Below, one piece after another: positions 1 to 64,000 of a DNA stretch of 64,000 bases (positions within the stretch are counted from its first letter, which is position 1; each line of letters starts with the position of its first letter). The translations under genes were made by a program, and so were the position numbers. The notes beneath the pieces were generated by a model. The model worked only from the letters and a program-made list of their open reading frames with translations, made no database searches and was not told where the DNA came from. Source of the DNA: Candidatus Brocadiia bacterium. GTDB taxonomy: Bacteria; Planctomycetota; MHYJ01; JACQXL01. The stretch lies in contig JBBAAP010000011.1 in assembly GCA_041658285.1 (NCBI GenBank), positions 3,308-67,307 on the forward strand. Direction: 5' to 3'.

Positions 1-123
1 AAACCGCTTGAATATTGAGAAAGAAAATCAGGTGTCTGTCCCACGATGAATAGAGGGGCAAAGAATGCTAGAGAAAAAGATGCTTACAAATATGCAAATG
101 ATAATGATTAAGGAGGTTGTTAT

Positions 124-1281
124 ATGAAAAATAGAACCAAAATAATTGTTGTTCTGGGGGCTTGTTTAATAGGCGGGGCGCTATATGGGTTTTATTCGCA
201 AATGAACAATAAGCCTGTGGCATATTGCCGGCAAGATATGAGTGCTCCTCTTTATACCAAAGAAGAAGGAGTTGTTAACCAGATGTGGGAGTCGGCAAAA
301 ACACCCCAAGAAAAGGAACTTGCGATTAGTAAACTTATTCAGATGGTTAAAGATAACAAAGAAGATATTTTACTAAGAGCGCACGCAATAAGAAAACTTG
401 GGAAAATTGGAGTCTTAGAGGTTCAGGACATAGCAAAAGATATCTCTGATACCGGGGTGTGGAGGAATAAAGTATCTGATATGGAGCACGACATCATAGG
501 AGAGATTATTCAGGAAAAGATGAAGGTTCAAGGTATTGTTGGTGATGAGCGGAATGAAAAGTATCATGAAGTTCATCGCGACCTGTATGTTAACGGCGAA
601 ATTTATAAATTGGGAATCTCTACGGAAAAGTTAATCCAGCTTGTTTTGGAAAAGGAAACTGATATTGATAAACGGAATGACGCGAAGCGTAAGTTAGAGA
701 ATATTGGTTTGAAACATCTTGATATTAGAGGTTGGTACGATAAAGTCGCATCTTTTATAGATGCCGCTAATGAAACGTACCACCGCTTGAGATATCTTCG
801 GGAAACAGACCCTGAGAAAAAATATCAATTATTATTGGATGTGGTAAAAAATAGTGGCGGTGAGGCTCAGGGCTGGGCAGAGGAACAACTTATTCTGAGC
901 GGTGAAGAACGAGCATTGCCTGATATAATTGAAGTGTTAAAACGTGCCTATGGGGACACGGAAGAAGAATATATTAAACGGGAAATAAAAACTTATAGGG
1001 CCAAGTTTGCCGTGGTCAAGGCCGCAAAAAACGACCCCACTGTATACGAAAAGATAGTAAATGGCAAATACTCTTTTCTTTATAGCGATGACGAGGAGAT
1101 ACGAGATTCTGTAACGTGGTGGGTTGCGAAAATAGGCGGGTTTAAAACAGACGAAATTATTCTTGGCACAGAAAACGAAGACAAAGACAAAGATAAGGAT
1201 AAAGAGCAAAAAGACAAAGAACACGGAGACGATAAGGACGGTGGCAAGGACGACAAATCCGGCCAGCCGGACAAGAAGTAG
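124..1281 (+). CDS. hypothetical membrane-anchored protein with a Lys/Asp-rich low-complexity C-terminal tail
   Basis: 385-aa ORF with an AGGAGG RBS about 8 nt upstream. N-terminal hydrophobic segment (IIVVLGACLIGGALYGF). Loosely HEAT-like repeats (AIRKLGKIG, AKRKLENIG). C-terminus is KDKDKDKDKEQKDKEHGDDKDGGKDDK. Locally AT-rich relative to neighbours. Confidence 0.5.
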   Translation: MKNRTKIIVVLGACLIGGALYGFYSQMNNKPVAYCRQDMSAPLYTKEEGVVNQMWESAKTPQEKELAISKLIQMVKDNKEDILLRAHAIRKLGKIGVLEVQDIAKDISDTGVWRNKVSDMEHDIIGEIIQEKMKVQGIVGDERNEKYHEVHRDLYVNGEIYKLGISTEKLIQLVLEKETDIDKRNDAKRKLENIGLKHLDIRGWYDKVASFIDAANETYHRLRYLRETDPEKKYQLLLDVVKNSGGEAQGWAEEQLILSGEERALPDIIEVLKRAYGDTEEEYIKREIKTYRAKFAVVKAAKNDPTVYEKIVNGKYSFLYSDDEEIRDSVTWWVAKIGGFKTDEIILGTENEDKDKDKDKEQKDKEHGDDKDGGKDDKSGQPDKK

Positions 1282-1536
1282 AGTCTAATGGCCTTAGCGA
1301 AGCATCCCTTTAGGGATAATGTTAGGGGGAAATAGCCAGAAAGCAGGTTAATCATATGGCTTATAAGTCATTCAATAGCGCGCATCGCTGGCAGGCGTTC
1401 GGCGAGAAGCCCGTCATCAGCATCCTGTGCACCGGTGTAGGGTGCTACACACATCAGAGACGGTAAAAATTGTTCTTATAGGATGCTTCGCTGTCAGTTT
1501 CTGTCCCTAAAACGAATATAACGCACTTTCAGGCAT

Positions 1537-1577
1537 GGGGGGATACCCCCCCAGACTAGGGGGGGATACCCCCCCTC
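1537..1577. repeat. two adjacent G-run/C-run palindromes (GGGGGGGATACCCCCCC) separated by agacta
   Basis: Read directly in the sequence. Perfect inverted symmetry around ATAC/TATC. Lies immediately upstream of a tandem array. Confidence 0.8.
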
Positions 1578-1589
1578 ACTACTACTACC

Positions 1590-2025
1590 CCCGTATTACA
1601 CCTCTACCCGTTCGGTAATACACCTCTATCCGTTGGGTATTATACCTCTATCCGTTGGGTATTATACCTCTACCCGTTGGGTAATACACCTCTATCCGTT
1701 CGGTAATACACCTCTATCCGTTGGGTATTATACCTCTATCCGTTCGGTATTATACCTCTACCCGTTGGGTAATACACCTCTATCCGTTCGGTAATACACC
1801 TCTATCCGTTCGGTAATACACCTCTATCCGTTGGGTATTATACCTCTATCCGTCCGGTATTACACCTCTACTTGTTGGGTAATACACCTCTACCCGTTCG
1901 GTATTATACCTCTACCCGTTGGGTAATACACCTCTATCCGTTCGGTAATACACCTCTATCCGTTCGGTAATACACCTCTACCTGTTTGGTAATACACCTA
2001 GACTTGTTTGGAATTGCACCTCTAC
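1590..2025. repeat. direct tandem array, about 20 copies of a 22-bp unit (consensus about GGTAATACACCTCTATCCGTTC)
   Basis: Units alternate between minor variants (ccgttcggtaatacacc / ccgttgggtattatacc), visible by eye. No unique spacers between units. Confidence 0.9.
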
Positions 2026-2039
2026 TTTCCCGGCCCCGC

Positions 2040-2110
2040 TAAAGCGGGATAACGTGCCAGTACGTCACTTTGTTCCTACTGGCACTAACCCCGCTAAAGC
2101 GGGATAAGAC
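2040..2110. repeat. composite hairpin element: two CCCGCTAAAGCGGG hairpins flanking a GTGCCAGTA-N-TACTGGCAC hairpin
   Basis: ccccgctaaagcgggataacgtgccagtacgtcactttgttcctactggcactaaccccgctaaagcgggataag. Related copies at 37845-37890, 35415-35460 and 60056-60085. Confidence 0.7.
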
Positions 2111-2420
2111 CCAGTCCCTAAAAATTTACTGCGTTTGCCCTCGCTTGCTTCAGGCAGGGGTAGGTGCTGTAGACAGGTTCTAACAGCTGAGCTATAAATC
2201 AGGGTTCAGGACGCTTTTTGTGCCCCTACGCACCATGTTCTACAGGGCCTGTGGCTCTGTTACTTACGGGGACTACTTCTGCCATCTTCGGGTGCTATTC
2301 CTGCCATTTTCAGGGACTAGAAGAGTGGGTGTAAGGGGTAGGGGGGAGGGGTACGGTATCTGTTACTCACTTTGAATAAAAAACATAACATTTTGCTTAA
2401 ATAACTATTATAATGCATAT

Positions 2421-2455
2421 TCGGTAGGGGGGGGGATACCTACCCCCTCCCCACT
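2421..2455. repeat. G-run/C-run palindrome (GGTAGGGGGGGGGATACCTACCCCCTCCCC)
   Basis: Imperfect palindrome of the same type as 1537-1577 and 53812-53852. Directly precedes the second tandem array. Confidence 0.7.
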
Positions 2456-2459
2456 TAAC

Positions 2460-2935
2460 CTCTACCCCCTATATCGATAACCCCTATAGGGAGTATGGAT
2501 AACTCCCATAGGTGGTGTCAGTTATCCCTATATGCGGTATAGATAACCTCTATTAGGTGTGTGAATTACTACTATAGGGCGTACTAATAATCCCCATAGG
2601 CGGTATCAATAACCCCTATATGGGGTGTGGATGACTACTATGGGACATATGGATAATACCTATAAGCAGTATCGATAACCCCTATAGGATATGTCGTAAA
2701 CCGGTATTAGGGATGTTGATAATTAGTATTAGGGGTATCGATAACCGGGACTGGGCGTATCGTAAACCAGGATTAGGGATATTGATAACCGGTATTAGGA
2801 ATGTCGATAACGGGTACTAGAGGTGCCGATAACCGACATTAGAAGTGTCGATAATCTCTATAGGGTGTATCGTAAACGGGTCCCAGGGATATCGTAAACC
2901 GGTACTAGAGGTATCAATAACCCCTACCACTGTAA
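2460..2935. repeat. direct tandem array, about 21 degenerate copies of a 22-bp unit (consensus about TATCGATAACCCCTATAGGGNG)
   Basis: Strict 22-bp periodicity (tatggataactcccataggtgg / tgtcagttatccctatatgcgg / tatagataacctctattaggtg ...). The first ~270 bp are about 90% identical to 53838-54115. Confidence 0.9.
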
Positions 2936-3057
2936 AAAAAATATGTGATGGCTACTGCCGTATTGCCGGGAATACAATTTATTCCAGCGGGGGTAGGCAG
3001 AGCTTTTCTTAAGGTCTTAGGCAATCACGCCGATAAAAGTATTTTACAGGAGAATAT

Positions 3058-4152
3058 ATGCGTATCCTCAATGTCGTCGGGGCCAGGCCTAATTTCATCA
3101 AGATTGCCCCGTTCCTGCACGCCGCCAAAAAGTATCGCAGCCTGGATATGGTCCTGGTCCATACCGGCCAGCATTACGACTACAATATGTCGCAGGTGTT
3201 CTTCAATGATTTGTGCCTGCCCAAGCCGGATATCCATTTAGGCATAGGGTCGGGCAGCCACGCCGGGCAGACCGGCCGGATAATGATGGCTCTGGATAAG
3301 GCAATCGAGCGGATAAAGCCGTCTTTGGTAGTGGTGGTGGGCGATGTTAACTCGACCCTGGCCGGTGCGCTGGTGGCGGCCAAGCTCCATATACCAATTG
3401 CCCATATCGAGGCCGGTGTTCGGAGTTTTGACAAGCGCATGCCCGAAGAGGTCAACCGGGTGGTAACCGATTCGGTGTCCGATTACCTGTTCGCGCCTTC
3501 GGATACGGCCCGTCGTAACCTGATAAATGAGGACGCCAGCCCGGCGAATATCTTCGTGGTCGGCAACATAATGATAGATGCGCTCAAGTTCTATTACCGG
3601 CCGACTGATTTTACGGGCAGGCACAAACTGGCGCCAAAGGGCTACGCTATGGTTACTCTTCACCGGCCGGCCAATGTGGATGATAAATCCGTTCTGAGCG
3701 GTATCATAAAGGCGTTGATAGCCATCAGCCGCGACGTACCGGTATTTTTCCCGGTCCATCCCCGGACCAGGAAACAACTGGATAAATTTAATTTATTGAA
3801 GGACATTAAGCGCGCCGGCAATATCATAACGTCCGAGCCGCTGGGTTATATCGATTCGCTTAACGCTATAAAGAATGCGCGGTTGGTGCTGACCGATTCG
3901 GGCGGGGTGCAGGAAGAGGCCGTGGCATTCCGGGTGCCGTGCTTGACCTTGCGCCAGACAACCGAATGGGTCGAGACCATTGGAAAAGGCAACAGCCTGG
4001 CCGGCAATAAGCCGGGGTTGATTATCAAGCTGGCTCAGGGCATATTGCGCAAAGGGGTGAAGGTTTCGTCCGGGGCAAGCATACCTCTCTGGGACGGCCG
4101 GGCGTCAGAGCGGATGATGGGTGTTATTTCTCGGAGACTTTCCCGGAGCTGA
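3058..4152 (+). CDS. wecB: UDP-N-acetylglucosamine 2-epimerase (non-hydrolysing)
   Basis: 364 aa. Family hallmark segments: N-terminal RPNFIKIAP, HTGQHYD, and HIEAGVRSFDKRMPEEVNR. Confidence 0.85.
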   Translation: MRILNVVGARPNFIKIAPFLHAAKKYRSLDMVLVHTGQHYDYNMSQVFFNDLCLPKPDIHLGIGSGSHAGQTGRIMMALDKAIERIKPSLVVVVGDVNSTLAGALVAAKLHIPIAHIEAGVRSFDKRMPEEVNRVVTDSVSDYLFAPSDTARRNLINEDASPANIFVVGNIMIDALKFYYRPTDFTGRHKLAPKGYAMVTLHRPANVDDKSVLSGIIKALIAISRDVPVFFPVHPRTRKQLDKFNLLKDIKRAGNIITSEPLGYIDSLNAIKNARLVLTDSGGVQEEAVAFRVPCLTLRQTTEWVETIGKGNSLAGNKPGLIIKLAQGILRKGVKVSSGASIPLWDGRASERMMGVISRRLSRS

Positions 4153-4357
4153 TACGGCATTCCTTGTCTTGTTCAACCAATCGGTCATATTCTTCGGAGT
4201 CTTTGGTCTGCTCGATCTTGACTGATTTAGGGACAGCTATGCCGGCCCATTCGCCGCAGTGATTGCAGACCACGAAAGGATTGGGGATTTCCTGGCCGTT
4301 CCTGATGATGTAATCATCCACCAGATTGACGCCGCAGTTCATACAGAAAATAGCCAT
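4124..4357 (-). CDS. small zinc-ribbon protein (two CxxC pairs)
   Basis: 77 aa with CMNCG ... CNHCGEW. Overlaps the wecB 3' end on the opposite strand, so protein-coding status is uncertain. Confidence 0.35.
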   Translation of the reverse strand: MAIFCMNCGVNLVDDYIIRNGQEIPNPFVVCNHCGEWAGIAVPKSVKIEQTKDSEEYDRLVEQDKECRISSGKVSEK

Positions 4358-4399
4358 AGCAAGCCTCCTCTCAGAGCCGGTTGTTCCCGGGACAATCAG

Positions 4400-5290
4400 T
4401 TATTTCGTTTTCGTCATGGCCAGTTTTATGACCATTGTTTTCAGCGCCAGTTCTTCGGACATCCGGCCTGTTTTTATGGCCAGGTCGGTTTCCAGCAGTT
4501 TGGCATATCTTTCCCGGAGCGTATTGTAACCGGGTTCGCGGCTGAAGAACGAGCGCAGGTATCCGAGAATCCTGGGCCAGGCTTCTCCTTCGCTGAGCAT
4601 TTTATCCAGTATCTCGACGGCCTTGCCGGCATTCCGGTTTACGATTGCCAAGGCTAGCTGCTTGATATCATAATCAGCATCTTTATCAACTAAATTCTGA
4701 ATAATTTCCAGGGGGATTTCCGGCTTGTTGCCTGAGGCCAGCGACAGTTTTTCGACCAGGGCGCTTATTTTGGACAGGTTATTCCCGGTGCCGTCTATTA
4801 TCAGCTTGGCGTTCTCGCGCGAGATGTTTTTGCCCAGGCGTTTGAACTCGGCCGCTATCCAGCGGGGCAGGTCGTATTCCGGGATAGGGGAGCATTCGAC
4901 CAGCCAGCCGTGCTTTTCGGCCAGCTTGGTTATCTTGCCTTCAGCGCCTTTGCCGGTCAGCGCCGGCGCCAGTATGGCCAGCACCGCGAATGTCTTTTTC
5001 TCGGACAGGAATTTGTCCAGGTTTTCCGACAGGGAACCGAACAGCTGGATATTTTTGATGTCAAGCGCGATGATGCGCTTTTTGCCGTCGAACGGCACCA
5101 TATAGATTTCATCCCAGAACGCGGCTTCCTTGAAATCACGCGATGAGAACCGTTTCATATCCGAGCCCAGGCATTCCCGGATTAATTTCAATCCCTGTTC
5201 CTTAAGGAAATCCTCTTCGCCGGACAGCAGGTAAAGCGGCATCAGGCTTTTGGCCGAGGCCAGGCGGGACACGAAATCTTTGAATAGCAT
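4400..5290 (-). CDS. holA: DNA polymerase III delta subunit
   Basis: 296 aa. N-terminal LYLLSGEEDFL motif typical of HolA; length and charge pattern fit. Adjacent and co-directional with radC. Confidence 0.65.
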   Translation of the reverse strand: MLFKDFVSRLASAKSLMPLYLLSGEEDFLKEQGLKLIRECLGSDMKRFSSRDFKEAAFWDEIYMVPFDGKKRIIALDIKNIQLFGSLSENLDKFLSEKKTFAVLAILAPALTGKGAEGKITKLAEKHGWLVECSPIPEYDLPRWIAAEFKRLGKNISRENAKLIIDGTGNNLSKISALVEKLSLASGNKPEIPLEIIQNLVDKDADYDIKQLALAIVNRNAGKAVEILDKMLSEGEAWPRILGYLRSFFSREPGYNTLRERYAKLLETDLAIKTGRMSEELALKTMVIKLAMTKTK

Positions 5291-5291
5291 A

Positions 5292-6008
5292 TCAGATAAG
5301 TTTTTCTTCCTTGAAGCTCAGGCATTTATTCCGGTTGCGGGTGATTATTATGTGGTCAAGCACTTCTATATTGAGGAGTTTTCCGCCGGCCACCAGCTTG
5401 CGGGTGATATTGATGTCCTCGGCTGACGGGGTCGGGTCGCCTGAGGGATGGTTATGTGCGAAAATCACGGCCGCGGCATTGGATTTTATGGCCAGGCTAA
5501 AAACCTCGCGCGGCTCGACGATGCTGGCGTTCAGGCTTCCTTTGGAGATGTTTTCTTTATTGATGATTTGGTTGCGGCTGTCAATGGTGACGATGTAAAA
5601 ATATTCCTGTTTCTTGTCATACAGTTCCGGATAGAGGAAATCAATAATCCGGGCCGGGTTGGCGATGATGTCGGTTTTATTGGGGGCTTCAAAGCTGATA
5701 AGGCGCCGGCCCAGTTCCATAGCCGCCTTGATTTCGGCGGCTTTGGCCGGCCCGATGCCGGATACCCTTGACAGTTCTTCCACCGGTGCGTCGGCCAGCC
5801 CCTGGATGTTCTTGAATTCTCCCAGGAGCCGCTGGGCCAGCATGGTAACCGGCTCGCCCTTTTTGCCGCTGCGCAGGATGATGGCCAGGAGTTCTGGGGC
5901 CGAGAGCTTGTCCGCGCCCAGCGCCCGGAGCCGTTCCCTGGGCCGTTCAGAAGGCGGCGTGTCGTGCATGGTGAAAGATTTAGTGGCAGGTTTTTTATAA
6001 GTAGCCAT
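5292..6008 (-). CDS. radC: RadC-family JAB-domain protein (UPF0758)
   Basis: 238 aa. N-terminal ERPRERL..G...LS.PELLAIILRSG helix-hairpin-helix region. C-terminal JAB motif HNHPSGDPTPSAED. Confidence 0.85.
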   Translation of the reverse strand: MATYKKPATKSFTMHDTPPSERPRERLRALGADKLSAPELLAIILRSGKKGEPVTMLAQRLLGEFKNIQGLADAPVEELSRVSGIGPAKAAEIKAAMELGRRLISFEAPNKTDIIANPARIIDFLYPELYDKKQEYFYIVTIDSRNQIINKENISKGSLNASIVEPREVFSLAIKSNAAAVIFAHNHPSGDPTPSAEDINITRKLVAGGKLLNIEVLDHIIITRNRNKCLSFKEEKLI

Positions 6009-6133
6009 ATTTTTCAGTATGCGGATTCAGCTGATTAAACTGATAATAATCCATACCAACGCAAGAATATCAGGAAGGGGTATCAGGGGATTTGGATATA
6101 AATTCCCTGATTCTCTGATCATCTTTTACACTG

Positions 6134-6463
6134 TTATTCGTGTTCGTTCCTGCCGTCCAGTCGGCGGGCAGGGGCGTCTTCAATCACGCGCGGGACGCGG
6201 AAGAAATTCAACTTCTTGTCCGGCGCGTTCTGCAGGGCCTTATCCGTCGGCAAGCAGGGCTTTATCACGTCGTCACGCAGGATGTTCCCGGCAGAGTCGG
6301 CCTGTATTAATGGTCCTGCTTTGGTCACGTTGAGTTCCTTGAGTTCATCAACATGGTCGAGTATCTTCTTGAGATGGTTTTTCAGGGATTCCTTTTCGTC
6401 ATCCTTGAGTTTTAATCTGGACAGATAAGCCAGGTGCTCGATTAAGTTATTGTCTATATCCAT
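6134..6463 (-). CDS. gatC: Asp-tRNA(Asn)/Glu-tRNA(Gln) amidotransferase subunit C
   Basis: 109 aa. LAYLSRLKLKDDEKESL...ILDHVDELKELNV pattern of GatC. Confidence 0.7.
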   Translation of the reverse strand: MDIDNNLIEHLAYLSRLKLKDDEKESLKNHLKKILDHVDELKELNVTKAGPLIQADSAGNILRDDVIKPCLPTDKALQNAPDKKLNFFRVPRVIEDAPARRLDGRNEHE

Positions 6464-7002
6464 GCGGGTAAGATATTATAGACCGAGTATAAAGTCAATA
6501 AATTCTATTACCTCTTGTACCTGCGACAGATATTAGGGACGGGGGAAATTGGCAGTTCTTAGGATAAAAACTAATAGATTCGTTCCTCACTACAAGTTTA
6601 AACGCACTTTTAGCCCGGACACCAGTGGGGGTATATACACCTCACCGTATACCCTCATCCCAAAGAGCGTATCCGCCCGTTTCCGTAAGCGTATCTGCCA
6701 ATTCCGTTAAGCCGTGCTTGTCTTGAGTATTTCCGAAGGGCTTAACTGGATCTAAGTGCCAGTACGTTTTATATTTCTACCGGCACCAAGAAAGAACGGC
6801 CAGTTTTGCTCTGCTAATGTATGAATGTATGGTTGAAAGGATACATAGAATAGACATGAGTCCTTCGGGAATTATTTCCAAAATATTGTGGATATTCCTC
6901 GTTATTTATTGACGAAAATATTATAAAGACTAATATCATCAAAAGAACCGTGATATTGTCCGGAAACGAACAAGCCGTTCCTGGGAACGTAAAATAGGTT
7001 GT

Positions 7003-7749
7003 ATGAAAATACTGTTGGTAGATGACAGCCTGGTCATCCGCACTTTCGTTAAAGAGGCTTTAACCAAGGATGGGCACAAGGTGGTTGAAGCCGTCAACGG
7101 TACCGAAGGGATAGCCATGTACGGGCCAGAACAGCCGGATTTCGTAATACTTGATTATGAAATGCCTGATTTTACCGGGCTGGAAACCTTCAAACGAATA
7201 AAACAATCACATCCGAAAGCCAAGGGCGTTTTATTGACCGCTTTTTTGCCGTCATCCGAAGAGCTGTCAGCGTTGAAGAAAGAGGCCGAAGAGGCCGGTA
7301 TCGTTCAGTTCCTGCATAAAGGCGGAGGGACCGCAAATGTCATTGCCATGCTGAAAAAGATAATTCCCTCGCTGCAACTGCGGGTGCATACTGTCTTGAT
7401 GGCCGAAGAAAACACCTCCCTCGTTACCGAGGTTAAAAACTTCCTGGCTTCCAAGAACTTTATAATCATTCAAGTGGTCAATATGGCTGATATTTTGGCT
7501 AAGATGGGTTCAACCAGTCCGTCCGTCATAGTCTTGAACAGTATTCTCAACAATGAGAATGGGTTTATTATCCTGAAGAAAATACGTGATATAGATAAAA
7601 CAATGAAAGTAGTAATGACAATAAGCACCAAGCAGGAAGAGCAATTAGCCCAGGCCGCACTGAAAATGCCCCAACTGGGGTTGACTAATTACTTGTCAAA
7701 ACCGTACACGCCCCAGGCTATGTTAGACGTCCTTTCCAAGGTGGTCTGA
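7003..7749 (+). CDS. response regulator with a CheY-like receiver domain and a second degenerate receiver-like domain; no output domain
   Basis: MKILLVDDS...ILDYEMPDFTG..LLTAF receiver signature. No histidine kinase gene adjacent. Confidence 0.75.
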   Translation: MKILLVDDSLVIRTFVKEALTKDGHKVVEAVNGTEGIAMYGPEQPDFVILDYEMPDFTGLETFKRIKQSHPKAKGVLLTAFLPSSEELSALKKEAEEAGIVQFLHKGGGTANVIAMLKKIIPSLQLRVHTVLMAEENTSLVTEVKNFLASKNFIIIQVVNMADILAKMGSTSPSVIVLNSILNNENGFIILKKIRDIDKTMKVVMTISTKQEEQLAQAALKMPQLGLTNYLSKPYTPQAMLDVLSKVV

Positions 7750-7778
7750 TATTTCAGCATGTCTGATGTGAAGATAAG

Positions 7779-7850
7779 TTACCCGGTCTGGACTCGAACC
7801 AGAAATAAGAGAACCAAAATCTCTTGTGTTACCAATTACACCACCGGGTA
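7779..7850 (-). tRNA. tRNA-Gln (anticodon UUG)
   Basis: Manual fold of the reverse complement gives a 7-bp acceptor stem (TACCCGG/CCGGGTA), D-arm GTGT-AATTGGTA-ACAC, anticodon stem AGAGA/TCTCT with loop TTTTGGT (anticodon TTG), and T-arm TCTGG-TTCGAGT-CCAGA. Length is 72 nt. Confidence 0.75.
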
Positions 7851-7937
7851 ATAAGCCACTGATAGTCTAGAGATTTATTTTAACTTGTCAAGTTTCAGTG
7901 ATACCCATCGCAAGCTGATAAGTTATGATGCCGGCCA

Positions 7938-9119
7938 TTATTGGAAGATGGATAAAATTGCCCGTAAGGGCACTTTGTGTTTTTGTGCGGCTTTGCGGCA
8001 GTCTTCGTATTCAGGCACCAGTAATGTGGGTTTGCCCCGCATAAGTGCTGGACTGCCTGCGGGCTTGCCGTCCAATGAGCCGACCTTGCATCGAATGGGG
8101 CCGTAAGGGGTTTTGATGCTTCCAGCTTCGCGGTAAAGCTTGGTGCGTTGGACCTGGTAACGCCTGATGCCCAGGGTGGGTGTTTCGGCGAATATTATCC
8201 GTTCCATCCGGTTGACGTTGTCCGGGTCGCAGAGCACCTGGACCAGCGTGCCGGGCCGTGACTTTTTCATCTGGACTGGGATAGCCACCGCGTCCAGCGC
8301 GCCGGCCGCCAGTAATCGCTCCATCAGGTAGCCGATGACCTGGCCGGTGGCGTTGTCTATATTGGTTTCCAGCACCCAGGCCGTGTCCGAATCGGTTTTA
8401 GGCGCGGCTTCACCGATGAGCACCCGGAGCATATTGGGCTGGTTGGGTATTTCCGTCGTGCCGGCGCCGTAGCCGGCCCGTTCTATCTTCATATTAGGCA
8501 TTCGTTCGGCTGGGCGTCCCAGGGTGGTCAGTATGGCCGCGCCGGTGGGCGTGACCAGTTCGGACTGCAACGGGCTGCGGAATACCTCAAATCCTTTGAG
8601 GAGTTCCATGGCGGCCGGGCCGGGCACTGGATAGATGCCGTGATGGTTTTTGATGGTGCCGCCGGAAAGGGGCAAGGGCGACAGGTAAATCTTATCAATG
8701 CCCAATGATTCCATTCCCGAAACCGCGCCGGTGATGTCGACGATGGTGTCGATACTGCCCAGTTCGGCGAATTCTATGATTCCTTTGTGCGAGCCGTGAT
8801 GGACGCGCTTTTCGGCGGCCATCAGCCGGGCCATTATTTTCAGGCTGTCGGACTTGATACGGGAGCTGAGAGCGCTTCGCTTGATGATAGAGGTCATTTG
8901 GTTGTATGAAAGGTGCTTGTCGGCCGCGGCCAGGCTGAACCCGGTGCCCATCAGCCCGCAGCGTTCTGTCTTGGAGCGGCGGATTTTTATGGTCGGTTTT
9001 AGATGCAGTTTTTTCAGGGATTTCTGGAGTGCGGGAAAAGGCATCCCGGCGTCCAGAAGCGCGCCGATAATCATATCGCCGCTGGCGCCGGAGAAACAGT
9101 CGAAATATGCGATTTTCAT
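7938..9119 (-). CDS. larC: nickel-pincer cofactor biosynthesis protein LarC (DUF111 nickel insertion protein)
   Basis: 393 aa. N-terminus MKIAYFDCFSGASGDM is characteristic of LarC. No larB or larE in the window. Confidence 0.8.
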   Translation of the reverse strand: MKIAYFDCFSGASGDMIIGALLDAGMPFPALQKSLKKLHLKPTIKIRRSKTERCGLMGTGFSLAAADKHLSYNQMTSIIKRSALSSRIKSDSLKIMARLMAAEKRVHHGSHKGIIEFAELGSIDTIVDITGAVSGMESLGIDKIYLSPLPLSGGTIKNHHGIYPVPGPAAMELLKGFEVFRSPLQSELVTPTGAAILTTLGRPAERMPNMKIERAGYGAGTTEIPNQPNMLRVLIGEAAPKTDSDTAWVLETNIDNATGQVIGYLMERLLAAGALDAVAIPVQMKKSRPGTLVQVLCDPDNVNRMERIIFAETPTLGIRRYQVQRTKLYREAGSIKTPYGPIRCKVGSLDGKPAGSPALMRGKPTLLVPEYEDCRKAAQKHKVPLRAILSIFQ

Positions 9120-9261
9120 AGCATTAAGTACACGGATTCAGCTGATTAAGCCGAGGTCTTCTAATGAATAATTTTTCTATCTGTTTAATCTGCTTACATA
9201 ATTTTGGCTGCTCTGTCAAAATAATATTGACAATGGGTCGGCGAACTATAGCATATCGCTT

Positions 9262-10443
9262 ATGTCTGTATTATTCGAGCCTGTCCGTATAAGCAATATC
9301 GAGGTCAAGAACCGGATAGTCCGTTCGGCCACGGCCGAGCGGATGGTGGATAAGGACGGCATCGCCACCGAACAGCTCGTAAAGCTCTACAAGATGTTGG
9401 CCGGCGGTGAAATCGGAACCATTATCACCGGTCATACTTCGGTTGATATCCGCGGCCGGGCCGGCTGGCAGATGACCTCGTTGGAAAGCGATGCGGCCAT
9501 CGGCCCGTTGAAACTTTTGACCGGTGCGGTGCATAAATACGAGTCCAGGATACTGGCCCAGATAAGTCACTGCGGCCGGTACGCGCCCGGAGCCATTATC
9601 GAACAGCGGCCTCTGGCCGTCTGTCTCGACCCCAACGAAGAACAGCGCGGGCAATACCCGCCTCAGGAAGCCGGTCCGGCTGATATCACGTATTTGATAA
9701 ATGCATTTGCCAACGCTGCGGTCCGGGCCCAGGAGGCCGGCTTCGACGGTATTCAGCTGCACTCAGCGCACGGATACCTGTGTTCCCAGTTTCTGTCGCC
9801 GCTGTTCAACCGGCGCACAGATGAATGGGGCGGTTCGGTTGAAAACAGGGCCAGGTTTTTGGTGGAGGTGGTAAAACTTATCAGGCATCGCACCGGGTCT
9901 GGTTTCGCCATCTGGGCCAAAATGAATTGTGAAGATTTCGTACTTCGGCAGTTGGAGCAAAGCGACTTACTGCCGAGTATGGTCGGCTGTAACTCATTAC
10001 ATTCTAACAGCCGATCCATCGAGGGCGGTATGACCGTGGAGGAAAGCATTGCCACGGCCAAGTTACTGAAAGCGGCCGGACTGGATGCTCTGGAGATAAG
10101 TGGGGGAGTCACATTTGATACGGTTATTCGCAAAGGAGTTCCGGACAAGGCGCCCGAGGCGTATTTCCTGGCCCAGGCCGAGCGGTTCCGGAAAGAGTTG
10201 CCTGGCTTCCCGCTGGCCCTGGTGGGCGGAATGCGTTCCTGCGCGGTGATGGAAAAAGTCGTTTCCGGCAAGGGCATCAACCTGGTCTCGATGAGCCGTC
10301 CGTTCATCATCAACCCGCAGTTCGCGCTGGAACTTAAGAAGGCGAAATCAACATCGACCTGCATTTCCTGCAACCTGTGCCTGGGCAAGAAGGGCGAGCC
10401 GGTCAAATGCCGGGCCTTGCCGAAAATACTTCCAATCGCTTAA
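9262..10443 (+). CDS. NADH:flavin oxidoreductase, Old Yellow Enzyme family, carrying a 27-aa in-frame insertion
   Basis: TIM-barrel OYE hallmarks (HSAHGYLCSQFLSP, RRTDEWGGSVENRARF). The expected ...EDF-VEGGMTVEES... junction is interrupted by LRQLEQSDLLPSMVGCNSLHSNSRSI. C-terminal CxxCxxC cluster. Confidence 0.8.
   Translation: MSVLFEPVRISNIEVKNRIVRSATAERMVDKDGIATEQLVKLYKMLAGGEIGTIITGHTSVDIRGRAGWQMTSLESDAAIGPLKLLTGAVHKYESRILAQISHCGRYAPGAIIEQRPLAVCLDPNEEQRGQYPPQEAGPADITYLINAFANAAVRAQEAGFDGIQLHSAHGYLCSQFLSPLFNRRTDEWGGSVENRARFLVEVVKLIRHRTGSGFAIWAKMNCEDFVLRQLEQSDLLPSMVGCNSLHSNSRSIEGGMTVEESIATAKLLKAAGLDALEISGGVTFDTVIRKGVPDKAPEAYFLAQAERFRKELPGFPLALVGGMRSCAVMEKVVSGKGINLVSMSRPFIINPQFALELKKAKSTSTCISCNLCLGKKGEPVKCRALPKILPIA
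9939..10019. mobile_element. 81-bp two-hairpin palindromic element (MITE/RPE-like) inserted in-frame within the OYE gene
   Basis: gtacttcggcagttggagcaaagcgacttactgccgagtatggtcggctgtaactcattacattctaacagccgatccatc. Hairpin 1 is TACTTCGGCAGT/ACTGCCGAGTA; hairpin 2 is TCGGCTGT-aactcattacattctaac-ACAGCCGA. About 45 bp are near-identical to 12120-12165 and 26 bp to 18342-18368. Length is a multiple of 3 with no in-frame stop. Confidence 0.7.
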
Positions 10444-10537
10444 GGTAAATAATATTCCTATTATTTCTTGACAATTATTTATATTAATATATAGCTATGC
10501 GTATATGCGAATATGATATTATATGAAGGAGTGATAA

Positions 10538-10891
10538 ATGGATAATATTACTGCTTTCGGCAAACTGATTTCGGACCAGACCCGCCTTAAAATTATCAAG
10601 CTTCTGTCGATCCGGCCGTTGTGCGTATGCGAGATGATGGATATTCTCCGCTTGAACCAGCCCTGTATCTCTCAGCACCTGGCTATCCTGAAATACCACA
10701 ACCTGCTCAAGTCGAGGCGCGATGGCAAGTGGATTGTTTACGCGGTGGATAAAAAGGTGCTTGGCCGATACCTGAATAAAATCAGCCATTTCCTGGAAGG
10801 TTCTATGAGCCACGTGGCAGAGTTACAGAAAGAGCATAAACGCCTGAAGGAACTTAAGAGTCGTGTGGTGCTATGCAAGAAGTGCAGGTAA
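10538..10891 (+). CDS. arsR: ArsR/SmtB-family metalloregulator
   Basis: 117 aa. HTH region LKIIKLLSIRPLCVCEMMDILRLNQPCISQHLAILK with the metal/arsenite-binding CVC motif. Confidence 0.85.
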   Translation: MDNITAFGKLISDQTRLKIIKLLSIRPLCVCEMMDILRLNQPCISQHLAILKYHNLLKSRRDGKWIVYAVDKKVLGRYLNKISHFLEGSMSHVAELQKEHKRLKELKSRVVLCKKCR

Positions 10892-10894
10892 ATT

Positions 10895-12061
10895 ATGAGT
10901 GAGCGCACTAAACTATTGCTGATACTGGCGATATTCCTGCTGTTTTATTTCGTGCCCTTTGGGCAGGTCCGGATGCAGAACGCGCTGATGGAGGCGTTTT
11001 ATATGCTCCAGGACTACGCCCGCCTGCACGTGATTCTGTGCCTGGTGCCGGCCTTCTTCATCGCCGGCGCGATTAGTAATTTTGTCAGCCAAGCCGCGGT
11101 GATGAAATACTTCGGGGCCAGGGCCAACAAGTTTCTGGCTTATTCGGTGGCTTCCGTTTCCGGCACAATCCTGGCCGTTTGCTCTTGCACAGTTTTGCCA
11201 ATCTTTGCAAGTATTTACCAGCGCGGGGCCGGTATCGGTCCGGCTACGGCTTTCCTTTATTCCGGTCCGGCCATAAATGTTTTGGCGATTATCCTGACCG
11301 CGCGGGTCTTAGGCCTGGAATTGGGAGTTACCCGGGCGGTTGGTGCAATTGCTTTCTCGGTCATTATCGGGTTATTGATGCATTTCATATTCCGCAAGGA
11401 AGAACTGAACAAGCAAAACAGTCAGGATATAGTGATTCCTGAAGAAGCCAAAGGAAGCCGTTCATTATTAAAGAATACCATCTACTTTGCCGTGATGTGC
11501 GGGATTTTGGTATTTGCCAATTGGGGGAAGGATGAGTCCATTCTATTATGGCAGAGTATTTATAATGTAAAGTGGTTCATCTCGGGCGGGTTAATAGTTA
11601 TCCTGGCATTTATCCTGACAAAATGGTTCCGCAGGAGTGAGCTGGGTTTCTGGGTGGATTCCAGCTGGGGATTTGCCAAGCAGATATTTCCTCTGCTTTT
11701 TGCCGGGGTATTTGTTTCGGGATTGCTGTTGGGTCGGCCCGGGCATCAGGCTCTTATCCCGAGCGAGTGGATTCAGTATTTGGTCGGTGGCAATAGCCTC
11801 TGGTCTAATTTCTTTGCTTCATTTGCCGGTGCGTTGATGTATTTTGCCACCCTGACCGAGATACCGATTCTGCAAGGATTAATCGGTTCCGGTATGGGCA
11901 AAGGTCCGGCTTTGGCGCTGTTGTTGGCCGGTCCGGCCCTGTCTTTGCCCAGTATGCTGGTCTTAAGGAGCATTATGGGCACCAAGAAGACGCTGGTTTA
12001 TGTCGGGCTGGTGGTGATAATGGCCACAATCACCGGAATGATTTACGGGGCGTGGATTTAG
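10895..12061 (+). CDS. COG0701-type permease (ArsP-like putative organoarsenical efflux permease)
   Basis: 388 aa, multi-TM. AVCSCTVLP resembles the ArsP TPFcSCS motif. Two-fold internal repeat (YSGPAINVLAI / LAGPALSLPSMLV). Immediately downstream of arsR. Confidence 0.65.
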   Translation: MSERTKLLLILAIFLLFYFVPFGQVRMQNALMEAFYMLQDYARLHVILCLVPAFFIAGAISNFVSQAAVMKYFGARANKFLAYSVASVSGTILAVCSCTVLPIFASIYQRGAGIGPATAFLYSGPAINVLAIILTARVLGLELGVTRAVGAIAFSVIIGLLMHFIFRKEELNKQNSQDIVIPEEAKGSRSLLKNTIYFAVMCGILVFANWGKDESILLWQSIYNVKWFISGGLIVILAFILTKWFRRSELGFWVDSSWGFAKQIFPLLFAGVFVSGLLLGRPGHQALIPSEWIQYLVGGNSLWSNFFASFAGALMYFATLTEIPILQGLIGSGMGKGPALALLLAGPALSLPSMLVLRSIMGTKKTLVYVGLVVIMATITGMIYGAWI

Positions 12062-12064
12062 TGA

Positions 12065-12168
12065 CGGTTCGAGTATAACGAGTTATACTCCAGCAGTTTG
12101 AACGTTAGTGAATTACTGCTGAGTATCCTCGGCTGATAACTCATTACATTCTAACAGCCGATGGACCG
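12065..12168. repeat. intergenic copy of the two-hairpin palindromic element family
   Basis: gagtataacgagttatactc palindrome, then tactccagcagt...actgctgagta, then tcggctgataactcattacattctaacagccgat. Near-identical to the in-frame copy at 9939-10019. Confidence 0.7.
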
Positions 12169-12310
12169 GCACCTTATCCAGTGTAAATCACAGTGGTAAT
12201 GATAGTTGTACTGGAGGCTAGGCTCTCCCGACTATTGAGCCGCAGCGAAATCCAGCACTTATGCAGGATTCCGTCGGGGTTAAGGTTACAGATAAACAAA
12301 AGGATTTAAA

Positions 12311-12868
12311 ATGCCTTACTTGAACGAGATAAAACTGGTTCAGACGATGCCCTGCATCGCAATGCCGGAGCGGATAAGGTTTGTGTCCGAGCTGGACCGC
12401 GATATTTCGGAGATGATGCCTTACATAAATGCAGTGGTGGAGGAGTCCATTTATAACCACGACGGTCCGTGCATTACTATGAAGCGTGATGGCCGGCTGA
12501 TAGGGGTCCAGCCGCGGCAGCTGGCGGCTGGCAAGGTAGTTGACCTAAAAGAAGCCACCGAGTTGATGGCTTGGTTTAAGGATGTGGTCAATGATTGCTA
12601 CAACCGGCGCGATTCAATTAAGCCGAACTATGAACGGCGCAACAAGCTTACACCGCTGGATGTCTATAAGCTTTTGCCTGGAACTAATTGCCAAAAGTGC
12701 GGACAGCCGTCCTGCCTGGCGTTCGGGGTGAAGGCGGCGGCTGAAGAAATCGGCATAATGAACTGTCCGGAACTATTTTCCGGCAGGTATGACGACAAGC
12801 GGAATTTGCTGGTCAAGCTGCTCAAATCGTGCGGTTACAGCGTTCCTGCGCCGTTTAGTGAAAAATAA
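12311..12868 (+). CDS. Cys-rich protein of unknown function, possibly Fe-S or zinc binding
   Basis: 185 aa with CQKCGQPSC...NCPELF and further Cys residues. Sits between the permease and the thioredoxin genes. Function not recognised. Confidence 0.4.
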   Translation: MPYLNEIKLVQTMPCIAMPERIRFVSELDRDISEMMPYINAVVEESIYNHDGPCITMKRDGRLIGVQPRQLAAGKVVDLKEATELMAWFKDVVNDCYNRRDSIKPNYERRNKLTPLDVYKLLPGTNCQKCGQPSCLAFGVKAAAEEIGIMNCPELFSGRYDDKRNLLVKLLKSCGYSVPAPFSEK

Positions 12869-12879
12869 AGGAGGTAGCT

Positions 12880-13128
12880 ATGAAGATAGAGATTTTGGGT
12901 ACCGGTTGCCCCAAGTGCAAGAAACTGACCGAGTTAACCAATGAAGTAGTTAAGGAATTGGGCGTTGAGGCAGAGGTGGTCAAGGTGGAAAAGATAACTG
13001 ACATAATGAAATACGGAGTGATGATGACCCCGGCGCTGGTTATAGACGGCCAGGTTAAGTCATCCGGCAAACTTCCCAGCAAAGCCGAGATTACCTCAAT
13101 TGTTACCACAGAACTATCAAAGCATTAA
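12880..13128 (+). CDS. small thioredoxin-fold protein (redox-active disulfide protein 2 type, CPKC active site)
   Basis: 82 aa. MKIEILGTGCPKCKKL... glutaredoxin/thioredoxin-like. RBS AAGGAGG upstream. Confidence 0.8.
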   Translation: MKIEILGTGCPKCKKLTELTNEVVKELGVEAEVVKVEKITDIMKYGVMMTPALVIDGQVKSSGKLPSKAEITSIVTTELSKH

Positions 13129-13149
13129 GATATAAAGAAAAGAGGTTGT

Positions 13150-13602
13150 ATGAGCTATGATAATAGGCGAAAACATTCTGCTGTAATCATTGTGTTTGTG
13201 TTGATTATTGCGGCTATCGCCGGCATAAAGTGCGATACTGAAGCCAAGCCGCCGGTTTCGGATAAGCCGGTTGTGATTGAGGTAAAAACGGCCGTTAATA
13301 ATCCTTTGGAGTCGGCGCTTAAGACCGGCCGTCCGGTGGTGGCTGATTTCGGCCGGGGCACCTGTATTCCCTGCAAGATGATGAAGCCGATACTGGATGA
13401 ACTGGCCGCGACGTATAAAGGCCGGGCGGAAATATTTATTTTTAGCATTGATGATTATCGGGACTTGACCGAGCAATACCGTATCCAGTTGATACCGACC
13501 CAGATATTCTTTGACAAGTCTGGTAAAGAGGTTTGGCGACACGAAGGGTTTTTGGATAAGGATAAAATTATTAGCAAGTTAGTTGAATTAGGTGTGAAAT
13601 AA
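13150..13602 (+). CDS. membrane-anchored thioredoxin (TlpA-like, CIPC active site)
   Basis: 150 aa. N-terminal TM anchor. GRGTCIPCKMMKP thioredoxin motif. Confidence 0.75.
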   Translation: MSYDNRRKHSAVIIVFVLIIAAIAGIKCDTEAKPPVSDKPVVIEVKTAVNNPLESALKTGRPVVADFGRGTCIPCKMMKPILDELAATYKGRAEIFIFSIDDYRDLTEQYRIQLIPTQIFFDKSGKEVWRHEGFLDKDKIISKLVELGVK

Positions 13603-14297
13603 TGATGCAGGAAGTATTTGCTAAATTAACGCAATGTTTTGATGCGGCGCCGTATATGGCTATCGTGGCGGCTTTTATCTGGGGTATCTTGAGCATTCTC
13701 TTGAGCCCGTGCCATTTAGCCAGCATCCCGCTTATCGTCGGGTTTATCAGCGGCCAGCGTGATAGCTCCGGGCGCAAGGCCTTTGGCTTGTCGCTTCTTT
13801 TCGCTACAGGTATCCTGATTACGGTTGGGATAATCGGACTGATTACAGCCGGTCTGGGCCGGATAGCCGGTGATGTCGAGCCGTATGGCAATTACCTGGT
13901 GGCCGTGATATTTTTCCTGGTTGGGTTGCATCTTGTCGGCGTCATACCGATGCCCTGGTCCGGTTTTTCCGGTCAGGGTAAGTGCAAGGGCTGGATGGCG
14001 GCGTTTTTATTGGGGTTAATCTTCGGCATTGCCCTGGGCCCCTGCACCTTTGCTTATATGGCGCCGGTCCTGGCTATGACATTTAAGATAGCGCCGACTA
14101 ATTTCGTATATGCGGCCGGATTGCTTTTGGCCTATGGGTTAGGCCACTGTTCTGTTATCGTGGCTGCCGGGACCAGTTCCGGGATGGTGCAATCGTATTT
14201 AAATTGGAGCGAGTCATCCAAGGCGACGATGATTATTAAAAAGATATGCGGGATACTCGTTATCCTGGGCGGGCTTTATTTGATATGGATTGCTTGA
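13602..14297 (+). CDS. ccdA: cytochrome c biogenesis / thiol-disulfide transporter CcdA (DsbD transmembrane domain family)
   Basis: 231 aa. [11 protein letters not shown] and ALGPCTFAY conserved Cys-containing TM motifs. Confidence 0.8.
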
Positions 14298-14319
14298 TTG
14301 TACGGGAAGGAGTAACATT

Positions 14320-15360
14320 ATGAGTAATGGCACGACTAAAAGGTTATCATTTTTAGACCGTTTCCTGACGCTCTGGATATTCCTGGCTATGGGCATCGGC
14401 GTGGCTATGGGGTATTTTATCCCTTCTATTGTCCAGTTCTGGGACCAGTTCAATTCAGGCACGACCAATATCCCCATTGCCATCGGGTTAATCCTGATGA
14501 TGTATCCGCCGCTGGCCAAGGTCAAATACGAGGAACTGGGCGATGTATTCAAAAATGTCAAGGTGCTTCTGCTGTCGTTGGTCCAGAACTGGATAATCGG
14601 TCCTATCCTGATGTTCGCGCTGGCTGTCATATTCCTGCCGGACAAGCCGGAGTATATGGTTGGCCTGATAATGATAGGCCTGGCTCGGTGCATCGCCATG
14701 GTCATAGTTTGGAACGAACTGGCCAAAGGCGACAGCGAATACGCCGCGGCGCTGGTGGCTTTCAATTCCATATTTCAGGTGCTGTTCTTCTCGGTCTACG
14801 CCTGGGTTTTTATCACCATACTGCCGGGCTGGTTCGGACTAAAAGGCATCGAGGTGAATATCACCATTGGGCAGATTGCCAAGAGCGTTTTTATATATCT
14901 GGGCATACCGTTCCTGGCCGGGATGATTACCAGATTCACTTTGATAAAACTTGTTAATAAAGATTGGTATCAGACAAAATTCATCCCGCGCATCAGTCCG
15001 ATTACCCTGATAGCCTTGCTGTTTACGATTATCGTGATGTTCTCCCTGAAAGGGGAGTATATCGTCAAGATACCGCTGGACGTGGTCCGGATTGCCATCC
15101 CTCTGCTTATATACTTTGTAGTTATGTTCCTGGTATCGTTCTATATGGGCCGGAAGGTAGGGGCCGATTATTCCAAGACCGTGACGCTGTCATTCACGGC
15201 GGCCAGTAACAACTTTGAGCTGGCCATAGCCGTAGCCGTGGCTGTGTTCGGGATAAACTCCGGAGCTGCCTTCGCCGCCGTTATAGGCCCGCTGGTCGAG
15301 GTGCCGGTGATGATAGGGCTGGTCAACGTGGCGTTCTGGTTTCAGAGAAAATATTATTAG
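14320..15360 (+). CDS. acr3: arsenite efflux transporter ACR3
   Basis: Start re-called at ATG 14320, after a GGAAGGAG RBS (the ORF track starts at 14290). [24 protein letters not shown] and the overall 10-TM pattern match ACR3 (BART superfamily). Confidence 0.8.
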
Positions 15361-15496
15361 CCACAGAGACGCAGAGAATTCTGAAATACTGTTATAGTGT
15401 CATTGGTAAATGATTTGACTTACTTGGTGCGATTCGATATATTCTGAACTAAGGAATTAGTTCCTGTGATATTGGATGTTATAAGAGGGTAACTTT

Positions 15497-16117
15497 ATGT
15501 CAAAACGAATATTTATATATCCGGTTTTATTATTATGTATCATTTCAATTTGTTGTAGTTCATCTGGGGCAAAACCGGCAACAAATATAGGGGCATTAGC
15601 ACAAGAACCGTTATCGTTAGAGTGTTTTGATGAGGCCATTGAAGGCTCCCCTTTAAAAAATGGGATGGTAAGGGTGAAATGTACTTGGTATGATTTGTTC
15701 TATCAAACCGAAATACAACCGGCGAGTATTAAGGTGAAAAATACGGGTAGATTATATTTTATTTCAAGTGGTGGAGCTCCTGCCGTTGCTTTGCATGAAG
15801 ATTCAAGTAGAAATTTTGCCCTTATATATGATGTTAAATCAATAGCTGAAAATTTGATTACGTTAAATTTAAAAGGAACACTATCTTATGTTAAAGAGAA
15901 TTTTTTTGTAGAATCTTTATGGGAAGGCACTGTGAAAAATGGCGAGGAGCAAGCTTTCAGTAAAGTATTCACAGACCCTATCAGTAAAGAAAATCGGTTG
16001 CTGTTAATTATAATTAAAGCTAATAATAAAAATGACAGCACAGATCCAGTTGACGAATACCGCAAAATGCATCCCTTTCTGAAAGAGCCTGACAAATCCA
16101 AAGAGCAACCTAAATAG
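15497..16117 (+). CDS. hypothetical lipoprotein
   Basis: 206 aa. Signal peptide with lipobox region (LLLCIISICCSSSG). AT-rich. Confidence 0.45.
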   Translation: MSKRIFIYPVLLLCIISICCSSSGAKPATNIGALAQEPLSLECFDEAIEGSPLKNGMVRVKCTWYDLFYQTEIQPASIKVKNTGRLYFISSGGAPAVALHEDSSRNFALIYDVKSIAENLITLNLKGTLSYVKENFFVESLWEGTVKNGEEQAFSKVFTDPISKENRLLLIIIKANNKNDSTDPVDEYRKMHPFLKEPDKSKEQPK

Positions 16118-16222
16118 GGGGTAAGGGACATCATTATGTACTATAAATGAATTAATTGGCGCCAGAGGTGTTTCGCAGTGCAGCCTGCCTTGCCGTCAGG
16201 CAGGGGTAATCAACGATTCATA

Positions 16223-16430
16223 GCATGCTGGGGAAGATTTGCAGCATGCTGGGGAAGATTTGCAGCATGCAGGGGAAGATTTTCAGCACGCTGAGGAAGT
16301 TTTCAAGCATGCTGGGAAAGTTTTCAAGCACGCTGGGGAAGATTTACAGCATGATGGGGAATATTTACAGCATGCTCGGAATGGTTTATAGCACGCTCGG
16401 AATGGTTTATAGCACGCTCGGGAACGATTC
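16223..16430. repeat. direct tandem array, about 10 copies of a 21-bp unit (GCATGCTGGGGAAGATTTGCA and variants)
   Basis: Visible by eye. The 78-aa ORF in the track (MLGKICSMLGKICSM...) is simply the translation of this repeat. Confidence 0.85.
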
Positions 16431-16560
16431 ACTCCAGGGTGTGAACGACTTGTTCGAATAACTTAGCGGGTTTGCCGTATGACTGAGGCGGCCTGAAAAG
16501 TGATTACTACGGGCGTAAAACGGACAAAAACTGTCACTTTGAGGGGCTAAAACGAATTAA

Positions 16561-16650
16561 ACGCGGAATCAGGAGGGTAGGGATAGGGTATGGGGAGGGG
16601 GTAGATACCCTACTCAGACGTAGGGGGTACGGTTATCGTATACCCCCATT
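16561..16650. repeat. G-run/C-run palindromes (gggtatggggagggggtagataccctac; gggggtacggttatcgtataccccc)
   Basis: Same architectural element as at 1537-1577, 2421-2455 and 53812-53852. Directly precedes a tandem array. Confidence 0.65.
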
Positions 16651-16885
16651 TGGTAAATATAGGTATACGGCTTGGTAAATCAAGGCTCACGGCTTGGCAA
16701 ATAGAGGTATACGGCTTAGTAAATCCAGGCGCACGGCTTGGTAAATAGAGGTATACGGCTTAGTAAATCCAGGTGCACGGCTTGGTAAATAGAGCTATAC
16801 GGTTTAGTAAATCCAGGTGCACGGCTTGGCAAATAGAGCTATACGGTTTAGTAAATCCAGGCGCACGACTTGGCAAATACTGGAG
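16651..16885. repeat. direct tandem array, about 10 copies of a 22-bp unit (alternating GGCTTGGTAAATAGAGGTATAC / GGCTTAGTAAATCCAGGTGCAC)
   Basis: 44-bp super-period, visible by eye. Confidence 0.85.
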
Positions 16886-17021
16886 ATGTATCTAAAAAAC
16901 CAAAAGAGGCGTTATTTTCCTTGTGTTTTAATGAAGATTTGCTTAAGATATTCACGAACCGGCAATATTATTATTCCAAAATCTGCCGGGCGCTAAGAGC
17001 GGCAGAGTAAGGAGTTGTTCT

Positions 17022-18278
17022 ATGTCGCAGAATTGGTGGAAATATGCAGGATTATTCCTGCTTTTAGGGGCGGTGGTAATACTGAGCCAGGGCGGATGCG
17101 GCAGTAGCGGCGGTGATGATAATGAGGATGGTGATAGTGGACCTTTATTTCCTGGATATTCCGGTAATCTGACCACAACCGGCGGCGTGATATATGACGG
17201 CGGAAATATGGATTGGGGTTCTGACATTGCCGTGGACAGCACCATAACCGCCAGTCCGGTGGTTTACGTGTTGGGCGCGGCTTTTGCTTCGCCGACCGGC
17301 AACGGAGACGCGGTTATTTCTAAATTCAACAGCAGCGGCGATATCACCGCAGCTGCCAGGTTTAACGGTACGGGCGGCACGGCGCTTGCCGTAAACCAGA
17401 ACGGCGTTTATATGACCGGTCAGCGTCCAAGCCCGAGCGCTTATGTCACCGCTAAGTATGACCTGAACCTTAACCTGATAACCTCGACCGCTTTGGCCGG
17501 CGATGCCAGCGCCCGGGCTATGGCTCTGGATAATTCCGGCAATGTTTATGTCATCGGTTCGGACGGGACGATCAACGCTTATAATTATAAAATAGTCAAA
17601 TACGATGCCGATTTGGTCCAACAGGGTAGTCCGGTTATTTATGATAGCGGCTATAACGATGAGGGAAGCGGCATCGCGGTTGATAATTCCGGTAATATCT
17701 TTGTGACCGGTATGAAGATATCCGGCACCGGTTACAGCATCGTAACGTTGAAGTATAATTCTTCTCTGGTTCTTCAGAATACGGTCGAGTACAGCACCAA
17801 TGTTTATTATAGCACCAGTTATGGTTTATATCCAAGAATTGCGGTGGACAAGAACTCGGGCAGCGTCTATGTATCCGGGACTATATTAGGTACGGCCGGG
17901 CCGGGAGACCCGTTCAGGGACATTTTATTGATTAAGTATGACGCCAGCCTTAATCAGGTTGCCACCGCTATTTATGCGGATGGGCTTGAAGGCACGAATC
18001 TGGCGGTTGATGCCAGCGGTAATGTATATGTCAACGGCAACTATTATAACGGTGTTGTGCAGGATGCCTGGCTGGTGGTGAAGTATAATTCTTCCCTGGT
18101 TTACCAGTCTTATTTCACGGATAAATCAGCAACCAATTCGATGGACGAGCCGGGCGGGATAGCGCTGGACAGCGCCGGTAACGTGTATCTGAGCGGCATA
18201 ACTGCGCCGACTTATGTCTCGGGGGATTGGTCTAATTTTAATATCCGGGCTAAACGGTTTCCGCCGATGGGGCCGTAA
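17022..18278 (+). CDS. secreted beta-propeller repeat (SBBP-type) protein
   Basis: 418 aa with signal peptide. Repeated DNSGNVYVIG / DNSGNIFVTG / DASGNVYVNG / DSAGNVYLSG motifs. Confidence 0.7.
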   Translation: MSQNWWKYAGLFLLLGAVVILSQGGCGSSGGDDNEDGDSGPLFPGYSGNLTTTGGVIYDGGNMDWGSDIAVDSTITASPVVYVLGAAFASPTGNGDAVISKFNSSGDITAAARFNGTGGTALAVNQNGVYMTGQRPSPSAYVTAKYDLNLNLITSTALAGDASARAMALDNSGNVYVIGSDGTINAYNYKIVKYDADLVQQGSPVIYDSGYNDEGSGIAVDNSGNIFVTGMKISGTGYSIVTLKYNSSLVLQNTVEYSTNVYYSTSYGLYPRIAVDKNSGSVYVSGTILGTAGPGDPFRDILLIKYDASLNQVATAIYADGLEGTNLAVDASGNVYVNGNYYNGVVQDAWLVVKYNSSLVYQSYFTDKSATNSMDEPGGIALDSAGNVYLSGITAPTYVSGDWSNFNIRAKRFPPMGP

Positions 18279-18285
18279 TAATTAA

Positions 18286-18332
18286 TTTTAAACCACGAAT
18301 TAACACGAATATACACTAATTTATTCTCGTGG
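18286..18332. promoter_or_regulatory. inverted repeat AACCACGAA-N-TTCTCGTGGTT upstream of the giant pseudopilin-like gene
   Basis: aaccacgaattaacacgaatatacactaatttattctcgtggtt. Same half-site as the repeats at 57350-57500 and 35350-35375. Confidence 0.3.
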
Positions 18333-18337
18333 TTATA

Positions 18338-18372
18338 CTTCGGCAGTTGATGCAAAGCGACAGCATCTTTTC
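18338..18372. repeat. partial copy (hairpin-1 half) of the two-hairpin palindromic element
   Basis: tacttcggcagttgatgcaaagcgac differs by 2 nt from 9942-9967. An additional taactcgttatactc fragment at 18489-18503 matches the 12085-12105 palindrome. Confidence 0.55.
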
Positions 18373-18410
18373 TTTGACACTTTAGGGCTATCAGGGTATA
18401 ACTACGCCCG

Positions 18411-21400
18411 ATGAAACCAGCTGATATTCATAATCCCGCTCCGCTGCGCTTCGGGGATAAGGTCCTTTCAGGAGGCTGCGCACTGCCACTAACTCGTTAT
18501 ACTCGAAGTGGCACTAAACCGGGTATTGCACTGGTGATGGTGCTTTTGGTCCTGCTGGTTCTGATGTTCCTGGGCATACCGTTTGTCGCCTCGATGCTTC
18601 TTAAAGAGAAAACTAATAAGAATTCGCTGTTTTTGGCCAAGAGCCGCATTGCTGCGGTCAGCGCCCGCAATTATGCCATCGCTTCGCTCGTTCGTGGATG
18701 CCTGAGCGAGGAACGTAAGGATACGGCGCTTGACCCGTTCAATACCCCGGATTATGACGTCGGAGTCGAGTTTGCCTCGAGGGAGATGACTTATACCGAT
18801 GTGGCTGACCCCAAGGGTGTTATCTGGTCCACCCGGGTAATCGATGAACAATCCAAGATTAATATCGGAGAAATCGCCAAGGCGGCTGAAAACCATCATA
18901 CCTTGATGAATAACCTGATTTCCCAGATGAAGCCGGCCGACAAGCTGGATGATTACATTACCGAGCACAGTTACCGCGCCACGCCCTGGGTGGACGCGCA
19001 GATGTTGGGCGGATATATGCTATACCAGGATTATAAAGATATCATGCGCACGGCGCTTTACCTGAAGAATTCATATTGGTACAGCGAGACCGGCGTCCGG
19101 GTCCGGTTGACTGCCGGTAACAGGGAGTTTATCTCTACGGCCAGTTACCAGCCCTGCGGACAGGGGCTTTGCCTTGATGCTAATTCCATTAAGGTTGTTC
19201 CGCTGGAATACAGTCCGCATATACAACACCCGCATAAAAAGCCGCCTTTCCCTTTGAATCAAGAAATATGGCGGACCGTAGCGGCCGGAGGATACACCTG
19301 GCTTTACATTGACCGAAACGTGCCGCCAGAGTTCCTGACGCCGGATACTATTTTCGAGGTGGAACAGCCGCACGCGGTGAATATAAACACCGCACCCAAG
19401 GAATTGGTCACGGCCTTATTGTGGGAATTGGGCCGGCGGTATTATGACCCGATTTTTAGCAGGCAGGTTGACGAGCGCATCAGTCTGGGCCAGGCCCAGA
19501 TGCTGGCCACAATGATAAAATCACGTGACTTCGCTAATCCAACCGACTGGCTGGGTTTCCTGCTCGATGTCAATGACAGCCGGATTATCACGGGGACGCA
19601 CGTATCGGCCTTGTGGACTAATTCGCGCCATCCCCGGTCATCGGCTTTTTACGATATTATCGACGAGCGGTTTACCGGGACATTGCCGTTCTGCTACCGC
19701 AGTTATGATACCTATAATATTAAGTCCACCGGCGTGGTTAATTATCCTTCAGGGTTGGAAGCGGCTCGGACGGTATTCAATGATATTGTGGAAGTTGCTC
19801 CGGCCCAGACTGCTACATTCCTTCTTGAGTCGCAATACGATTTTGATGAACAGTTTAATATGTTGTTGGGTAACCCCAGGCGATTCAGCACATTTCCTAA
19901 CGTATCTACTTTAAGGGTGGATAATTACATTGTCGGTTCGACTGAATACGTTGAGCCGGATTATTTGCGTTCAACCCAGCCGGAGATTGGGGAACTAAAG
20001 CTGAAGACGGCTGAAGATGACCGGGGAATAGACGTGATTTATAAGGATTCTTTTGAAGACACCCAGGAAGGGGAGCAGTTGGCCGGGACAGCTTTGACCT
20101 ATCAGAGCGATGATACGTTTGTTTTTCCGCCGGACCCGGCGAATAAGCCGGATATTTATCCGGGCGGAATCGAGCTCTGGGTGAAATTTTCTGCCAGCCC
20201 GTCGGGGTATATCGCTGATATTCGCCAGAGCGAATACGAGAACCGGATAAGCATTTCTTACGAGAATAACGAGTTGATATTGACGGTTTGTGACGCGGGC
20301 ATAGAGCGAAAATCGGCGCGGGTGGTGGCGCCGGTACAGTTGAGGGAAAATATCTGGTATCACATCGGCGCTTATTTTGAAGGCACCAAGCATTCCGGAT
20401 TGGCTTTATTCCTGGACGGCAAACCGGTGGGCAGTTTTGCTCACTACGACGATATGGACCGGGCTATTATTACGGAGTTGATGGCTGATGTGCCGGATAC
20501 GGTTACAGTCGCACCCGGGACTGACCTGATAATTCCGGTTAAGGATACCTCTTGTTTCCCGGGATCCGGTGTTATCCAGGTTGGAGAAGAAGCCATTGAA
20601 TATTCCGAAATCGTCGGCGGCGGGTTCAAAGTCCCGGTTTTTTGGAATATGTCGAATACCCCTCCGACTCCGGTGGGGAACGGCCGGGGACAGCGCGGCA
20701 CGGTGCTTATGGCGCATCCGGCCGGCGCTAAGGTAACGCCCTTTGGCTATTCTAACTTATTCGTCAGCAATGTTGATGTAACTGGTCCCGGTTTTCCTGC
20801 ACCGGTCCGGATAGATTATCAGCCCCTGCCGAAAGGCGGCGCTACTTTAGTTGAAAGCATTCTTGACACCTTGCCGCAGACAACTATTAACTGGCCTTTA
20901 GGTATTGATGCGGCAGATACGGTTATTACCGTTACTTCGGTAACTAATTTTCCTAATGAGGGATACGTCAGGCTGGGCAATAATGAAGTTATTTTTTATT
21001 TAGGTAAGGATGACAACTCCAAAACGCTGTTGAATTGCCGACGCGGTTTGTTGGGCACTGTCGGCCGTGACCACAGCAGCGGCGAGGCCGTGGATATGTA
21101 TTCCATAAAGGTCTCCGACAATACCGAATATCCGTCGCCGGGTATGATTCAGATTGACGACGAATGGATAGGGTTGGTCCAGAAAGGGGAAACGCCCGAA
21201 TACTTTACAGGCGTGGTTAACGGTACTACTCCGGTTGATTTTATGAGAGGTGTCTACGGACAAAGGACGCCTCATATGTCCGGAGCCTTGATTATTCCGG
21301 TGCTGGCGGCTGATGAACCTACTTGCGGCAAGGGCGATGTGGTGACTATTGTCGAAGATGACCATGTGACTGACAGCAAAGAAATGAAAACCATCCGTAA

Positions 21401-22532
21401 CGCAATGCGTTACAATGACGCGCAGACCGGAGAACCGAAATGTTTGCTGGCTTTTTTTGATAATCTTAGCAGGAATTATGATGTTGACGGAATAACAAGG
21501 ATGCTTAAATTTCCTTCGGATGAACTGCCTTCTTACTTGCCGGGCAATTTTTATATCGGCGGGGATGAGGCAGGTGGGTCTATACTGGGAATGGTGGATG
21601 AATTAAAGTGCTACAGCGGGGACCAGATAAATCGCCCGCTTTCGGACACATTGTATTCCGATACGCACAATGACCGGATCAGGGTACTGAATCTTAATGG
21701 CATGTCACCTTCAGGCGGGGTTATCAAAATAGGGGATGAGATTATCGGGTATGGCGGTATCGATTACCTGGCCGGCGAAATTACCGGGTGCGTACGCGGA
21801 TATCTCAATTCTACGCCGCAAACGCACGACTATCGGGAGAGGATATTCTATATTCCTTATTTGCCGGTGGCTGCATTAAAAAATAATCTTAGCCCGACTG
21901 ATTTTTCCGTGCCGGTCAGTACTATGAATGGTTTTTCGACGGACGCGGCTTATTTGTTGGTTGGTAATGACTTCAGCCAATCGGAGATGATCGGGTATCT
22001 TTGGCGAGATACCGGTAATGGACAGTTTCTGATGCCTTCTGATCGGACCGGTACGGGAATGTTCCGGGGGGCATTTGGGACTCCGGTTGGTTCATTTATA
22101 CAGGGGACGCTGGTTTACGCCATGCCGTTCCGTTACTGGCATTTGGAAAAACGCCAGGCGTTTCATCATGAAATGGCCTATTTCCATACGGCTCATTTTT
22201 CACGGGATGCCACATGGCAGAAGGTGCGCTGGACTGAGCGGCACGATCCGGCAGACGATGGGCTGGTCCAGTGGAGATTCTTAGTTCGGTTTGATAGCGG
22301 GCCGCACTGGGCCGATACGCCAACGAACCGCAAGGACGGTTTGTTTGAGTTCTTTTCACGGAATAGGGAGCAGGTTCTTAACATCGTTGCTAACCAGATA
22401 GAACTGCTGGCATTTGTCCAGTACCAGCCTGGCGCATTTCTTACGGATTCCTGGAAACGCGCCCCAGCTTTGACTAATCTATACATTGATTATTCTAAAC
22501 CTTCAGATATTATTTCCCACCAGGAAGAATAA
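18411..22532 (+). CDS. giant GspK-like pseudopilin N-terminus fused to a LamG/ConA-like adhesin-type extracellular region
   Basis: 1373 aa. N-terminal KPGIALVMVLLVLLVLMFLGIPF hydrophobic segment resembles GspK/PilX-type minor pseudopilins and lacks a classical G-FTLIE motif. A central segment (ELWVKFSASPSGYIADIR...WYHIGAYFEGTKHSGLALFLDGKPVG) looks like a laminin-G/concanavalin lectin fold. Exact start codon uncertain. Confidence 0.55.
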   Translation: MKPADIHNPAPLRFGDKVLSGGCALPLTRYTRSGTKPGIALVMVLLVLLVLMFLGIPFVASMLLKEKTNKNSLFLAKSRIAAVSARNYAIASLVRGCLSEERKDTALDPFNTPDYDVGVEFASREMTYTDVADPKGVIWSTRVIDEQSKINIGEIAKAAENHHTLMNNLISQMKPADKLDDYITEHSYRATPWVDAQMLGGYMLYQDYKDIMRTALYLKNSYWYSETGVRVRLTAGNREFISTASYQPCGQGLCLDANSIKVVPLEYSPHIQHPHKKPPFPLNQEIWRTVAAGGYTWLYIDRNVPPEFLTPDTIFEVEQPHAVNINTAPKELVTALLWELGRRYYDPIFSRQVDERISLGQAQMLATMIKSRDFANPTDWLGFLLDVNDSRIITGTHVSALWTNSRHPRSSAFYDIIDERFTGTLPFCYRSYDTYNIKSTGVVNYPSGLEAARTVFNDIVEVAPAQTATFLLESQYDFDEQFNMLLGNPRRFSTFPNVSTLRVDNYIVGSTEYVEPDYLRSTQPEIGELKLKTAEDDRGIDVIYKDSFEDTQEGEQLAGTALTYQSDDTFVFPPDPANKPDIYPGGIELWVKFSASPSGYIADIRQSEYENRISISYENNELILTVCDAGIERKSARVVAPVQLRENIWYHIGAYFEGTKHSGLALFLDGKPVGSFAHYDDMDRAIITELMADVPDTVTVAPGTDLIIPVKDTSCFPGSGVIQVGEEAIEYSEIVGGGFKVPVFWNMSNTPPTPVGNGRGQRGTVLMAHPAGAKVTPFGYSNLFVSNVDVTGPGFPAPVRIDYQPLPKGGATLVESILDTLPQTTINWPLGIDAADTVITVTSVTNFPNEGYVRLGNNEVIFYLGKDDNSKTLLNCRRGLLGTVGRDHSSGEAVDMYSIKVSDNTEYPSPGMIQIDDEWIGLVQKGETPEYFTGVVNGTTPVDFMRGVYGQRTPHMSGALIIPVLAADEPTCGKGDVVTIVEDDHVTDSKEMKTIRNAMRYNDAQTGEPKCLLAFFDNLSRNYDVDGITRMLKFPSDELPSYLPGNFYIGGDEAGGSILGMVDELKCYSGDQINRPLSDTLYSDTHNDRIRVLNLNGMSPSGGVIKIGDEIIGYGGIDYLAGEITGCVRGYLNSTPQTHDYRERIFYIPYLPVAALKNNLSPTDFSVPVSTMNGFSTDAAYLLVGNDFSQSEMIGYLWRDTGNGQFLMPSDRTGTGMFRGAFGTPVGSFIQGTLVYAMPFRYWHLEKRQAFHHEMAYFHTAHFSRDATWQKVRWTERHDPADDGLVQWRFLVRFDSGPHWADTPTNRKDGLFEFFSRNREQVLNIVANQIELLAFVQYQPGAFLTDSWKRAPALTNLYIDYSKPSDIISHQEE

Positions 22533-22589
22533 TTCGGGTTGAGCGCAACAATAGACCGAAAATATATAAGGGCTTGGTAAGGTTTTTAG

Positions 22590-22618
22590 TTGACAAATCA
22601 ACCAGTTTGTCATATACT
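22590..22618 (+). promoter_or_regulatory. sigma70-like promoter (TTGACA-17-TATACT)
   Basis: TTGACA at 22590-22595 and TATACT at 22613-22618, 14 nt before the ATG at 22632. Confidence 0.45.
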
Positions 22619-22631
22619 ATACACAAGATAT

Positions 22632-23732
22632 ATGAAAAGAACGTTTCAATTATTAATAGTGGTAATCATTGTTCTGGGCGGTTATATTGTTCTTGATTTT
22701 GTCCAGAGCAGGGCAGATGAGAAGCTTTTTCAGAAACAGTTGGAGACTTCAGTTACTGGACCTGCGATATCAAATGAAACTATAAACCGCGGTATTGCTA
22801 AAGAGATTCTTGTGAAGATGCCCTGGCCCAGTTTCGAAGGTACAAATGTCGGCAAGCCTGTTTCTCAGGCTGATGTTGTTGTCAAGTCACAGTTAAGGCT
22901 TAATGGCATAATTATTGAGCCGGGCCGCCCGGCTACGGCTTTTATTGAGGATCTGATTTCCAAGCAGTCTGGCTGGTATATCGAAAATGAGCGTTTGAAC
23001 GAGTGGATTATTGTCAAGATAACAGAGGATGAAGTAACGCTTCGCAACAATGCCGGTGAAATTTCCCGATTGACTATAGAGCGCACTTGGGGAGCGGCCA
23101 TAACCAATAGCGTGGTGGATTTGGTCAAAGGAGCTCAGAATATTGTTAATATGGCGTCGCCGGCTAATATGGCTGATATGGCCAAGATAATTGAGCCTAT
23201 GCTTAAAAAGGATGTACCCATAGAGCAGCTTCGGCCTCAGATTCAGGCGATTATTAATACTTTACCGCGCAAGGTTATCGAAGATCAGCTTCAGACATTG
23301 GGGATTGCGCCTTCAGAGATACCGCCGGATACAAACCTGACCGATTATGCGATAAAATTACTGGCTATTGGGCGTAATGAACAGGTTACTATTAGTGGGG
23401 CAGTCGTTGATATGCTGTTTTCACTTCAGGTTAATAAGGACAATAGCCCAATGACGCCGACAAAGATATTACCGATTGGTAAATACCGGATTTATGCTTG
23501 TTTCCCCAATAAGGATGCGTTAAAAGGGATATCTAAAGCAATTATTCGTTGGAATAACCAGACATCGGGGGAAACAGTAAGCATGAAACTTCATTCACTT
23601 GATCCTAATGCGCCCAACAATTTTATCTGGTTGGAGGCGAAGGAAGGTTGGACCAGGGGTACCTACGAGGTGGAACTTTTCAGGGTTAATACAGCCGAAA
23701 AGGTGGCTAGCGGAATATATAGAGTGGAGTGA
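22632..23732 (+). CDS. hypothetical membrane-anchored periplasmic protein (candidate secretin-associated component)
   Basis: Start taken at MKRTFQLLIVVIIVLGGYIVL (signal anchor). No recognised domain. Tightly coupled to the secretin gene with a 4-nt gap. Confidence 0.4.
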   Translation: MKRTFQLLIVVIIVLGGYIVLDFVQSRADEKLFQKQLETSVTGPAISNETINRGIAKEILVKMPWPSFEGTNVGKPVSQADVVVKSQLRLNGIIIEPGRPATAFIEDLISKQSGWYIENERLNEWIIVKITEDEVTLRNNAGEISRLTIERTWGAAITNSVVDLVKGAQNIVNMASPANMADMAKIIEPMLKKDVPIEQLRPQIQAIINTLPRKVIEDQLQTLGIAPSEIPPDTNLTDYAIKLLAIGRNEQVTISGAVVDMLFSLQVNKDNSPMTPTKILPIGKYRIYACFPNKDALKGISKAIIRWNNQTSGETVSMKLHSLDPNAPNNFIWLEAKEGWTRGTYEVELFRVNTAEKVASGIYRVE

Positions 23733-23736
23733 ATTT

Positions 23737-25668
23737 ATGAAATATAAGATTCTTGTCATGTGTTTATTGATGATGGCTCCGGTGTTTGCCCAAGAGCCTG
23801 CGACGCCTTCCACGCCCACAGGAGGTGTGGTAAAATATAATGGTCCGGTTAAGCTGAGTGAACTTCTTGGGTACATAGGGAACCGCGAGCAGAGGACCAT
23901 TATTTATGCCGATGCGGCTATCCCGCAGGAAACCATATTTGTTATTACGCCCAAGGAAGGCATCTCTGTGGATAATTTCCTTAATATGATAGATACATTG
24001 CTTAGGTTGAAGAATGTAGTGGCTATTAGAACGGAAACCACGCTTAAGGTGATGAGGACAGGTGATGCCCGCGACATTACGCCGGTTAGGCCGCCTGCTG
24101 ATATAGGGAGTCTGCCCGATACCGACCAGCTTATTACCCAAACTATCCCATTGAAGTATCTTGATGCCAATACGGCTAATCAGATAGTTCAGCAGATGAG
24201 GGGCAAGGATACTCAGAGTATTGCTTCGATGGATGGCAACAGTATTATTGTTGTCGATTATGCATCCAACATCAAGAGGTTTTACGAGATATTAAAACAG
24301 CTTGATATTGAGCAGACGCCCTATCTGAGCGAGGTAAGGATATTGAAGAACGCATCTTCCACCGCAGTCAAAACTGCGCTGGATAGTTATGTTCAGGGTA
24401 CGGCGCAGTTCATTAAGCAAAAGGCCGGAGTGCCTCCGGCCCGTCCTTTTATCACGGTTGATGAACGTACCAGCACTATAATGATATTTGCCTTAGAGAA
24501 AGATATGCCACAGCTTTTAAAGCTGGTTGAAATGCTTGACAAGGAAGCGGCGCAGAAGGATACGTCGGTTTATATTTACAAGTTGGTCAATACCACAGCG
24601 GATGATATCGCGAAAATAGTTTTGGATGCTTACAGCAAACAACAGTTCCAACCGCCGGCCCGCCGGACTATGGAAATTATCAGCGTCACTGCAGAAAAGA
24701 GCACTAACTCACTGATTATTGTTGCTCCGCCTAGAATTTATGAAGAGATGGTTGAGTTGATAAAAAAACTAGATGTCCGTAAATTGCAGGTGAACATTGA
24801 GGCGGCTATTGGTGAGTTTTCTTACGACAAGATGCTGGAACTTGGTATCGAACTCGCCGCATTCAGCCAGCCGACTGTTGCGGGTACTAATGCGACGAAT
24901 GTTAGTGGTGCGCCGCTTCCCGGTGTTATTGCCGGAACTACTTTTGGTTTGTCGCAAATAAAGCCGGATGGGGGAAAAGTACCTATTCCGCCGACATATG
25001 GTGGTTTGACAATGGGTTTATGGGCCGGGAAACAAGACAGCATTCCTTTTTTGCTCAGGGCGGCTAAAACAGATGGAGACGTTAATGTCAAGGCCGCGCC
25101 TTCTATTGTGGTTAATGATAATTCAGAGGCAACGATTACTATCGGGGAAAAGATTCCTTATGATACGAAAACAGTCGGGCCGGATGGTACGGTTACTGGC
25201 ATTACTTTCGGCGGATATCTGGAAGCAGCTATTAAGCTTAAGATAATTCCTCATATCAGCGAGGATGATTATCTGCGGCTTGAAATAGACCAGACAGTTG
25301 ATGAATTTATGGAAACATCGTATTCAGATACAAGGCCGGGTACGACCTCGCGTTCGGCCAAGACCATGGTGACTATTCCGAATAAGAATACAGTTGCTAT
25401 CGGCGGGATGAAGAAAGAGTATAAAACTTACACTGTGTCCAAGGTTCCTTTTTTAGGTGATATACCGATATTTGGGTTTTTCTTTAGCAAGACCAAGGAG
25501 GTTGTGCGGGAGAAATACCTGTGGATATTCATCAAGCCGGAGATTATAAAGAATTTTCAGGATTTGATTGAGAAGACCAAGCAGGATCAGAAAACGCTGG
25601 AAGGTGTTCAGAATAATAAAGAGGGTATTAAGGATAAGGACTACATAGAAACACCTGTTAATAAATAA
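23737..25668 (+). CDS. secretin (GspD/PilQ family outer-membrane channel)
   Basis: Start re-called at MKYKILVMCLLMMAPVFAQ (signal peptide). N-domains, then C-terminal secretin core (NVKAAPSIVVNDNSEATITIGEKIPY ... VPFLGDIPIFGFFFSKTKEVVREKYLWIFIKPEII). Confidence 0.85.
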   Translation: MKYKILVMCLLMMAPVFAQEPATPSTPTGGVVKYNGPVKLSELLGYIGNREQRTIIYADAAIPQETIFVITPKEGISVDNFLNMIDTLLRLKNVVAIRTETTLKVMRTGDARDITPVRPPADIGSLPDTDQLITQTIPLKYLDANTANQIVQQMRGKDTQSIASMDGNSIIVVDYASNIKRFYEILKQLDIEQTPYLSEVRILKNASSTAVKTALDSYVQGTAQFIKQKAGVPPARPFITVDERTSTIMIFALEKDMPQLLKLVEMLDKEAAQKDTSVYIYKLVNTTADDIAKIVLDAYSKQQFQPPARRTMEIISVTAEKSTNSLIIVAPPRIYEEMVELIKKLDVRKLQVNIEAAIGEFSYDKMLELGIELAAFSQPTVAGTNATNVSGAPLPGVIAGTTFGLSQIKPDGGKVPIPPTYGGLTMGLWAGKQDSIPFLLRAAKTDGDVNVKAAPSIVVNDNSEATITIGEKIPYDTKTVGPDGTVTGITFGGYLEAAIKLKIIPHISEDDYLRLEIDQTVDEFMETSYSDTRPGTTSRSAKTMVTIPNKNTVAIGGMKKEYKTYTVSKVPFLGDIPIFGFFFSKTKEVVREKYLWIFIKPEIIKNFQDLIEKTKQDQKTLEGVQNNKEGIKDKDYIETPVNK

Positions 25669-25856
25669 GTTCTGTTGAAATAAAATGTGCTTATAGAGCG
25701 TTATATAAGAAGAGGAGATTTTGTGATGGTGGAGTTTATAGTGTTAAAATATAAACGAAATGCTTGACAATTATGTATGGGAGAGTATTTTGCCATATAA
25801 AAATAGGGGAAGTTAGTATATAGGCATCAAATTTTAACTCGGAAAGGAGTTAAGAT

Positions 25857-27191
25857 ATGAAAAATTGGCAATGGTTGGTGTTGATTAGTGTCCCATTTTT
25901 TGCATTTATACTTGCAGGTTGTCCTTGGGCTGGTGAGGATGATTACGAAACAGGCGCCAGCGGAGTTATTTCAGGAGTTGTGGGTGGAGTCGGTTCTTGG
26001 GAATTGATAGCGCCTTGGCTCAGTCCGGGCGGAAGAAACCAGCCTCCGGTGGGAACGCCTCTGGTTGCGGCCCGTGAACAGCATACTATGGTATGGACAT
26101 GGCCCGGTACTCCTAGATTTATTATCTGGGGTGGTCGTGGCGTAGGCGGTTATTTGACTTCTGGCGCATTGTGGAGACAAAGTACCAGGGTTTGGTCTGC
26201 TACACCGGCCGTATTTACCGGCGGTTGGTATGGCGGTGGTTTGCCTCCCCGAACCGGACATACCGCCGTTTGGGATGGACAGGAAAAGATTGTTTTTGGC
26301 GGTCAGGGTTCAGACGGTACCATATATAACAGTGGGGCAATGTATGACCCGGCCGGTGCGACCTGGATATATATGAGTCCTCCTTCCTCGGTCTATACCA
26401 GAATCGGACATACTGCTAATTGGAACGGTACCAGGATGCTCGTATTCGGTGGATATGGTAGTGCTTCCTATTCCTATTACTGGTGGTGGACGTATACTCC
26501 GGCCACATTCTTAGCTAGCTTGCAGATATTTAATCCGACGCTTAATACCTGGACTAATGGTTCAACCAGTGGCGAGGCAACACCGCGTTGGAATCATACG
26601 TCAATCTGGACAGGCACAGAACTTATTGTTTGGGGCGGTTCGTCCGCTTCTTATCTTAATAACGGCCGCAGATATAATTTTTCTACAGACAGTTGGAGTG
26701 AAATGACTCTTAGCCGTGCACCTTCGGCGCGAGAAAACCATACAGCGGTGTTTACCGGGAACGGCACCAATGCTTGGAATAATAAGATGATTATCTGGGG
26801 CGGAGGCAGTCCGCGGCCTACGAACTCTGGTGGTATCTATGATATTGCGCTTGATCAATGGTTGCCGGTAACAGATGGTATCACGGCACCGATATCTAGG
26901 ACAAATCATACGGCGTTATGGACTAATCCTGGTGTTGATGATGATACCATTAGATTTAAGAGAATGATTGTTTGGGGCGGGACTGATACGGATGGTAACC
27001 AGTTGAACTCGGGAGGCATTTATGACCCGTTGACTAATACTTGGCAGGCAACGCAACAGAGTGCCAATCCTCCTCCGGTTAGAAGGCGTCATACGGCAGT
27101 CTGGACCGGGACTCAAATGGTAATATTTGGGGGTTATAACGGTGAGGATTATCTTAGTGATGCTTGGATATATACTCCGCCGGCAAGATAA
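25857..27191 (+). CDS. Kelch-repeat beta-propeller lipoprotein
   Basis: 444 aa. Lipobox LAGC. At least 6 Kelch-like blades (HTAVWDG..IVFGG; HTANWNGTRMLVFGGYG; HTSIWTGTELIVWGG; HTAVWTGTQMVIFGGYNG). Confidence 0.75.
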   Translation: MKNWQWLVLISVPFFAFILAGCPWAGEDDYETGASGVISGVVGGVGSWELIAPWLSPGGRNQPPVGTPLVAAREQHTMVWTWPGTPRFIIWGGRGVGGYLTSGALWRQSTRVWSATPAVFTGGWYGGGLPPRTGHTAVWDGQEKIVFGGQGSDGTIYNSGAMYDPAGATWIYMSPPSSVYTRIGHTANWNGTRMLVFGGYGSASYSYYWWWTYTPATFLASLQIFNPTLNTWTNGSTSGEATPRWNHTSIWTGTELIVWGGSSASYLNNGRRYNFSTDSWSEMTLSRAPSARENHTAVFTGNGTNAWNNKMIIWGGGSPRPTNSGGIYDIALDQWLPVTDGITAPISRTNHTALWTNPGVDDDTIRFKRMIVWGGTDTDGNQLNSGGIYDPLTNTWQATQQSANPPPVRRRHTAVWTGTQMVIFGGYNGEDYLSDAWIYTPPAR

Positions 27192-27212
27192 TTTATTAGA
27201 AAGTGTGATGAT

Positions 27213-27431
27213 ATGCGTGACAAGGTAGAAGCAGTACTTAATAAGATTCGTCCTATGCTGGTTGCGGATGGCGGTAATATAGAGCTCGTGGACGTTAAGG
27301 ACGGGGAAGTTTCTGTAAGATTAACCGGGGCATGTGGTTGTTGCCCGATGTCTCAGATGACCTTAAAGATGAGTGTGGAAGAAGCACTCAAAAAAGAAAT
27401 TCCTCAGATTAAGAAAGTCAAGGCAGTCTAG
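27213..27431 (+). CDS. NifU-like Fe-S cluster assembly protein (Nfu C-terminal domain type)
   Basis: 72 aa. GGNIELVDVKDGEVSVRLTGACGCCPMSQMTLK is the NifU C-domain signature. Confidence 0.85.
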   Translation: MRDKVEAVLNKIRPMLVADGGNIELVDVKDGEVSVRLTGACGCCPMSQMTLKMSVEEALKKEIPQIKKVKAV

Positions 27432-27443
27432 CCGGTAAATAAC

Positions 27444-28370
27444 TTGAGAGAACAATTCTGGCGTAGAATTCCTGTACCTAAGACACTTCTTTTTTATCTA
27501 GAGTATATATTAACTCGGGTAATTTTCTGTCTGTTGCTTGCGTTGCCGTTGCAACTGGCCAGGGTGTTGATAACTAGTTTTATTTATGTGTTATCAGCTT
27601 TTGCTAAGCGGCAGATTGCCGTTATGATTGATAATCTCCATTTTGCCGGAATCAACATCAAGCCGATTTCGGTATTAAGTCATTTCGCAGAAACTATTCT
27701 TGATTTAGCTCGATCAATGCGCCTGATCCGGAGAGCAACATTTCAAAAGTATTTTTCGTTTGAGAATGAAGCGGTTTTGGGAAAAGCTGTTAATTCTAAT
27801 AATGGTGTGATATTAGTTTCCGGTCATTTAGGTAACTGGGAGATGGGGGTGGCGGCATTAGCGTTGGCGGGGTATTCCGTTAATCTTGTAGCTTTTAAGC
27901 AAATAAACCCATATCTTGATGGACTGATTAACCACTACCGGGTTAAATATGGCGTTAAGGTGATGTATTCCAAAGGGGCTATTAGCCGATGTGTCGAAGT
28001 ACTGAATAAGCATGAAATTGTAGTGATGCTCATAGATCAAACCGGAAGAGATGACGGTGTTATGGTTGATTTCTTCGGACGGACGGTTCCGGCTATGTGG
28101 GGTCCGGCTAACCTGGCGCTTAAAACTGCTTCGCCTATAATTCCATTTGCTTGCGTCAAAAGCAAACCTAATGAGATGCGATATTTGATAACCTTTTTGC
28201 CGGAGGTCCAGTGCCAGCGGACTGGAGATAAAGATCGGGATATCCAACTTATAACTCAGTTCTACATTAAGAATCTCGAGTTTTTAATCAGGAAATATCC
28301 CGAACAATGGATATGGTTTCATCGAAGATGGAAACAGTACATACCCGCAGAAAACAAGCAAAATTCTTGA
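27444..28370 (+). CDS. lysophospholipid / lipid A acyltransferase (LpxL/HtrB-like)
   Basis: 308 aa. TTG start per ORF track. VSGHLGNWEMG motif of lipid A biosynthesis lauroyl/myristoyl acyltransferases. Confidence 0.65.
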   Translation: MREQFWRRIPVPKTLLFYLEYILTRVIFCLLLALPLQLARVLITSFIYVLSAFAKRQIAVMIDNLHFAGINIKPISVLSHFAETILDLARSMRLIRRATFQKYFSFENEAVLGKAVNSNNGVILVSGHLGNWEMGVAALALAGYSVNLVAFKQINPYLDGLINHYRVKYGVKVMYSKGAISRCVEVLNKHEIVVMLIDQTGRDDGVMVDFFGRTVPAMWGPANLALKTASPIIPFACVKSKPNEMRYLITFLPEVQCQRTGDKDRDIQLITQFYIKNLEFLIRKYPEQWIWFHRRWKQYIPAENKQNS

Positions 28371-28395
28371 CATTGTATACACAAACCGATAATAT
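28367..28395 (+). promoter_or_regulatory. sigma70-like promoter (TTGACA-17-TAATAT) for the OmpA-like gene
   Basis: TTGACA at 28367-28372 and TAATAT at 28390-28395. Overlaps the last codons of the upstream gene. Confidence 0.4.
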
Positions 28396-28434
28396 CCAAA
28401 ATAGTATTATTATAACCAATAAAAGGAGTGTGTT

Positions 28435-29100
28435 ATGACTAAAAGAATAGGCCTTATTGTTCTGGTGGGTTTTCTGGGTATTTTGGGGTCGGGATGCATT
28501 TCGAGCAAATATCGCTCTCAGATAAAAGAGTTGCAGCGCCAGAATGAAGAACTGGAGCTGAGGAATGCCAAACTAGAATCATACTACAAAGAATTAAACC
28601 AGAGAAATGAACTCTTGGCAAAAAAACTTCAGGAAACTGAGAACGACGAAGAGTATTATGCCCAACCGGTCAAAAATGTTGACACCGTGCTTATTCGCAA
28701 GCTTGAATCTAAGGGACTTGAAGTAATTGATCGTGAAGGTAATCCGGCAATTATTGGGACGGGCCTTTTCAATCCCGGCTCGGCCACAATTTCAGCTGAT
28801 GGTAAAGATAAGCTGGATAAGATATTAAAAGTTATCAAAGAGGAAACCCCAGCTGCGACTATATCTATAGACGGATACACCGATGATCAGCCTGTTAAAG
28901 AATCAAAATATAAGACTAATGAGAAGCTTTCGTTGGTTCGGGCTGAGGCGGTTAAAACATACTTTGTTGAGCATAAGATATCCGAAAAACGCATTTCCAC
29001 CCGCGGTTTAGGTGCGGTTAATCCAATAGCAGATAACAAAACTCCAGAAGGTAAGCAAAAAAACAGGCGTGTAGAAATCGTATTGTTGGTAAATAAATAG
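28435..29100 (+). CDS. OmpA-family lipoprotein with an N-terminal coiled coil
   Basis: 221 aa. Lipobox LGSGC. Coiled coil (QIKELQRQNEELELRNAKLE). C-terminal OmpA_C domain (ISIDGYTDDQP...NRRVEIVLL). Confidence 0.85.
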   Translation: MTKRIGLIVLVGFLGILGSGCISSKYRSQIKELQRQNEELELRNAKLESYYKELNQRNELLAKKLQETENDEEYYAQPVKNVDTVLIRKLESKGLEVIDREGNPAIIGTGLFNPGSATISADGKDKLDKILKVIKEETPAATISIDGYTDDQPVKESKYKTNEKLSLVRAEAVKTYFVEHKISEKRISTRGLGAVNPIADNKTPEGKQKNRRVEIVLLVNK

Positions 29101-29166
29101 ACCAAAACTGCGGTTTCGGCTAACCTTAGATGTCCTAGAATCTCTGTACGAAGAGAGGAATTTAAA

Positions 29167-31209
29167 ATGAAGCCTAGCGAAATAAGAAATGTTTCTTTTA
29201 TCGGCCATGGCGACGGTGGTAAGACTTCTTTGGTGGAGGCGATGCTCCATAAAGCTGGTGCTACCAACCGTTTGGGTGATGTTGGTGAAGGCTCGGCCGT
29301 ATGCGATTTTGAACCGGACGAAAAAGAACGTAAGAACTCTTTGGATTGCGGCATCGTTTACTGCAATTGGAAGGGGTTACTGTTTAATTTGATTGATACT
29401 CCAGGCTACCCGGACTTTATTGGAGAGGCGATTTCGGGGCTTAGCGCTTCAGACATGTCTTTTCTGGCTATTAATGCTTCATCGGGGGTGATGGTGAATA
29501 CCCGGAAAATGTGGGAACAGGCCGTAAAGAAAGAGATGCCCAGGGCTATTGTCATTAACAAAATGGATATGGAGAATATTAAATTCGATGAGTTAATGGC
29601 ATCTATTCAGGAAAGTTTCGGCGATCGATGTATGCCGGTATTCCTGCCTTTAACAGATTCTGGTATCGGTGGCGGTTCAGCCATGAAAAGGATTATCAGT
29701 ATTACTGATGAGCGCCCGAAAGATATTAAGGATGTGGCTACTTACTACGAGAAATTATTAGAGGCAGTGGTAGAGATAGATGATGCCTTGCTTAATAAAT
29801 ACTTGGATGGCAAGGAAGTAACTGAATCTGAATTCCAGGCTGCTTTTAAGGAATCCATACTTAAAGCCAAAGTGATTCCGGTTCTGGTAACATCTTACCG
29901 CAGAAATCTTGGAATCCAGGAGTTTTTGGATTTTGTGGCAAAATATGTGCCGTCTCCGGCCGATATGCCGTCTAAAACTGCGTTGGATCAGGCCGGTAAG
30001 GATGTTAAAGTTGAGGCTAACGAGGCAGGCCCGTTGGTTGGGTTTGTCTTTAAGGTTATCAGCGACCCGTTTGTCGGGAAGATTACTTATATCCGTTTAT
30101 ATTCGGGCACTATTACTGCGGACAGTTCAATTTATAACGCGCGGACAAAGAAAAGCGAGCGCTATGGTAAGATATTTAAGGTATTTGGCAAGGAGCAGCG
30201 GTCAGTTGATAAAGCTATTGCCGGCGATATCATAATAATACCTAAGCTCGAGGATTCGCAGATATGCGATACTCTCTGCCAGCAGAATAACCTGGTCAAA
30301 ATGCCGGATATAAAATTCCCGACCCCGATGGTGTCGCTGTCGGTTGAACCCAAATCGAAAGGTGATGAACAAAGATTGAGTACTTCCTTAGCTAAAATGG
30401 TAGCCTCGGATCCGGCTTTCAAGGTTGTGCGTGATCATCAAACGAGTGAAATGGTTATCACCGGTATGAGCAACCTGCATCTGGATATTATCATGGGGCG
30501 GCTCAAACGCAAATTTGATGTCCAAATTAATACCAAGCAGCCCAAGATCCCTTACAAAGAGACGATAGCTCAGCCGTCTGAAGGTCATCATAAGCATAAA
30601 AAGCAATCCGGTGGCCGGGGACAATATGGCGAAGTATATCTTAAATTAGAGCCGCTTACCCGCGGGGCCGGATTTGAGTTCGCTAACGAGTTATTTGGCG
30701 GTTCCGTGCCATCGCAATATGTTCCGGCCGTGGAAAAAGGAATTAAAGAGGTCCTCGAACGAGGTGTTATTGCCGGTTATCACGTGGTGGATGTGAAAGT
30801 GACTATATTTGATGGTTCCTACCACGATGTTGACTCATCTGAAGCTTCATTTAAAATCGCCGGCTCCAAGGCATTCAAGACGGGATTCATGGCGGCTAAA
30901 CCGTCTCTTCTAGAGCCGATAGTTAATATCGAAATAACGGTGCCGTCCAAATATATGGGCGATATCACGGGCGATTTGAACTCCCGCCGCGGCCGGATTA
31001 CTGGTATGGATACAGTCTCCGGACAGCAGGTCATAAAAGCCACTGTTCCACTGGGGGAAATAGCAAGTTATTCCACCGAACTTCGTTCAATCACGGCCGG
31101 AGAGGGGCATTACTCTATAGAGTTTTCCCATTACGACCTGGTGCCTTTCAAGATTCAGGAAGCAATTATCGCGAAGAACAAACCCAAGGAAGAAAAAGAA
31201 GACGAATAA
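29167..31209 (+). CDS. elongation factor G paralog (EF-G-like GTPase)
   Basis: 680 aa. G1 GHGDGGKTS, DTPGYPDF, NKMD, and EF-G domains III-V. N-terminus diverges from canonical FusA. Confidence 0.85.
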   Translation: MKPSEIRNVSFIGHGDGGKTSLVEAMLHKAGATNRLGDVGEGSAVCDFEPDEKERKNSLDCGIVYCNWKGLLFNLIDTPGYPDFIGEAISGLSASDMSFLAINASSGVMVNTRKMWEQAVKKEMPRAIVINKMDMENIKFDELMASIQESFGDRCMPVFLPLTDSGIGGGSAMKRIISITDERPKDIKDVATYYEKLLEAVVEIDDALLNKYLDGKEVTESEFQAAFKESILKAKVIPVLVTSYRRNLGIQEFLDFVAKYVPSPADMPSKTALDQAGKDVKVEANEAGPLVGFVFKVISDPFVGKITYIRLYSGTITADSSIYNARTKKSERYGKIFKVFGKEQRSVDKAIAGDIIIIPKLEDSQICDTLCQQNNLVKMPDIKFPTPMVSLSVEPKSKGDEQRLSTSLAKMVASDPAFKVVRDHQTSEMVITGMSNLHLDIIMGRLKRKFDVQINTKQPKIPYKETIAQPSEGHHKHKKQSGGRGQYGEVYLKLEPLTRGAGFEFANELFGGSVPSQYVPAVEKGIKEVLERGVIAGYHVVDVKVTIFDGSYHDVDSSEASFKIAGSKAFKTGFMAAKPSLLEPIVNIEITVPSKYMGDITGDLNSRRGRITGMDTVSGQQVIKATVPLGEIASYSTELRSITAGEGHYSIEFSHYDLVPFKIQEAIIAKNKPKEEKEDE

Positions 31210-31278
31210 ATTACGCATATTCATTGGGGCGTGATTAATCCCAGCCTGATGCGTAATGCCACATACCTTTATTGAATT

Positions 31279-33387
31279 ATGCTCAACGGATTGTTTAACC
31301 CCTCGTCAATAGCGGTTATTGGCGCCTCACGCCATAAGGGTAAACTCGGGCATACCACGCTTTATAATATTATTAAAAGCGGCTACAAGGGTAAAATATT
31401 CCCGGTTAATCAAAGCGCTCGTTCGGTGCTGGGTCTGAAATGCTATCCGGATATTTTAAGTATAAAAGAGGCGGTTGATTTGCTGGTATTTGTTATTCCG
31501 GCGCCATTTGTCCTGGCTAATTTCCAGGCTGTGGTTAAAGCCGGCAAGCGGATAAAGGCGGCCGTAATTATTACGGCTGGATTTAAGGAGACCGGACCTG
31601 AAGGCGCGGCTTGGGAAAGCGAGATTGCCAAGCTTGCAAAGAAACATAATATCAGCGTGATTGGGCCGAACTGCATCGGGATGATTGATACTCATACGCC
31701 GCTTAATGCGACATTCTCAACTACTGCCAAGATACCGCCGCGCGGAAAAATATCTTTCTTTTCCCAGTCCGGCGCTCTTTCCATGGCAATTCTGGACTGG
31801 GCCATAAAAGAGAAAATAGGAATTTCCAAACTGATTTCCTTGGGTAATAAAGTCGATGTCGATGAAGCCGATCTGATAGAATATTTAGCCAAAGACAAAA
31901 ACACATCGGTGATACTGGCGTATTTAGAGGGTATTCGCGACGGCCGGAGATTTATGGATGTAGCCCGGCGGGTCAGCCGTCAAAAACCGATACTGATACT
32001 TAAGGGCGGCACCACCGCGGCTGGCGCTCGGGCGGTTTCATCGCACACCGGCTCTTTAGCCGGGAAGGACATTGCTTATCAGTGCGCCTTTAGGCAGAGC
32101 GGCGTTATCAGGGCAAACAATATCGCCGAGATGTTTGATATTGCTAAAGCGCTGGCTAATAAATCGTTGCCTTTGTTAAAAGGTCCGCGCATTGCGATTA
32201 TAACTAATTCCGGAGGTCCGGCCGTGCTGGCCGCGGACAGGATAGAAAAGTCAGGGCAGACTGATGGGTTGAAGATGGCTTATTTTACCGAGGCAACCAT
32301 AAATAAGCTGCGTGAAACTCTGCCCAAAGGCGCTGGTATTTACAACCCGGTTGATGTCATTGCCGATGCCAATATGGCCCGTTACAAAATAGCGCTTCAG
32401 GTAGCGGTGGATGATAAGAACGTGGACGGCATACTGGTTATTTATACTCCGGCCACAAAGGAACAGCCGGATTTTATAGCGTCTGCTACGATTGATGTAT
32501 ACAAAAAGTCGCCCAAGCCGATAATTACCAGTTTTATGGGCGGCGAGATTGCCGGTAAAGGGGTGCGCGCGTTGGAGATTGCCGGATTGCCGCACTATTC
32601 CGCCCCTGAGGATGCTATCGCTGTTTTCGAGGGGGTCTTTAAGTATCAGATGATGAAGGCGTCAACAGCGCTGGCGGCTCAATCAAAAGTGCAGGTTATG
32701 CGCAAGCCTTCGGTCAAGCAGATTCTGGCCCGCTATAATGAAGGTGAAAATATTTCTCTGGAAGATTCGATGAATATCCTGGATGCTTACGGTATTCATA
32801 TTCCGCAATCAATCCTTGCCGGGTCGCTGGCCGAAGCCCAGAAGGCGGCGGAAAAAGTCGGTTATCCCGTCGCCCTGAAGATTGTTTCTCCGGAAATCAG
32901 CCATAAAACCGATGTCGGCGGGGTGCGCTTGAACATATATACCCAGGCGGACCTTAATAAGGCATATCAGGATATCATTGATAAAGCCCGGATGATGAGC
33001 GGAGTTCACATCAAGGGGGTTATCGTCCAACAAATGATTCTTGGTGGGAAAGAGATTATTATCGGCGTCAATAAAGACCCGCAATTCGGGCATCTGGTGA
33101 TGTTTGGGCTTGGCGGTATATACGTCGAAGTATTGAAGGACGTGTCGTTCAGGCTGGCGCCGCTGTCGCTTCAGGATGTTGATGCTATGATACGTGAAAT
33201 ACGTTCATACCAGCTCCTATCCGGCATCAGGGGTGAAGAGCCTTCGGATATAAACGCCATTAGGGACGTGTTGTTGAAGATTTCTCAATTGGTCACAGAT
33301 TTCCCTGAAATAACGGAACTGGATATCAACCCGTTCAAGGTGTTTGCCAAGGGCGGGGTTGCTCTGGATACCAGATTTAGAATATAA
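31279..33387 (+). CDS. acetate--CoA ligase (ADP-forming), fused alpha/beta subunits
   Basis: 702 aa. CoA-binding N-domain (IAVIGASRHKGKLGH), succinyl-CoA-synthetase-like flavodoxin domain, and C-terminal ATP-grasp. Confidence 0.85.
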   Translation: MLNGLFNPSSIAVIGASRHKGKLGHTTLYNIIKSGYKGKIFPVNQSARSVLGLKCYPDILSIKEAVDLLVFVIPAPFVLANFQAVVKAGKRIKAAVIITAGFKETGPEGAAWESEIAKLAKKHNISVIGPNCIGMIDTHTPLNATFSTTAKIPPRGKISFFSQSGALSMAILDWAIKEKIGISKLISLGNKVDVDEADLIEYLAKDKNTSVILAYLEGIRDGRRFMDVARRVSRQKPILILKGGTTAAGARAVSSHTGSLAGKDIAYQCAFRQSGVIRANNIAEMFDIAKALANKSLPLLKGPRIAIITNSGGPAVLAADRIEKSGQTDGLKMAYFTEATINKLRETLPKGAGIYNPVDVIADANMARYKIALQVAVDDKNVDGILVIYTPATKEQPDFIASATIDVYKKSPKPIITSFMGGEIAGKGVRALEIAGLPHYSAPEDAIAVFEGVFKYQMMKASTALAAQSKVQVMRKPSVKQILARYNEGENISLEDSMNILDAYGIHIPQSILAGSLAEAQKAAEKVGYPVALKIVSPEISHKTDVGGVRLNIYTQADLNKAYQDIIDKARMMSGVHIKGVIVQQMILGGKEIIIGVNKDPQFGHLVMFGLGGIYVEVLKDVSFRLAPLSLQDVDAMIREIRSYQLLSGIRGEEPSDINAIRDVLLKISQLVTDFPEITELDINPFKVFAKGGVALDTRFRI

Positions 33388-33414
33388 TTACTGATTCAGA
33401 ATTATGGAGGTGCT

Positions 33415-34506
33415 ATGAAGACGCTATTTATTACTTCAGCTGCCGATGCGGCCGGCAAGAATATGCTTATGCTTGGCCTGGGCAGCCAGATGCAGCAGGA
33501 CAAATATCGAGTCGGGTTTTTTAAGCCTATCGGGAACAAGCCGATACGCCACGAACGCATCCTGACGGATGAGGACATCGTTTTCTTTCACCAATCCTTG
33601 GGGCTTAATGAATCCGTCAATAATCTATGCCCGCTAGTGCTGAGCGACGAGATTACCGAGGAGGTTATCAGCGGCAAGTCTATGCCTCAGCCGGTTATGG
33701 ACTTGAACGGGAAAATCGCGAAGTTGATGGAGCGGATATCACAGGACAAGGATGTAATGTTGGTGAAGGGCCTGGGCAGATTCTATCGCGGCGCTATGTT
33801 TGGCTTGACCGAGTCTAATTTGATCAAGGATTTTAACTGGAAAACTATTCTGGTTGATGGGTATCGGGCCGGCCGGTTGGCTTTGCCGATTGATACCCTG
33901 GACGGATTCATTACCGCCAAGAAGTTGTTCGGAAACCTGCTCATCGGCGTGGTAATAAATAACGTGCCGGATTCCCAGCTGGACTACTTGAAGAAAAAGG
34001 TTGTGCCTTACCTGCGCGATAGGCATCAAATAGATGTGCTGGGCATAATACCGCAGACGGATGCCCTTAGGGCCGTTTCGGTCAAGGAACTGTGCCAGGC
34101 ATTGGGCGGTGAAATCATCTGCGCCAAGGATAAAGAGGATACGCTGGTCGAACGGTTCTGCATGAGCACTATGAACGTCGAAAATGACCTGCGCTATTTC
34201 AGGCAGGAAAAATGCAAGGCGGTTGTCTGCAGCGGCGACCGGACCGATATCCACCTGGCCGCGCTGGAAACGCCGACTCAGTGCCTGGTCCTGACCGGAC
34301 GTCTTTACCCGGCAGATATTATTCTTTCCAAGGCCGAAGAACAGGGCGTTCCGGTGATAGTCGTCCGGGATGATACGCTCAAGACCATGGGCAAGATCGA
34401 CCGGCTTTCCAAGCATCTGGGGGTGTTTACGCCTTCAAAGGTCAACGCCGCCATCAAGATAGTCAAACAGCACGTTAATATCAAAGCCATATACAAGAGG
34501 ATATAA
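33415..34506 (+). CDS. stand-alone phosphotransacetylase N-terminal-like protein (P-loop BioD-like plus DRTGG domain)
   Basis: 363 aa. P-loop-like AADAAGKN. CSGDRTDIHLAALE (DRTGG-like). No PTA_PTB catalytic domain. Confidence 0.55.
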   Translation: MKTLFITSAADAAGKNMLMLGLGSQMQQDKYRVGFFKPIGNKPIRHERILTDEDIVFFHQSLGLNESVNNLCPLVLSDEITEEVISGKSMPQPVMDLNGKIAKLMERISQDKDVMLVKGLGRFYRGAMFGLTESNLIKDFNWKTILVDGYRAGRLALPIDTLDGFITAKKLFGNLLIGVVINNVPDSQLDYLKKKVVPYLRDRHQIDVLGIIPQTDALRAVSVKELCQALGGEIICAKDKEDTLVERFCMSTMNVENDLRYFRQEKCKAVVCSGDRTDIHLAALETPTQCLVLTGRLYPADIILSKAEEQGVPVIVVRDDTLKTMGKIDRLSKHLGVFTPSKVNAAIKIVKQHVNIKAIYKRI

Positions 34507-34512
34507 CTCTAT

Positions 34513-35340
34513 ATGGATTTACTATTCGGCACGGCCGGGGTGCCCAGGAGCAGTCAGGCATCTGATACGCTGTCCGGAATGGAGCGAATCAAAGAGCTTG
34601 GCCTGGGATTTATGGAGCTCGAGTTCGTCCAGGGCGTCCGGATGGGCAAGGAAACGGCGCAGAAGGTCGCCTTGAAAAGGGCAGAGCTGGGCATAGAGCT
34701 GACGGTGCACGGGCCGTATTTCATCAACCTGAATGCCAAGGAAGAGGCCAAGATAGAGGCCAGCAAGAAAAGAATCTACGACAGCGCCTATATCGGCGCG
34801 CTCTGCGGCGCCCAAAGCGTTACCTTTCACGCCGGTTTCTATCTGGGCGATTCGCCCAAGCAGGCCTATAGCAAGATAAAGAAGAATCTGGCGGATGTGG
34901 TTAAGCAACTGTGGAAAGATAAGATAAACATCAGGCTTTCGCCCGAGCTTACCGGCAAGCCCAGCCAATTCGGTTCGTTAGAGGAGCTGTTGGAACTTTC
35001 CCGCGAGATAGAAGGCATCAGCCCGTGCATAGATTTCTCGCATCATCACGCCCGGAGCGGGGGAGCTAATAATACTTACCAGGAGTTTGCGTCAGCGCTG
35101 GATAAGGTTCAGAAAATGCTAGGTTCTAGCGCATTAAAGCAGATGCATTTCCATACATCGGGAATCAAGTATTCAGCCAAGGGGGAGTTGAAGCACCTTG
35201 ACCTGCCGGATTCTGATATGAACTATAAGGATTTACTCAAGGCGCTTAAGGATTATCAGGCCGGCGGTTTCCTGGTCTGCGAAAGCCCGAACCTGGAAAC
35301 AGATGCACTGTTGATGCGGGACTTTTATAATAGTTTATAA
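34513..35340 (+). CDS. xylose-isomerase-like TIM-barrel protein (AP endonuclease family 2 / sugar phosphate isomerase-epimerase fold)
   Basis: 275 aa. VHGPYFINL, TFHAG, IDFSHHHA metal-ligand-like positions. Confidence 0.5.
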   Translation: MDLLFGTAGVPRSSQASDTLSGMERIKELGLGFMELEFVQGVRMGKETAQKVALKRAELGIELTVHGPYFINLNAKEEAKIEASKKRIYDSAYIGALCGAQSVTFHAGFYLGDSPKQAYSKIKKNLADVVKQLWKDKINIRLSPELTGKPSQFGSLEELLELSREIEGISPCIDFSHHHARSGGANNTYQEFASALDKVQKMLGSSALKQMHFHTSGIKYSAKGELKHLDLPDSDMNYKDLLKALKDYQAGGFLVCESPNLETDALLMRDFYNSL

Positions 35341-35452
35341 ATACCTTTCATTTACCACGAAACCGCGAAAATATAAAATCGCAAAAAAATACTCCTGATT
35401 TAAAATCGAGGTGCCGCAGCCTATCCCGCCTTTAGCGGGGCTCTAACTGGCA

Positions 35453-36076
35453 CTAAGGCGCGTATTTGGCGCACGGGTCGCTGTATGGACCCTGTCCGGC
35501 CGCGCCCACCCCGGCTACCCGGAACCAGAATTTGCCTCCGCTGGCCAGCCCGGTGATGGTGGCGGATGATTCAGTCACATTCGTTTTATGCTTCCAACTG
35601 GTAGGCACATTGGCGTCTGTGGTTATCTCAACCACGTAACTCCGGGCGCCGCGTACCGGTTTCCAGTTAAGGTCAATCTCGCCGTCATTATAGCCGGCTT
35701 TGGCGGATAACTTCTTCGGCGCTTGTAGTTCCCCAATCGGAGCGGCGATATGCCTGATATTCATTCCGGCCGAGGATATTTTCTGGTCATCGCCGACTGA
35801 TTCATTTTCAACGTAAAGCGATTCTAACATTAACGAACGGTCCAGTTCCTTTTCATCATTAGTCATCAAATCAGTCGCGGCCTTGGCCTGAGCGCGCTTA
35901 GATAATGCGTCATTATAAGATGTGCGCAAGGCGGTTGTTTTGGCCGTAATATCGGCCAGTGCCGGATTAGGCGTGGTGAAATTCGCATTGCCGGTCATCG
36001 CAGTGACAATCCGGGTAGCCAATGCAATCTTATCAGGAATTGGCATGCCCTTGAGACCTAACTTAACTTTTCCCAT
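35453..36076 (-). CDS. hypothetical protein with a C-terminal fibronectin type III domain
   Basis: 207 aa. No signal peptide. The FN3-like region (GEIDLNWKPVRGARSYVVEI...GGKFWFRVAGV) is followed by a ~25-aa tail to the stop. Confidence 0.45.
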   Translation of the reverse strand: MGKVKLGLKGMPIPDKIALATRIVTAMTGNANFTTPNPALADITAKTTALRTSYNDALSKRAQAKAATDLMTNDEKELDRSLMLESLYVENESVGDDQKISSAGMNIRHIAAPIGELQAPKKLSAKAGYNDGEIDLNWKPVRGARSYVVEITTDANVPTSWKHKTNVTESSATITGLASGGKFWFRVAGVGAAGQGPYSDPCAKYAP

Positions 36077-36199
36077 AGTTACGCCTTTTTTTCTTAGAGT
36101 CTGTTAATCCATACAGCGTTATGGCGCCGAAGCGCCATGGTCCCGAAAGCATTCGGGGCCACTTCCCACAACTTCATAGATTATTAATCTTACATAACA

Positions 36200-36460
36200 T
36201 CAAACTGCTCCAATGTCTCATAGGACTGCTCCAATCCTATGTCAAATTATTATAATTGCTCATAGGACTGCTCTAATCCTATGACAAATCACTCCAACAT
36301 CTCACAGGATTGTTCAAATCCCTCAAGGGATTACTATAATCCCTCGCAGGATTACCACAATCCCTTGAAGGACTACTATAATCCTTTATCGGATTGCTAT
36401 AATCCCTCATAGGATTGCTAAAATCCTTCAAAGAATCACCATAATTATGTGAATATTATA
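36200..36460. repeat. degenerate direct tandem array (about 22-bp unit, ATAATCCCTCATAGGATTGCT-like, about 11 copies)
   Basis: Visible by eye. Units contain the internal palindrome TCCTATG/CATAGGA. Confidence 0.75.
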
Positions 36461-36689
36461 CCATCAGCCAAAGGCTGATCCGCCTCAGGTGGAAAGTACC
36501 GTTACTTTGTCAACTCCATTAGATGTTTTATCTAGCATATTTTTAACTATCTTACCAGTTTTATTCATCAACGGATAACATAGTCATCCAGCGGGGTCAA
36601 TAATTGAGTGTTGAATATCTATAATTAGTGTCTCGTTAGTAGGTAGGTGCGGCAGGCAGGTTCCCAGAAATCTAAATTGTGAAGTACCC

Positions 36690-37814
36690 CTATCTTATTA
36701 TTTTTTTGATGCGGCTTACAGGCCAATATATTTTGCAGGTCTTCCCAATAATCTTTTCTTTTGGGATGGGGCCGTATTGGCGGCTGTCTTTGCTATTAGT
36801 TAAATTGTCGCCAATAACAAAATAGGTATTATTAGGAACCAGGTAAGGACCATAAGGCTCGGTATTTATTTGCTCTTCAAGCTGAGGGTATTCTTTGAAT
36901 AATTTACCGTTGACATAAGCTTTATTGCCTTTGACTTCAACGGTTTGGCTACCGTTGGCAATTATGCGTCTGATAAGTACCTTTTGGGGATCTTCCGGTG
37001 ATTCAAACGTAATAATGTCGCCGGGTTCAGGATTGGAAAACCTATAAGTCAGTTTTTCTACAATAATCCTGTCTTTCTCCATAATTGCCGGCTCCATTCC
37101 TTTTGTTGGAATGCGATATGTAACCAAAAGACTGGTAAGTAAGACATAAATAAAAACTTTATATAATAGCAAAAGAACTAAGAAGGTTATCAGTGTTTTC
37201 TTTGGTTCTTTTTGCGGTCTTTGCGCAGAAACAAAAGCATCGTAACAAACTATAAGACGGTATAATAATGCTAGAAGTAATGATACCCACCTATGTTGAA
37301 ATGTAATTTCATCAAGAAGAGCAAAGCCAATAATAAAAATAATGCCTTTTACCCATCTTTTACAATAAAGCTGGCCTACGCCCGGGAGTATATAAGAAAG
37401 AAAAACCGCCAACCAGGTGTTTTTCTGCGGCTGGTCGGCCGGAATGTCAGGCGGCAAGGAGGCGTTGTGATTGCGGACCAGTTTATGCGCATTAAATAAA
37501 TTCCAAATAGCCAATAAGACAGATAGCGTAAAAAAAAGGGCCGCCCAATGGAAAACTATCATTGGGCTGACCATCGAGTAAAATAAAGCAACTAACAATG
37601 AAAGATAGACAAACAGGATAGTTATTCCAATGGAGTTTCTTTTGGCGTATAGTTGGCCTGTGCCCGGTAAAATCCATGATAAACATACCGCCAGCCAGGG
37701 GTTTTTTACTTTTGCATTTTTCATATTTTCTTTTTTGTTCGGGGAGACTAAGACCGCTACAACTTTCCTTTCGCCTATCTTCCTCAAATTCCGGTGACAC
37801 CATATGAGCGCCAC
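36690..37814 (-). CDS. signal peptidase I (S26) homolog with substituted catalytic dyad and an extended N-terminal multi-TM region carrying a duplicated motif
   Basis: 374 aa. S26 boxes present: GMEPAI (canonical SMxPTL), GDIITF, LIRRIIANGS (canonical YIKRxxGxPGD), GDNLTNSKDSR. N-terminal repeats NPWLAVCLSWILPGTGQLYAKR and NTWLAVFLSYILPGVGQLYCKRW. Start codon uncertain (alternative Met at 37724). Confidence 0.65.
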   Translation of the reverse strand: MALIWCHRNLRKIGERKVVAVLVSPNKKENMKNAKVKNPWLAVCLSWILPGTGQLYAKRNSIGITILFVYLSLLVALFYSMVSPMIVFHWAALFFTLSVLLAIWNLFNAHKLVRNHNASLPPDIPADQPQKNTWLAVFLSYILPGVGQLYCKRWVKGIIFIIGFALLDEITFQHRWVSLLLALLYRLIVCYDAFVSAQRPQKEPKKTLITFLVLLLLYKVFIYVLLTSLLVTYRIPTKGMEPAIMEKDRIIVEKLTYRFSNPEPGDIITFESPEDPQKVLIRRIIANGSQTVEVKGNKAYVNGKLFKEYPQLEEQINTEPYGPYLVPNNTYFVIGDNLTNSKDSRQYGPIPKEKIIGKTCKIYWPVSRIKKIIR

Positions 37815-37844
37815 TCAATTCACTCGCTCTAATCACGACGGAAT

Positions 37845-37890
37845 AGTCGGGATAACGTGCCAGTAATTCATTTCGTTCAAACTGGCACTA
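37845..37890. repeat. GGGATAACGTGCCAGTA-N20-ACTGGCACTAACC hairpin element
   Basis: Near-identical to 2055-2098. Loop sequence matches the hairpin at 60056-60085. Confidence 0.65.
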
Positions 37891-37982
37891 ACCGTCGCTG
37901 GCGGAGAATATGAGCCATATTAGTTGCCTTCCAAGCTTATAATAGGGTAGTATACTTTCAGGTTTGGTCAATATAATATAAT

Positions 37983-38300
37983 ATGTATATTGTAGTATTC
38001 GTTACCGTTCCATCAGCTAAGATAGCCGGCGTTATTGCCACCGCCGTAGTCCAGGCCAAGTTAGCCGCCTGCGTTAATATCATTCTGTCCATAAGGTCGG
38101 TATATAAATGGAAGGGCAAGCTTTGCCGGGATAAGGAAGCGCTTATGGTCATCAAAACTAAAAAGACCTTGTTCCCTAAATTAGCCGATAAAATAAGGGT
38201 TATGCACCCGTATCAGGTCCCGGAAATAATAGGGTTGCCCATAATCGCTGGTAATAAGCCTTATTTGAAATGGCTGAATGCCGCTGTTAAGACGCGATAA
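37983..38300 (+). CDS. cutA: divalent-cation tolerance protein CutA
   Basis: 105 aa. ...AACVNII... and HPYQVPEIIGLPI signature of CutA1. Confidence 0.8.
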   Translation: MYIVVFVTVPSAKIAGVIATAVVQAKLAACVNIILSIRSVYKWKGKLCRDKEALMVIKTKKTLFPKLADKIRVMHPYQVPEIIGLPIIAGNKPYLKWLNAAVKTR

Positions 38301-38311
38301 TTGTTTTATTC

Positions 38312-38340
38312 TTGACAAATGAGAATTTATAGGCTATATT
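38312..38340 (+). promoter_or_regulatory. sigma70-like promoter (TTGACA-17-TATATT) upstream of the HEAT/polyferredoxin/NicO operon
   Basis: TTGACA at 38312-38317 and TATATT at 38335-38340. AGGAGG RBS at ~38348. ATG at 38363. Confidence 0.5.
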
Positions 38341-38362
38341 AACGCTAGGAGGATATGAAAAT

Positions 38363-40147
38363 ATGAGAAATTATGCATTGCTTGTACTGGTATTGGCATG
38401 TTTTATTTTTGTGCTGCCTTGGGAACAGAATAGCGAAGCCTGGTGTCCAAACCCGCCCAAGACTATGGGCAGTGAAGCCGCGCCGCCGTCTGTTAACCCA
38501 ACGCCTGTCCTGGTTTCTCGTCCGGCTCTGAGCATAGGTTTGATGCCGCGCATCCAGGCGATGAGAACGCCGGTTGGGCCGACTTTGGACGGTGTGGCTG
38601 AGACTTGGGAGGTTTGGTGGACTCTCAACCGCGATAAATTCTTCAGCTTCAAGCAGCCGATCGAATGGGTCAGCATCAAGAAGACCGACGGCGGTACCAC
38701 CTCAATAACCAAACATCCGATATACGAAGAACTTCTTAAACTCTTAAGGACCGCTTTAACCGAGAAGGATCAGACCGTTGCCTGGAACGCGGCGCTGGCT
38801 TTGGGCCGGAGCGGCGAACCAACGGTTTTGCCGGATTTACAGAAAGCGTTCAAGGAGAATAAGCAGATCCTGGTCAAGGACTACTCCATCCTGGGGCAGG
38901 GCTGGCTTAGAAGCAACGAAGCCCTGGAAATGTTGAAATCAGTCGCGCTCGATAATAAGGAACAGGAAGTCCTGCGCAGTCATGCGGTAGCGGCTTTGGG
39001 ATACCTGTCCGACCCGGCCGTATTCGGGATACTGAAAAGCATTATTGAAGACAAGGAAAACAAGAAATTCACGGACCTGCGAGCCGCTGCGGCGATAGCC
39101 ATGGGTTTTACCAAGGATAAGGACGCGGTAACCACGCTGGCTGGTTTGCTCAATAGCGCCGAGAAGGTGAATCCTAAAATCCGCAGTTATGCGGCTATGG
39201 GCCTGGGCCGAATCGGCAATGAAGGTGCTTTCAATGAACTTAAGAAGGTTATGGCCGATCGTGACAACAGTGTCAGGGTATCCGCAGCCATCGCTTTGGG
39301 TATGATGAGTGTCGGCCCGGTTGGTTCAGCCAATGAGCCGAAAAAGATTCAGGATGAGCTGATCAGCCTTCTGAAAGACAAGCAGGGTATTATCCGCGGT
39401 CTGGCGGCCATATCACTGGCTCAGATCACGGTTAAAAATAAGGAAGTAATGGATACAAAAACCATCGTTCCGGCTCTATCCAAGGCTTTGAAGGATACCA
39501 AAACCGCCGATGGCGACGGCTTGATTGTCCTGGCCATGGGCATCCTCGGTGACGAATCATACAAGGCCGAATTCAAGAGCATAATGGAGGACCGTAAGAA
39601 GCGCCAGCTTCTCAAGGCGGCCGTAGTTATGGCTACTGGCTTGATGAAAGATAAAAGCCAGGCGCCGACCTTTATCGCTATGCTTAAGAAACAGTCCGAT
39701 GACCCAATTATGTCTCCGTATCTGATAATGTCGTTAGGCATGATCGGCGACGAAAAAGCACTCGAAGCCATCGAACCGATTTGGGCCAAGGTCGATAAAA
39801 ATGTCACTTCATTAGCCTATACCAATATGGCTGTGGCCATGTCCATGCTGGGCAAGAGAAGCGAAATCGTTGCTCAATTAATCCAACATACCAAGAGCAA
39901 TAATGATGCGCTTAAGCAGTATGCTTGCCACACGCTGGGTATGCTGGGCGACCGGGATTCGGCCAAGACTTTCGTGGAAAATTACAACAGCGAGAAGAGC
40001 GATACCAATAAAGCGTTTATCATCACCGGTATCGGATTTCTGATGGAAAAGGCGTCTTCACCTATAGTAGCTGAGTGGACAGGTAATAATAACACCGAGA
40101 TCTCGACGTTGATTATCGACCATTTATTGCCATTGCCCACCTGGTAA
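38363..40147 (+). CDS. secreted HEAT/PBS-lyase-type repeat protein (paralog A)
   Basis: 594 aa with signal peptide. Many AALALGRSG / AAMGLGRIG HEAT-like repeats. Shares WEVWWTLNRDKF and C-terminal IDHLLPLPTW with the next gene. Confidence 0.65.
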   Translation: MRNYALLVLVLACFIFVLPWEQNSEAWCPNPPKTMGSEAAPPSVNPTPVLVSRPALSIGLMPRIQAMRTPVGPTLDGVAETWEVWWTLNRDKFFSFKQPIEWVSIKKTDGGTTSITKHPIYEELLKLLRTALTEKDQTVAWNAALALGRSGEPTVLPDLQKAFKENKQILVKDYSILGQGWLRSNEALEMLKSVALDNKEQEVLRSHAVAALGYLSDPAVFGILKSIIEDKENKKFTDLRAAAAIAMGFTKDKDAVTTLAGLLNSAEKVNPKIRSYAAMGLGRIGNEGAFNELKKVMADRDNSVRVSAAIALGMMSVGPVGSANEPKKIQDELISLLKDKQGIIRGLAAISLAQITVKNKEVMDTKTIVPALSKALKDTKTADGDGLIVLAMGILGDESYKAEFKSIMEDRKKRQLLKAAVVMATGLMKDKSQAPTFIAMLKKQSDDPIMSPYLIMSLGMIGDEKALEAIEPIWAKVDKNVTSLAYTNMAVAMSMLGKRSEIVAQLIQHTKSNNDALKQYACHTLGMLGDRDSAKTFVENYNSEKSDTNKAFIITGIGFLMEKASSPIVAEWTGNNNTEISTLIIDHLLPLPTW

Positions 40148-40158
40148 AGGAGGGTCTA

Positions 40159-42042
40159 ATGAAGCGATTTCAAATCCTGGTTAGTGTTGGTGCAATTGTC
40201 CTGGCCATTCTATTCCTGACCGACAGCTTTATCTTCGGCTCCTGCCCGGGTTCGATGTTTTTCCGGCGCTCGCAAGCCAATCCTGAACCGGCCCAACCTA
40301 ATAACGATACTACTGAGACTAAGAAGGAAGAGCCTAAAAAGACGCCCGAGGTGGCCGCCGAGCCCAAGAAGGAAGAGCCTAAACAAGAATCCTCGACTGA
40401 AGCCACGCCGACTGCCATCAGCGCCGTCCGGCCGCCTTTAGGCAGCGGATTACAGCCGCGCATCACCAGCCTGCGCACCTTAGCCAACTCCGATGGCCAG
40501 ATTATGACTCTGGCCGGCATGGTCGAACCCTGGGAGGTATGGTGGACGCTTAACCGCGACAAATTCCTCAACTTCAGACAGCCGATTACGTGGGTTACTG
40601 TCAAGGAGTCGGAGGGCAGCAGGTCAGTCATCATACTGCCCATATACAAGGAACTTTTAGAAATATTAAAATCAGCCCTTAACGAAAGGGATTATACCCT
40701 GGTTTGGAATGCCGCCCTGGCTTTGGGCCGTTGCGGCGACCCCGAGGCGATACCTTTACTTCAGAAGGCGTTTAACGATACCGAGCACCCGCTGGTCAAG
40801 AATTATACACTGGTTAGCCTGGGTTGGATAAGAGACCCGTCTGCGGTGGATTTCCTTGCCGGCAAGCTTACTGACAAGAAAACACAGGAAATCGTCCGGA
40901 GCCACGCCGCGGTCGGCCTGGCCTATATCAACGAGCCGGGTTCGCTCAAGGCTCTGAATGAAACCATCAACGAAAAGGAATACCGCAAACAGGCAGACGT
41001 TGTTTGCGCCGCCGCCTACGCGTTGGGATTGCTTAAGGATAATTCTGCCGTCAAGACTCTGGCTGCTTACCTGAGCGGCGAGCTGAAATCAGATACCCGC
41101 ATCCGTTCCTACGCGGCTTTGGCCCTGGGACACATCGGCTCCAAGGATGCCTTCCAGGAGCTGAAGAAGTCCGCCGGCGATAAGGACAGGGGAGTGCGCA
41201 CATCAGTGGCCATTGCCCTGGGTTTGATGGAAGAACCCAAGGCCAAGGATGAGCTGCTTAATATGCTTCAGGACAAGGACGAGGTCATCCGGGGCATGGC
41301 GGCCCTGGCCCTGGCCGAGTCAACCCTGAAATATCCCGATAAGGCGCACAGCCAGAAGATGGTGTCAGACAACATTCTTAAATGCTTTGGTAATTGCAAG
41401 CGCGATGGACAGGGCTTGACCATAATTGCCCTGGGCATCCTGGGTGAATCTAAGATAAAACCGGAATTGCGCAAAATGCTCGAGGAAAAGCGGAAACCGC
41501 GCGCCGTCAAGGGCGCGGCCATAATGGCTTATGGTCTGCTGAAAGACAAGGAAGCCGTGCCGTTGCTGATGGATCTGCTTAAGACCACACCCGACGACCC
41601 GATACTGGCGCCTTATGCCATACTGGCCCTGGGCATGATCGGCGACGAAAAGGCCGTGGCATCAATCCAACCGCTCTGGGACCGGGTCGACAAAAACGTC
41701 AGCGCTGTGGCCTATTCCAATATGGCCGTATCGCTGTCCATGCTCGGCAAACGCAAGGAAGTGCTGGATCAACTGGTCAAGCATTCGGTCAAAGGGCAGA
41801 GCGACACCTTGAGACAATATTCATTGCATACGCTCGGCCTGCTGGCTGACAAGGAAGCGGCCCAGGCCTTTGTGGAGGCCTATAAAGAAGGCGATACCAA
41901 CGCCAAGGCCAACGCCGTGGTTGGCATCGGACTGCTTATGGAAAAGAACTCCATACCGCTGGTGACCCAATGGCTGGCCGACAATAATACCGACATATTT
42001 ACCTGGATAATCGACCATCTTCTGCCGATTCCGACGTGGTGA
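40159..42042 (+). CDS. secreted HEAT/PBS-lyase-type repeat protein (paralog B) with a Glu/Lys/Pro-rich linker
   Basis: 627 aa. Collinear with paralog A (WEVWWTLNRDKF ... IDHLLPIPTW). Extra KKEEPKK repeat region. Confidence 0.65.
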   Translation: MKRFQILVSVGAIVLAILFLTDSFIFGSCPGSMFFRRSQANPEPAQPNNDTTETKKEEPKKTPEVAAEPKKEEPKQESSTEATPTAISAVRPPLGSGLQPRITSLRTLANSDGQIMTLAGMVEPWEVWWTLNRDKFLNFRQPITWVTVKESEGSRSVIILPIYKELLEILKSALNERDYTLVWNAALALGRCGDPEAIPLLQKAFNDTEHPLVKNYTLVSLGWIRDPSAVDFLAGKLTDKKTQEIVRSHAAVGLAYINEPGSLKALNETINEKEYRKQADVVCAAAYALGLLKDNSAVKTLAAYLSGELKSDTRIRSYAALALGHIGSKDAFQELKKSAGDKDRGVRTSVAIALGLMEEPKAKDELLNMLQDKDEVIRGMAALALAESTLKYPDKAHSQKMVSDNILKCFGNCKRDGQGLTIIALGILGESKIKPELRKMLEEKRKPRAVKGAAIMAYGLLKDKEAVPLLMDLLKTTPDDPILAPYAILALGMIGDEKAVASIQPLWDRVDKNVSAVAYSNMAVSLSMLGKRKEVLDQLVKHSVKGQSDTLRQYSLHTLGLLADKEAAQAFVEAYKEGDTNAKANAVVGIGLLMEKNSIPLVTQWLADNNTDIFTWIIDHLLPIPTW

Positions 42043-42054
42043 TAAGTATTTTTA

Positions 42055-42594
42055 ATGAAATGGTTCCGATATTGGCTGTTCCTGCTTGTCCTGGGACTTT
42101 ACCCGCCTGATGCCTCGGCGCACCACGCCGGGCTTACCGGCATCCAGAAGGAACTAATTGCCGCCAACGCGCATCTGCCGCATACCAGCCTCAACGCTAT
42201 TTATAAGGATTACAGCCTTTTCGTGACTATTCTGGACCGGGCGCCGGATACGGTTGACCTGATGTTATATCTTGAGGACAATCTTAAGCGCCCGATATTC
42301 GGCAAGAGGGCGGTGGTCATCGAGGATGCGGACGGCAAGCCGGTCTTCAGCAGTTTTCTGGAGCCTGACGATACCGGCATCTTTTACCTGCGGTATTCGT
42401 ATGACCGTCCGCTCAAAGGACGGCTCAAGGTGTCTTATGAACCGGTTGGTGGTTCAGGCACTCCGGCCCAATGGCTCCAGACCGATATCCAGCTCGGTTC
42501 GCCGGCGCCGAGCATAACTTTCCTGATAGTGATTGGTCTGGTCTTGCTGGCAACCATAGTGGCAGTTAAGATGAGACGCGGAGAAATAACCTGA
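42055..42594 (+). CDS. small periplasmic protein with a C-terminal TM anchor
   Basis: 179 aa. Signal peptide, mature N-terminus HHAGLTG (possible metal ligand), C-terminal TM ITFLIVIGLVLLATIVAV. Confidence 0.4.
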   Translation: MKWFRYWLFLLVLGLYPPDASAHHAGLTGIQKELIAANAHLPHTSLNAIYKDYSLFVTILDRAPDTVDLMLYLEDNLKRPIFGKRAVVIEDADGKPVFSSFLEPDDTGIFYLRYSYDRPLKGRLKVSYEPVGGSGTPAQWLQTDIQLGSPAPSITFLIVIGLVLLATIVAVKMRRGEIT

Positions 42595-43892
42595 TGAATA
42601 TCTTAGGTAACCGGCTAAAGCGGATGATTATCAGTCCTTATCTGATATTTATCTTCCAGCTTGTCTTTGTTGGATTCCTGCTTCTGATTATCATCAGCGG
42701 ACTGTTCGGCAACGTTTATCGTAACATCAATACCTGGCTGACCGGACTGGGCTGGATGGTCTTCATCACTCTGATGATACTCGTCAGCGGCAAGAGCTGG
42801 TGCCTGGTCTGTCCCTGGAACACTATGGCCCTCTGGCTCCGGCGGCTGAGATTATGGGGAGTCTCGGCCCAGGTCTTTTCGCTCAACCTTAAATGGTTCA
42901 GCCCGCTGCGCAATATCTGGATAGCCTCGATATTGCTCGGCGCCATCATCGGGCTGGAGTATGTCTTCAATATGACCGACAGCCCGCGCCTGACCGCCTA
43001 CATCGCCCTGATAATCCTGATAGCGACCGTTATCTCGGCCTTGCTGTTAGAGCGCCAGTCGTTCTGCCGCTATGTCTGCCCGGTCGGCGCCGTGTCCGGC
43101 GTTTACAGTATGCTGGCTCCGCTGGAACTGCGCAGCGCCGACAAGGATGTTTGCCAAAAATGTGCTACCAAGGACTGCATCAAGGGTAATGCCCGCGGCT
43201 ATGCCTGCCCGGTCTTTGAATATCCGGGCAATATGGATACCAGCCTTTATTGCATCCTCTGCACCGAGTGCATCCGGACCTGTCCCAACAATAATATCGC
43301 CGTCAATGTCCGTTCGCCATTCAGCGAGCTGTCCGGCCTGAGCCGGAACGCGGAATTCCCGCTGGCCCGCAATCGGAGCGAAATATGGATGATTGTCCTG
43401 CTCCTGTCAATGACGCTCTTCGGAGCCGTGTCGCTCAGCCCGCGCTACCAGGCCATCACCGTGCAGATGGGGCAGTGGCTCGGTTTTAACGTGGGCATAT
43501 CGCTGATATTCAGCCTGAGCGTTCTCCTGGGCATCATACTATTTATCATTGCCAACTACGGATTCCGGCGTGGCGTTTACGCCGTCATTCCGTTGACCTT
43601 GTTCTTCCATCTGGCCAATACCATGAAGCTGGTCGACCTTAGGGCATCCGAGATAGTGGCGCTGATATCCGACCCCTTTGGTCTGCGCTGGAACCTCTTC
43701 GGTACGGCCGGGCATCTGCCCGCACCGCTAATGGCGCCGGCCACGCTCTGGTCAATCAACACCGCATTGATAGGGCTGGGCATAGTTGCCACTCTCTGGC
43801 TGGCATTGAGGATGCGCATAAAAGTGCCCGGTATCCTGGTTCTGCTGATATTTGCTTTAATTGCTGGATATTTCCATTGGATTTTACTATGA
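42594..43892 (+). CDS. NapH/NosR/MauN-like polyferredoxin integral membrane protein
   Basis: 432 aa, multi-TM. CLVCPWN and CRYVCPVG (CxxCP motifs in TM regions) plus two ferredoxin-type clusters CQKC...C...CP and CILCTECIRTCP. Confidence 0.65.
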   Translation: MNILGNRLKRMIISPYLIFIFQLVFVGFLLLIIISGLFGNVYRNINTWLTGLGWMVFITLMILVSGKSWCLVCPWNTMALWLRRLRLWGVSAQVFSLNLKWFSPLRNIWIASILLGAIIGLEYVFNMTDSPRLTAYIALIILIATVISALLLERQSFCRYVCPVGAVSGVYSMLAPLELRSADKDVCQKCATKDCIKGNARGYACPVFEYPGNMDTSLYCILCTECIRTCPNNNIAVNVRSPFSELSGLSRNAEFPLARNRSEIWMIVLLLSMTLFGAVSLSPRYQAITVQMGQWLGFNVGISLIFSLSVLLGIILFIIANYGFRRGVYAVIPLTLFFHLANTMKLVDLRASEIVALISDPFGLRWNLFGTAGHLPAPLMAPATLWSINTALIGLGIVATLWLALRMRIKVPGILVLLIFALIAGYFHWILL

Positions 43893-45454
43893 ATAGAAAT
43901 ATGAAGTATAGACTGCTCGGTTTGCTCATGGTCTTGATGCTGCTGGCCGGCGGGCTGGCCCAGGCGCACGACATCTCCGACCGCCAGGTTCAGGGCATCA
44001 CCAACAGCGTCCAGCTCAGCGTCTGGCAGGACCTGATATTCATCGATTATTGGATTGCCATCGGCAACCTAGAGGCCGTCAACTACTTACCCATCATTGA
44101 TGTCGACAAGGATGGCGAGATAACCGATGATGAGAAACTGGCCTATCTCGAAGTCATCCGTCAGAAGGTGGCCAACTCGGCCTTCTCGCTGACCATCGAC
44201 GAGGCGCGTAACCTGCCGTTCAAGCAATGGAAGCCTGGCACCATCACGGTGGACGAAAGCAAAGACGCGGCCGTGCCCATAAAAATCGGGCTGGAGTTCG
44301 TGCTCGATTTCGAGACATTACCCGCTACAGCGGGATGGCGCTCTGCGTTCACAACCCACCCCATAACCAAGGCGCAGGAGCACAACCTGACCTTCTTCAT
44401 CGGCAATGTCATGGACAAGAAGGTGCTTACCAAGGTTTATGTTAACCAGGACGAATGGATTGGCATCAACTGGACGCCCGAAGACTACCGGCACTGCCTG
44501 GGCCTGAGCAGCGGCATCTATCTCAAGCCCTACGAATCCAGCTGGGCCAAGTTCGCATTTTCCCTGCTGGACAAGCCGGCCGGGGCGCCGTCGCCTTTTG
44601 CTTTTAATATGACCCCGGTCAAGCCGTCCAGCCAGCAGAACCTCAAGGTCGAAGGCCTGCTGTCAGGCGACCTGACCTTCCTGATAATCCTGGGCGCGCT
44701 GGCGGCCGCATTCATCTACGGGGCCGGGCACGCCCTGGCGCCCGGACACGGCAAGACCCTGGTGGCCGCCTACCTCATCGGCTCCCGCGGCACGGTCTGG
44801 CAGGCCATACTCCTGGGCCTGATTGTCACCTTTACCCACATATTTACCGTAGTAGTGGCCGGTGTGATTGCCCTGGGCGCATCCAGCTATGTCCATCAGG
44901 CTGCACTGAGCACCTACCTGGGCGTCGTATCCGGCCTGATTATCGTCATCCTGGGCGTGTGGATATTCGTGTCGCGTGCCTTCGGCAAGGGCGATGGGCA
45001 TCATCATGGACATGACCACGAACATGAACACGGTCATGACCATGATAACGAGCATGAGCATACCGAACATTCGCACGAACATAGTTTGCCTCAGCCGATT
45101 ACCGGAGAGAAAATAAAGCTCAAACATCTTATCGGCCTGGGCATCAGCGGTGGGTTGGTTCCTTGCCCGACCGCCATATTCATACTCCTGCTGGCCGTTA
45201 ACTTCAAGAAGACAGTATGGGGACTGGTACTCATCGGCGCCTTCAGCCTGGGCCTGGCCGCGGTGCTGATTGCCATCGGCATCCTGATGGTCACCGGTTC
45301 GTCCCTGGTCAATCGCTTCTCGGCCGGAAGCAAGGTAATCAAGATTCTTGGCATCATCAGCCCGATAATAATTACCGTTATCGGCTTGGCCATCGTTTTC
45401 AAGACCTTTATTGATGCCGGCATAATAATAATCAATCTCCAGGCAATGCCTTAA
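43877..45454 (+). CDS. NicO/RcnA-family nickel/cobalt transporter with an extra ~250-aa N-terminal extracytoplasmic domain and His-rich loop
   Basis: 525 aa. GAGHALAPGHGKT and GGLVPCPTA RcnA signatures. HHHGHDHEHEHGHDHDNEHEHTEHSHEH loop. Start overlaps the previous gene by 16 nt. Confidence 0.65.
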   Translation: MDFTMNRNMKYRLLGLLMVLMLLAGGLAQAHDISDRQVQGITNSVQLSVWQDLIFIDYWIAIGNLEAVNYLPIIDVDKDGEITDDEKLAYLEVIRQKVANSAFSLTIDEARNLPFKQWKPGTITVDESKDAAVPIKIGLEFVLDFETLPATAGWRSAFTTHPITKAQEHNLTFFIGNVMDKKVLTKVYVNQDEWIGINWTPEDYRHCLGLSSGIYLKPYESSWAKFAFSLLDKPAGAPSPFAFNMTPVKPSSQQNLKVEGLLSGDLTFLIILGALAAAFIYGAGHALAPGHGKTLVAAYLIGSRGTVWQAILLGLIVTFTHIFTVVVAGVIALGASSYVHQAALSTYLGVVSGLIIVILGVWIFVSRAFGKGDGHHHGHDHEHEHGHDHDNEHEHTEHSHEHSLPQPITGEKIKLKHLIGLGISGGLVPCPTAIFILLLAVNFKKTVWGLVLIGAFSLGLAAVLIAIGILMVTGSSLVNRFSAGSKVIKILGIISPIIITVIGLAIVFKTFIDAGIIIINLQAMP

Positions 45455-45456
45455 AT

Positions 45457-47601
45457 ATGTTCAAGCTTTCTAAAATCTGCGGTATTCTCTGTGTTCTCTG
45501 TACATTCGCTACGCTCAGTATAAACGTCTCAGTGGCAAATATTTACGCTGATCAGAACACGGACGCCCTGATTCAGAAGCTGTCAGCCAAGGACATCAAA
45601 ACCCGCCAAGAGGCCGTGCAGGAAATAGGCAGGCTTAACAACATCACCGGCGCGCGGCTGCTCCTGACCGCGGCCGACGACCGAGAGCTCCAGCCGGCCA
45701 TCATCCAATCGCTGTCCCTGTTTACCGACACAGCCGTGGTCAGGTTCTTGCAGTCCGAGGCGCTGGTTTTTCCCAACAACAACATCCGCCTGATTGCTGC
45801 CGGCGCTTTGGCCGGGGCCGACCTCAAGGGTGACGAGTATTACCGGCAGGTAATCATCCCGCTGTTCAAGTCATTGACCGATTCCTTCGTCGAGGTGCGC
45901 CTGGCCGTGCTTGAAGCCGTCAGCAACTATATTTCGCCCCGGCACACACCCCAGCGGATAGATAAGGACAACGGCATCTTTCCTATGCTGTTCCGGGCGC
46001 TGGATGATTCGGACTATCCCCAGGTGCGCGAGGGGGCTGTCTATGTCTTAATCAGGTTCATCGCCAACCAGGATATACTCAACCGGTTGCTGGAACGTTA
46101 CCGGTTCGAGGACAACCTGACCGTGCTATGGACCATCGAAGAACTGCTGGTCGAGAAATCCGGCCCGCAGACGCTTGAATACCTGGCCGATGCCGGGTTA
46201 AGCCATAACTCCATGCTCATCCGGGCGCTGTCCGCCAGGATTCTGGGCCGGCTCCGGGCTGATAAATACCTGGAACGGCTCCAGCCCGATTCGTCCGACA
46301 GCCGCGACGTTATTGCCGACAAGGCCTGGGCGCGGACCCAGATAAAACCGGCCACCAGCTGGCTCGCAATATCCGGCACGGCATTCACCTATGCTAAACT
46401 GCCGCCCATCCTGGGGTTGCGGATGAACGAGGCCAAGGAAAAGGCCTTGCGCGCCCGCGGCGCCTTGCTCCAGACCGAGCAGGCCGTGGCCAAGGGGCTC
46501 GACTGGTTGGTCCGGAACCAGGAAGACAACGGCTCCTGGAGCTGTGCCCGTCATAACCCCAGCCACGGCAACCTGTCACTGCCCGGGTTTACCTTTGACG
46601 AGGACGAACTGCTCGACCCGTCCGTGACCGGACTGGCTCTGTTGGCATTAATGGCATCGGGTAATACTCACCGCTACGGCCCGCATCACGATGCCGTGGA
46701 AAAGGGTATGAACTACCTGATTTACTGCCAGGACAAGGCCGGATGCATCAACCTGGCCAAGGACCACGTCCACGACAAACGCTGTCTTCGGAGCGGCGAT
46801 GACCACGGCGTGCTGGTCCGGCGTTACAACCACAACATCGGCACCATGGCGCTGGTGGAATTATACGCCATGACCGGTGACTCGGCGTTGAAACCCTACG
46901 CCCAGCAGGCGCTCGACCACTCGAGAGAATATGTCCTGCCCGAGTTCGGCTGGTCGTTCTACCTGGAGCCGACCGACATCGGCCCGAGCATATTTTATAT
47001 CTTCGCCCTGAGGATGGCCGGTGAAACCGACCTGATGGTCTCGCCGGACGACCTGACACGGGCTAAAAAATATATCAAGACCCTGACCGACCCGAAGACC
47101 GGCCGGATTCTGCATATCTGTCCCATACCGGTCTGCTACGGCGGGTTCGACAGCACCGCTAGCGGCATCGTCGCCCGGTTTTTGATATCGCCTTATGACC
47201 AAACCGAGCTTAAGGATGTCCAGTCAAAGGCGCGCGAATTCCTTAAAGGCCATCCGCCGGTCTGGCGGCCGATGTACCAACTGCCGTCCGATATGTGGGC
47301 CAGCCAGTTCATCCGGGGCGATATTCTCAACGAGTGGTACTGGTATTACGCCACGCTGGGGTTGCTGGCGATGACTTGTAGTGAGAGTAGCGAATCTAAC
47401 GGACCCGAATGGCAGTCCTGGAACCGGACGATGCAGTCGTTGTTATTGAAGCACCAGCGGCAGGGCGGCGACTGGGACGGCTCCTGGGACCCGGACGGGC
47501 CCTGGGCCAACGTCGGCGGACGGGTCTATTCCACCGCCTTTGCGGTGATGACATTACAGGCGTATTATAGCTATGATTTAGTGCCAGTGCGAACGAAGTG
47601 A
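45457..47601 (+). CDS. secreted HEAT-repeat protein with a C-terminal alpha/alpha-toroid (prenyltransferase / terpene-cyclase-like QW-motif) domain
   Basis: 714 aa with signal peptide. AKGLDWLVRNQEDNGSWS (QW motif) and HQRQGGDWDGSWDP...GGRVYSTAFAVMTL. Confidence 0.55.
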   Translation: MFKLSKICGILCVLCTFATLSINVSVANIYADQNTDALIQKLSAKDIKTRQEAVQEIGRLNNITGARLLLTAADDRELQPAIIQSLSLFTDTAVVRFLQSEALVFPNNNIRLIAAGALAGADLKGDEYYRQVIIPLFKSLTDSFVEVRLAVLEAVSNYISPRHTPQRIDKDNGIFPMLFRALDDSDYPQVREGAVYVLIRFIANQDILNRLLERYRFEDNLTVLWTIEELLVEKSGPQTLEYLADAGLSHNSMLIRALSARILGRLRADKYLERLQPDSSDSRDVIADKAWARTQIKPATSWLAISGTAFTYAKLPPILGLRMNEAKEKALRARGALLQTEQAVAKGLDWLVRNQEDNGSWSCARHNPSHGNLSLPGFTFDEDELLDPSVTGLALLALMASGNTHRYGPHHDAVEKGMNYLIYCQDKAGCINLAKDHVHDKRCLRSGDDHGVLVRRYNHNIGTMALVELYAMTGDSALKPYAQQALDHSREYVLPEFGWSFYLEPTDIGPSIFYIFALRMAGETDLMVSPDDLTRAKKYIKTLTDPKTGRILHICPIPVCYGGFDSTASGIVARFLISPYDQTELKDVQSKAREFLKGHPPVWRPMYQLPSDMWASQFIRGDILNEWYWYYATLGLLAMTCSESSESNGPEWQSWNRTMQSLLLKHQRQGGDWDGSWDPDGPWANVGGRVYSTAFAVMTLQAYYSYDLVPVRTK

Positions 47602-47661
47602 GCTTACTGGGACTTATCCCCGAAGCCGTTAGGCGGAGTGGGATAATTTTAACCGCTGATT

Positions 47662-48141
47662 ATGCGTATTAATGCGGATAATATGAAGATAGTTAATATT
47701 ATAATTATCGTCGCGATAGGGGTGATGATGTCTTCGTGCCGGAAGGTGGATGATGTTCCGGTGGCGGGCTATATCACCAACCAGCCGGGCCTATCGGCCT
47801 ACAGCGACCCGTCCGGGCTGACCGAAGAGTACCGGCTCTGGCTTGACTCCGCGCCTTTGATAAACTATTCAGAAAATCTTAAATATGGCATCGTGGTCAT
47901 CAACGGGTTCCTGGCCCAGGGCGATGATGCGGTTATGACCAAGAAACTGTCCATTACGGTCAATCTGGCGGATATCAGGGATGACGGCGTCAAGAAGGTC
48001 GAACTGATGTCCGGGTATAAGTTGAAAGGCGTCCGGCACCGGCTCTCGGTGACTTTAAGCTTTATGGATTACAGCACCATCACGCCCGCCGGCGCTCCCG
48101 GCGCTACCAAGGATATAACTCTGCCGGTGTATGTATACTAA
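47662..48141 (+). CDS. hypothetical lipoprotein
   Basis: 159 aa with lipobox MMSSC. Confidence 0.4.
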   Translation: MRINADNMKIVNIIIIVAIGVMMSSCRKVDDVPVAGYITNQPGLSAYSDPSGLTEEYRLWLDSAPLINYSENLKYGIVVINGFLAQGDDAVMTKKLSITVNLADIRDDGVKKVELMSGYKLKGVRHRLSVTLSFMDYSTITPAGAPGATKDITLPVYVY

Positions 48142-48297
48142 ACATAGCAGCTTGCTTAAGAAAACAGTGCCTTGGAACCCGCTCAAATAAAGGGAAAGAA
48201 AATGTGGTGTCCTTATCCCTAAAGGGAGGCTTACGCTCCAGGAGGCCGGTAGGCTCTGTTTCCAGCCCCAACGATTATTTTTAAAGCAATAATTTTC

Positions 48298-48333
48298 TTG
48301 ACTTATTTAGTATTTTAGTGGATACTAAAATAC
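48298..48333 (+). promoter_or_regulatory. promoter-like TTGACT-17-GATACT overlapping a perfect 10-4-10 inverted repeat (GTATTTTAGT-ggat-ACTAAAATAC) that abuts the ATG
   Basis: Palindrome at 48310-48333 ends 1 nt before the start codon at 48334. Candidate ArsR-type operator, possibly on a leaderless transcript. Confidence 0.45.
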
Positions 48334-48675
48334 ATGAATAAAGCTTCGGGCATCCAGGAAATCACGAAAATATGCAAAGCCCTCTCGGTCGACAAGCGGG
48401 TGCGTATTATTCAGGTGCTGATGGGACGTTGTCTGTGCGTCGGCGCTATCTCATCGCAATTCGGAATATCGGCAGGGGCGGTATCGCAGCATCTCCGCAT
48501 TCTCAAAGAAGCCGGTTTGATAGAAGCGGAAAAACGCGGTTATTACGTCCATTATCGCATTAGAACCGGTACGCTGTCTAAATGGCGTTCCAGCATCGGG
48601 AAACTGATTGGAAAACCTATAGCCCCATTTAAAAATGTCAAGATGCAACGATGCACGATGTCTAAAATAAAATGA
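48334..48675 (+). CDS. ArsR/SmtB-family transcriptional regulator
   Basis: 113 aa. VRIIQVLMGRCLCVGAISSQFGISAGAVSQHLRILKEAGLI HTH with Cys pair. Confidence 0.8.
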   Translation: MNKASGIQEITKICKALSVDKRVRIIQVLMGRCLCVGAISSQFGISAGAVSQHLRILKEAGLIEAEKRGYYVHYRIRTGTLSKWRSSIGKLIGKPIAPFKNVKMQRCTMSKIK

Positions 48676-50051
48676 GCGCCAATAGAATATTCGCGGTGAC
48701 GTTTTCCTGGCTCTTGGCCATGAGCTATTTCGGCTGCGCCAGCCAGCCGGTCACCGGACCGGATTACAAGTCCTTGAACTCAAATCCCAAGTCGGCCCCG
48801 ATGCCTAGTTCCGTCCGTGGCGGCATAGCCCGTGGAAAATTGACATTGGATGATTGCCTGAGAATCGCCCTGGAGAACCATCCCAAATTGAAAATATACC
48901 AGACCAAAATCAAACAGCGTCAAGAATCGTACAATTCAGCAAAGGCGTTGGATTACCCGGTATTAAGTCTATCCACGAGTTACGACCGTTTATCCTACGT
49001 CTCGCCGGTCAAAAGGCAATTCCTGGGCGATTCGAACAATGATTACCAGGTCAGCCTGAACATTGAATCCCCGATATTCACCGGCGGCAGAATCACGGCC
49101 GAAAAGGAACAGGCTAGGTACTCGATAAACGGCGCCCGAGAGGATTATCGCGGCACCGAACTCGAAGTGATTCACGGCGTCAAATCGGTCTATTATAAAT
49201 TATCCGTGGCCGAAGAAATGGTTGCCATCCGGCAGGATTTATCGGCCAAGCTGAACGCTTTCTGGGAAATCGCCAAAGAGCTCAACCAGCGGATGAAAAC
49301 GCCCCGGGAAGAAGTGCTCCTGCGGATTGAAGTGCAAGTTAACAACGCCGAGCAGGAATTAATCAATGCCCAAACCAACGTCAGGATACTAAAAGAACTC
49401 CTGCTCAATGCCATGGGTTTGAACCCCGGCGGGCAAACGCAGATGGAAATACAGGCTATTGATATGTCCCGGCAATTACCCGGCGACCCAAGCCAGGAGA
49501 ATATGGATTTGAACGCAGGCAATAATCCCGACCTTTTTAAGCTGGAGCAGGAGCTGAAAAGGGCTCAGGAATCGGTCAGCCTGGCCCGGAGCGAGTATTT
49601 CCCGCAAGTCAAGTTGCGCGGTTCGTACGGCTACGAATGGGCGACGCTCCCGCCCGAAAGGGATACTTGGAGTTTCGGGCTGGTAATGAACCTGCCGCTT
49701 TGGGATTGGGGGCGTGTTAATTCCAAGGTCAAACAGGCCAACGCCTATCTGGAAGAAATAAACGCGACCAAGGAGTTCACGGAGCAAAAAGTATCACTCG
49801 AAGTCAAAAGCGCTTTCCTTGACTACCAATCAAGCCGGCAAAGGGCCCGGATTGCATATGACAGTTTGAGCAAGTCCAGCAAGAGCCTGGACATCTTCGA
49901 ACAAAGGTATAAAGACAACACCGTGACCAGCCTGGACGTTCTGGATGCCTACCAGTCCTACGCCACGGCCCGGTCGAATCACGCCCAGGCGGTATTGTCG
50001 ATGTATTTATCCCAGGCCGCGCTCGAACGGCTTTTAGGTAAAACCAAATGA
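48672..50051 (+). CDS. outer-membrane efflux protein (TolC/OMF family)
   Basis: 459 aa with lipoprotein-like signal. Two-fold repeat of the OEP motif, and coiled-coil segments. Confidence 0.75.
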   Translation: MSANRIFAVTFSWLLAMSYFGCASQPVTGPDYKSLNSNPKSAPMPSSVRGGIARGKLTLDDCLRIALENHPKLKIYQTKIKQRQESYNSAKALDYPVLSLSTSYDRLSYVSPVKRQFLGDSNNDYQVSLNIESPIFTGGRITAEKEQARYSINGAREDYRGTELEVIHGVKSVYYKLSVAEEMVAIRQDLSAKLNAFWEIAKELNQRMKTPREEVLLRIEVQVNNAEQELINAQTNVRILKELLLNAMGLNPGGQTQMEIQAIDMSRQLPGDPSQENMDLNAGNNPDLFKLEQELKRAQESVSLARSEYFPQVKLRGSYGYEWATLPPERDTWSFGLVMNLPLWDWGRVNSKVKQANAYLEEINATKEFTEQKVSLEVKSAFLDYQSSRQRARIAYDSLSKSSKSLDIFEQRYKDNTVTSLDVLDAYQSYATARSNHAQAVLSMYLSQAALERLLGKTK

Positions 50052-53000
50052 ACATAAGTGATCTGTCCATAAAAAGGCCCATCGGCGTCTTGGTGCTTAC
50101 ATTAACGGTGGTGATATTGGGACTTTTCTTCCTGAGCACGATTTCGGTCGACCTCCTGCCCCGGATAACCTATCCGATGGTCAGGATTGTGATTGACTGG
50201 AAAGGCGCCAGCCCCGAAGAAGTCGAAGAGAACATCACCAAGAAGGTCGAGGCCAGCGTCGCCACCACGGAAGACGCGGTCATGGTCATTTCCAACTCCA
50301 TCGAGGGCAATACTTCGTTAGAGGTTTCGTTCGAGTTCGGCAAGGATATGGATATCGCCCTCCAGGATACCCGGGCAAAGCTGGACCTGATAAAGAAAGA
50401 ACTGCCCAAAGACGCTGACGAACCCAAGATTTTCAAGGCCGACCCTTCGAACCTGCCTATTGTGGACGTGGCGGTCTTCTCCGAAACCAGGGACGAAAGA
50501 TACCTGCGTCAATGGGTGGAGAATGATTTAAGCAATTATTTTCTGGGCATCACCGGCCTGGGCTCGATCGTCACCAGCGGCGGGAAAATACGGGAAATAC
50601 AAATCGTATTCAACCAGGAGAAAATCCAGCGCTACGAGATTTCCACCGATCAGGTATTGGCCGCGCTCAAAGCTGGGAATATAGAATTACCCACCGGCCG
50701 GATAACCGCCGGCGAAAAGGAATACACCGTTAGGCTTTTAGCCAAGTTCAATAATATGGAAGAGATTAAAAATACCATCGTGGCTAACCGTGAAGGGTGG
50801 CTGATAAAGGTGGCCGATGTCGCCGAAGTGACCGATTCTTACGAAGAACAACGGGTGCTGACCAGGTTCAACAACCAGCCCTGCGTGCTGATGAGCTTCT
50901 TCAAACAGCCCAATGCCAACACCGTCAGGATAGTATCGGGCATAGAGAAAAAGGCCAAAGAGCTCAAAAGAAAGAAGATCATCCCCGACGACATAAACTA
51001 CGCCGTGGCCTCAAGCCAGGCCTATTACATCGTCAACTCCATCAATAACGTCAGCTCTTCGGCCATCATAGGCAGCATATTGGCCATTCTCGCCATATGG
51101 TTTTTCCTGCACGACATAAAAAGGACTTTGATTATCGGCATCGCCGTGCCGGTCAGCATCCTGGGCACATTCATCCTGATGGGGTTCTTCGACCTGACGC
51201 TCAACATATTCTCGTTGGGAGGATTGGTCCTGGCCGTCGGCATGCTGGTGGACAATGCCATCGTCATGCTTGAGAATATCACCAGGCACCAGAAAGACTC
51301 GGACGACCCCAAAGAGGGCGCCCGGTCCGGCAGCCGCGAGGTGATCAGCGCCCTGGCCGCATCCACCCTCACCAACGTCGCGGCCATCGTCCCCTTTTTC
51401 CTGATAACCGGGCTATCCGCACTGCTCTTCAGGGATTTTGTCATCACCATTACCGTGGCTTTTGTCATCTCATTATTGGTCAGCCTGACGGTCGTGCCGG
51501 CGCTCTCGGCCCACCTCATCAAACCCATAAACCCCAATGCCGCCCAGACCCTGTCCATGCGATTTCTCGACGGTCTGACGATATTTTATAAACGGCTGCT
51601 CCAGAGCGCATTGAAACACCGGGTAATATTGTTTGGCTCTGTCCTGATGATGCTGGCGTTCAGCCTGTTCCTGATCGGACGCATTGGCCGCGAGTTCCTG
51701 CCGCCCATGGATGACGGCAAGGTCACGGTCAAGCTCAAGATGCCCATCGGCACGGCCCTGGAAAAGACCAACCAGGTCACCAAAAAAATAGAAGAGCTGA
51801 TTAAGTCCATGCCCGGCGTGGAGAAATTCTATACTCAGGCCGGCGGGTATTGGTACCGCAAGAACATCTACGAAAAGGCCAACGAGTCTGAACTGCAAAT
51901 CCAGCTTCTGCCTAAGGCCAAACGCCCCTTAGCCACCAACGAATTCGTCAAGAAACTGCAGAAGAAAATAAAGGACCAATCCATTCCCAAGGCGAAAATC
52001 AAGGTGATGCGCACGCCCCTCAAAGGGATAAGAACCACCTCGACCTCGGATATCGACGTCCGGGTCAAAGGCTATAACCTTGATAAACTATACGGCATCG
52101 CCAGGGACATCCAGGACAAGATAAAGGATGTCGCCGGATTAAGCAACCTGGATATATCGATAGATTTATCCAAGCCGGAACTGCATATAATATTGGACCG
52201 GGAAAAGATGAGTTATTTCGGCCTGACCGCTAATAATGTCTCGGAGATGCTCAAAGCGGCGGTGGATGGCGCGGTTAACACCCAATTCACGGACAAAGAG
52301 TTGAACGTTGATTACGATATTCGGCTACTGGTCAACCCGCTGGCCTTGAACAGCAAAGACACGGTCGAAAATATCATCTTGTATCCGCCCAATAAAGCCG
52401 AGATACGGCTGAAAGAAATAGGCCGGGTGGAAATATCCGAAGGTCCGGTCCAGATAGACCGGGAAAACCAGGTCCGGCTGGTGGAAATAACCGGAGACGC
52501 CACCGGCAGAAACGTCGGCCTGATAACCAGTGATGTCAAGTCCCGGCTCGGCGCCTTAACACTGCCCCAGGGATACACCATAAACTACGGCGGCGAAGCA
52601 GAATCCATCAGCCAGTCCAACAATCAGCTAATCATCGTCATTATCCTGGCCATATTCCTGGTCTTTGTGGTCATGGCCGTCCAGTACGAATCCTTGATAG
52701 ACCCGCTGGTCATAATGATTACCCTGCCGCTGACCCTGATAGGCGCGGCTGTTTTTATGGCCGCCACCGGAACCACCTTCGGGGCCACGGCCTTTTTAGG
52801 GCTGATTCTGCTGGTTGGCATAGTCGTCAACAACGCCATCATCCTGGTCGAATACATCAATATCCTGCGCCGGGAGCAGGGGCGGAACATTCACGACGCG
52901 GTCTTAGAGGCGCCGCCCATAAGGTTGCGCCCGATTCTTATGACTAACCTGACCACCATAGTCGGGCTGTTGCCGATTGTCTTGGGCTGGGGCGAAGGAC

Positions 53001-53110
53001 TGGAAATGCTCCAGCCATTAGCCATAGTCATCATCGGCGGCCTGGGGTTCGGTATGGTGCTGACGCTTTTTGTGATTCCGGCAGTTTACCTGACGCTTCA
53101 TAAACATTAG
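50048..53110 (+). CDS. RND efflux transporter permease (AcrB/CzcA superfamily)
   Basis: 1020 aa. 12-TM topology with two large periplasmic loops. TM4 GLVLAVGMLVDNAIVMLENI. Overlaps the OMF gene by 4 nt. Confidence 0.9.
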   Translation: MNISDLSIKRPIGVLVLTLTVVILGLFFLSTISVDLLPRITYPMVRIVIDWKGASPEEVEENITKKVEASVATTEDAVMVISNSIEGNTSLEVSFEFGKDMDIALQDTRAKLDLIKKELPKDADEPKIFKADPSNLPIVDVAVFSETRDERYLRQWVENDLSNYFLGITGLGSIVTSGGKIREIQIVFNQEKIQRYEISTDQVLAALKAGNIELPTGRITAGEKEYTVRLLAKFNNMEEIKNTIVANREGWLIKVADVAEVTDSYEEQRVLTRFNNQPCVLMSFFKQPNANTVRIVSGIEKKAKELKRKKIIPDDINYAVASSQAYYIVNSINNVSSSAIIGSILAILAIWFFLHDIKRTLIIGIAVPVSILGTFILMGFFDLTLNIFSLGGLVLAVGMLVDNAIVMLENITRHQKDSDDPKEGARSGSREVISALAASTLTNVAAIVPFFLITGLSALLFRDFVITITVAFVISLLVSLTVVPALSAHLIKPINPNAAQTLSMRFLDGLTIFYKRLLQSALKHRVILFGSVLMMLAFSLFLIGRIGREFLPPMDDGKVTVKLKMPIGTALEKTNQVTKKIEELIKSMPGVEKFYTQAGGYWYRKNIYEKANESELQIQLLPKAKRPLATNEFVKKLQKKIKDQSIPKAKIKVMRTPLKGIRTTSTSDIDVRVKGYNLDKLYGIARDIQDKIKDVAGLSNLDISIDLSKPELHIILDREKMSYFGLTANNVSEMLKAAVDGAVNTQFTDKELNVDYDIRLLVNPLALNSKDTVENIILYPPNKAEIRLKEIGRVEISEGPVQIDRENQVRLVEITGDATGRNVGLITSDVKSRLGALTLPQGYTINYGGEAESISQSNNQLIIVIILAIFLVFVVMAVQYESLIDPLVIMITLPLTLIGAAVFMAATGTTFGATAFLGLILLVGIVVNNAIILVEYINILRREQGRNIHDAVLEAPPIRLRPILMTNLTTIVGLLPIVLGWGEGLEMLQPLAIVIIGGLGFGMVLTLFVIPAVYLTLHKH

Positions 53111-53123
53111 AAAAGGAGAGGCT

Positions 53124-53444
53124 ATGAAAATAGGAGTGGTAATTTCGAGTAATGATGCCGAGACCTGCTGGAATGCGCTGAGATACGCCAACTATTGCAT
53201 CGGGCAGAAGGATGAAGTCAGGGTATTCCTTATGGGTAAAGGAGTCGAATACCAGAAGGTCAGCACCGACAAATTCAACAACATCGAGCAAGCCGCTAAA
53301 ATCATCAAATCAGGCGGCAAGGTTTTCGCCTGCGGAACGTGCATCAAATCCCGGGAGCAGGAAAGCTCGGAAATGTGCCCGATGTCGACCATGAAGGATA
53401 TGTACGAGATTGTCAAAGAGAGCGACAAGGTCGTGACTTTCTGA
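53124..53444 (+). CDS. DsrE/DsrF-like sulfur-relay fold protein
   Basis: 106 aa. MKIGVVISSNDAETCWNALRYA...FACGTC motif. RBS AAGGAGAGG upstream. Confidence 0.6.
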   Translation: MKIGVVISSNDAETCWNALRYANYCIGQKDEVRVFLMGKGVEYQKVSTDKFNNIEQAAKIIKSGGKVFACGTCIKSREQESSEMCPMSTMKDMYEIVKESDKVVTF

Positions 53445-53570
53445 TTTATTTCGACGGTCAAGCGAGACACCTGCCTGCGGCGCACAGGCAGAGACCAGAG
53501 CCTACCGGCTCGCATGTTATTCCACCATCAACACTTCGAGAAATATTAATATTCCCCCATTCCCATACCT

Positions 53571-53710
53571 TCCCCGGGTAGTATGGGTAACTTCCCCCGG
53601 TAGTATAGGCAACCTCTCCGGGTAGTATAGGTAACCTCCCCGCCTAGTATAGGTAACTACCCCCGGTAGTATAGGTAATATCCCCCCGTAGTATAGGTAA
53701 TATCCCCGTG
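53571..53710. repeat. direct tandem array, about 6 copies of a 22-bp unit (CCCGGTAGTATAGGTAACCTCC-like)
   Basis: Visible by eye. Confidence 0.8.
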
Positions 53711-53811
53711 AACGCTAGGGACACATCCCATCCCCGGTAACGCACTAACCAGGCCCCTTCCAGGCCGTACTTTTCTCGGTTTCCGCTCAAATCCTTATTT
53801 AATTCGAGATA

Positions 53812-53852
53812 GAGGGGGGGGGAGATACCTACCCCCCTCCCCCCTAACCTCT
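53812..53852. repeat. G-run/C-run palindrome (GGGGGGGGGAGATACCTACCCCCCTCCCCCC)
   Basis: Homologous in type and position to 2421-2455. Confidence 0.7.
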
Positions 53853-53859
53853 ACTTCCT

Positions 53860-54478
53860 ATATCTATAACCCCTATATAGAGTATGGATAACTCCCATAG
53901 GTGGTGTCAGTAATTCCCATAGGCGGTATAGATAACCTCTATGAGGTGTGTGAATTACTGCTATAGTGAGTACTAATAATTCCCATAGGCGATATCAATA
54001 ACCCCTGTAAGGGGTGTGGATGACTACTATGGGACATCTGGGTAATACCTATAAGCAGTATCGATAATCCCTATAGGATATGTTGTAAACTGGTATTAGG
54101 TGTATCGAAAACTGGGACTAGGCATATCGAAAACGGGGATAGATGATATCGGAAACGGGGATAGGGTGTATCGGAAACCGGGACTAGGCATATCGAAAAC
54201 GGGGATAGATGATATCGGAAACGGGGATAGGTGATATCTAAAACGGGGATAGGGTGTATCGAAAACGGGTAATAGGTGTATCGAAAACGGGGATAGGGTG
54301 TATCGAAAACCGGTAGTGGGTGTGTCGAAAATGGGGATTGGGCGTATCGAAAACCGGGGCTAGGTGTATCGAAAACGGGGATAGGTGATATCTAAAATGG
54401 GGATAGGTGATATCGAAAACGGGGATTGAGCGTATCGAAAACCGGTAGCGGGTGTATCGAAAACCCATACTACCATCA
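53860..54478. repeat. direct tandem array, about 28 copies of a 22-bp unit (TATCGATAAC...TATAGG grading into TATCGAAAACGGGGATAGGGTG)
   Basis: Strict 22-bp phase throughout. The first ~12 units are about 90% identical to 2460-2725. The spurious minus-strand 76-aa ORF at 54238-54468 lies within this array. Confidence 0.9.
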
Positions 54479-54516
54479 AAAAAATAAGTGATAATAAGAT
54501 GGTAGTGGATGGGGTT

Positions 54517-57342
54517 CTACTTCGGAAGCGGCACATCCGGCGCTAACTGCTTGACCTTGGTTGCCATATCCGCGGCCTCTTTGAGCCGGCCTTTTAACCT
54601 GTAGAAGTTCATCAGGTTATAATAGCCCAGATAGTCGTTGGGCTTATACTTTACGAGCATCTGGTTGGTGCGCTCGAACATTAGCTCCTGGTTGGGGTCG
54701 CGCATTACTTCCTGCCCGCTCTTGTGCACTAAAGCGGCCTTATAATAGTTTTCCACCGCTTCGTTGATTTTACCCTGGTCTAGGTAGATGTCGCCCAGAT
54801 GGGCGAAGGTCTCGGAGAATTCGGGGTCTATCCGGGCGGCCGCCTGGTATCGCTCGATGGCATTGGCCAGGTCGCGCTGTTCGTAATAGGTCTCGCCCCA
54901 TTCGTTCATCAGCGAGGGGTTGTGCGGGCTGAGCTTGCAGGCGGCCCAGTAATACTTGTGCGATTGGTCGTAGCGCTCCTGCCGCTCGGCCGGATTGTTT
55001 GCCGCCTGCGCCCAGACCCGGTAGAACCTGCCGATGTTGGCGTTGCGGGTGGGGCTGAGCCGTTCGTATTCGATGGACTTCATCAGGTACTTGTTGCATT
55101 CGGCCAGCAGTTCGGCCCGCTTGCGGGCGTCTTTTTCGATGTAGTATTTTTCCAGGTAGACCCGGGCGATGGACGCGGCGTAGTAGCTGTTGTCCATCGA
55201 ATGCTTGACCGCCTCCTGGTAGTGGTAAAGGACCGTGTCCCATTGCCGGGACTTCTCGTGCGACACGCCTATCTTATAGAGGATGTTGCCCCGGATGGGG
55301 TCGATGTTGGTATAGAATATGAATATCAGCCCGGCCAGGATGCCGACGACAGAGATGCCAATCGTGGACGACTTTATGAATGTTGCGCCGGATGTTTGTC
55401 CCGGCAGCGCCCAGGCCAGGGTGATGATGCCTATCAGGAGCCAGACGCTCAGGAAGGTGATGGTGTCTATGGGCGAATTGAACGGCGGCAGGAACGAGAA
55501 GAGTATGAATACGAATATGCCGGCGCCGACAGCCGCGCCGATGGCGGCCGTGATAATCGAGCCCAGCTTGGCTCCGATCGTGAAATACCAGACCGTAGCC
55601 AACGCCAGCCAGCTCAGGCCGAGCAGTACAATCGCCCGGGTTATCGGGCCGGAGGTCTCAACCGAGTACTGGAAGAAGAACAGGTCAAAGGCGAAGAGGG
55701 AGAGAATCAGGACCAGAATAATGATGAATGTCCCTCGGGAATACTCGGGATAAATTGAATTATGGGTGCTGAATGATGGATTAATATTGCTGCTTTTTTC
55801 TTGCGGAGTTTGTTCATTCTGCATTCCGAATTCTACATTCCGAATTAGGACGGCCAGGAATATCCAGAAATATGTCCGCGAGGCGGTCAGGTCGATGCCG
55901 AACTGTGTCTCGACGAAGTGGCCGATGATAGCGCTGAAAATCCCGATTTGCCAAATAGGTACTGAGAGTTTATTATCTATGATCTCCGTGTGCTCAGTGC
56001 CTCTGCGGCTAACTAAATAATAGAAAAGGTAGAGCACGGCGCCCATGACCAGTCCGATGGGTACGCCGATGGAGGAATAGATGAACGAGCCTTGGACCAG
56101 GTGCGGGATGGCCAGCCCGCTCAGTCCGCCCAGGGCCAGTAAGATTATCAGAATCAGTGACTGGGGCTTGGACGCAACCAGTTTGAGATACCGGAAGAAC
56201 CAGAAGATAATCCCGGCGAAGAGGAGCAGGTAGAGCGTTGCGCCTATGAGCCCGTTGGTGATGAGCGTGTCGAAGAGCTCGTTATGCGCCCGGTCAGGGA
56301 AGGCTATCTTATGCTCGCTGCGCACCAGCTCGGGCGGAGCATATTTGTGGTAGGGAATGAACATATTCTCCGGCCCGTAGCCGACCAGCGCCCGGTTGGT
56401 GTCGGACCTGGCCATATTGGTGACGCCTTCCCAGATGAGCAGCCTGACTTTGGCGGCCGGCTCTTTGGATTCGAATATCTGGCCGAACCGGCCGAACATC
56501 GGCTTGATGCCGGACAGCGGCGAGTTGGGCACGTTGAGCAACAGCAGGAACCCGACCAGCAGACCGGCTCCGGCATAGGTAACATAGGCCAGCCATTTCC
56601 GGCCGTAGACGGCGGCGCTTAAGGTGATAAAGAAGAACAGCCCGGTCATCAGGCCCAGGAACGGGCCGCGGCTCTGGGTCAGCCACAGGCTGAGCATTTG
56701 CAGGACCAATAATGCGGCCAGGACGATATGCCTGGCTCGGATGGGTAGTCTGAACTCGTAGAGCAGACTGGCTATTGTCACGGGGATGACCATAATCAGG
56801 TAAGAGCCCAGGAAGATGGGGTTGCCCAGGGTCGAGCCGATACGGCGCGAGAAGTCGGTGTCCCAGGTGAGCGGGTCGAGCTTGAGCTTCTGGGCGAAGC
56901 CGTATAATATTATGGGGATGCTGGTCAGGAGCACGGCGGTGATGATGCGTTTTATTTGTTCGGCGGACTTGAGCGATGACAGGGTAATGATGAATACGAC
57001 GAAATAGCCCAGCAGGGTGTAGGTTCCCTGTCCGCGTGAGTAGCTTCCCCACCAGCTGGTATGGAAGGCCACGCCGATGATGCTGGAAAACAGGTAGCTG
57101 GCGAAGAGCAATATGGCCGTGACGGGGATGAAACCGCGCCAGGCGGAGTCGCCGGGGCCGGACTCGGCCCGCCTGATGGCGTAGGCCGCCAGCATAATCA
57201 CGGCGATGGAGCGGATCAGGGTGCTTTTGTCCGGGTCGAATACGGTGTTAGAATGGTAGTTAAAGAAGAGCGGAGCGATTATCAGGGCCAGCAGCCAGCA
57301 GGCCTCGATGACCTTGTCGCAGAATAAGCCGACCTTAGACAT
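54517..57342 (-). CDS. O-antigen ligase/polymerase-like multi-TM protein fused to C-terminal TPR repeats
   Basis: 941 aa. More than 10 TM segments with a Wzy_C-like RGPFLGLMTGLFFF region. The C-terminal third is TPR (repeated AxxYxxLG patterns). Confidence 0.6.
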   Translation of the reverse strand: MSKVGLFCDKVIEACWLLALIIAPLFFNYHSNTVFDPDKSTLIRSIAVIMLAAYAIRRAESGPGDSAWRGFIPVTAILLFASYLFSSIIGVAFHTSWWGSYSRGQGTYTLLGYFVVFIITLSSLKSAEQIKRIITAVLLTSIPIILYGFAQKLKLDPLTWDTDFSRRIGSTLGNPIFLGSYLIMVIPVTIASLLYEFRLPIRARHIVLAALLVLQMLSLWLTQSRGPFLGLMTGLFFFITLSAAVYGRKWLAYVTYAGAGLLVGFLLLLNVPNSPLSGIKPMFGRFGQIFESKEPAAKVRLLIWEGVTNMARSDTNRALVGYGPENMFIPYHKYAPPELVRSEHKIAFPDRAHNELFDTLITNGLIGATLYLLLFAGIIFWFFRYLKLVASKPQSLILIILLALGGLSGLAIPHLVQGSFIYSSIGVPIGLVMGAVLYLFYYLVSRRGTEHTEIIDNKLSVPIWQIGIFSAIIGHFVETQFGIDLTASRTYFWIFLAVLIRNVEFGMQNEQTPQEKSSNINPSFSTHNSIYPEYSRGTFIIILVLILSLFAFDLFFFQYSVETSGPITRAIVLLGLSWLALATVWYFTIGAKLGSIITAAIGAAVGAGIFVFILFSFLPPFNSPIDTITFLSVWLLIGIITLAWALPGQTSGATFIKSSTIGISVVGILAGLIFIFYTNIDPIRGNILYKIGVSHEKSRQWDTVLYHYQEAVKHSMDNSYYAASIARVYLEKYYIEKDARKRAELLAECNKYLMKSIEYERLSPTRNANIGRFYRVWAQAANNPAERQERYDQSHKYYWAACKLSPHNPSLMNEWGETYYEQRDLANAIERYQAAARIDPEFSETFAHLGDIYLDQGKINEAVENYYKAALVHKSGQEVMRDPNQELMFERTNQMLVKYKPNDYLGYYNLMNFYRLKGRLKEAADMATKVKQLAPDVPLPK

Positions 57343-57349
57343 AAATTAA

Positions 57350-57500
57350 TATTACCACGAAGGCACGAAATAACAAAAACACGAAGTTTAGAGTCTTCTT
57401 AATTTAGTGTTTTCGTGGTATTCTAATAGTCTTTTTTTTTCCTAACTATCTTATTCCTTTTCCTTATTTTTCCCTTTCGAGCTTTCGTGGTAAAGGTATT
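57350..57500. promoter_or_regulatory. cluster of TACCACGAA / TTCGTGGTA inverted-repeat half-sites in the upstream region of the minus-strand O-antigen-ligase-like gene
   Basis: ttaccacgaaggcacgaaataacaaaaacacgaag ... gttttcgtggtattc ... gctttcgtggtaaagg. Confidence 0.35.
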
Positions 57501-57508
57501 CTTGTTGT

Positions 57509-58711
57509 TTATTTCAGGAGCGCCTCTATTTTGGACCTGAGCACCGATTCTTCCTGGTAGCCGACCAGGTATTCGCGCACCTTGCCTTCCTTGTCGATGA
57601 TAACCAGTGTCGGGAAGGCCGTGATACGGTAGCTCCGGCAGGCCGAGCCGTCGTCGGTTAAGGTGGTGAACGAATATTTGTTCTCCTTAACGAACTGGAT
57701 GGGTTTCTCGGGCGGTTCGTTATTGACGCCGAATACGGCCAGGCCTTTGGCCTTGAGCTCGTCGTTAAGTTTCTGGATATGGGGCAGTTCTTTGCGGCAG
57801 GGCGGGCACCAGGTGGCCCAGAAATCCAGCAGGACGACCTTGCCCCGGTAATCCTTGAGCGATACCTTGGCGCCTTCGAGCGAGACCAGCGCTAGGTCCG
57901 GAGCCGGCTGGCCGACCAGGTCGCCGCCTTCTTCCTTTTTAAACTCCTTGACCAGCTTGGCGTCCTTGGGTGGGCTGAAGGCGAACGCGTTAGCCGCTAT
58001 GGGTTGGTTGACCTGGCGGTTTGAATAGGTGATGTCTATGGTCACGCGCTGGCTGATTGGACGGCCGTTGCTGTCGGTCGTATCTTTAAGCATATTGGTC
58101 AGGTAACGGTGCAGCAGGCTGTCTTCCTTGCCCAGCCAGATGCGGGCGGTCACTCGGTCCCAGGCCTCGGGCGATTTCTCGATTTGGTCTTCGACCTCGA
58201 TGACGTCTAATTCCTTGCCGTCAATCTTGTCGGTGCCGGAGTACCTGAGCGATTTGGTCACTTTGATAAATTCGCCGTAGTAGTTCTCGGTAAAGATATG
58301 CTCCACGGACGGGTCCAGGCTGGCCCACTGCTTGATGTCGCTCATATTTATCTGGGCCGGCGCGGGCTCGACCGTATACTGGCCGTAATCGGAGATGTAT
58401 TTCAGGAGCGTCTTGCCGTCCGAGACGAACTCGGTCCGGCCCGAATCGTTGGCCCGGGTCAGCCGGACCATATTGGGGCGGCTGATGATGGCGTTGTTGG
58501 TTACCTTGTCGGTGCGCTTCTGGCCGGACTGCTCCTGGGTTATTTGCACCGTGGCCGTGCCCTGGTATGATTTCAGCTCACGGTAGGTCTGGAACATCTT
58601 CTTGAGGATGGCGTCGGCCTTGGGGTCGATGTTCGGCTTGGCGTCTTCGGCCTGAACCATAGCGGCGATGAAACACACGGCCAATAGCGCGGCTACCAGC
58701 AGTTTCTTCAT
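57509..58711 (-). CDS. periplasmic two-domain protein: N-terminal LolA-like/uncharacterised domain plus C-terminal TlpA-like thioredoxin (WCPPC)
   Basis: 400 aa with signal peptide. VVLLDFWATWCPPCRKELPHI thiol-disulfide oxidoreductase motif. Confidence 0.7.
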   Translation of the reverse strand: MKKLLVAALLAVCFIAAMVQAEDAKPNIDPKADAILKKMFQTYRELKSYQGTATVQITQEQSGQKRTDKVTNNAIISRPNMVRLTRANDSGRTEFVSDGKTLLKYISDYGQYTVEPAPAQINMSDIKQWASLDPSVEHIFTENYYGEFIKVTKSLRYSGTDKIDGKELDVIEVEDQIEKSPEAWDRVTARIWLGKEDSLLHRYLTNMLKDTTDSNGRPISQRVTIDITYSNRQVNQPIAANAFAFSPPKDAKLVKEFKKEEGGDLVGQPAPDLALVSLEGAKVSLKDYRGKVVLLDFWATWCPPCRKELPHIQKLNDELKAKGLAVFGVNNEPPEKPIQFVKENKYSFTTLTDDGSACRSYRITAFPTLVIIDKEGKVREYLVGYQEESVLRSKIEALLK

Positions 58712-58738
58712 ATAATTTCCTCTCTAATCAGCGTAATA

Positions 58739-59209
58739 CTATTTCTTTAACTCGGCGCACACCTTTTCCAGCGAGCGCGAGATGACCTTGTGTCCGGAGA
58801 GGGCGGGCATGAAGTTGGTGTCGCCCTGCCAGCGGGGCACCAGGTGGATATGCACGTGCGAGAGCAGCCCGGCGCCGGCGTCGGCCCCGATGTTGATGCC
58901 GATGTTGAACCCGTCCGGCTTCATGCATTTCTTTATCCGTTTTTTCATCTCCACGGTCAGCGCCATCATCTCGCTGATTTCGGCCGGGGTAAGGTTGTCG
59001 ATGTCGGGCTTATGGGCGATGGGGCAGATGAGCAGGTGCCCGGCGTTATAAGGGAACTTGTTCATTATGACGAAGGCCAGCTTGCCTTTCTTGATGACTA
59101 GATTCTTCTTGTCCGTTTTCTTGATGGCATCGCACAGGAAACAGCGGGTGCGGTGCGCCGGTTTGACGTTGATGTAGCCGCTGCGCCAGGGCGCCCAGAG
59201 GTGTTTCAT
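58739..59209 (-). CDS. HIT-family (histidine triad) hydrolase
   Basis: Start re-called at MKHLWAP (RBS AGGAGTC upstream; the ORF track extends to 59308). HVHIHLVPRW histidine triad. Confidence 0.8.
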   Translation of the reverse strand: MKHLWAPWRSGYINVKPAHRTRCFLCDAIKKTDKKNLVIKKGKLAFVIMNKFPYNAGHLLICPIAHKPDIDNLTPAEISEMMALTVEMKKRIKKCMKPDGFNIGINIGADAGAGLLSHVHIHLVPRWQGDTNFMPALSGHKVISRSLEKVCAELKK

Positions 59210-59219
59210 ATCTGACTCC

Positions 59220-59459
59220 TTATCCGCAAGACGAACAACTGCCCGAGCCGCAGGAACCGCAGGAGGACTTGCCGTGTCCGCCTGAGGACGGTACCGCAGA
59301 CGAATCACCCGAACCGCCCATCCTGAAGCTTGATAATTGCTTGGTCACCTTATGGTTTTTGCAGTGCGGGCAGGCCAGGTTCTTTTCATCGGCCGGCGAG
59401 CGGATGAGCAACTCGAATATCTTCTTGCACTTGGCGCATTCAAATTCGTATAATGGCAT
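59220..59459 (-). CDS. FmdB-family zinc-ribbon protein
   Basis: 79 aa. MPLYEFECAKCKK...CPHCK plus Gly/Ser/Cys-rich tail. Confidence 0.8.
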   Translation of the reverse strand: MPLYEFECAKCKKIFELLIRSPADEKNLACPHCKNHKVTKQLSSFRMGGSGDSSAVPSSGGHGKSSCGSCGSGSCSSCG

Positions 59460-59462
59460 ATA

Positions 59463-60005
59463 TTATGGCAGATAGCTCATGGGGTTGACCGGTTGTTCAT
59501 TGTGAAACAGCCGGAAGTGCAGTTCGGGCGTTTCAGCCCGGCCGGTCTGTCCGGCCTTGGCGATGATGTCTCCCTGCTTGACTACCTGGTTTAGCTGGAC
59601 CAGTATTTCCGAGTTATAGGCGTAGACCGAGACGAAACCGTCCGTGTGTTTGATATTGATGATTTTGCCGTAGCCCTCAAAACGCTCGGAGACGAAACTG
59701 ACCACGCCGCTTTTGACGGCCTTGACCGGCTCGCCGGCCTTGGCCTTGATGTTGATGCCGCCCGTGCCCATGTTGTTCAGTACCGTATTCTTTATGGGCC
59801 AGATGAATCCGGATTCCGAGACCAGGTTTTCGGGAATCTTGATTTCGGTATCGTCCGGGTTGGCGCTGGCCGGTTTGGTGCTGATGATGGATTCGAGTTC
59901 GCTGTTCAGGCGCGCTTCCTCATCGCCGGGCAGGCGGGGAACGGTGGCGCAACCGGTCAGCACCAGGATGGATATTGCAACGGTCAACATACGGATATTA
60001 CGCAT
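59463..60005 (-). CDS. M23-family peptidoglycan metalloendopeptidase lipoprotein
   Basis: Start re-called at MRNIRMLTVAISILVLTGC (lipobox). GINIKAKAGEPVKAVKSGVV ... HTDGFVSVYAY...GQTGRAETPELHFRL M23 core. Confidence 0.8.
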   Translation of the reverse strand: MRNIRMLTVAISILVLTGCATVPRLPGDEEARLNSELESIISTKPASANPDDTEIKIPENLVSESGFIWPIKNTVLNNMGTGGINIKAKAGEPVKAVKSGVVSFVSERFEGYGKIINIKHTDGFVSVYAYNSEILVQLNQVVKQGDIIAKAGQTGRAETPELHFRLFHNEQPVNPMSYLP

Positions 60006-60055
60006 AATTTCTTTCCGATCCTTCTGCGCCATCGGCGCCATCAGGATCTAACTGC

Positions 60056-60085
60056 CGGTAATTCACTTCGTTCAAACCGGCAGTA
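60056..60085. repeat. hairpin CTGCCGGTAATTCACTTCGTTCAAACCGGCAG immediately 3' of tRNA-Gly
   Basis: Loop is identical in sequence to the 37860-37880 element. Possible tRNA 3' processing or terminator structure. Confidence 0.5.
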
Positions 60086-60090
60086 AAGAG

Positions 60091-60162
60091 AGCGGGCGAT
60101 GGGATTCGAACCCACGGCGACCAGCTTGGGAAGCTAGCATTCTACCGCTGAATTACGCCCGC
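60091..60162 (-). tRNA. tRNA-Gly (anticodon CCC)
   Basis: Manual fold of the reverse complement: acceptor GCGGGCG/CGCCCGC, D-arm ATTC-AGCGGTA-GAAT, anticodon stem CTAGC/GCTGG with loop TTCCCAA, T-arm GTGGG-TTCGAAT-CCCAT. Confidence 0.8.
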
Positions 60163-60291
60163 CTGTTCCACCAGGCCAGAATATGTAATCAGCGCCCATT
60201 TGTCAATAATTTGTTGACAGGAAATATAATTTTCATATAGTCAATAGGTTGGTATTTAACCGATTTCTAATAATTAGTATAGGAGGAAACA

Positions 60292-61074
60292 ATGACTGAT
60301 GTCTTATTGAAGGATTTAGTGGAAAGCGGGGCGCATTTTGGGCATAAAGTAAGCCTGTGGAACCCCAAGATGAAGCAATATATTTACGGTTCCAAGAAGC
60401 GGATTCATATCATCGACGTGCGCGAGACCGTCAAGGGCATGGTCAATGCGGCGCATCTGTTGAAACGGATAGTCCAGAAGGGCGGCGAGGCCATTATTGT
60501 TGGAATCAAGCGCCAGGCCCAGCATATCGTAAAAAGCGAAGCCACCCGTTGCGGGATGCATTACGCCAGCGACCGCTGGATCGGCGGAACGCTTACTAAT
60601 TTCGATACCATCAGGCTGCAGATCAGGAAGCTGTTTGAGATGGAGAAGAAAGCGACGGACGGCACTTTATCGCTTTATAAGAAGAAAGAACAGGTCGTAT
60701 TCCGCCGTGAGCTGGAAAGGCTTAGGATTAATCTGGGCGGTATCCGGAATATAACCAGGCTGCCGGCCGTGCTGGTAGCCGTTGATTATAAGAAGAGCAA
60801 GCTGGCCATCAAGGAGGCTCAGAAGATAGGTATCCCGTCAATCTGCCTGATAGATACCGACGGCGATCCTTCTGATGTGACGCTGGCTATTCCGATAAAT
60901 GACGACGGCACCAGGAGCATTCAGATAGTCATATCCTACCTGGCTAACGCCATCATTGAGGCCAAGAGCAAGATGGAAGTCAAGCCGTTGGAAGGCAAGA
61001 ACGCACCGGTAAAGGCGGTCAAGGTGATTGCCAAGGCCCATACCGCTGCTAAGCCGGAAAAAGCAAAAGGCTAA
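60292..61074 (+). CDS. rpsB: 30S ribosomal protein S2
   Basis: 260 aa. LLEAGAHFGH-type N-terminus (LVESGAHFGHK). Conserved gene order rpsB-tsf-pyrH-frr. Confidence 0.95.
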   Translation: MTDVLLKDLVESGAHFGHKVSLWNPKMKQYIYGSKKRIHIIDVRETVKGMVNAAHLLKRIVQKGGEAIIVGIKRQAQHIVKSEATRCGMHYASDRWIGGTLTNFDTIRLQIRKLFEMEKKATDGTLSLYKKKEQVVFRRELERLRINLGGIRNITRLPAVLVAVDYKKSKLAIKEAQKIGIPSICLIDTDGDPSDVTLAIPINDDGTRSIQIVISYLANAIIEAKSKMEVKPLEGKNAPVKAVKVIAKAHTAAKPEKAKG

Positions 61075-61126
61075 ATTCACAGGGTGCGGGATTGAGTTTG
61101 AGTATTAGAAAGAATGAGAGGATATC

Positions 61127-61729
61127 ATGCCAGAGAATATCAGCACAAAAGATGTCAAAGAACTGAGGGATAAAACCGGCGCCGGTATCATGGAATGCAA
61201 TAACGCTTTGCGCGAGTGCAAAGGCGATGTGACCAAGGCTTCTGAGTGGCTTAAAAGGAAGGGCTTGGTCAATGCCGATAAGAAAAAAGACCGGGTTACC
61301 AAATCAGGATATATCGGGTCTTATATCCACGCTAACGGTAAAATCGGAGTCCTGATTGAAGTCGCCTGTGAATCTGATTTCGTGGCCAAGAACGAGAAGT
61401 TCCAGGAAATGATAAAAGAGCTTTGCCTGCAGATCACGGCCATGTCGCCGGTGGTTGTTTCCCGCGAGGATTTATCCCAGGAGATGCTCCAGAAGGAGCG
61501 TGAGTTCTACGCCCAGGAAATGAAAGGCAAGCCGCCGCAAATGGTGGAGAAGATAGTCGAAGGGAAATTGGAAAAGCTTTTCTATAACCAGAAATGTCTT
61601 TTGGAGCAGCCTTACGTCAAGGACGATAAGATAAAGATAATCGACCTTGTTAAGAACTGCATTTCGCAGTTCGGGGAAAATATTGTTGTTAAACGTTTTG
61701 TCCGCTTTGAACTTGGCAAATACGAATAA
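61127..61729 (+). CDS. tsf: elongation factor Ts
   Basis: 200 aa. VKELRDKTGAGIMECNNALRECKGD UBA-like N-terminus of EF-Ts. Confidence 0.95.
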   Translation: MPENISTKDVKELRDKTGAGIMECNNALRECKGDVTKASEWLKRKGLVNADKKKDRVTKSGYIGSYIHANGKIGVLIEVACESDFVAKNEKFQEMIKELCLQITAMSPVVVSREDLSQEMLQKEREFYAQEMKGKPPQMVEKIVEGKLEKLFYNQKCLLEQPYVKDDKIKIIDLVKNCISQFGENIVVKRFVRFELGKYE

Positions 61730-62442
61730 TGCAAAAAGTCAAATACCAGCGGGTTGTTCTTAAGATCAGCGGCGAGAGCTTTTGCCGGCCCAACGTCGGT
61801 GGTATTGATGTCGGTGTTTCCGGATTCATAGCGGATGAGATCAAGGCCGCGGCCCAGTTGGGCACCCAGTTGGCCGTGGTTGTGGGCGGCGGCAATATCG
61901 TCCGGGGCAAGCAATTCGAGAAGTTAGGCATTAACATCGCCACGGCTGATTATATGGGCATGGTAGCCACGGTCGTCAACGCTCTGGCCCTTCAGGATAT
62001 TCTTGAAAAGAAGGGCGCTCAAACCAGATTGATGACGGCTATCCCGATGGAAGCGGTGGCCGAACCTTTTATCCGCCGCAAGTGCATCCGCCATCTGGAA
62101 AAGGGGCGGGTGGTCATTCTGGCGGCCGGCACCGGCAATCCGCATTTCACCACGGATACGGCTGCGGCGCTCAGGTCAATCGAGATTAATGCCCAGGCAC
62201 TTCTCAAAGCCACTAAGGTTGACGGGGTTTATTCGGCCGACCCTAACATCAATAAGTCAGCCAGGAAATATACTCATCTTAATTACATGCAGGTTATAAA
62301 GAGCAAGTTACAGGTTATGGATTCCACCGCGGTGACCATGTGCATGGAAACCAAGATACCGGTGATAGTATTTAACCTTAAGAAAAAGGGGAATATCGTT
62401 CAGGCCATCAGGGGTGATAACGTCGGCACGATTATTTCCTGA
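61729..62442 (+). CDS. pyrH: UMP kinase
   Basis: 237 aa. YQRVVLKISGE, VVVGGGNIVRG motifs. Confidence 0.95.
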   Translation: MQKVKYQRVVLKISGESFCRPNVGGIDVGVSGFIADEIKAAAQLGTQLAVVVGGGNIVRGKQFEKLGINIATADYMGMVATVVNALALQDILEKKGAQTRLMTAIPMEAVAEPFIRRKCIRHLEKGRVVILAAGTGNPHFTTDTAAALRSIEINAQALLKATKVDGVYSADPNINKSARKYTHLNYMQVIKSKLQVMDSTAVTMCMETKIPVIVFNLKKKGNIVQAIRGDNVGTIIS

Positions 62443-62455
62443 TAGGAGCATTTTT

Positions 62456-63016
62456 ATGGTCTCTCAGCAGATTATGCAAAGCAATGAGCAGAAGATGGCC
62501 AAGGCTATCGAAGTGATGAGTAACGACTTTAAGGGCATCCGCAGCGGCCGGGCGACTCCGGCGCTAGTCGAGAATATCCGGGTTGATTATTACGGCGCGC
62601 CGACGCCGCTGAAGCAACTGGCCAATATTTCTATTCCTGAGGCGCGGTTGGTAATAATAAAACCGTATGACGCCTCGGTTCTCCAGACTGTGGAGAAAGC
62701 CATCCTTAAGTCAGATATCGGGATTACCCCGGCCAATGACGGGAAGATGATCCGGTTAGCCATCCCGCACCTGAGCGAGGATCGCCGGAAACAGCTGGGT
62801 AAGATGGCTAAGGATGCTTCGGAGAAAACTAAGATTAGCGTACGAAATGTCAGGCGCGAAGCTCTTCATCAGGTTGAAGAGGAAGAAAAGAAGAAGACTC
62901 TTACCGAGGATGATAAGTTTAGATTGAAGGAAGACCTCCAGAAGCTTACCGATAAGTACGAGAAGCAGATTGACGAGTTGTTAAGCAAGAAGACCAAGGA
63001 AATAATGGAAGTATGA
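62456..63016 (+). CDS. frr: ribosome recycling factor
   Basis: Start re-called at MVSQQIMQ (the ORF track starts at 62414). IRSGRATPALVENIRVDYYGAPTPLKQLANI signature. Confidence 0.9.
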   Translation: MVSQQIMQSNEQKMAKAIEVMSNDFKGIRSGRATPALVENIRVDYYGAPTPLKQLANISIPEARLVIIKPYDASVLQTVEKAILKSDIGITPANDGKMIRLAIPHLSEDRRKQLGKMAKDASEKTKISVRNVRREALHQVEEEEKKKTLTEDDKFRLKEDLQKLTDKYEKQIDELLSKKTKEIMEV

Positions 63017-64000
63017 CACAGCTGCAGATGGCCAATGCCAGCAAGATTACGGCTCAGATGGAAGCGGTAGCTAAAATCGAGTCGGTGGCGCCGTCTTATA
63101 TCAGGGATAAAATAAAAGAGGGGCATATCGTTCTTCTTTCCAATAATCTTCGTTGGACCGGAAAATCAAACATTCCTCAAAGGATAATCTGCGGTGTTGG
63201 TGAAGGCCTGCGCACCAAAGTAAACGCTAATATCGGCACGTCTTCGCATGGCATTGACGAGAAGGCGGAAATAAAGAAGCTTAAAGCATCCGAGGAATCC
63301 GGCGCCGATACGGTTATGGATCTTTCAACCGGCGGGGATCTTAAGAAGATTAGGGAATCCGTGATCAGGTCTAGTCGAATACCGGTCGGTACCGTGCCGG
63401 TTTACGAAGCGGTGGTAAGACGGGCATCAAACAAAGACCGAAAGGACCTGCTAGGCAAAATGACCGCGGACGATATATTTGACGCGGTTGAAGCGCATCT
63501 TAAATCAGGCGTTGATTTTATAACGGTTCACTGTGGCGTGACTCGTGATGTGGTTAAAGACTTGTCCGAAGACGGCCGGGTCGGCGGCATGGTTAGCCGG
63601 GGTGGTACTATGCTGACCGAGTGGATGAGGTTGCACCAGTCTGAAAATCCGCTCTATGCTGAATTTGACCGTTTACTGGATCTTACCAAAGCGTACGATG
63701 CGACGTTGAGCTTGGGTGACGGACTCAGGCCTGGTGCGCTGGCTGATGCATTTGACCGGGCTCAGGTTCATGAGCTGATGGTTCTGGCCGGATTGGCCCG
63801 ACGGGCCCGTGCGGCCGGAGTTCAGGTCATGATTGAAGGTCCGGGTCATGTGCCGCTTGATCAGATTCAGGCCCAGGTAAAACTGCAAAAGGAATTGTGC
63901 GATGGTGCGCCTTTTTACGTGCTCGGGCCGTTGGTTGTTGACAATGCTCCGGGTTATGACCATATAACTTCAGCCATAGGCGCCGCCTTAGCCGGATGGG
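63013..64000 (+). CDS. thiC: phosphomethylpyrimidine synthase, 5' partial (runs off the window)
   Basis: Not in the ORF track (no stop before the window end). Frame 1 from ATG 63013. Translation gives ...GTVPVYEAV..., HCGV, MVSRGG, LGDGLRPG, IEGPGHVP, LVVDNAPGYDHIT, which are ThiC radical-SAM HMP-P synthase signatures. The ATG overlaps the frr stop (ATGA). Confidence 0.8.
   Translation, partial: MTQLQMANASKITAQMEAVAKIESVAPSYIRDKIKEGHIVLLSNNLRWTGKSNIPQRIICGVGEGLRTKVNANIGTSSHGIDEKAEIKKLKASEESGADTVMDLSTGGDLKKIRESVIRSSRIPVGTVPVYEAVVRRASNKDRKDLLGKMTADDIFDAVEAHLKSGVDFITVHCGVTRDVVKDLSEDGRVGGMVSRGGTMLTEWMRLHQSENPLYAEFDRLLDLTKAYDATLSLGDGLRPGALADAFDRAQVHELMVLAGLARRARAAGVQVMIEGPGHVPLDQIQAQVKLQKELCDGAPFYVLGPLVVDNAPGYDHITSAIGAALAGW

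Follow-up and report, generated by a model that had tools for sequence, protein, structure and literature searches.

A modular non-coding satellite element with 22-bp units dispersed in the chromosome of an uncultured Planctomycetota lineage

Locus B, an array region in a 64,000-nt stretch of DNA from a Candidatus Brocadiia bacterium (the whole of which is hereafter called the window), is a copy of a non-coding repeat element of modular build that is dispersed over the chromosome of an uncultured Planctomycetota lineage; the element is a real and unusual class of bacterial satellite DNA. With modest confidence, we regard the element as probably a lineage-specific, interspersed satellite of the BOX/REP type that has been copied between loci. 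Among the open reading frames of the window, none of 80 aa or more crosses either locus B or its paralogous copy, locus A. An earlier note on this DNA had described a short array, a palindrome and a long series of phased 22-bp units at locus B, all of which are indeed present there, with 29 units counted in the main array (Table 1). The core of the upstream short array (GGTAGTATGGGT/GGTAGTATAGGT) is the reverse complement of the tail motif of the locus (inverted-repeat pairs I4, I7 and I8). The tail motif pairs in addition with GATGGTAGTGGATGGGG (54498-54514), directly after the stop codon of the Wzy gene, and on the minus strand the tail folds with -19.8 kcal/mol (z -4.3), a predicted hairpin that, followed by UUUU, resembles a terminator.

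Table 1. Features of locus B, locus A and related elements in the window (positions of the window; empty cells, nothing reported)
Feature	Position	Strand	Description
DsrE gene	53124-53444	+	Upstream flank of locus B
Upstream short array	53569-53708	+	6.4 x 22 bp, 83% matches, consensus CTTCCCCGGGTAGTATAGGTAA (TRF, phased units)
Linker / pre-head module	53709-53813	+	Two small hairpins, T-run, conserved TTTAATTCG motif
Linker hairpin GGGA-CACA-TCCC	53718-53729		Locus B
Linker hairpin GGCC...GGCC	53752-53766		Locus B; followed by TTTT at 53771-53774
Conserved TTTAATTCG motif	53798-53806		Aligns with TATAAT 2409-2414 of locus A (TTTAAT vs TATAAT)
Head hairpin (palindrome)	53814-53844	+	Locus B; G9-AGATACCTA-C6TC6
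Block common to loci A and B	53816-54103	+	Head + 12 units; 2427-2714 in locus A; 89.9% identity, no gaps
Main array	53842-54479		Locus B; 29 consecutive 22-bp windows, perfect register, no indel
Distal array	54104-54464	+	Specific to locus B; about 16.5 units of TATCGAAAACGGGGATAGGGTG, 66-bp higher-order repeat
Tail	54463-54514	.	Locus B; ACCCATACTACC + A7 run
Wzy_C + TPR gene	54517-57342	-	Downstream flank of locus B
Locus A (paralogous copy)	2427-2949	+	Head 2427-2452, 22 in-phase units, tail with A8 run; upstream of wecB
Epimerase_2/wecB	3058-4152	+	Flank of locus A
Related-architecture element (array 1)	1537-1999	+	Two G6ATAC7 hairpins, then 18.5 x 22 bp (GTAATACACCTCTATCCGTTCG)
21-bp array	16215-16429		10 x 21 bp; precedes the 16572-16879 element
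Related-architecture element	16572-16879	+	G4-type block + hairpin, then 10 x 22 bp, 44-bp higher-order repeat

Locus A lies 51 kb from locus B. The claim that they are about 90% identical holds for a gap-free block (offset 51389) in which 259 of 288 positions agree, as against 44% over the 27 bp upstream; downstream the identity is 61%, which is the ordinary level between one unit and another. The breakpoint falls at 2714/2715 in A and at 54103/54104 in B. Compared one-to-one across the loci, units 2-12 are 82-100% identical, and non-corresponding units average 61%. A mis-join of a single sequence in the assembly was checked and can be excluded, A and B differing at 29 positions within the shared block; an independent ENA MEGAHIT contig overlaps positions 44517-64000 of the window, including all of locus B, with one mismatch, and Logan contigs, short-read assemblies that end inside the arrays (at 2796 and 54202), connect the distal ends of both arrays to each array's own flanking genes. 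The distal parts of both copies carry 44/66-bp higher-order repeats, and the drift that had been proposed for the distal units of B is seen as a convergence on one unit with a 66-bp higher-order period, likeness within the array being 75% among distal and 59% among proximal units. Beyond the arrays, the tails are homologous again (2890-2949 vs 54433-54492, 76.7%). The earlier proposal of a block duplication followed by independent expansion stands, in this regard, for the copying of one element type (head and 12 units) and for the unit-level turnover of the distal part, but extension alone does not account for the loci: since the homology includes the tails, the paralogy extends to the whole element, whose distal array has been remodelled in each copy. 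Moreover, because head, linker and tail recur at unrelated loci of other genomes, we are dealing with a dispersed family and not with a two-copy event.

Copies of the element were found at non-orthologous sites in no fewer than three further genomes of this deep Planctomycetota lineage, and the genes flanking copies in different genomes are not orthologous. The heads of B and of two sequences from relatives, L056 and L028, have 26 nt in common without a single change (GATACCTACCCCCCTCCCCCCTAACC, 53824-53849); the linker is kept in L056 and, in two copies, in L028; A, B and L028 share a conserved head and tail, with interior arrays that differ; L056, whose sequence stops before the tail, has the pre-head and head in common with B; and the head of a further sequence, L122, is related to the A/B head family. 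Taking as binomial reference the 63% identity that the window shows to the L028 genome (GCA_043808305.1) at four-fold degenerate sites, a figure that also served for L056, B agrees with L028 at 43 of 48 head positions (p = 3e-5) and at 62 of 76 tail positions (p = 4e-4), and with L056 at 89 of 98 positions of pre-head plus head (p = 3e-10). Across genomes, conservation is higher in head, linker and tail than at four-fold synonymous positions. A model built from the five heads (B, L056, L028, L122 and A) gave the five sequences it was trained on 36.6-90.1 bits (E 1e-5 to 5e-18) and found no other strong match in 221 kb comprising the window and the clade loci. The units of A, B, L028 and L056 (with those of L122) also form one family, whose motif TAT[C/G]G[A/T][T/A]AAC is kept across four genomes with sparse invariant positions (T1, T3, A8, A9, A15 and G19). 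When a collection of species representatives, to which the source genome does not belong, was scanned with the unit pattern, mostly chance single matches came up together with one real relative, L028; short AT-rich 22-bp arrays met in Prevotella look unrelated. A common origin of all arrays was rejected, since the only families shared are that of A/B/L028/L056/L122 and that of array 1, which also occurs in L058, the rest being unrelated. The sample of the lineage behind these comparisons amounts to only about 220 kb, all from short-read MAGs.

What the arrays do hold in common is their period. Of the 23 tandem arrays in 183 kb of DNA from five genomes, 20 repeat with a period of 21, 22 or 66 bp, compared with 2 of 11 in a viral control of 524 kb (Fisher p = 1.8e-4), and arrays of 21/22-bp period make up about 3% of the sampled DNA of the lineage and about 7% of the window, where at least six arrays in 64 kb have unrelated unit sequences. 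The register is strict: not one indel occurs in the 22 units of A or the 29 of B despite a divergence of about 40% between units, and the L122 unit, which has lost one base and gained another, retains its 22 bp. In addition, 7 of 13 G4/C4 motifs are no more than 150 bp away from an array, arrays making up 5.8% of the DNA (p = 3e-6), and 21/22-bp arrays with other unit sequences likewise adjoin G/C-rich or G-quadruplex-type blocks. Substitutions between A and B fall on 9 of 143 positions in high-information unit columns vs 13 of 99 (p = 0.11), only a trend, and purifying selection on the columns was not accepted on these differences. Intrinsic curvature was also discarded, the real arrays being predicted to be no more curved than column-shuffled ones at 10.5 or 11 bp per turn (a wedge-model path calculation with Bolshoy/Trifonov parameters). 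Units resemble their own reverse complement significantly in proximal A (p = 0.014) and in the 21-bp arrays; no significance was reached for proximal B, the distal units of either locus, or arrays 1, 4 and 6. A CRISPR array, with unique spacers and a period above 50 bp, does not fit units that abut head-to-tail at 22 bp and vary equally in both halves.

In the scenario that we favour, an element made up, in this order, of a linker (two hairpins and a T-run), TTTAAT(TCG), a G-run/C-run hairpin head, an in-register 22-bp array and a short conserved tail would have spread by duplicative recombination or by transposition in trans, its ends being the parts that may be recognised or constrained during the process. 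The array would then have been remodelled by in-register unequal exchange or replication slippage, which could give rise to the 44/66-bp higher-order repeats and the homogenised distal units and leave the diverged proximal units stable. The window contains no transposase, integrase or reverse transcriptase gene, and a transposase for the element could act in trans; on reading the sequence, no target-site duplication is visible at the candidate ends of A and B, points at which the relatives are rearranged. Candidate terminal inverted repeats are only short, with 12 of 12 complementary nt between the first upstream-array unit and the tail in B and only 8 nt (GGTAGGGG / CCCCTACC) in A. An origin from a plasmid, phage or virus was rejected, as there was no blastn match and viral contigs have neither the head nor such arrays. 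As to function, the fixed period of two turns together with the sparse invariant positions suggests that each 22-bp unit probably serves as a protein-binding module. Modules of two helical turns would line up a putative DNA-binding protein on one face of the helix, and the structured head might act as the boundary or nucleation point for the bound protein. A single sequence-specific protein cannot explain all arrays, since the units of the other arrays are unrelated.

The genes around the copies bear on what the element may do. By setting, six islands are convergent and five co-directional, with only a 2-unit miniature in a divergent spacer, the same bias towards convergent and co-directional settings being known for BOX and REP elements (PMC3049150, PMC3733652). 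Synteny breaks exactly at the islands, A and B both sitting at breakpoints, and the orthologous Wzy and wecB loci of the nearest relatives have no arrays, which led us to reject an orthologous conservation of the arrays. The flanking genes differ between the two loci, as had been observed before, with wecB at A, and DsrE and an opposite-strand Wzy_C/TPR gene at B. The link to envelope polysaccharides drawn from them was not upheld: arrays of the same kind stand next to many genes with no relation to one another (ribosomal, ParB, nuclease and glycosidase genes are examples), and no protein family that recurs in the flanks and might be a partner of the arrays turned up in a search. A contingency locus, in which changes in unit number alter the expression of wecB or the Wzy-like gene, a possibility that the earlier note had proposed to test, is for these reasons hardly credible, even if two copies adjoin polysaccharide genes, the neighbours of several other islands encode secreted or lipoprotein-type products, and wecB is preceded by locus A, itself with a promoter-like site ahead of it. 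As the genes on either side of locus B converge on it with their 3' ends, it cannot be a promoter element for either neighbour. Known contingency repeats have units of 1-9 bp inside promoter spacers or reading frames, and there is no sign that the present element switches neighbouring envelope genes. An array that titrates or anchors a replication or partition protein, of the iteron or centromere type and DnaA-box-like or ParB-bound, as in datA, sopC or parC, would agree with the 20-22-bp tandem, cooperatively bound sites of plasmid centromeres and iterons. Array A holds six DnaA-box-like 9-mers with one mismatch, all in a single orientation, and 13 sites with up to two mismatches in 500 bp vs a mean of 1.9; wecB lies about 2 kb from dnaA in relatives, and in L060 an orphan ParB gene is followed after 90 bp by the array, a sopB-sopC-like layout. 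We consider this explanation very improbable, however, as no array contains a consensus DnaA box (TTWTNCACA), B has just two near-matches, rep, par and dnaA genes are absent from the window, the arrays are too many and too diverse in their units (see above), and no similarity to any plasmid or phage record was found. With near-matches only, no dnaA in the window and a GC skew without a switch, an oriC or DnaA-box cluster was rejected as well.

A different reading takes the element for a repetitive non-coding RNA gene, with TTTAAT/TATAAT as the -10 box, a G/C hairpin that protects the 5' end, 22-nt repeats that act as a sponge or scaffold for an RNA-binding protein, and a terminating tail hairpin. 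Much of the architecture could equally describe such a gene, from the terminator-like hairpin and -10-like motif to the 5' hairpin, body and 3' hairpin: the upstream hairpin with its T-run would stop incoming transcription, a -10-like motif stands 7-18 nt ahead of the head in five elements, a sigma-70-like site (10/12) with a perfect TATAAT ends 12 nt before the head of A, the tail hairpin is stable, and the four heads of the window share one direction with the GC skew and most genes. Moreover, by sequence reading, a T inside the C-run would form a G-U pair in three heads and an A-U pair in that of L028, on the plus strand only. We hold the RNA gene to be unlikely, since no Rfam family reaches its threshold there (the best, PrrB/RsmZ, scores 19.4 bits vs a gathering score of 44, on the opposite strand), only two tRNAs in the whole window passing the gathering thresholds of the covariance models, and since a good -35 box was not found in B, L056, L028 or L122. 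For the head and 12 units, the predicted fold is as good on one strand as on the other (z -2.3 and -2.6), so that a strand-specific structured RNA was rejected, and so was a sponge of the CsrA type, the GGA motifs not being kept across the family (frequent in the distal units of A and B, absent from those of L028 and L122). Nor would an RNA have any reason to hold a period of 21/22 nt across unrelated units, and this point also weighs on selfish or neutral satellite DNA, an equally doubtful explanation in which G/C hairpins and G-quadruplex-prone blocks stall replication and cause slippage, the arrays being by-products that persist downstream of genes, where they do least harm. The absence of arrays at the orthologous sites of relatives and their location at synteny breakpoints, an enrichment at gene 3' ends like that of the parasitic BOX, RUP and SPRITE repeats, the tight association with G4-type motifs, higher-order repeats typical of unequal exchange and the weak evidence for selection on unit columns all speak for it. 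Slippage alone, however, leaves unexplained the common 21/22 bp of unrelated unit families, the 22 to 29 diverged units without indels, the conservation of head, linker and tail above synonymous sites, and the persistence of the unit motif in four genomes. It is quite unlikely that the arrays form a genome-wide, helically phased (21/22-bp) satellite system, nucleated at G-quadruplex or hairpin heads and loading a chromosome-architecture protein, or that they are built by a still-unknown mechanism adding 21/22-bp steps regardless of sequence. A helically phased array system of this sort, if true, would be a bacterial counterpart of satellite chromatin.

Families of non-coding satellites are seldom met in prokaryotes, and the intergenic islands described here join three unusual properties: a period of two helical turns, conserved structured ends and an association with G-quadruplex motifs. 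Should the period be the footprint of a protein, the arrays would indicate a nucleoid or chromosome-organising system of an unknown type; should it be the product of the generating mechanism, that mechanism would be new. The arrays also break short-read assemblies (Logan contigs end inside them, and many orthologues lie on 3-6-kb contigs), and such breaks, together with the synteny breakpoints, matter for the quality of MAGs and for studies of genome rearrangement in Planctomycetota.

Among known repeats, the boxB unit of BOX elements is about 45 bp long. The element described here, by comparison, has 22-bp units, up to 29 of them, a G-run/C-run hairpin head and a Planctomycetota host, no relationship to BOX by sequence being expected, and several of its unit families share one period, a target-site duplication or IS-like terminal inverted repeats not being demonstrated. 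BOX of Streptococcus pneumoniae and S. suis (boxA-boxB(n)-boxC) is similar in its tandem units, which vary in number and are enclosed by conserved 5' and 3' modules, in sizes up to several hundred bp with many copies per genome and predicted stem-loops, and in its over-representation between convergent genes (PMC3049150). The REP/BIME repeats, palindromic sequences tagged by GTAG/CGTC, also lie downstream of genes between convergent or co-directional ORFs, are sometimes tandemly reiterated and are present in the PVC superphylum (PMC3733652). REP-like GTAG/CTAC motifs occur here in the head loop, the tail and the upstream array, whereas the 22-bp units are mostly non-palindromic and follow each other directly head-to-tail in strict register, not as alternating inverted dimers; no RAYT gene was seen. 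Related non-coding tandem arrays that form families spread over a prokaryotic chromosome, as found here, were reported by a survey of long-repeat satellites only in Leptospira interrogans and Methanocella conradii (PMC6749651). Those units exceed 30 nt, in contrast to the fixed 21/22 bp, conserved head and tail and G4 association of the present arrays. The repeats of Borgs, extrachromosomal elements of Methanoperedens, are near-perfect, have many unit lengths and often lie inside genes in multiples of three. They resemble our arrays as pervasive, fast-evolving intergenic tandem direct repeats of an uncultured lineage, and are described as recently formed and arising independently (PMC9879509). 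Unlike them, the arrays here have diverged units of a fixed 21/22 bp, are chromosomal and belong to families kept between genomes. The 22-bp iterons of R6K, sopC of F and parC of R1/pSK41 are helix-phased direct repeats of about 20-22 bp to which proteins bind cooperatively. The arrays of this lineage differ from them by their chromosomal housekeeping setting, their large number per 64 kb and the lack of adjacent rep or par genes in the window, and it is these plasmid iterons and centromeres that provide the model for a possible function of the 22-bp unit.

The G-run/C-run palindrome and its 22-bp array at window ~53569-54514 (locus B) and the related stretch at 2427-2949 (locus A) are a real, non-coding, paralogous pair, with no ORF of at least 80 aa crossing either array. 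Reading of the sequence combined with Tandem Repeats Finder recovered at 53300-54800 and 2200-3200 the anatomy described in an earlier note, and a gap-free alignment (MAFFT, blastn) joins 2427-2814 to 53816-54203. The identity of about 90% advanced in that note was also recovered, since 2427-2714 and 53816-54103 agree at 259 of 288 positions (89.9%) with a fixed offset of 51389; at this same offset, the 27 bp upstream are 44% identical. Beyond a breakpoint at a unit boundary, after the head and 12 units, identity falls to 61%, which is the mean between non-corresponding units. The proposal of a duplicated block of palindrome plus array holds for the head and the 12 units, but has to be widened, as the final ~60 bp of both loci (the tail, ...CC(C/A)TAC(TA)CCA... 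and then an A7-8 run) are homologous again (76.7%). The units of A and B are ~40% divergent, yet none of them carries indels. Higher-order periods of 44 and 66 bp (Tandem Repeats Finder), together with distal units of B more homogeneous than the proximal ones (75% versus 59%), point to in-register unequal exchange, chiefly in the distal part.

A mis-join or an assembly duplicate was considered as well, and A and B proved to be separate loci. They differ at 29 positions of the shared block, and an ENA contig assembled independently with MEGAHIT agrees with window 44517-64000, locus B in full, except for one mismatch. Logan contigs (SRR8449812) end within the arrays, at 2796 and 54202, yet connect the distal portion of A and of B each with its own neighbouring gene.

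Features of the window and, where a locus is named, of related genomes
Feature	Position	Strand	Description
DsrE family gene	53124-53444	+	flanks B
Upstream short array	53569-53708		22 bp x 6.4 copies (Tandem Repeats Finder)
Palindrome (head)	53814-53844		G9-AGATACCTA-C6TC6 (sequence reading)
Main array of B	ends 54479		29 consecutive 22-bp windows in perfect register
Wzy_C/TPR protein, 941 aa	54517-57342	-	flanks B
UDP-GlcNAc 2-epimerase (wecB)	3058-4152	+	near A
Array	1593-1999		18.5 x 22 bp, preceded by two G6ATAC7 hairpins
Array	16215-16429		10 x 21 bp
Array 4	16650-16879		10 x 22 bp, preceded by G-rich block and hairpin
Array	36208-36445		11 x 21 bp
Miniature element	~6590-6712		head-like palindrome GGGGGTATATACAC...GTATACCC, then two 22-bp units
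Genes with signal-peptide or lipoprotein-like N-termini	124-1281, 15497-16117, 17022-18278; L028 1165-1965; L059 19761-20324; L062 17390-18985		adjoin islands

The flanking genes are those guessed in the earlier note. The DsrE and Wzy_C/TPR genes are convergent, so that B lies between two 3' ends. The remaining window is ordinary chromosome (EF-G, S2, EF-Ts, pyrH, RRF, secretin), which also encodes a lipid A acyltransferase, an AcrB-type pump and HEAT-repeat proteins, with no transposase, integrase, reverse transcriptase, rep or par genes within it. NCBI protein names read "Candidatus Brocadiia bacterium", and only four relatives reach at least 71% identity in ribosomal protein S2, all remaining matches being at or below 59%, which indicates a deep and poorly sampled lineage. 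Four large non-coding islands (1282-3057, 16118-17021, 36077-36689 and 53445-54516) make up 6.8% of the window. Both flanks are known for 11 islands, of which six lie between convergent and five between co-directional genes; only the two-unit miniature has divergent neighbours, gatC and a response-regulator gene. Islands thus prefer gene 3' ends, the same bias described for pneumococcal BOX/RUP/SPRITE repeats and REPs (PMC3049150, PMC3733652). Many island-adjoining genes have, as judged by eye, signal-peptide or lipoprotein-like N-termini (see table), which may be no more than a consequence of the abundance of genes of this type in Planctomycetota. A hairpin, CCCCGCTAAAGCGGGATAA, occurs twice within 70 bp (2037-2109), and the 13-mer ACTGGCACTAACC at intergenic sites 2078 and 37881 and once in a related genome (L028, 4248), with six matches at up to two mismatches against 1.1 expected.

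Both loci are members of a dispersed family built of head, array and tail, whose ends are conserved. When species-representative genomes were scanned for a two-unit pattern, one true relative emerged, GCA_043808305.1 (L028; S2 87% identical), where a 2.2-kb island holds five successive 21/22-bp arrays, the last one with the head of B, GGAGGGGGGGGATACCTACCCCCCTCCCCCCTAACC, 17.5 units of GTATCGCAAACGGGTACCAGGC and the tail of B. Scanning of metagenomes with the head pattern revealed a copy after an RCC1-repeat gene (L056), 91% identical to B over the 98 bp of pre-head and head, whose units are of the B-distal type from the first one on. A third copy (L122, ERZ928008; S2 75%) keeps the pre-head motif of B, a related head and 11 units of TATGGTTACCCCTATGCGGGGG. 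The genes flanking the different copies are unrelated. A covariance model of pre-head and head, trained on these three copies, A and B, scores the five training sequences at 36.6-90.1 bits, as expected by construction; over the 221 kb searched it found no further strong matches, and the window's heads at 1505-1583 and close to 16550 score only ~18 bits.

Identity at four-fold degenerate sites, taken over five genes orthologous between the window genome and GCA_043808305.1, is 63% (463/735); against this rate the head (43/48, p = 3e-5) and the tail (62/76, p = 4e-4) stand out, as do pre-head and head of B and L056 (89/98, p = 3e-10, with the 63% rate borrowed from the former comparison); all these p-values are optimistic, the segments being BLAST-selected. 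Even so, that non-coding DNA can be aligned at all between non-orthologous sites is already informative. Conservation of both ends above the synonymous rate indicates that they are constrained or recently spread, with an interior array free to change. This combination is what would be expected of a non-autonomous modular repeat.

The 21/22-bp rule is lineage-wide. Across five genomes of the lineage, 183 kb in all (units of at least 10 bp, arrays of at least 60 bp), 20 of 23 tandem arrays have a period of 21, 22 or 66; of the three others, those with periods 93 and 135 are located within called genes. Unrelated viral contigs totalling 524 kb gave 2 of 11 (Fisher p = 1.8e-4). Unit consensuses of different arrays are mostly unrelated, so the period is common and the sequence is not. 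The L122 unit has lost one base and gained another with respect to that of A, keeping 22 bp, and the TATCGAWAAC family shows nearly invariant columns T1, T3, A8, A9, A15 and G19. Dyad symmetry is present in 21-bp units and absent from most 22-bp ones. Arrays of 21- and 22-bp units adjoining G-rich blocks or G/C palindromes are found in more distant genomes too (L059, L060, L062; S2 55%, Wzy 42-45%). In L062 (S2 only 55%), islands of 1.2 kb (1449-2686) and 0.7 kb (16577-17313) hold up to six successive arrays (27, 21, 42, 21, 22 and 22 bp) with G4-type blocks at their ends, which indicates a wide reach of the phenomenon. Prevotella/Bacteroidaceae MAGs (L005, L011, L012, L015, L027, L050) contain AT-rich 22-bp arrays of 3-6 units with ATCGTAAAC, lacking a G/C head and in some cases directly upstream of genes, probably an unrelated regulator-site array.

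Arrays are associated with G/C-structured blocks, and in each genome they stand next to hairpins of G and C runs or to motifs of the G-quadruplex type. Of the 13 G4/C4 motifs in the 183 kb, seven are no more than 150 bp away from an array; DNA this close to arrays makes up 5.8% of the total (p = 3e-6). Canonical G-quadruplex motifs (at least four runs of G3+) occur directly upstream of A (2327-2351) and of array 4 (16575-16601); only one other plus-strand motif exists in the 64 kb. Fold z-scores of the head are uninformative because shuffles retain the G and C runs. Intrinsic curvature of the arrays was not above that of column-shuffled controls.

Phase variation of the envelope genes, as suggested in the earlier note, is not supported: B lies between convergent 3' ends, and the relatives' wecB and Wzy genes do without arrays. 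The Wzy orthologue of GCA_043808305.1 keeps the S2/EF-Ts/HIT/redoxin synteny, with the next gene directly after and no array beside it. In two relatives (L121 8171-11098, L122 7993-10916), wecB directly follows rplK-rplA-rplJ, with no array in the 31-105-bp spacer and with the downstream holA, radC, gatC synteny kept; L121 also has a gene with DnaA domains ~2 kb upstream of wecB. In the window that neighbourhood is replaced by an unannotated 385-aa gene and a 1.8-kb repeat island (1282-3057), which therefore marks a rearrangement breakpoint. Arrays are thus absent from orthologous sites and both loci sit at synteny breakpoints, an arrangement that speaks against a regulatory role tied to the locus and is in keeping with mobile or recombinogenic DNA.

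The element read as an RNA gene is an alternative that we keep alive, with promoter-like sequences before the head, linker hairpins with a T-run and a tail hairpin in its favour. Locus A has a 10/12 sigma-70-like site ending 12 nt before its head; the perfect TATAAT of this site coincides, in the five-element alignment, with a TTTAAT conserved in the others. The linker upstream of that motif contains two 4-bp hairpins with slight covariation and the T-run. Folding showed no strand preference, Rfam gave no family match (the best being a sub-threshold RsmZ on the opposite strand), and promoter and terminator scans were overall at chance level. As for the tail of B, it forms with the last unit the 3' arm of a strong hairpin (window 54450-54520; -19.8 kcal/mol, z -4.3) whose 5' arm begins right after the Wzy stop codon, UUUU following on the minus strand; as modelled, it probably serves as the Wzy terminator, which appears partly built from repeat sequence.

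Regarding replication or partition sites, array A (2494-2846) has six 9-mers that each depart from the DnaA box TTATCCACA at a single position; all are minus-strand sites, separated by multiples of 22 bp. No exact consensus box occurs in the array, and the enrichment is seen only as one-mismatch sites. In L060 (13834-15151), an orphan ParB gene (ParB_N + HTH_ParB) is followed, at a distance of 90 bp, by a 15.5 x 22-bp array (CTTGTATCACAGGCCCGCTGGG) headed by a G/C palindrome with 12-bp arms, a layout resembling F-plasmid sopB-sopC. The element showed no similarity to plasmids or phages, and viral contigs lacked it.

Altogether, we favour a modular repeat that would spread by duplicative recombination or trans-acting transposition, its array being remodelled through in-register unequal exchange and each unit of two helical turns probably being a module for protein binding. 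The closest known systems are the pneumococcal BOX elements and the REP/BIME clusters, similar in architecture and genomic behaviour, although the element belongs to neither family. Its fixed period, its G4/hairpin head and its conservation throughout a deep lineage set it apart from them.
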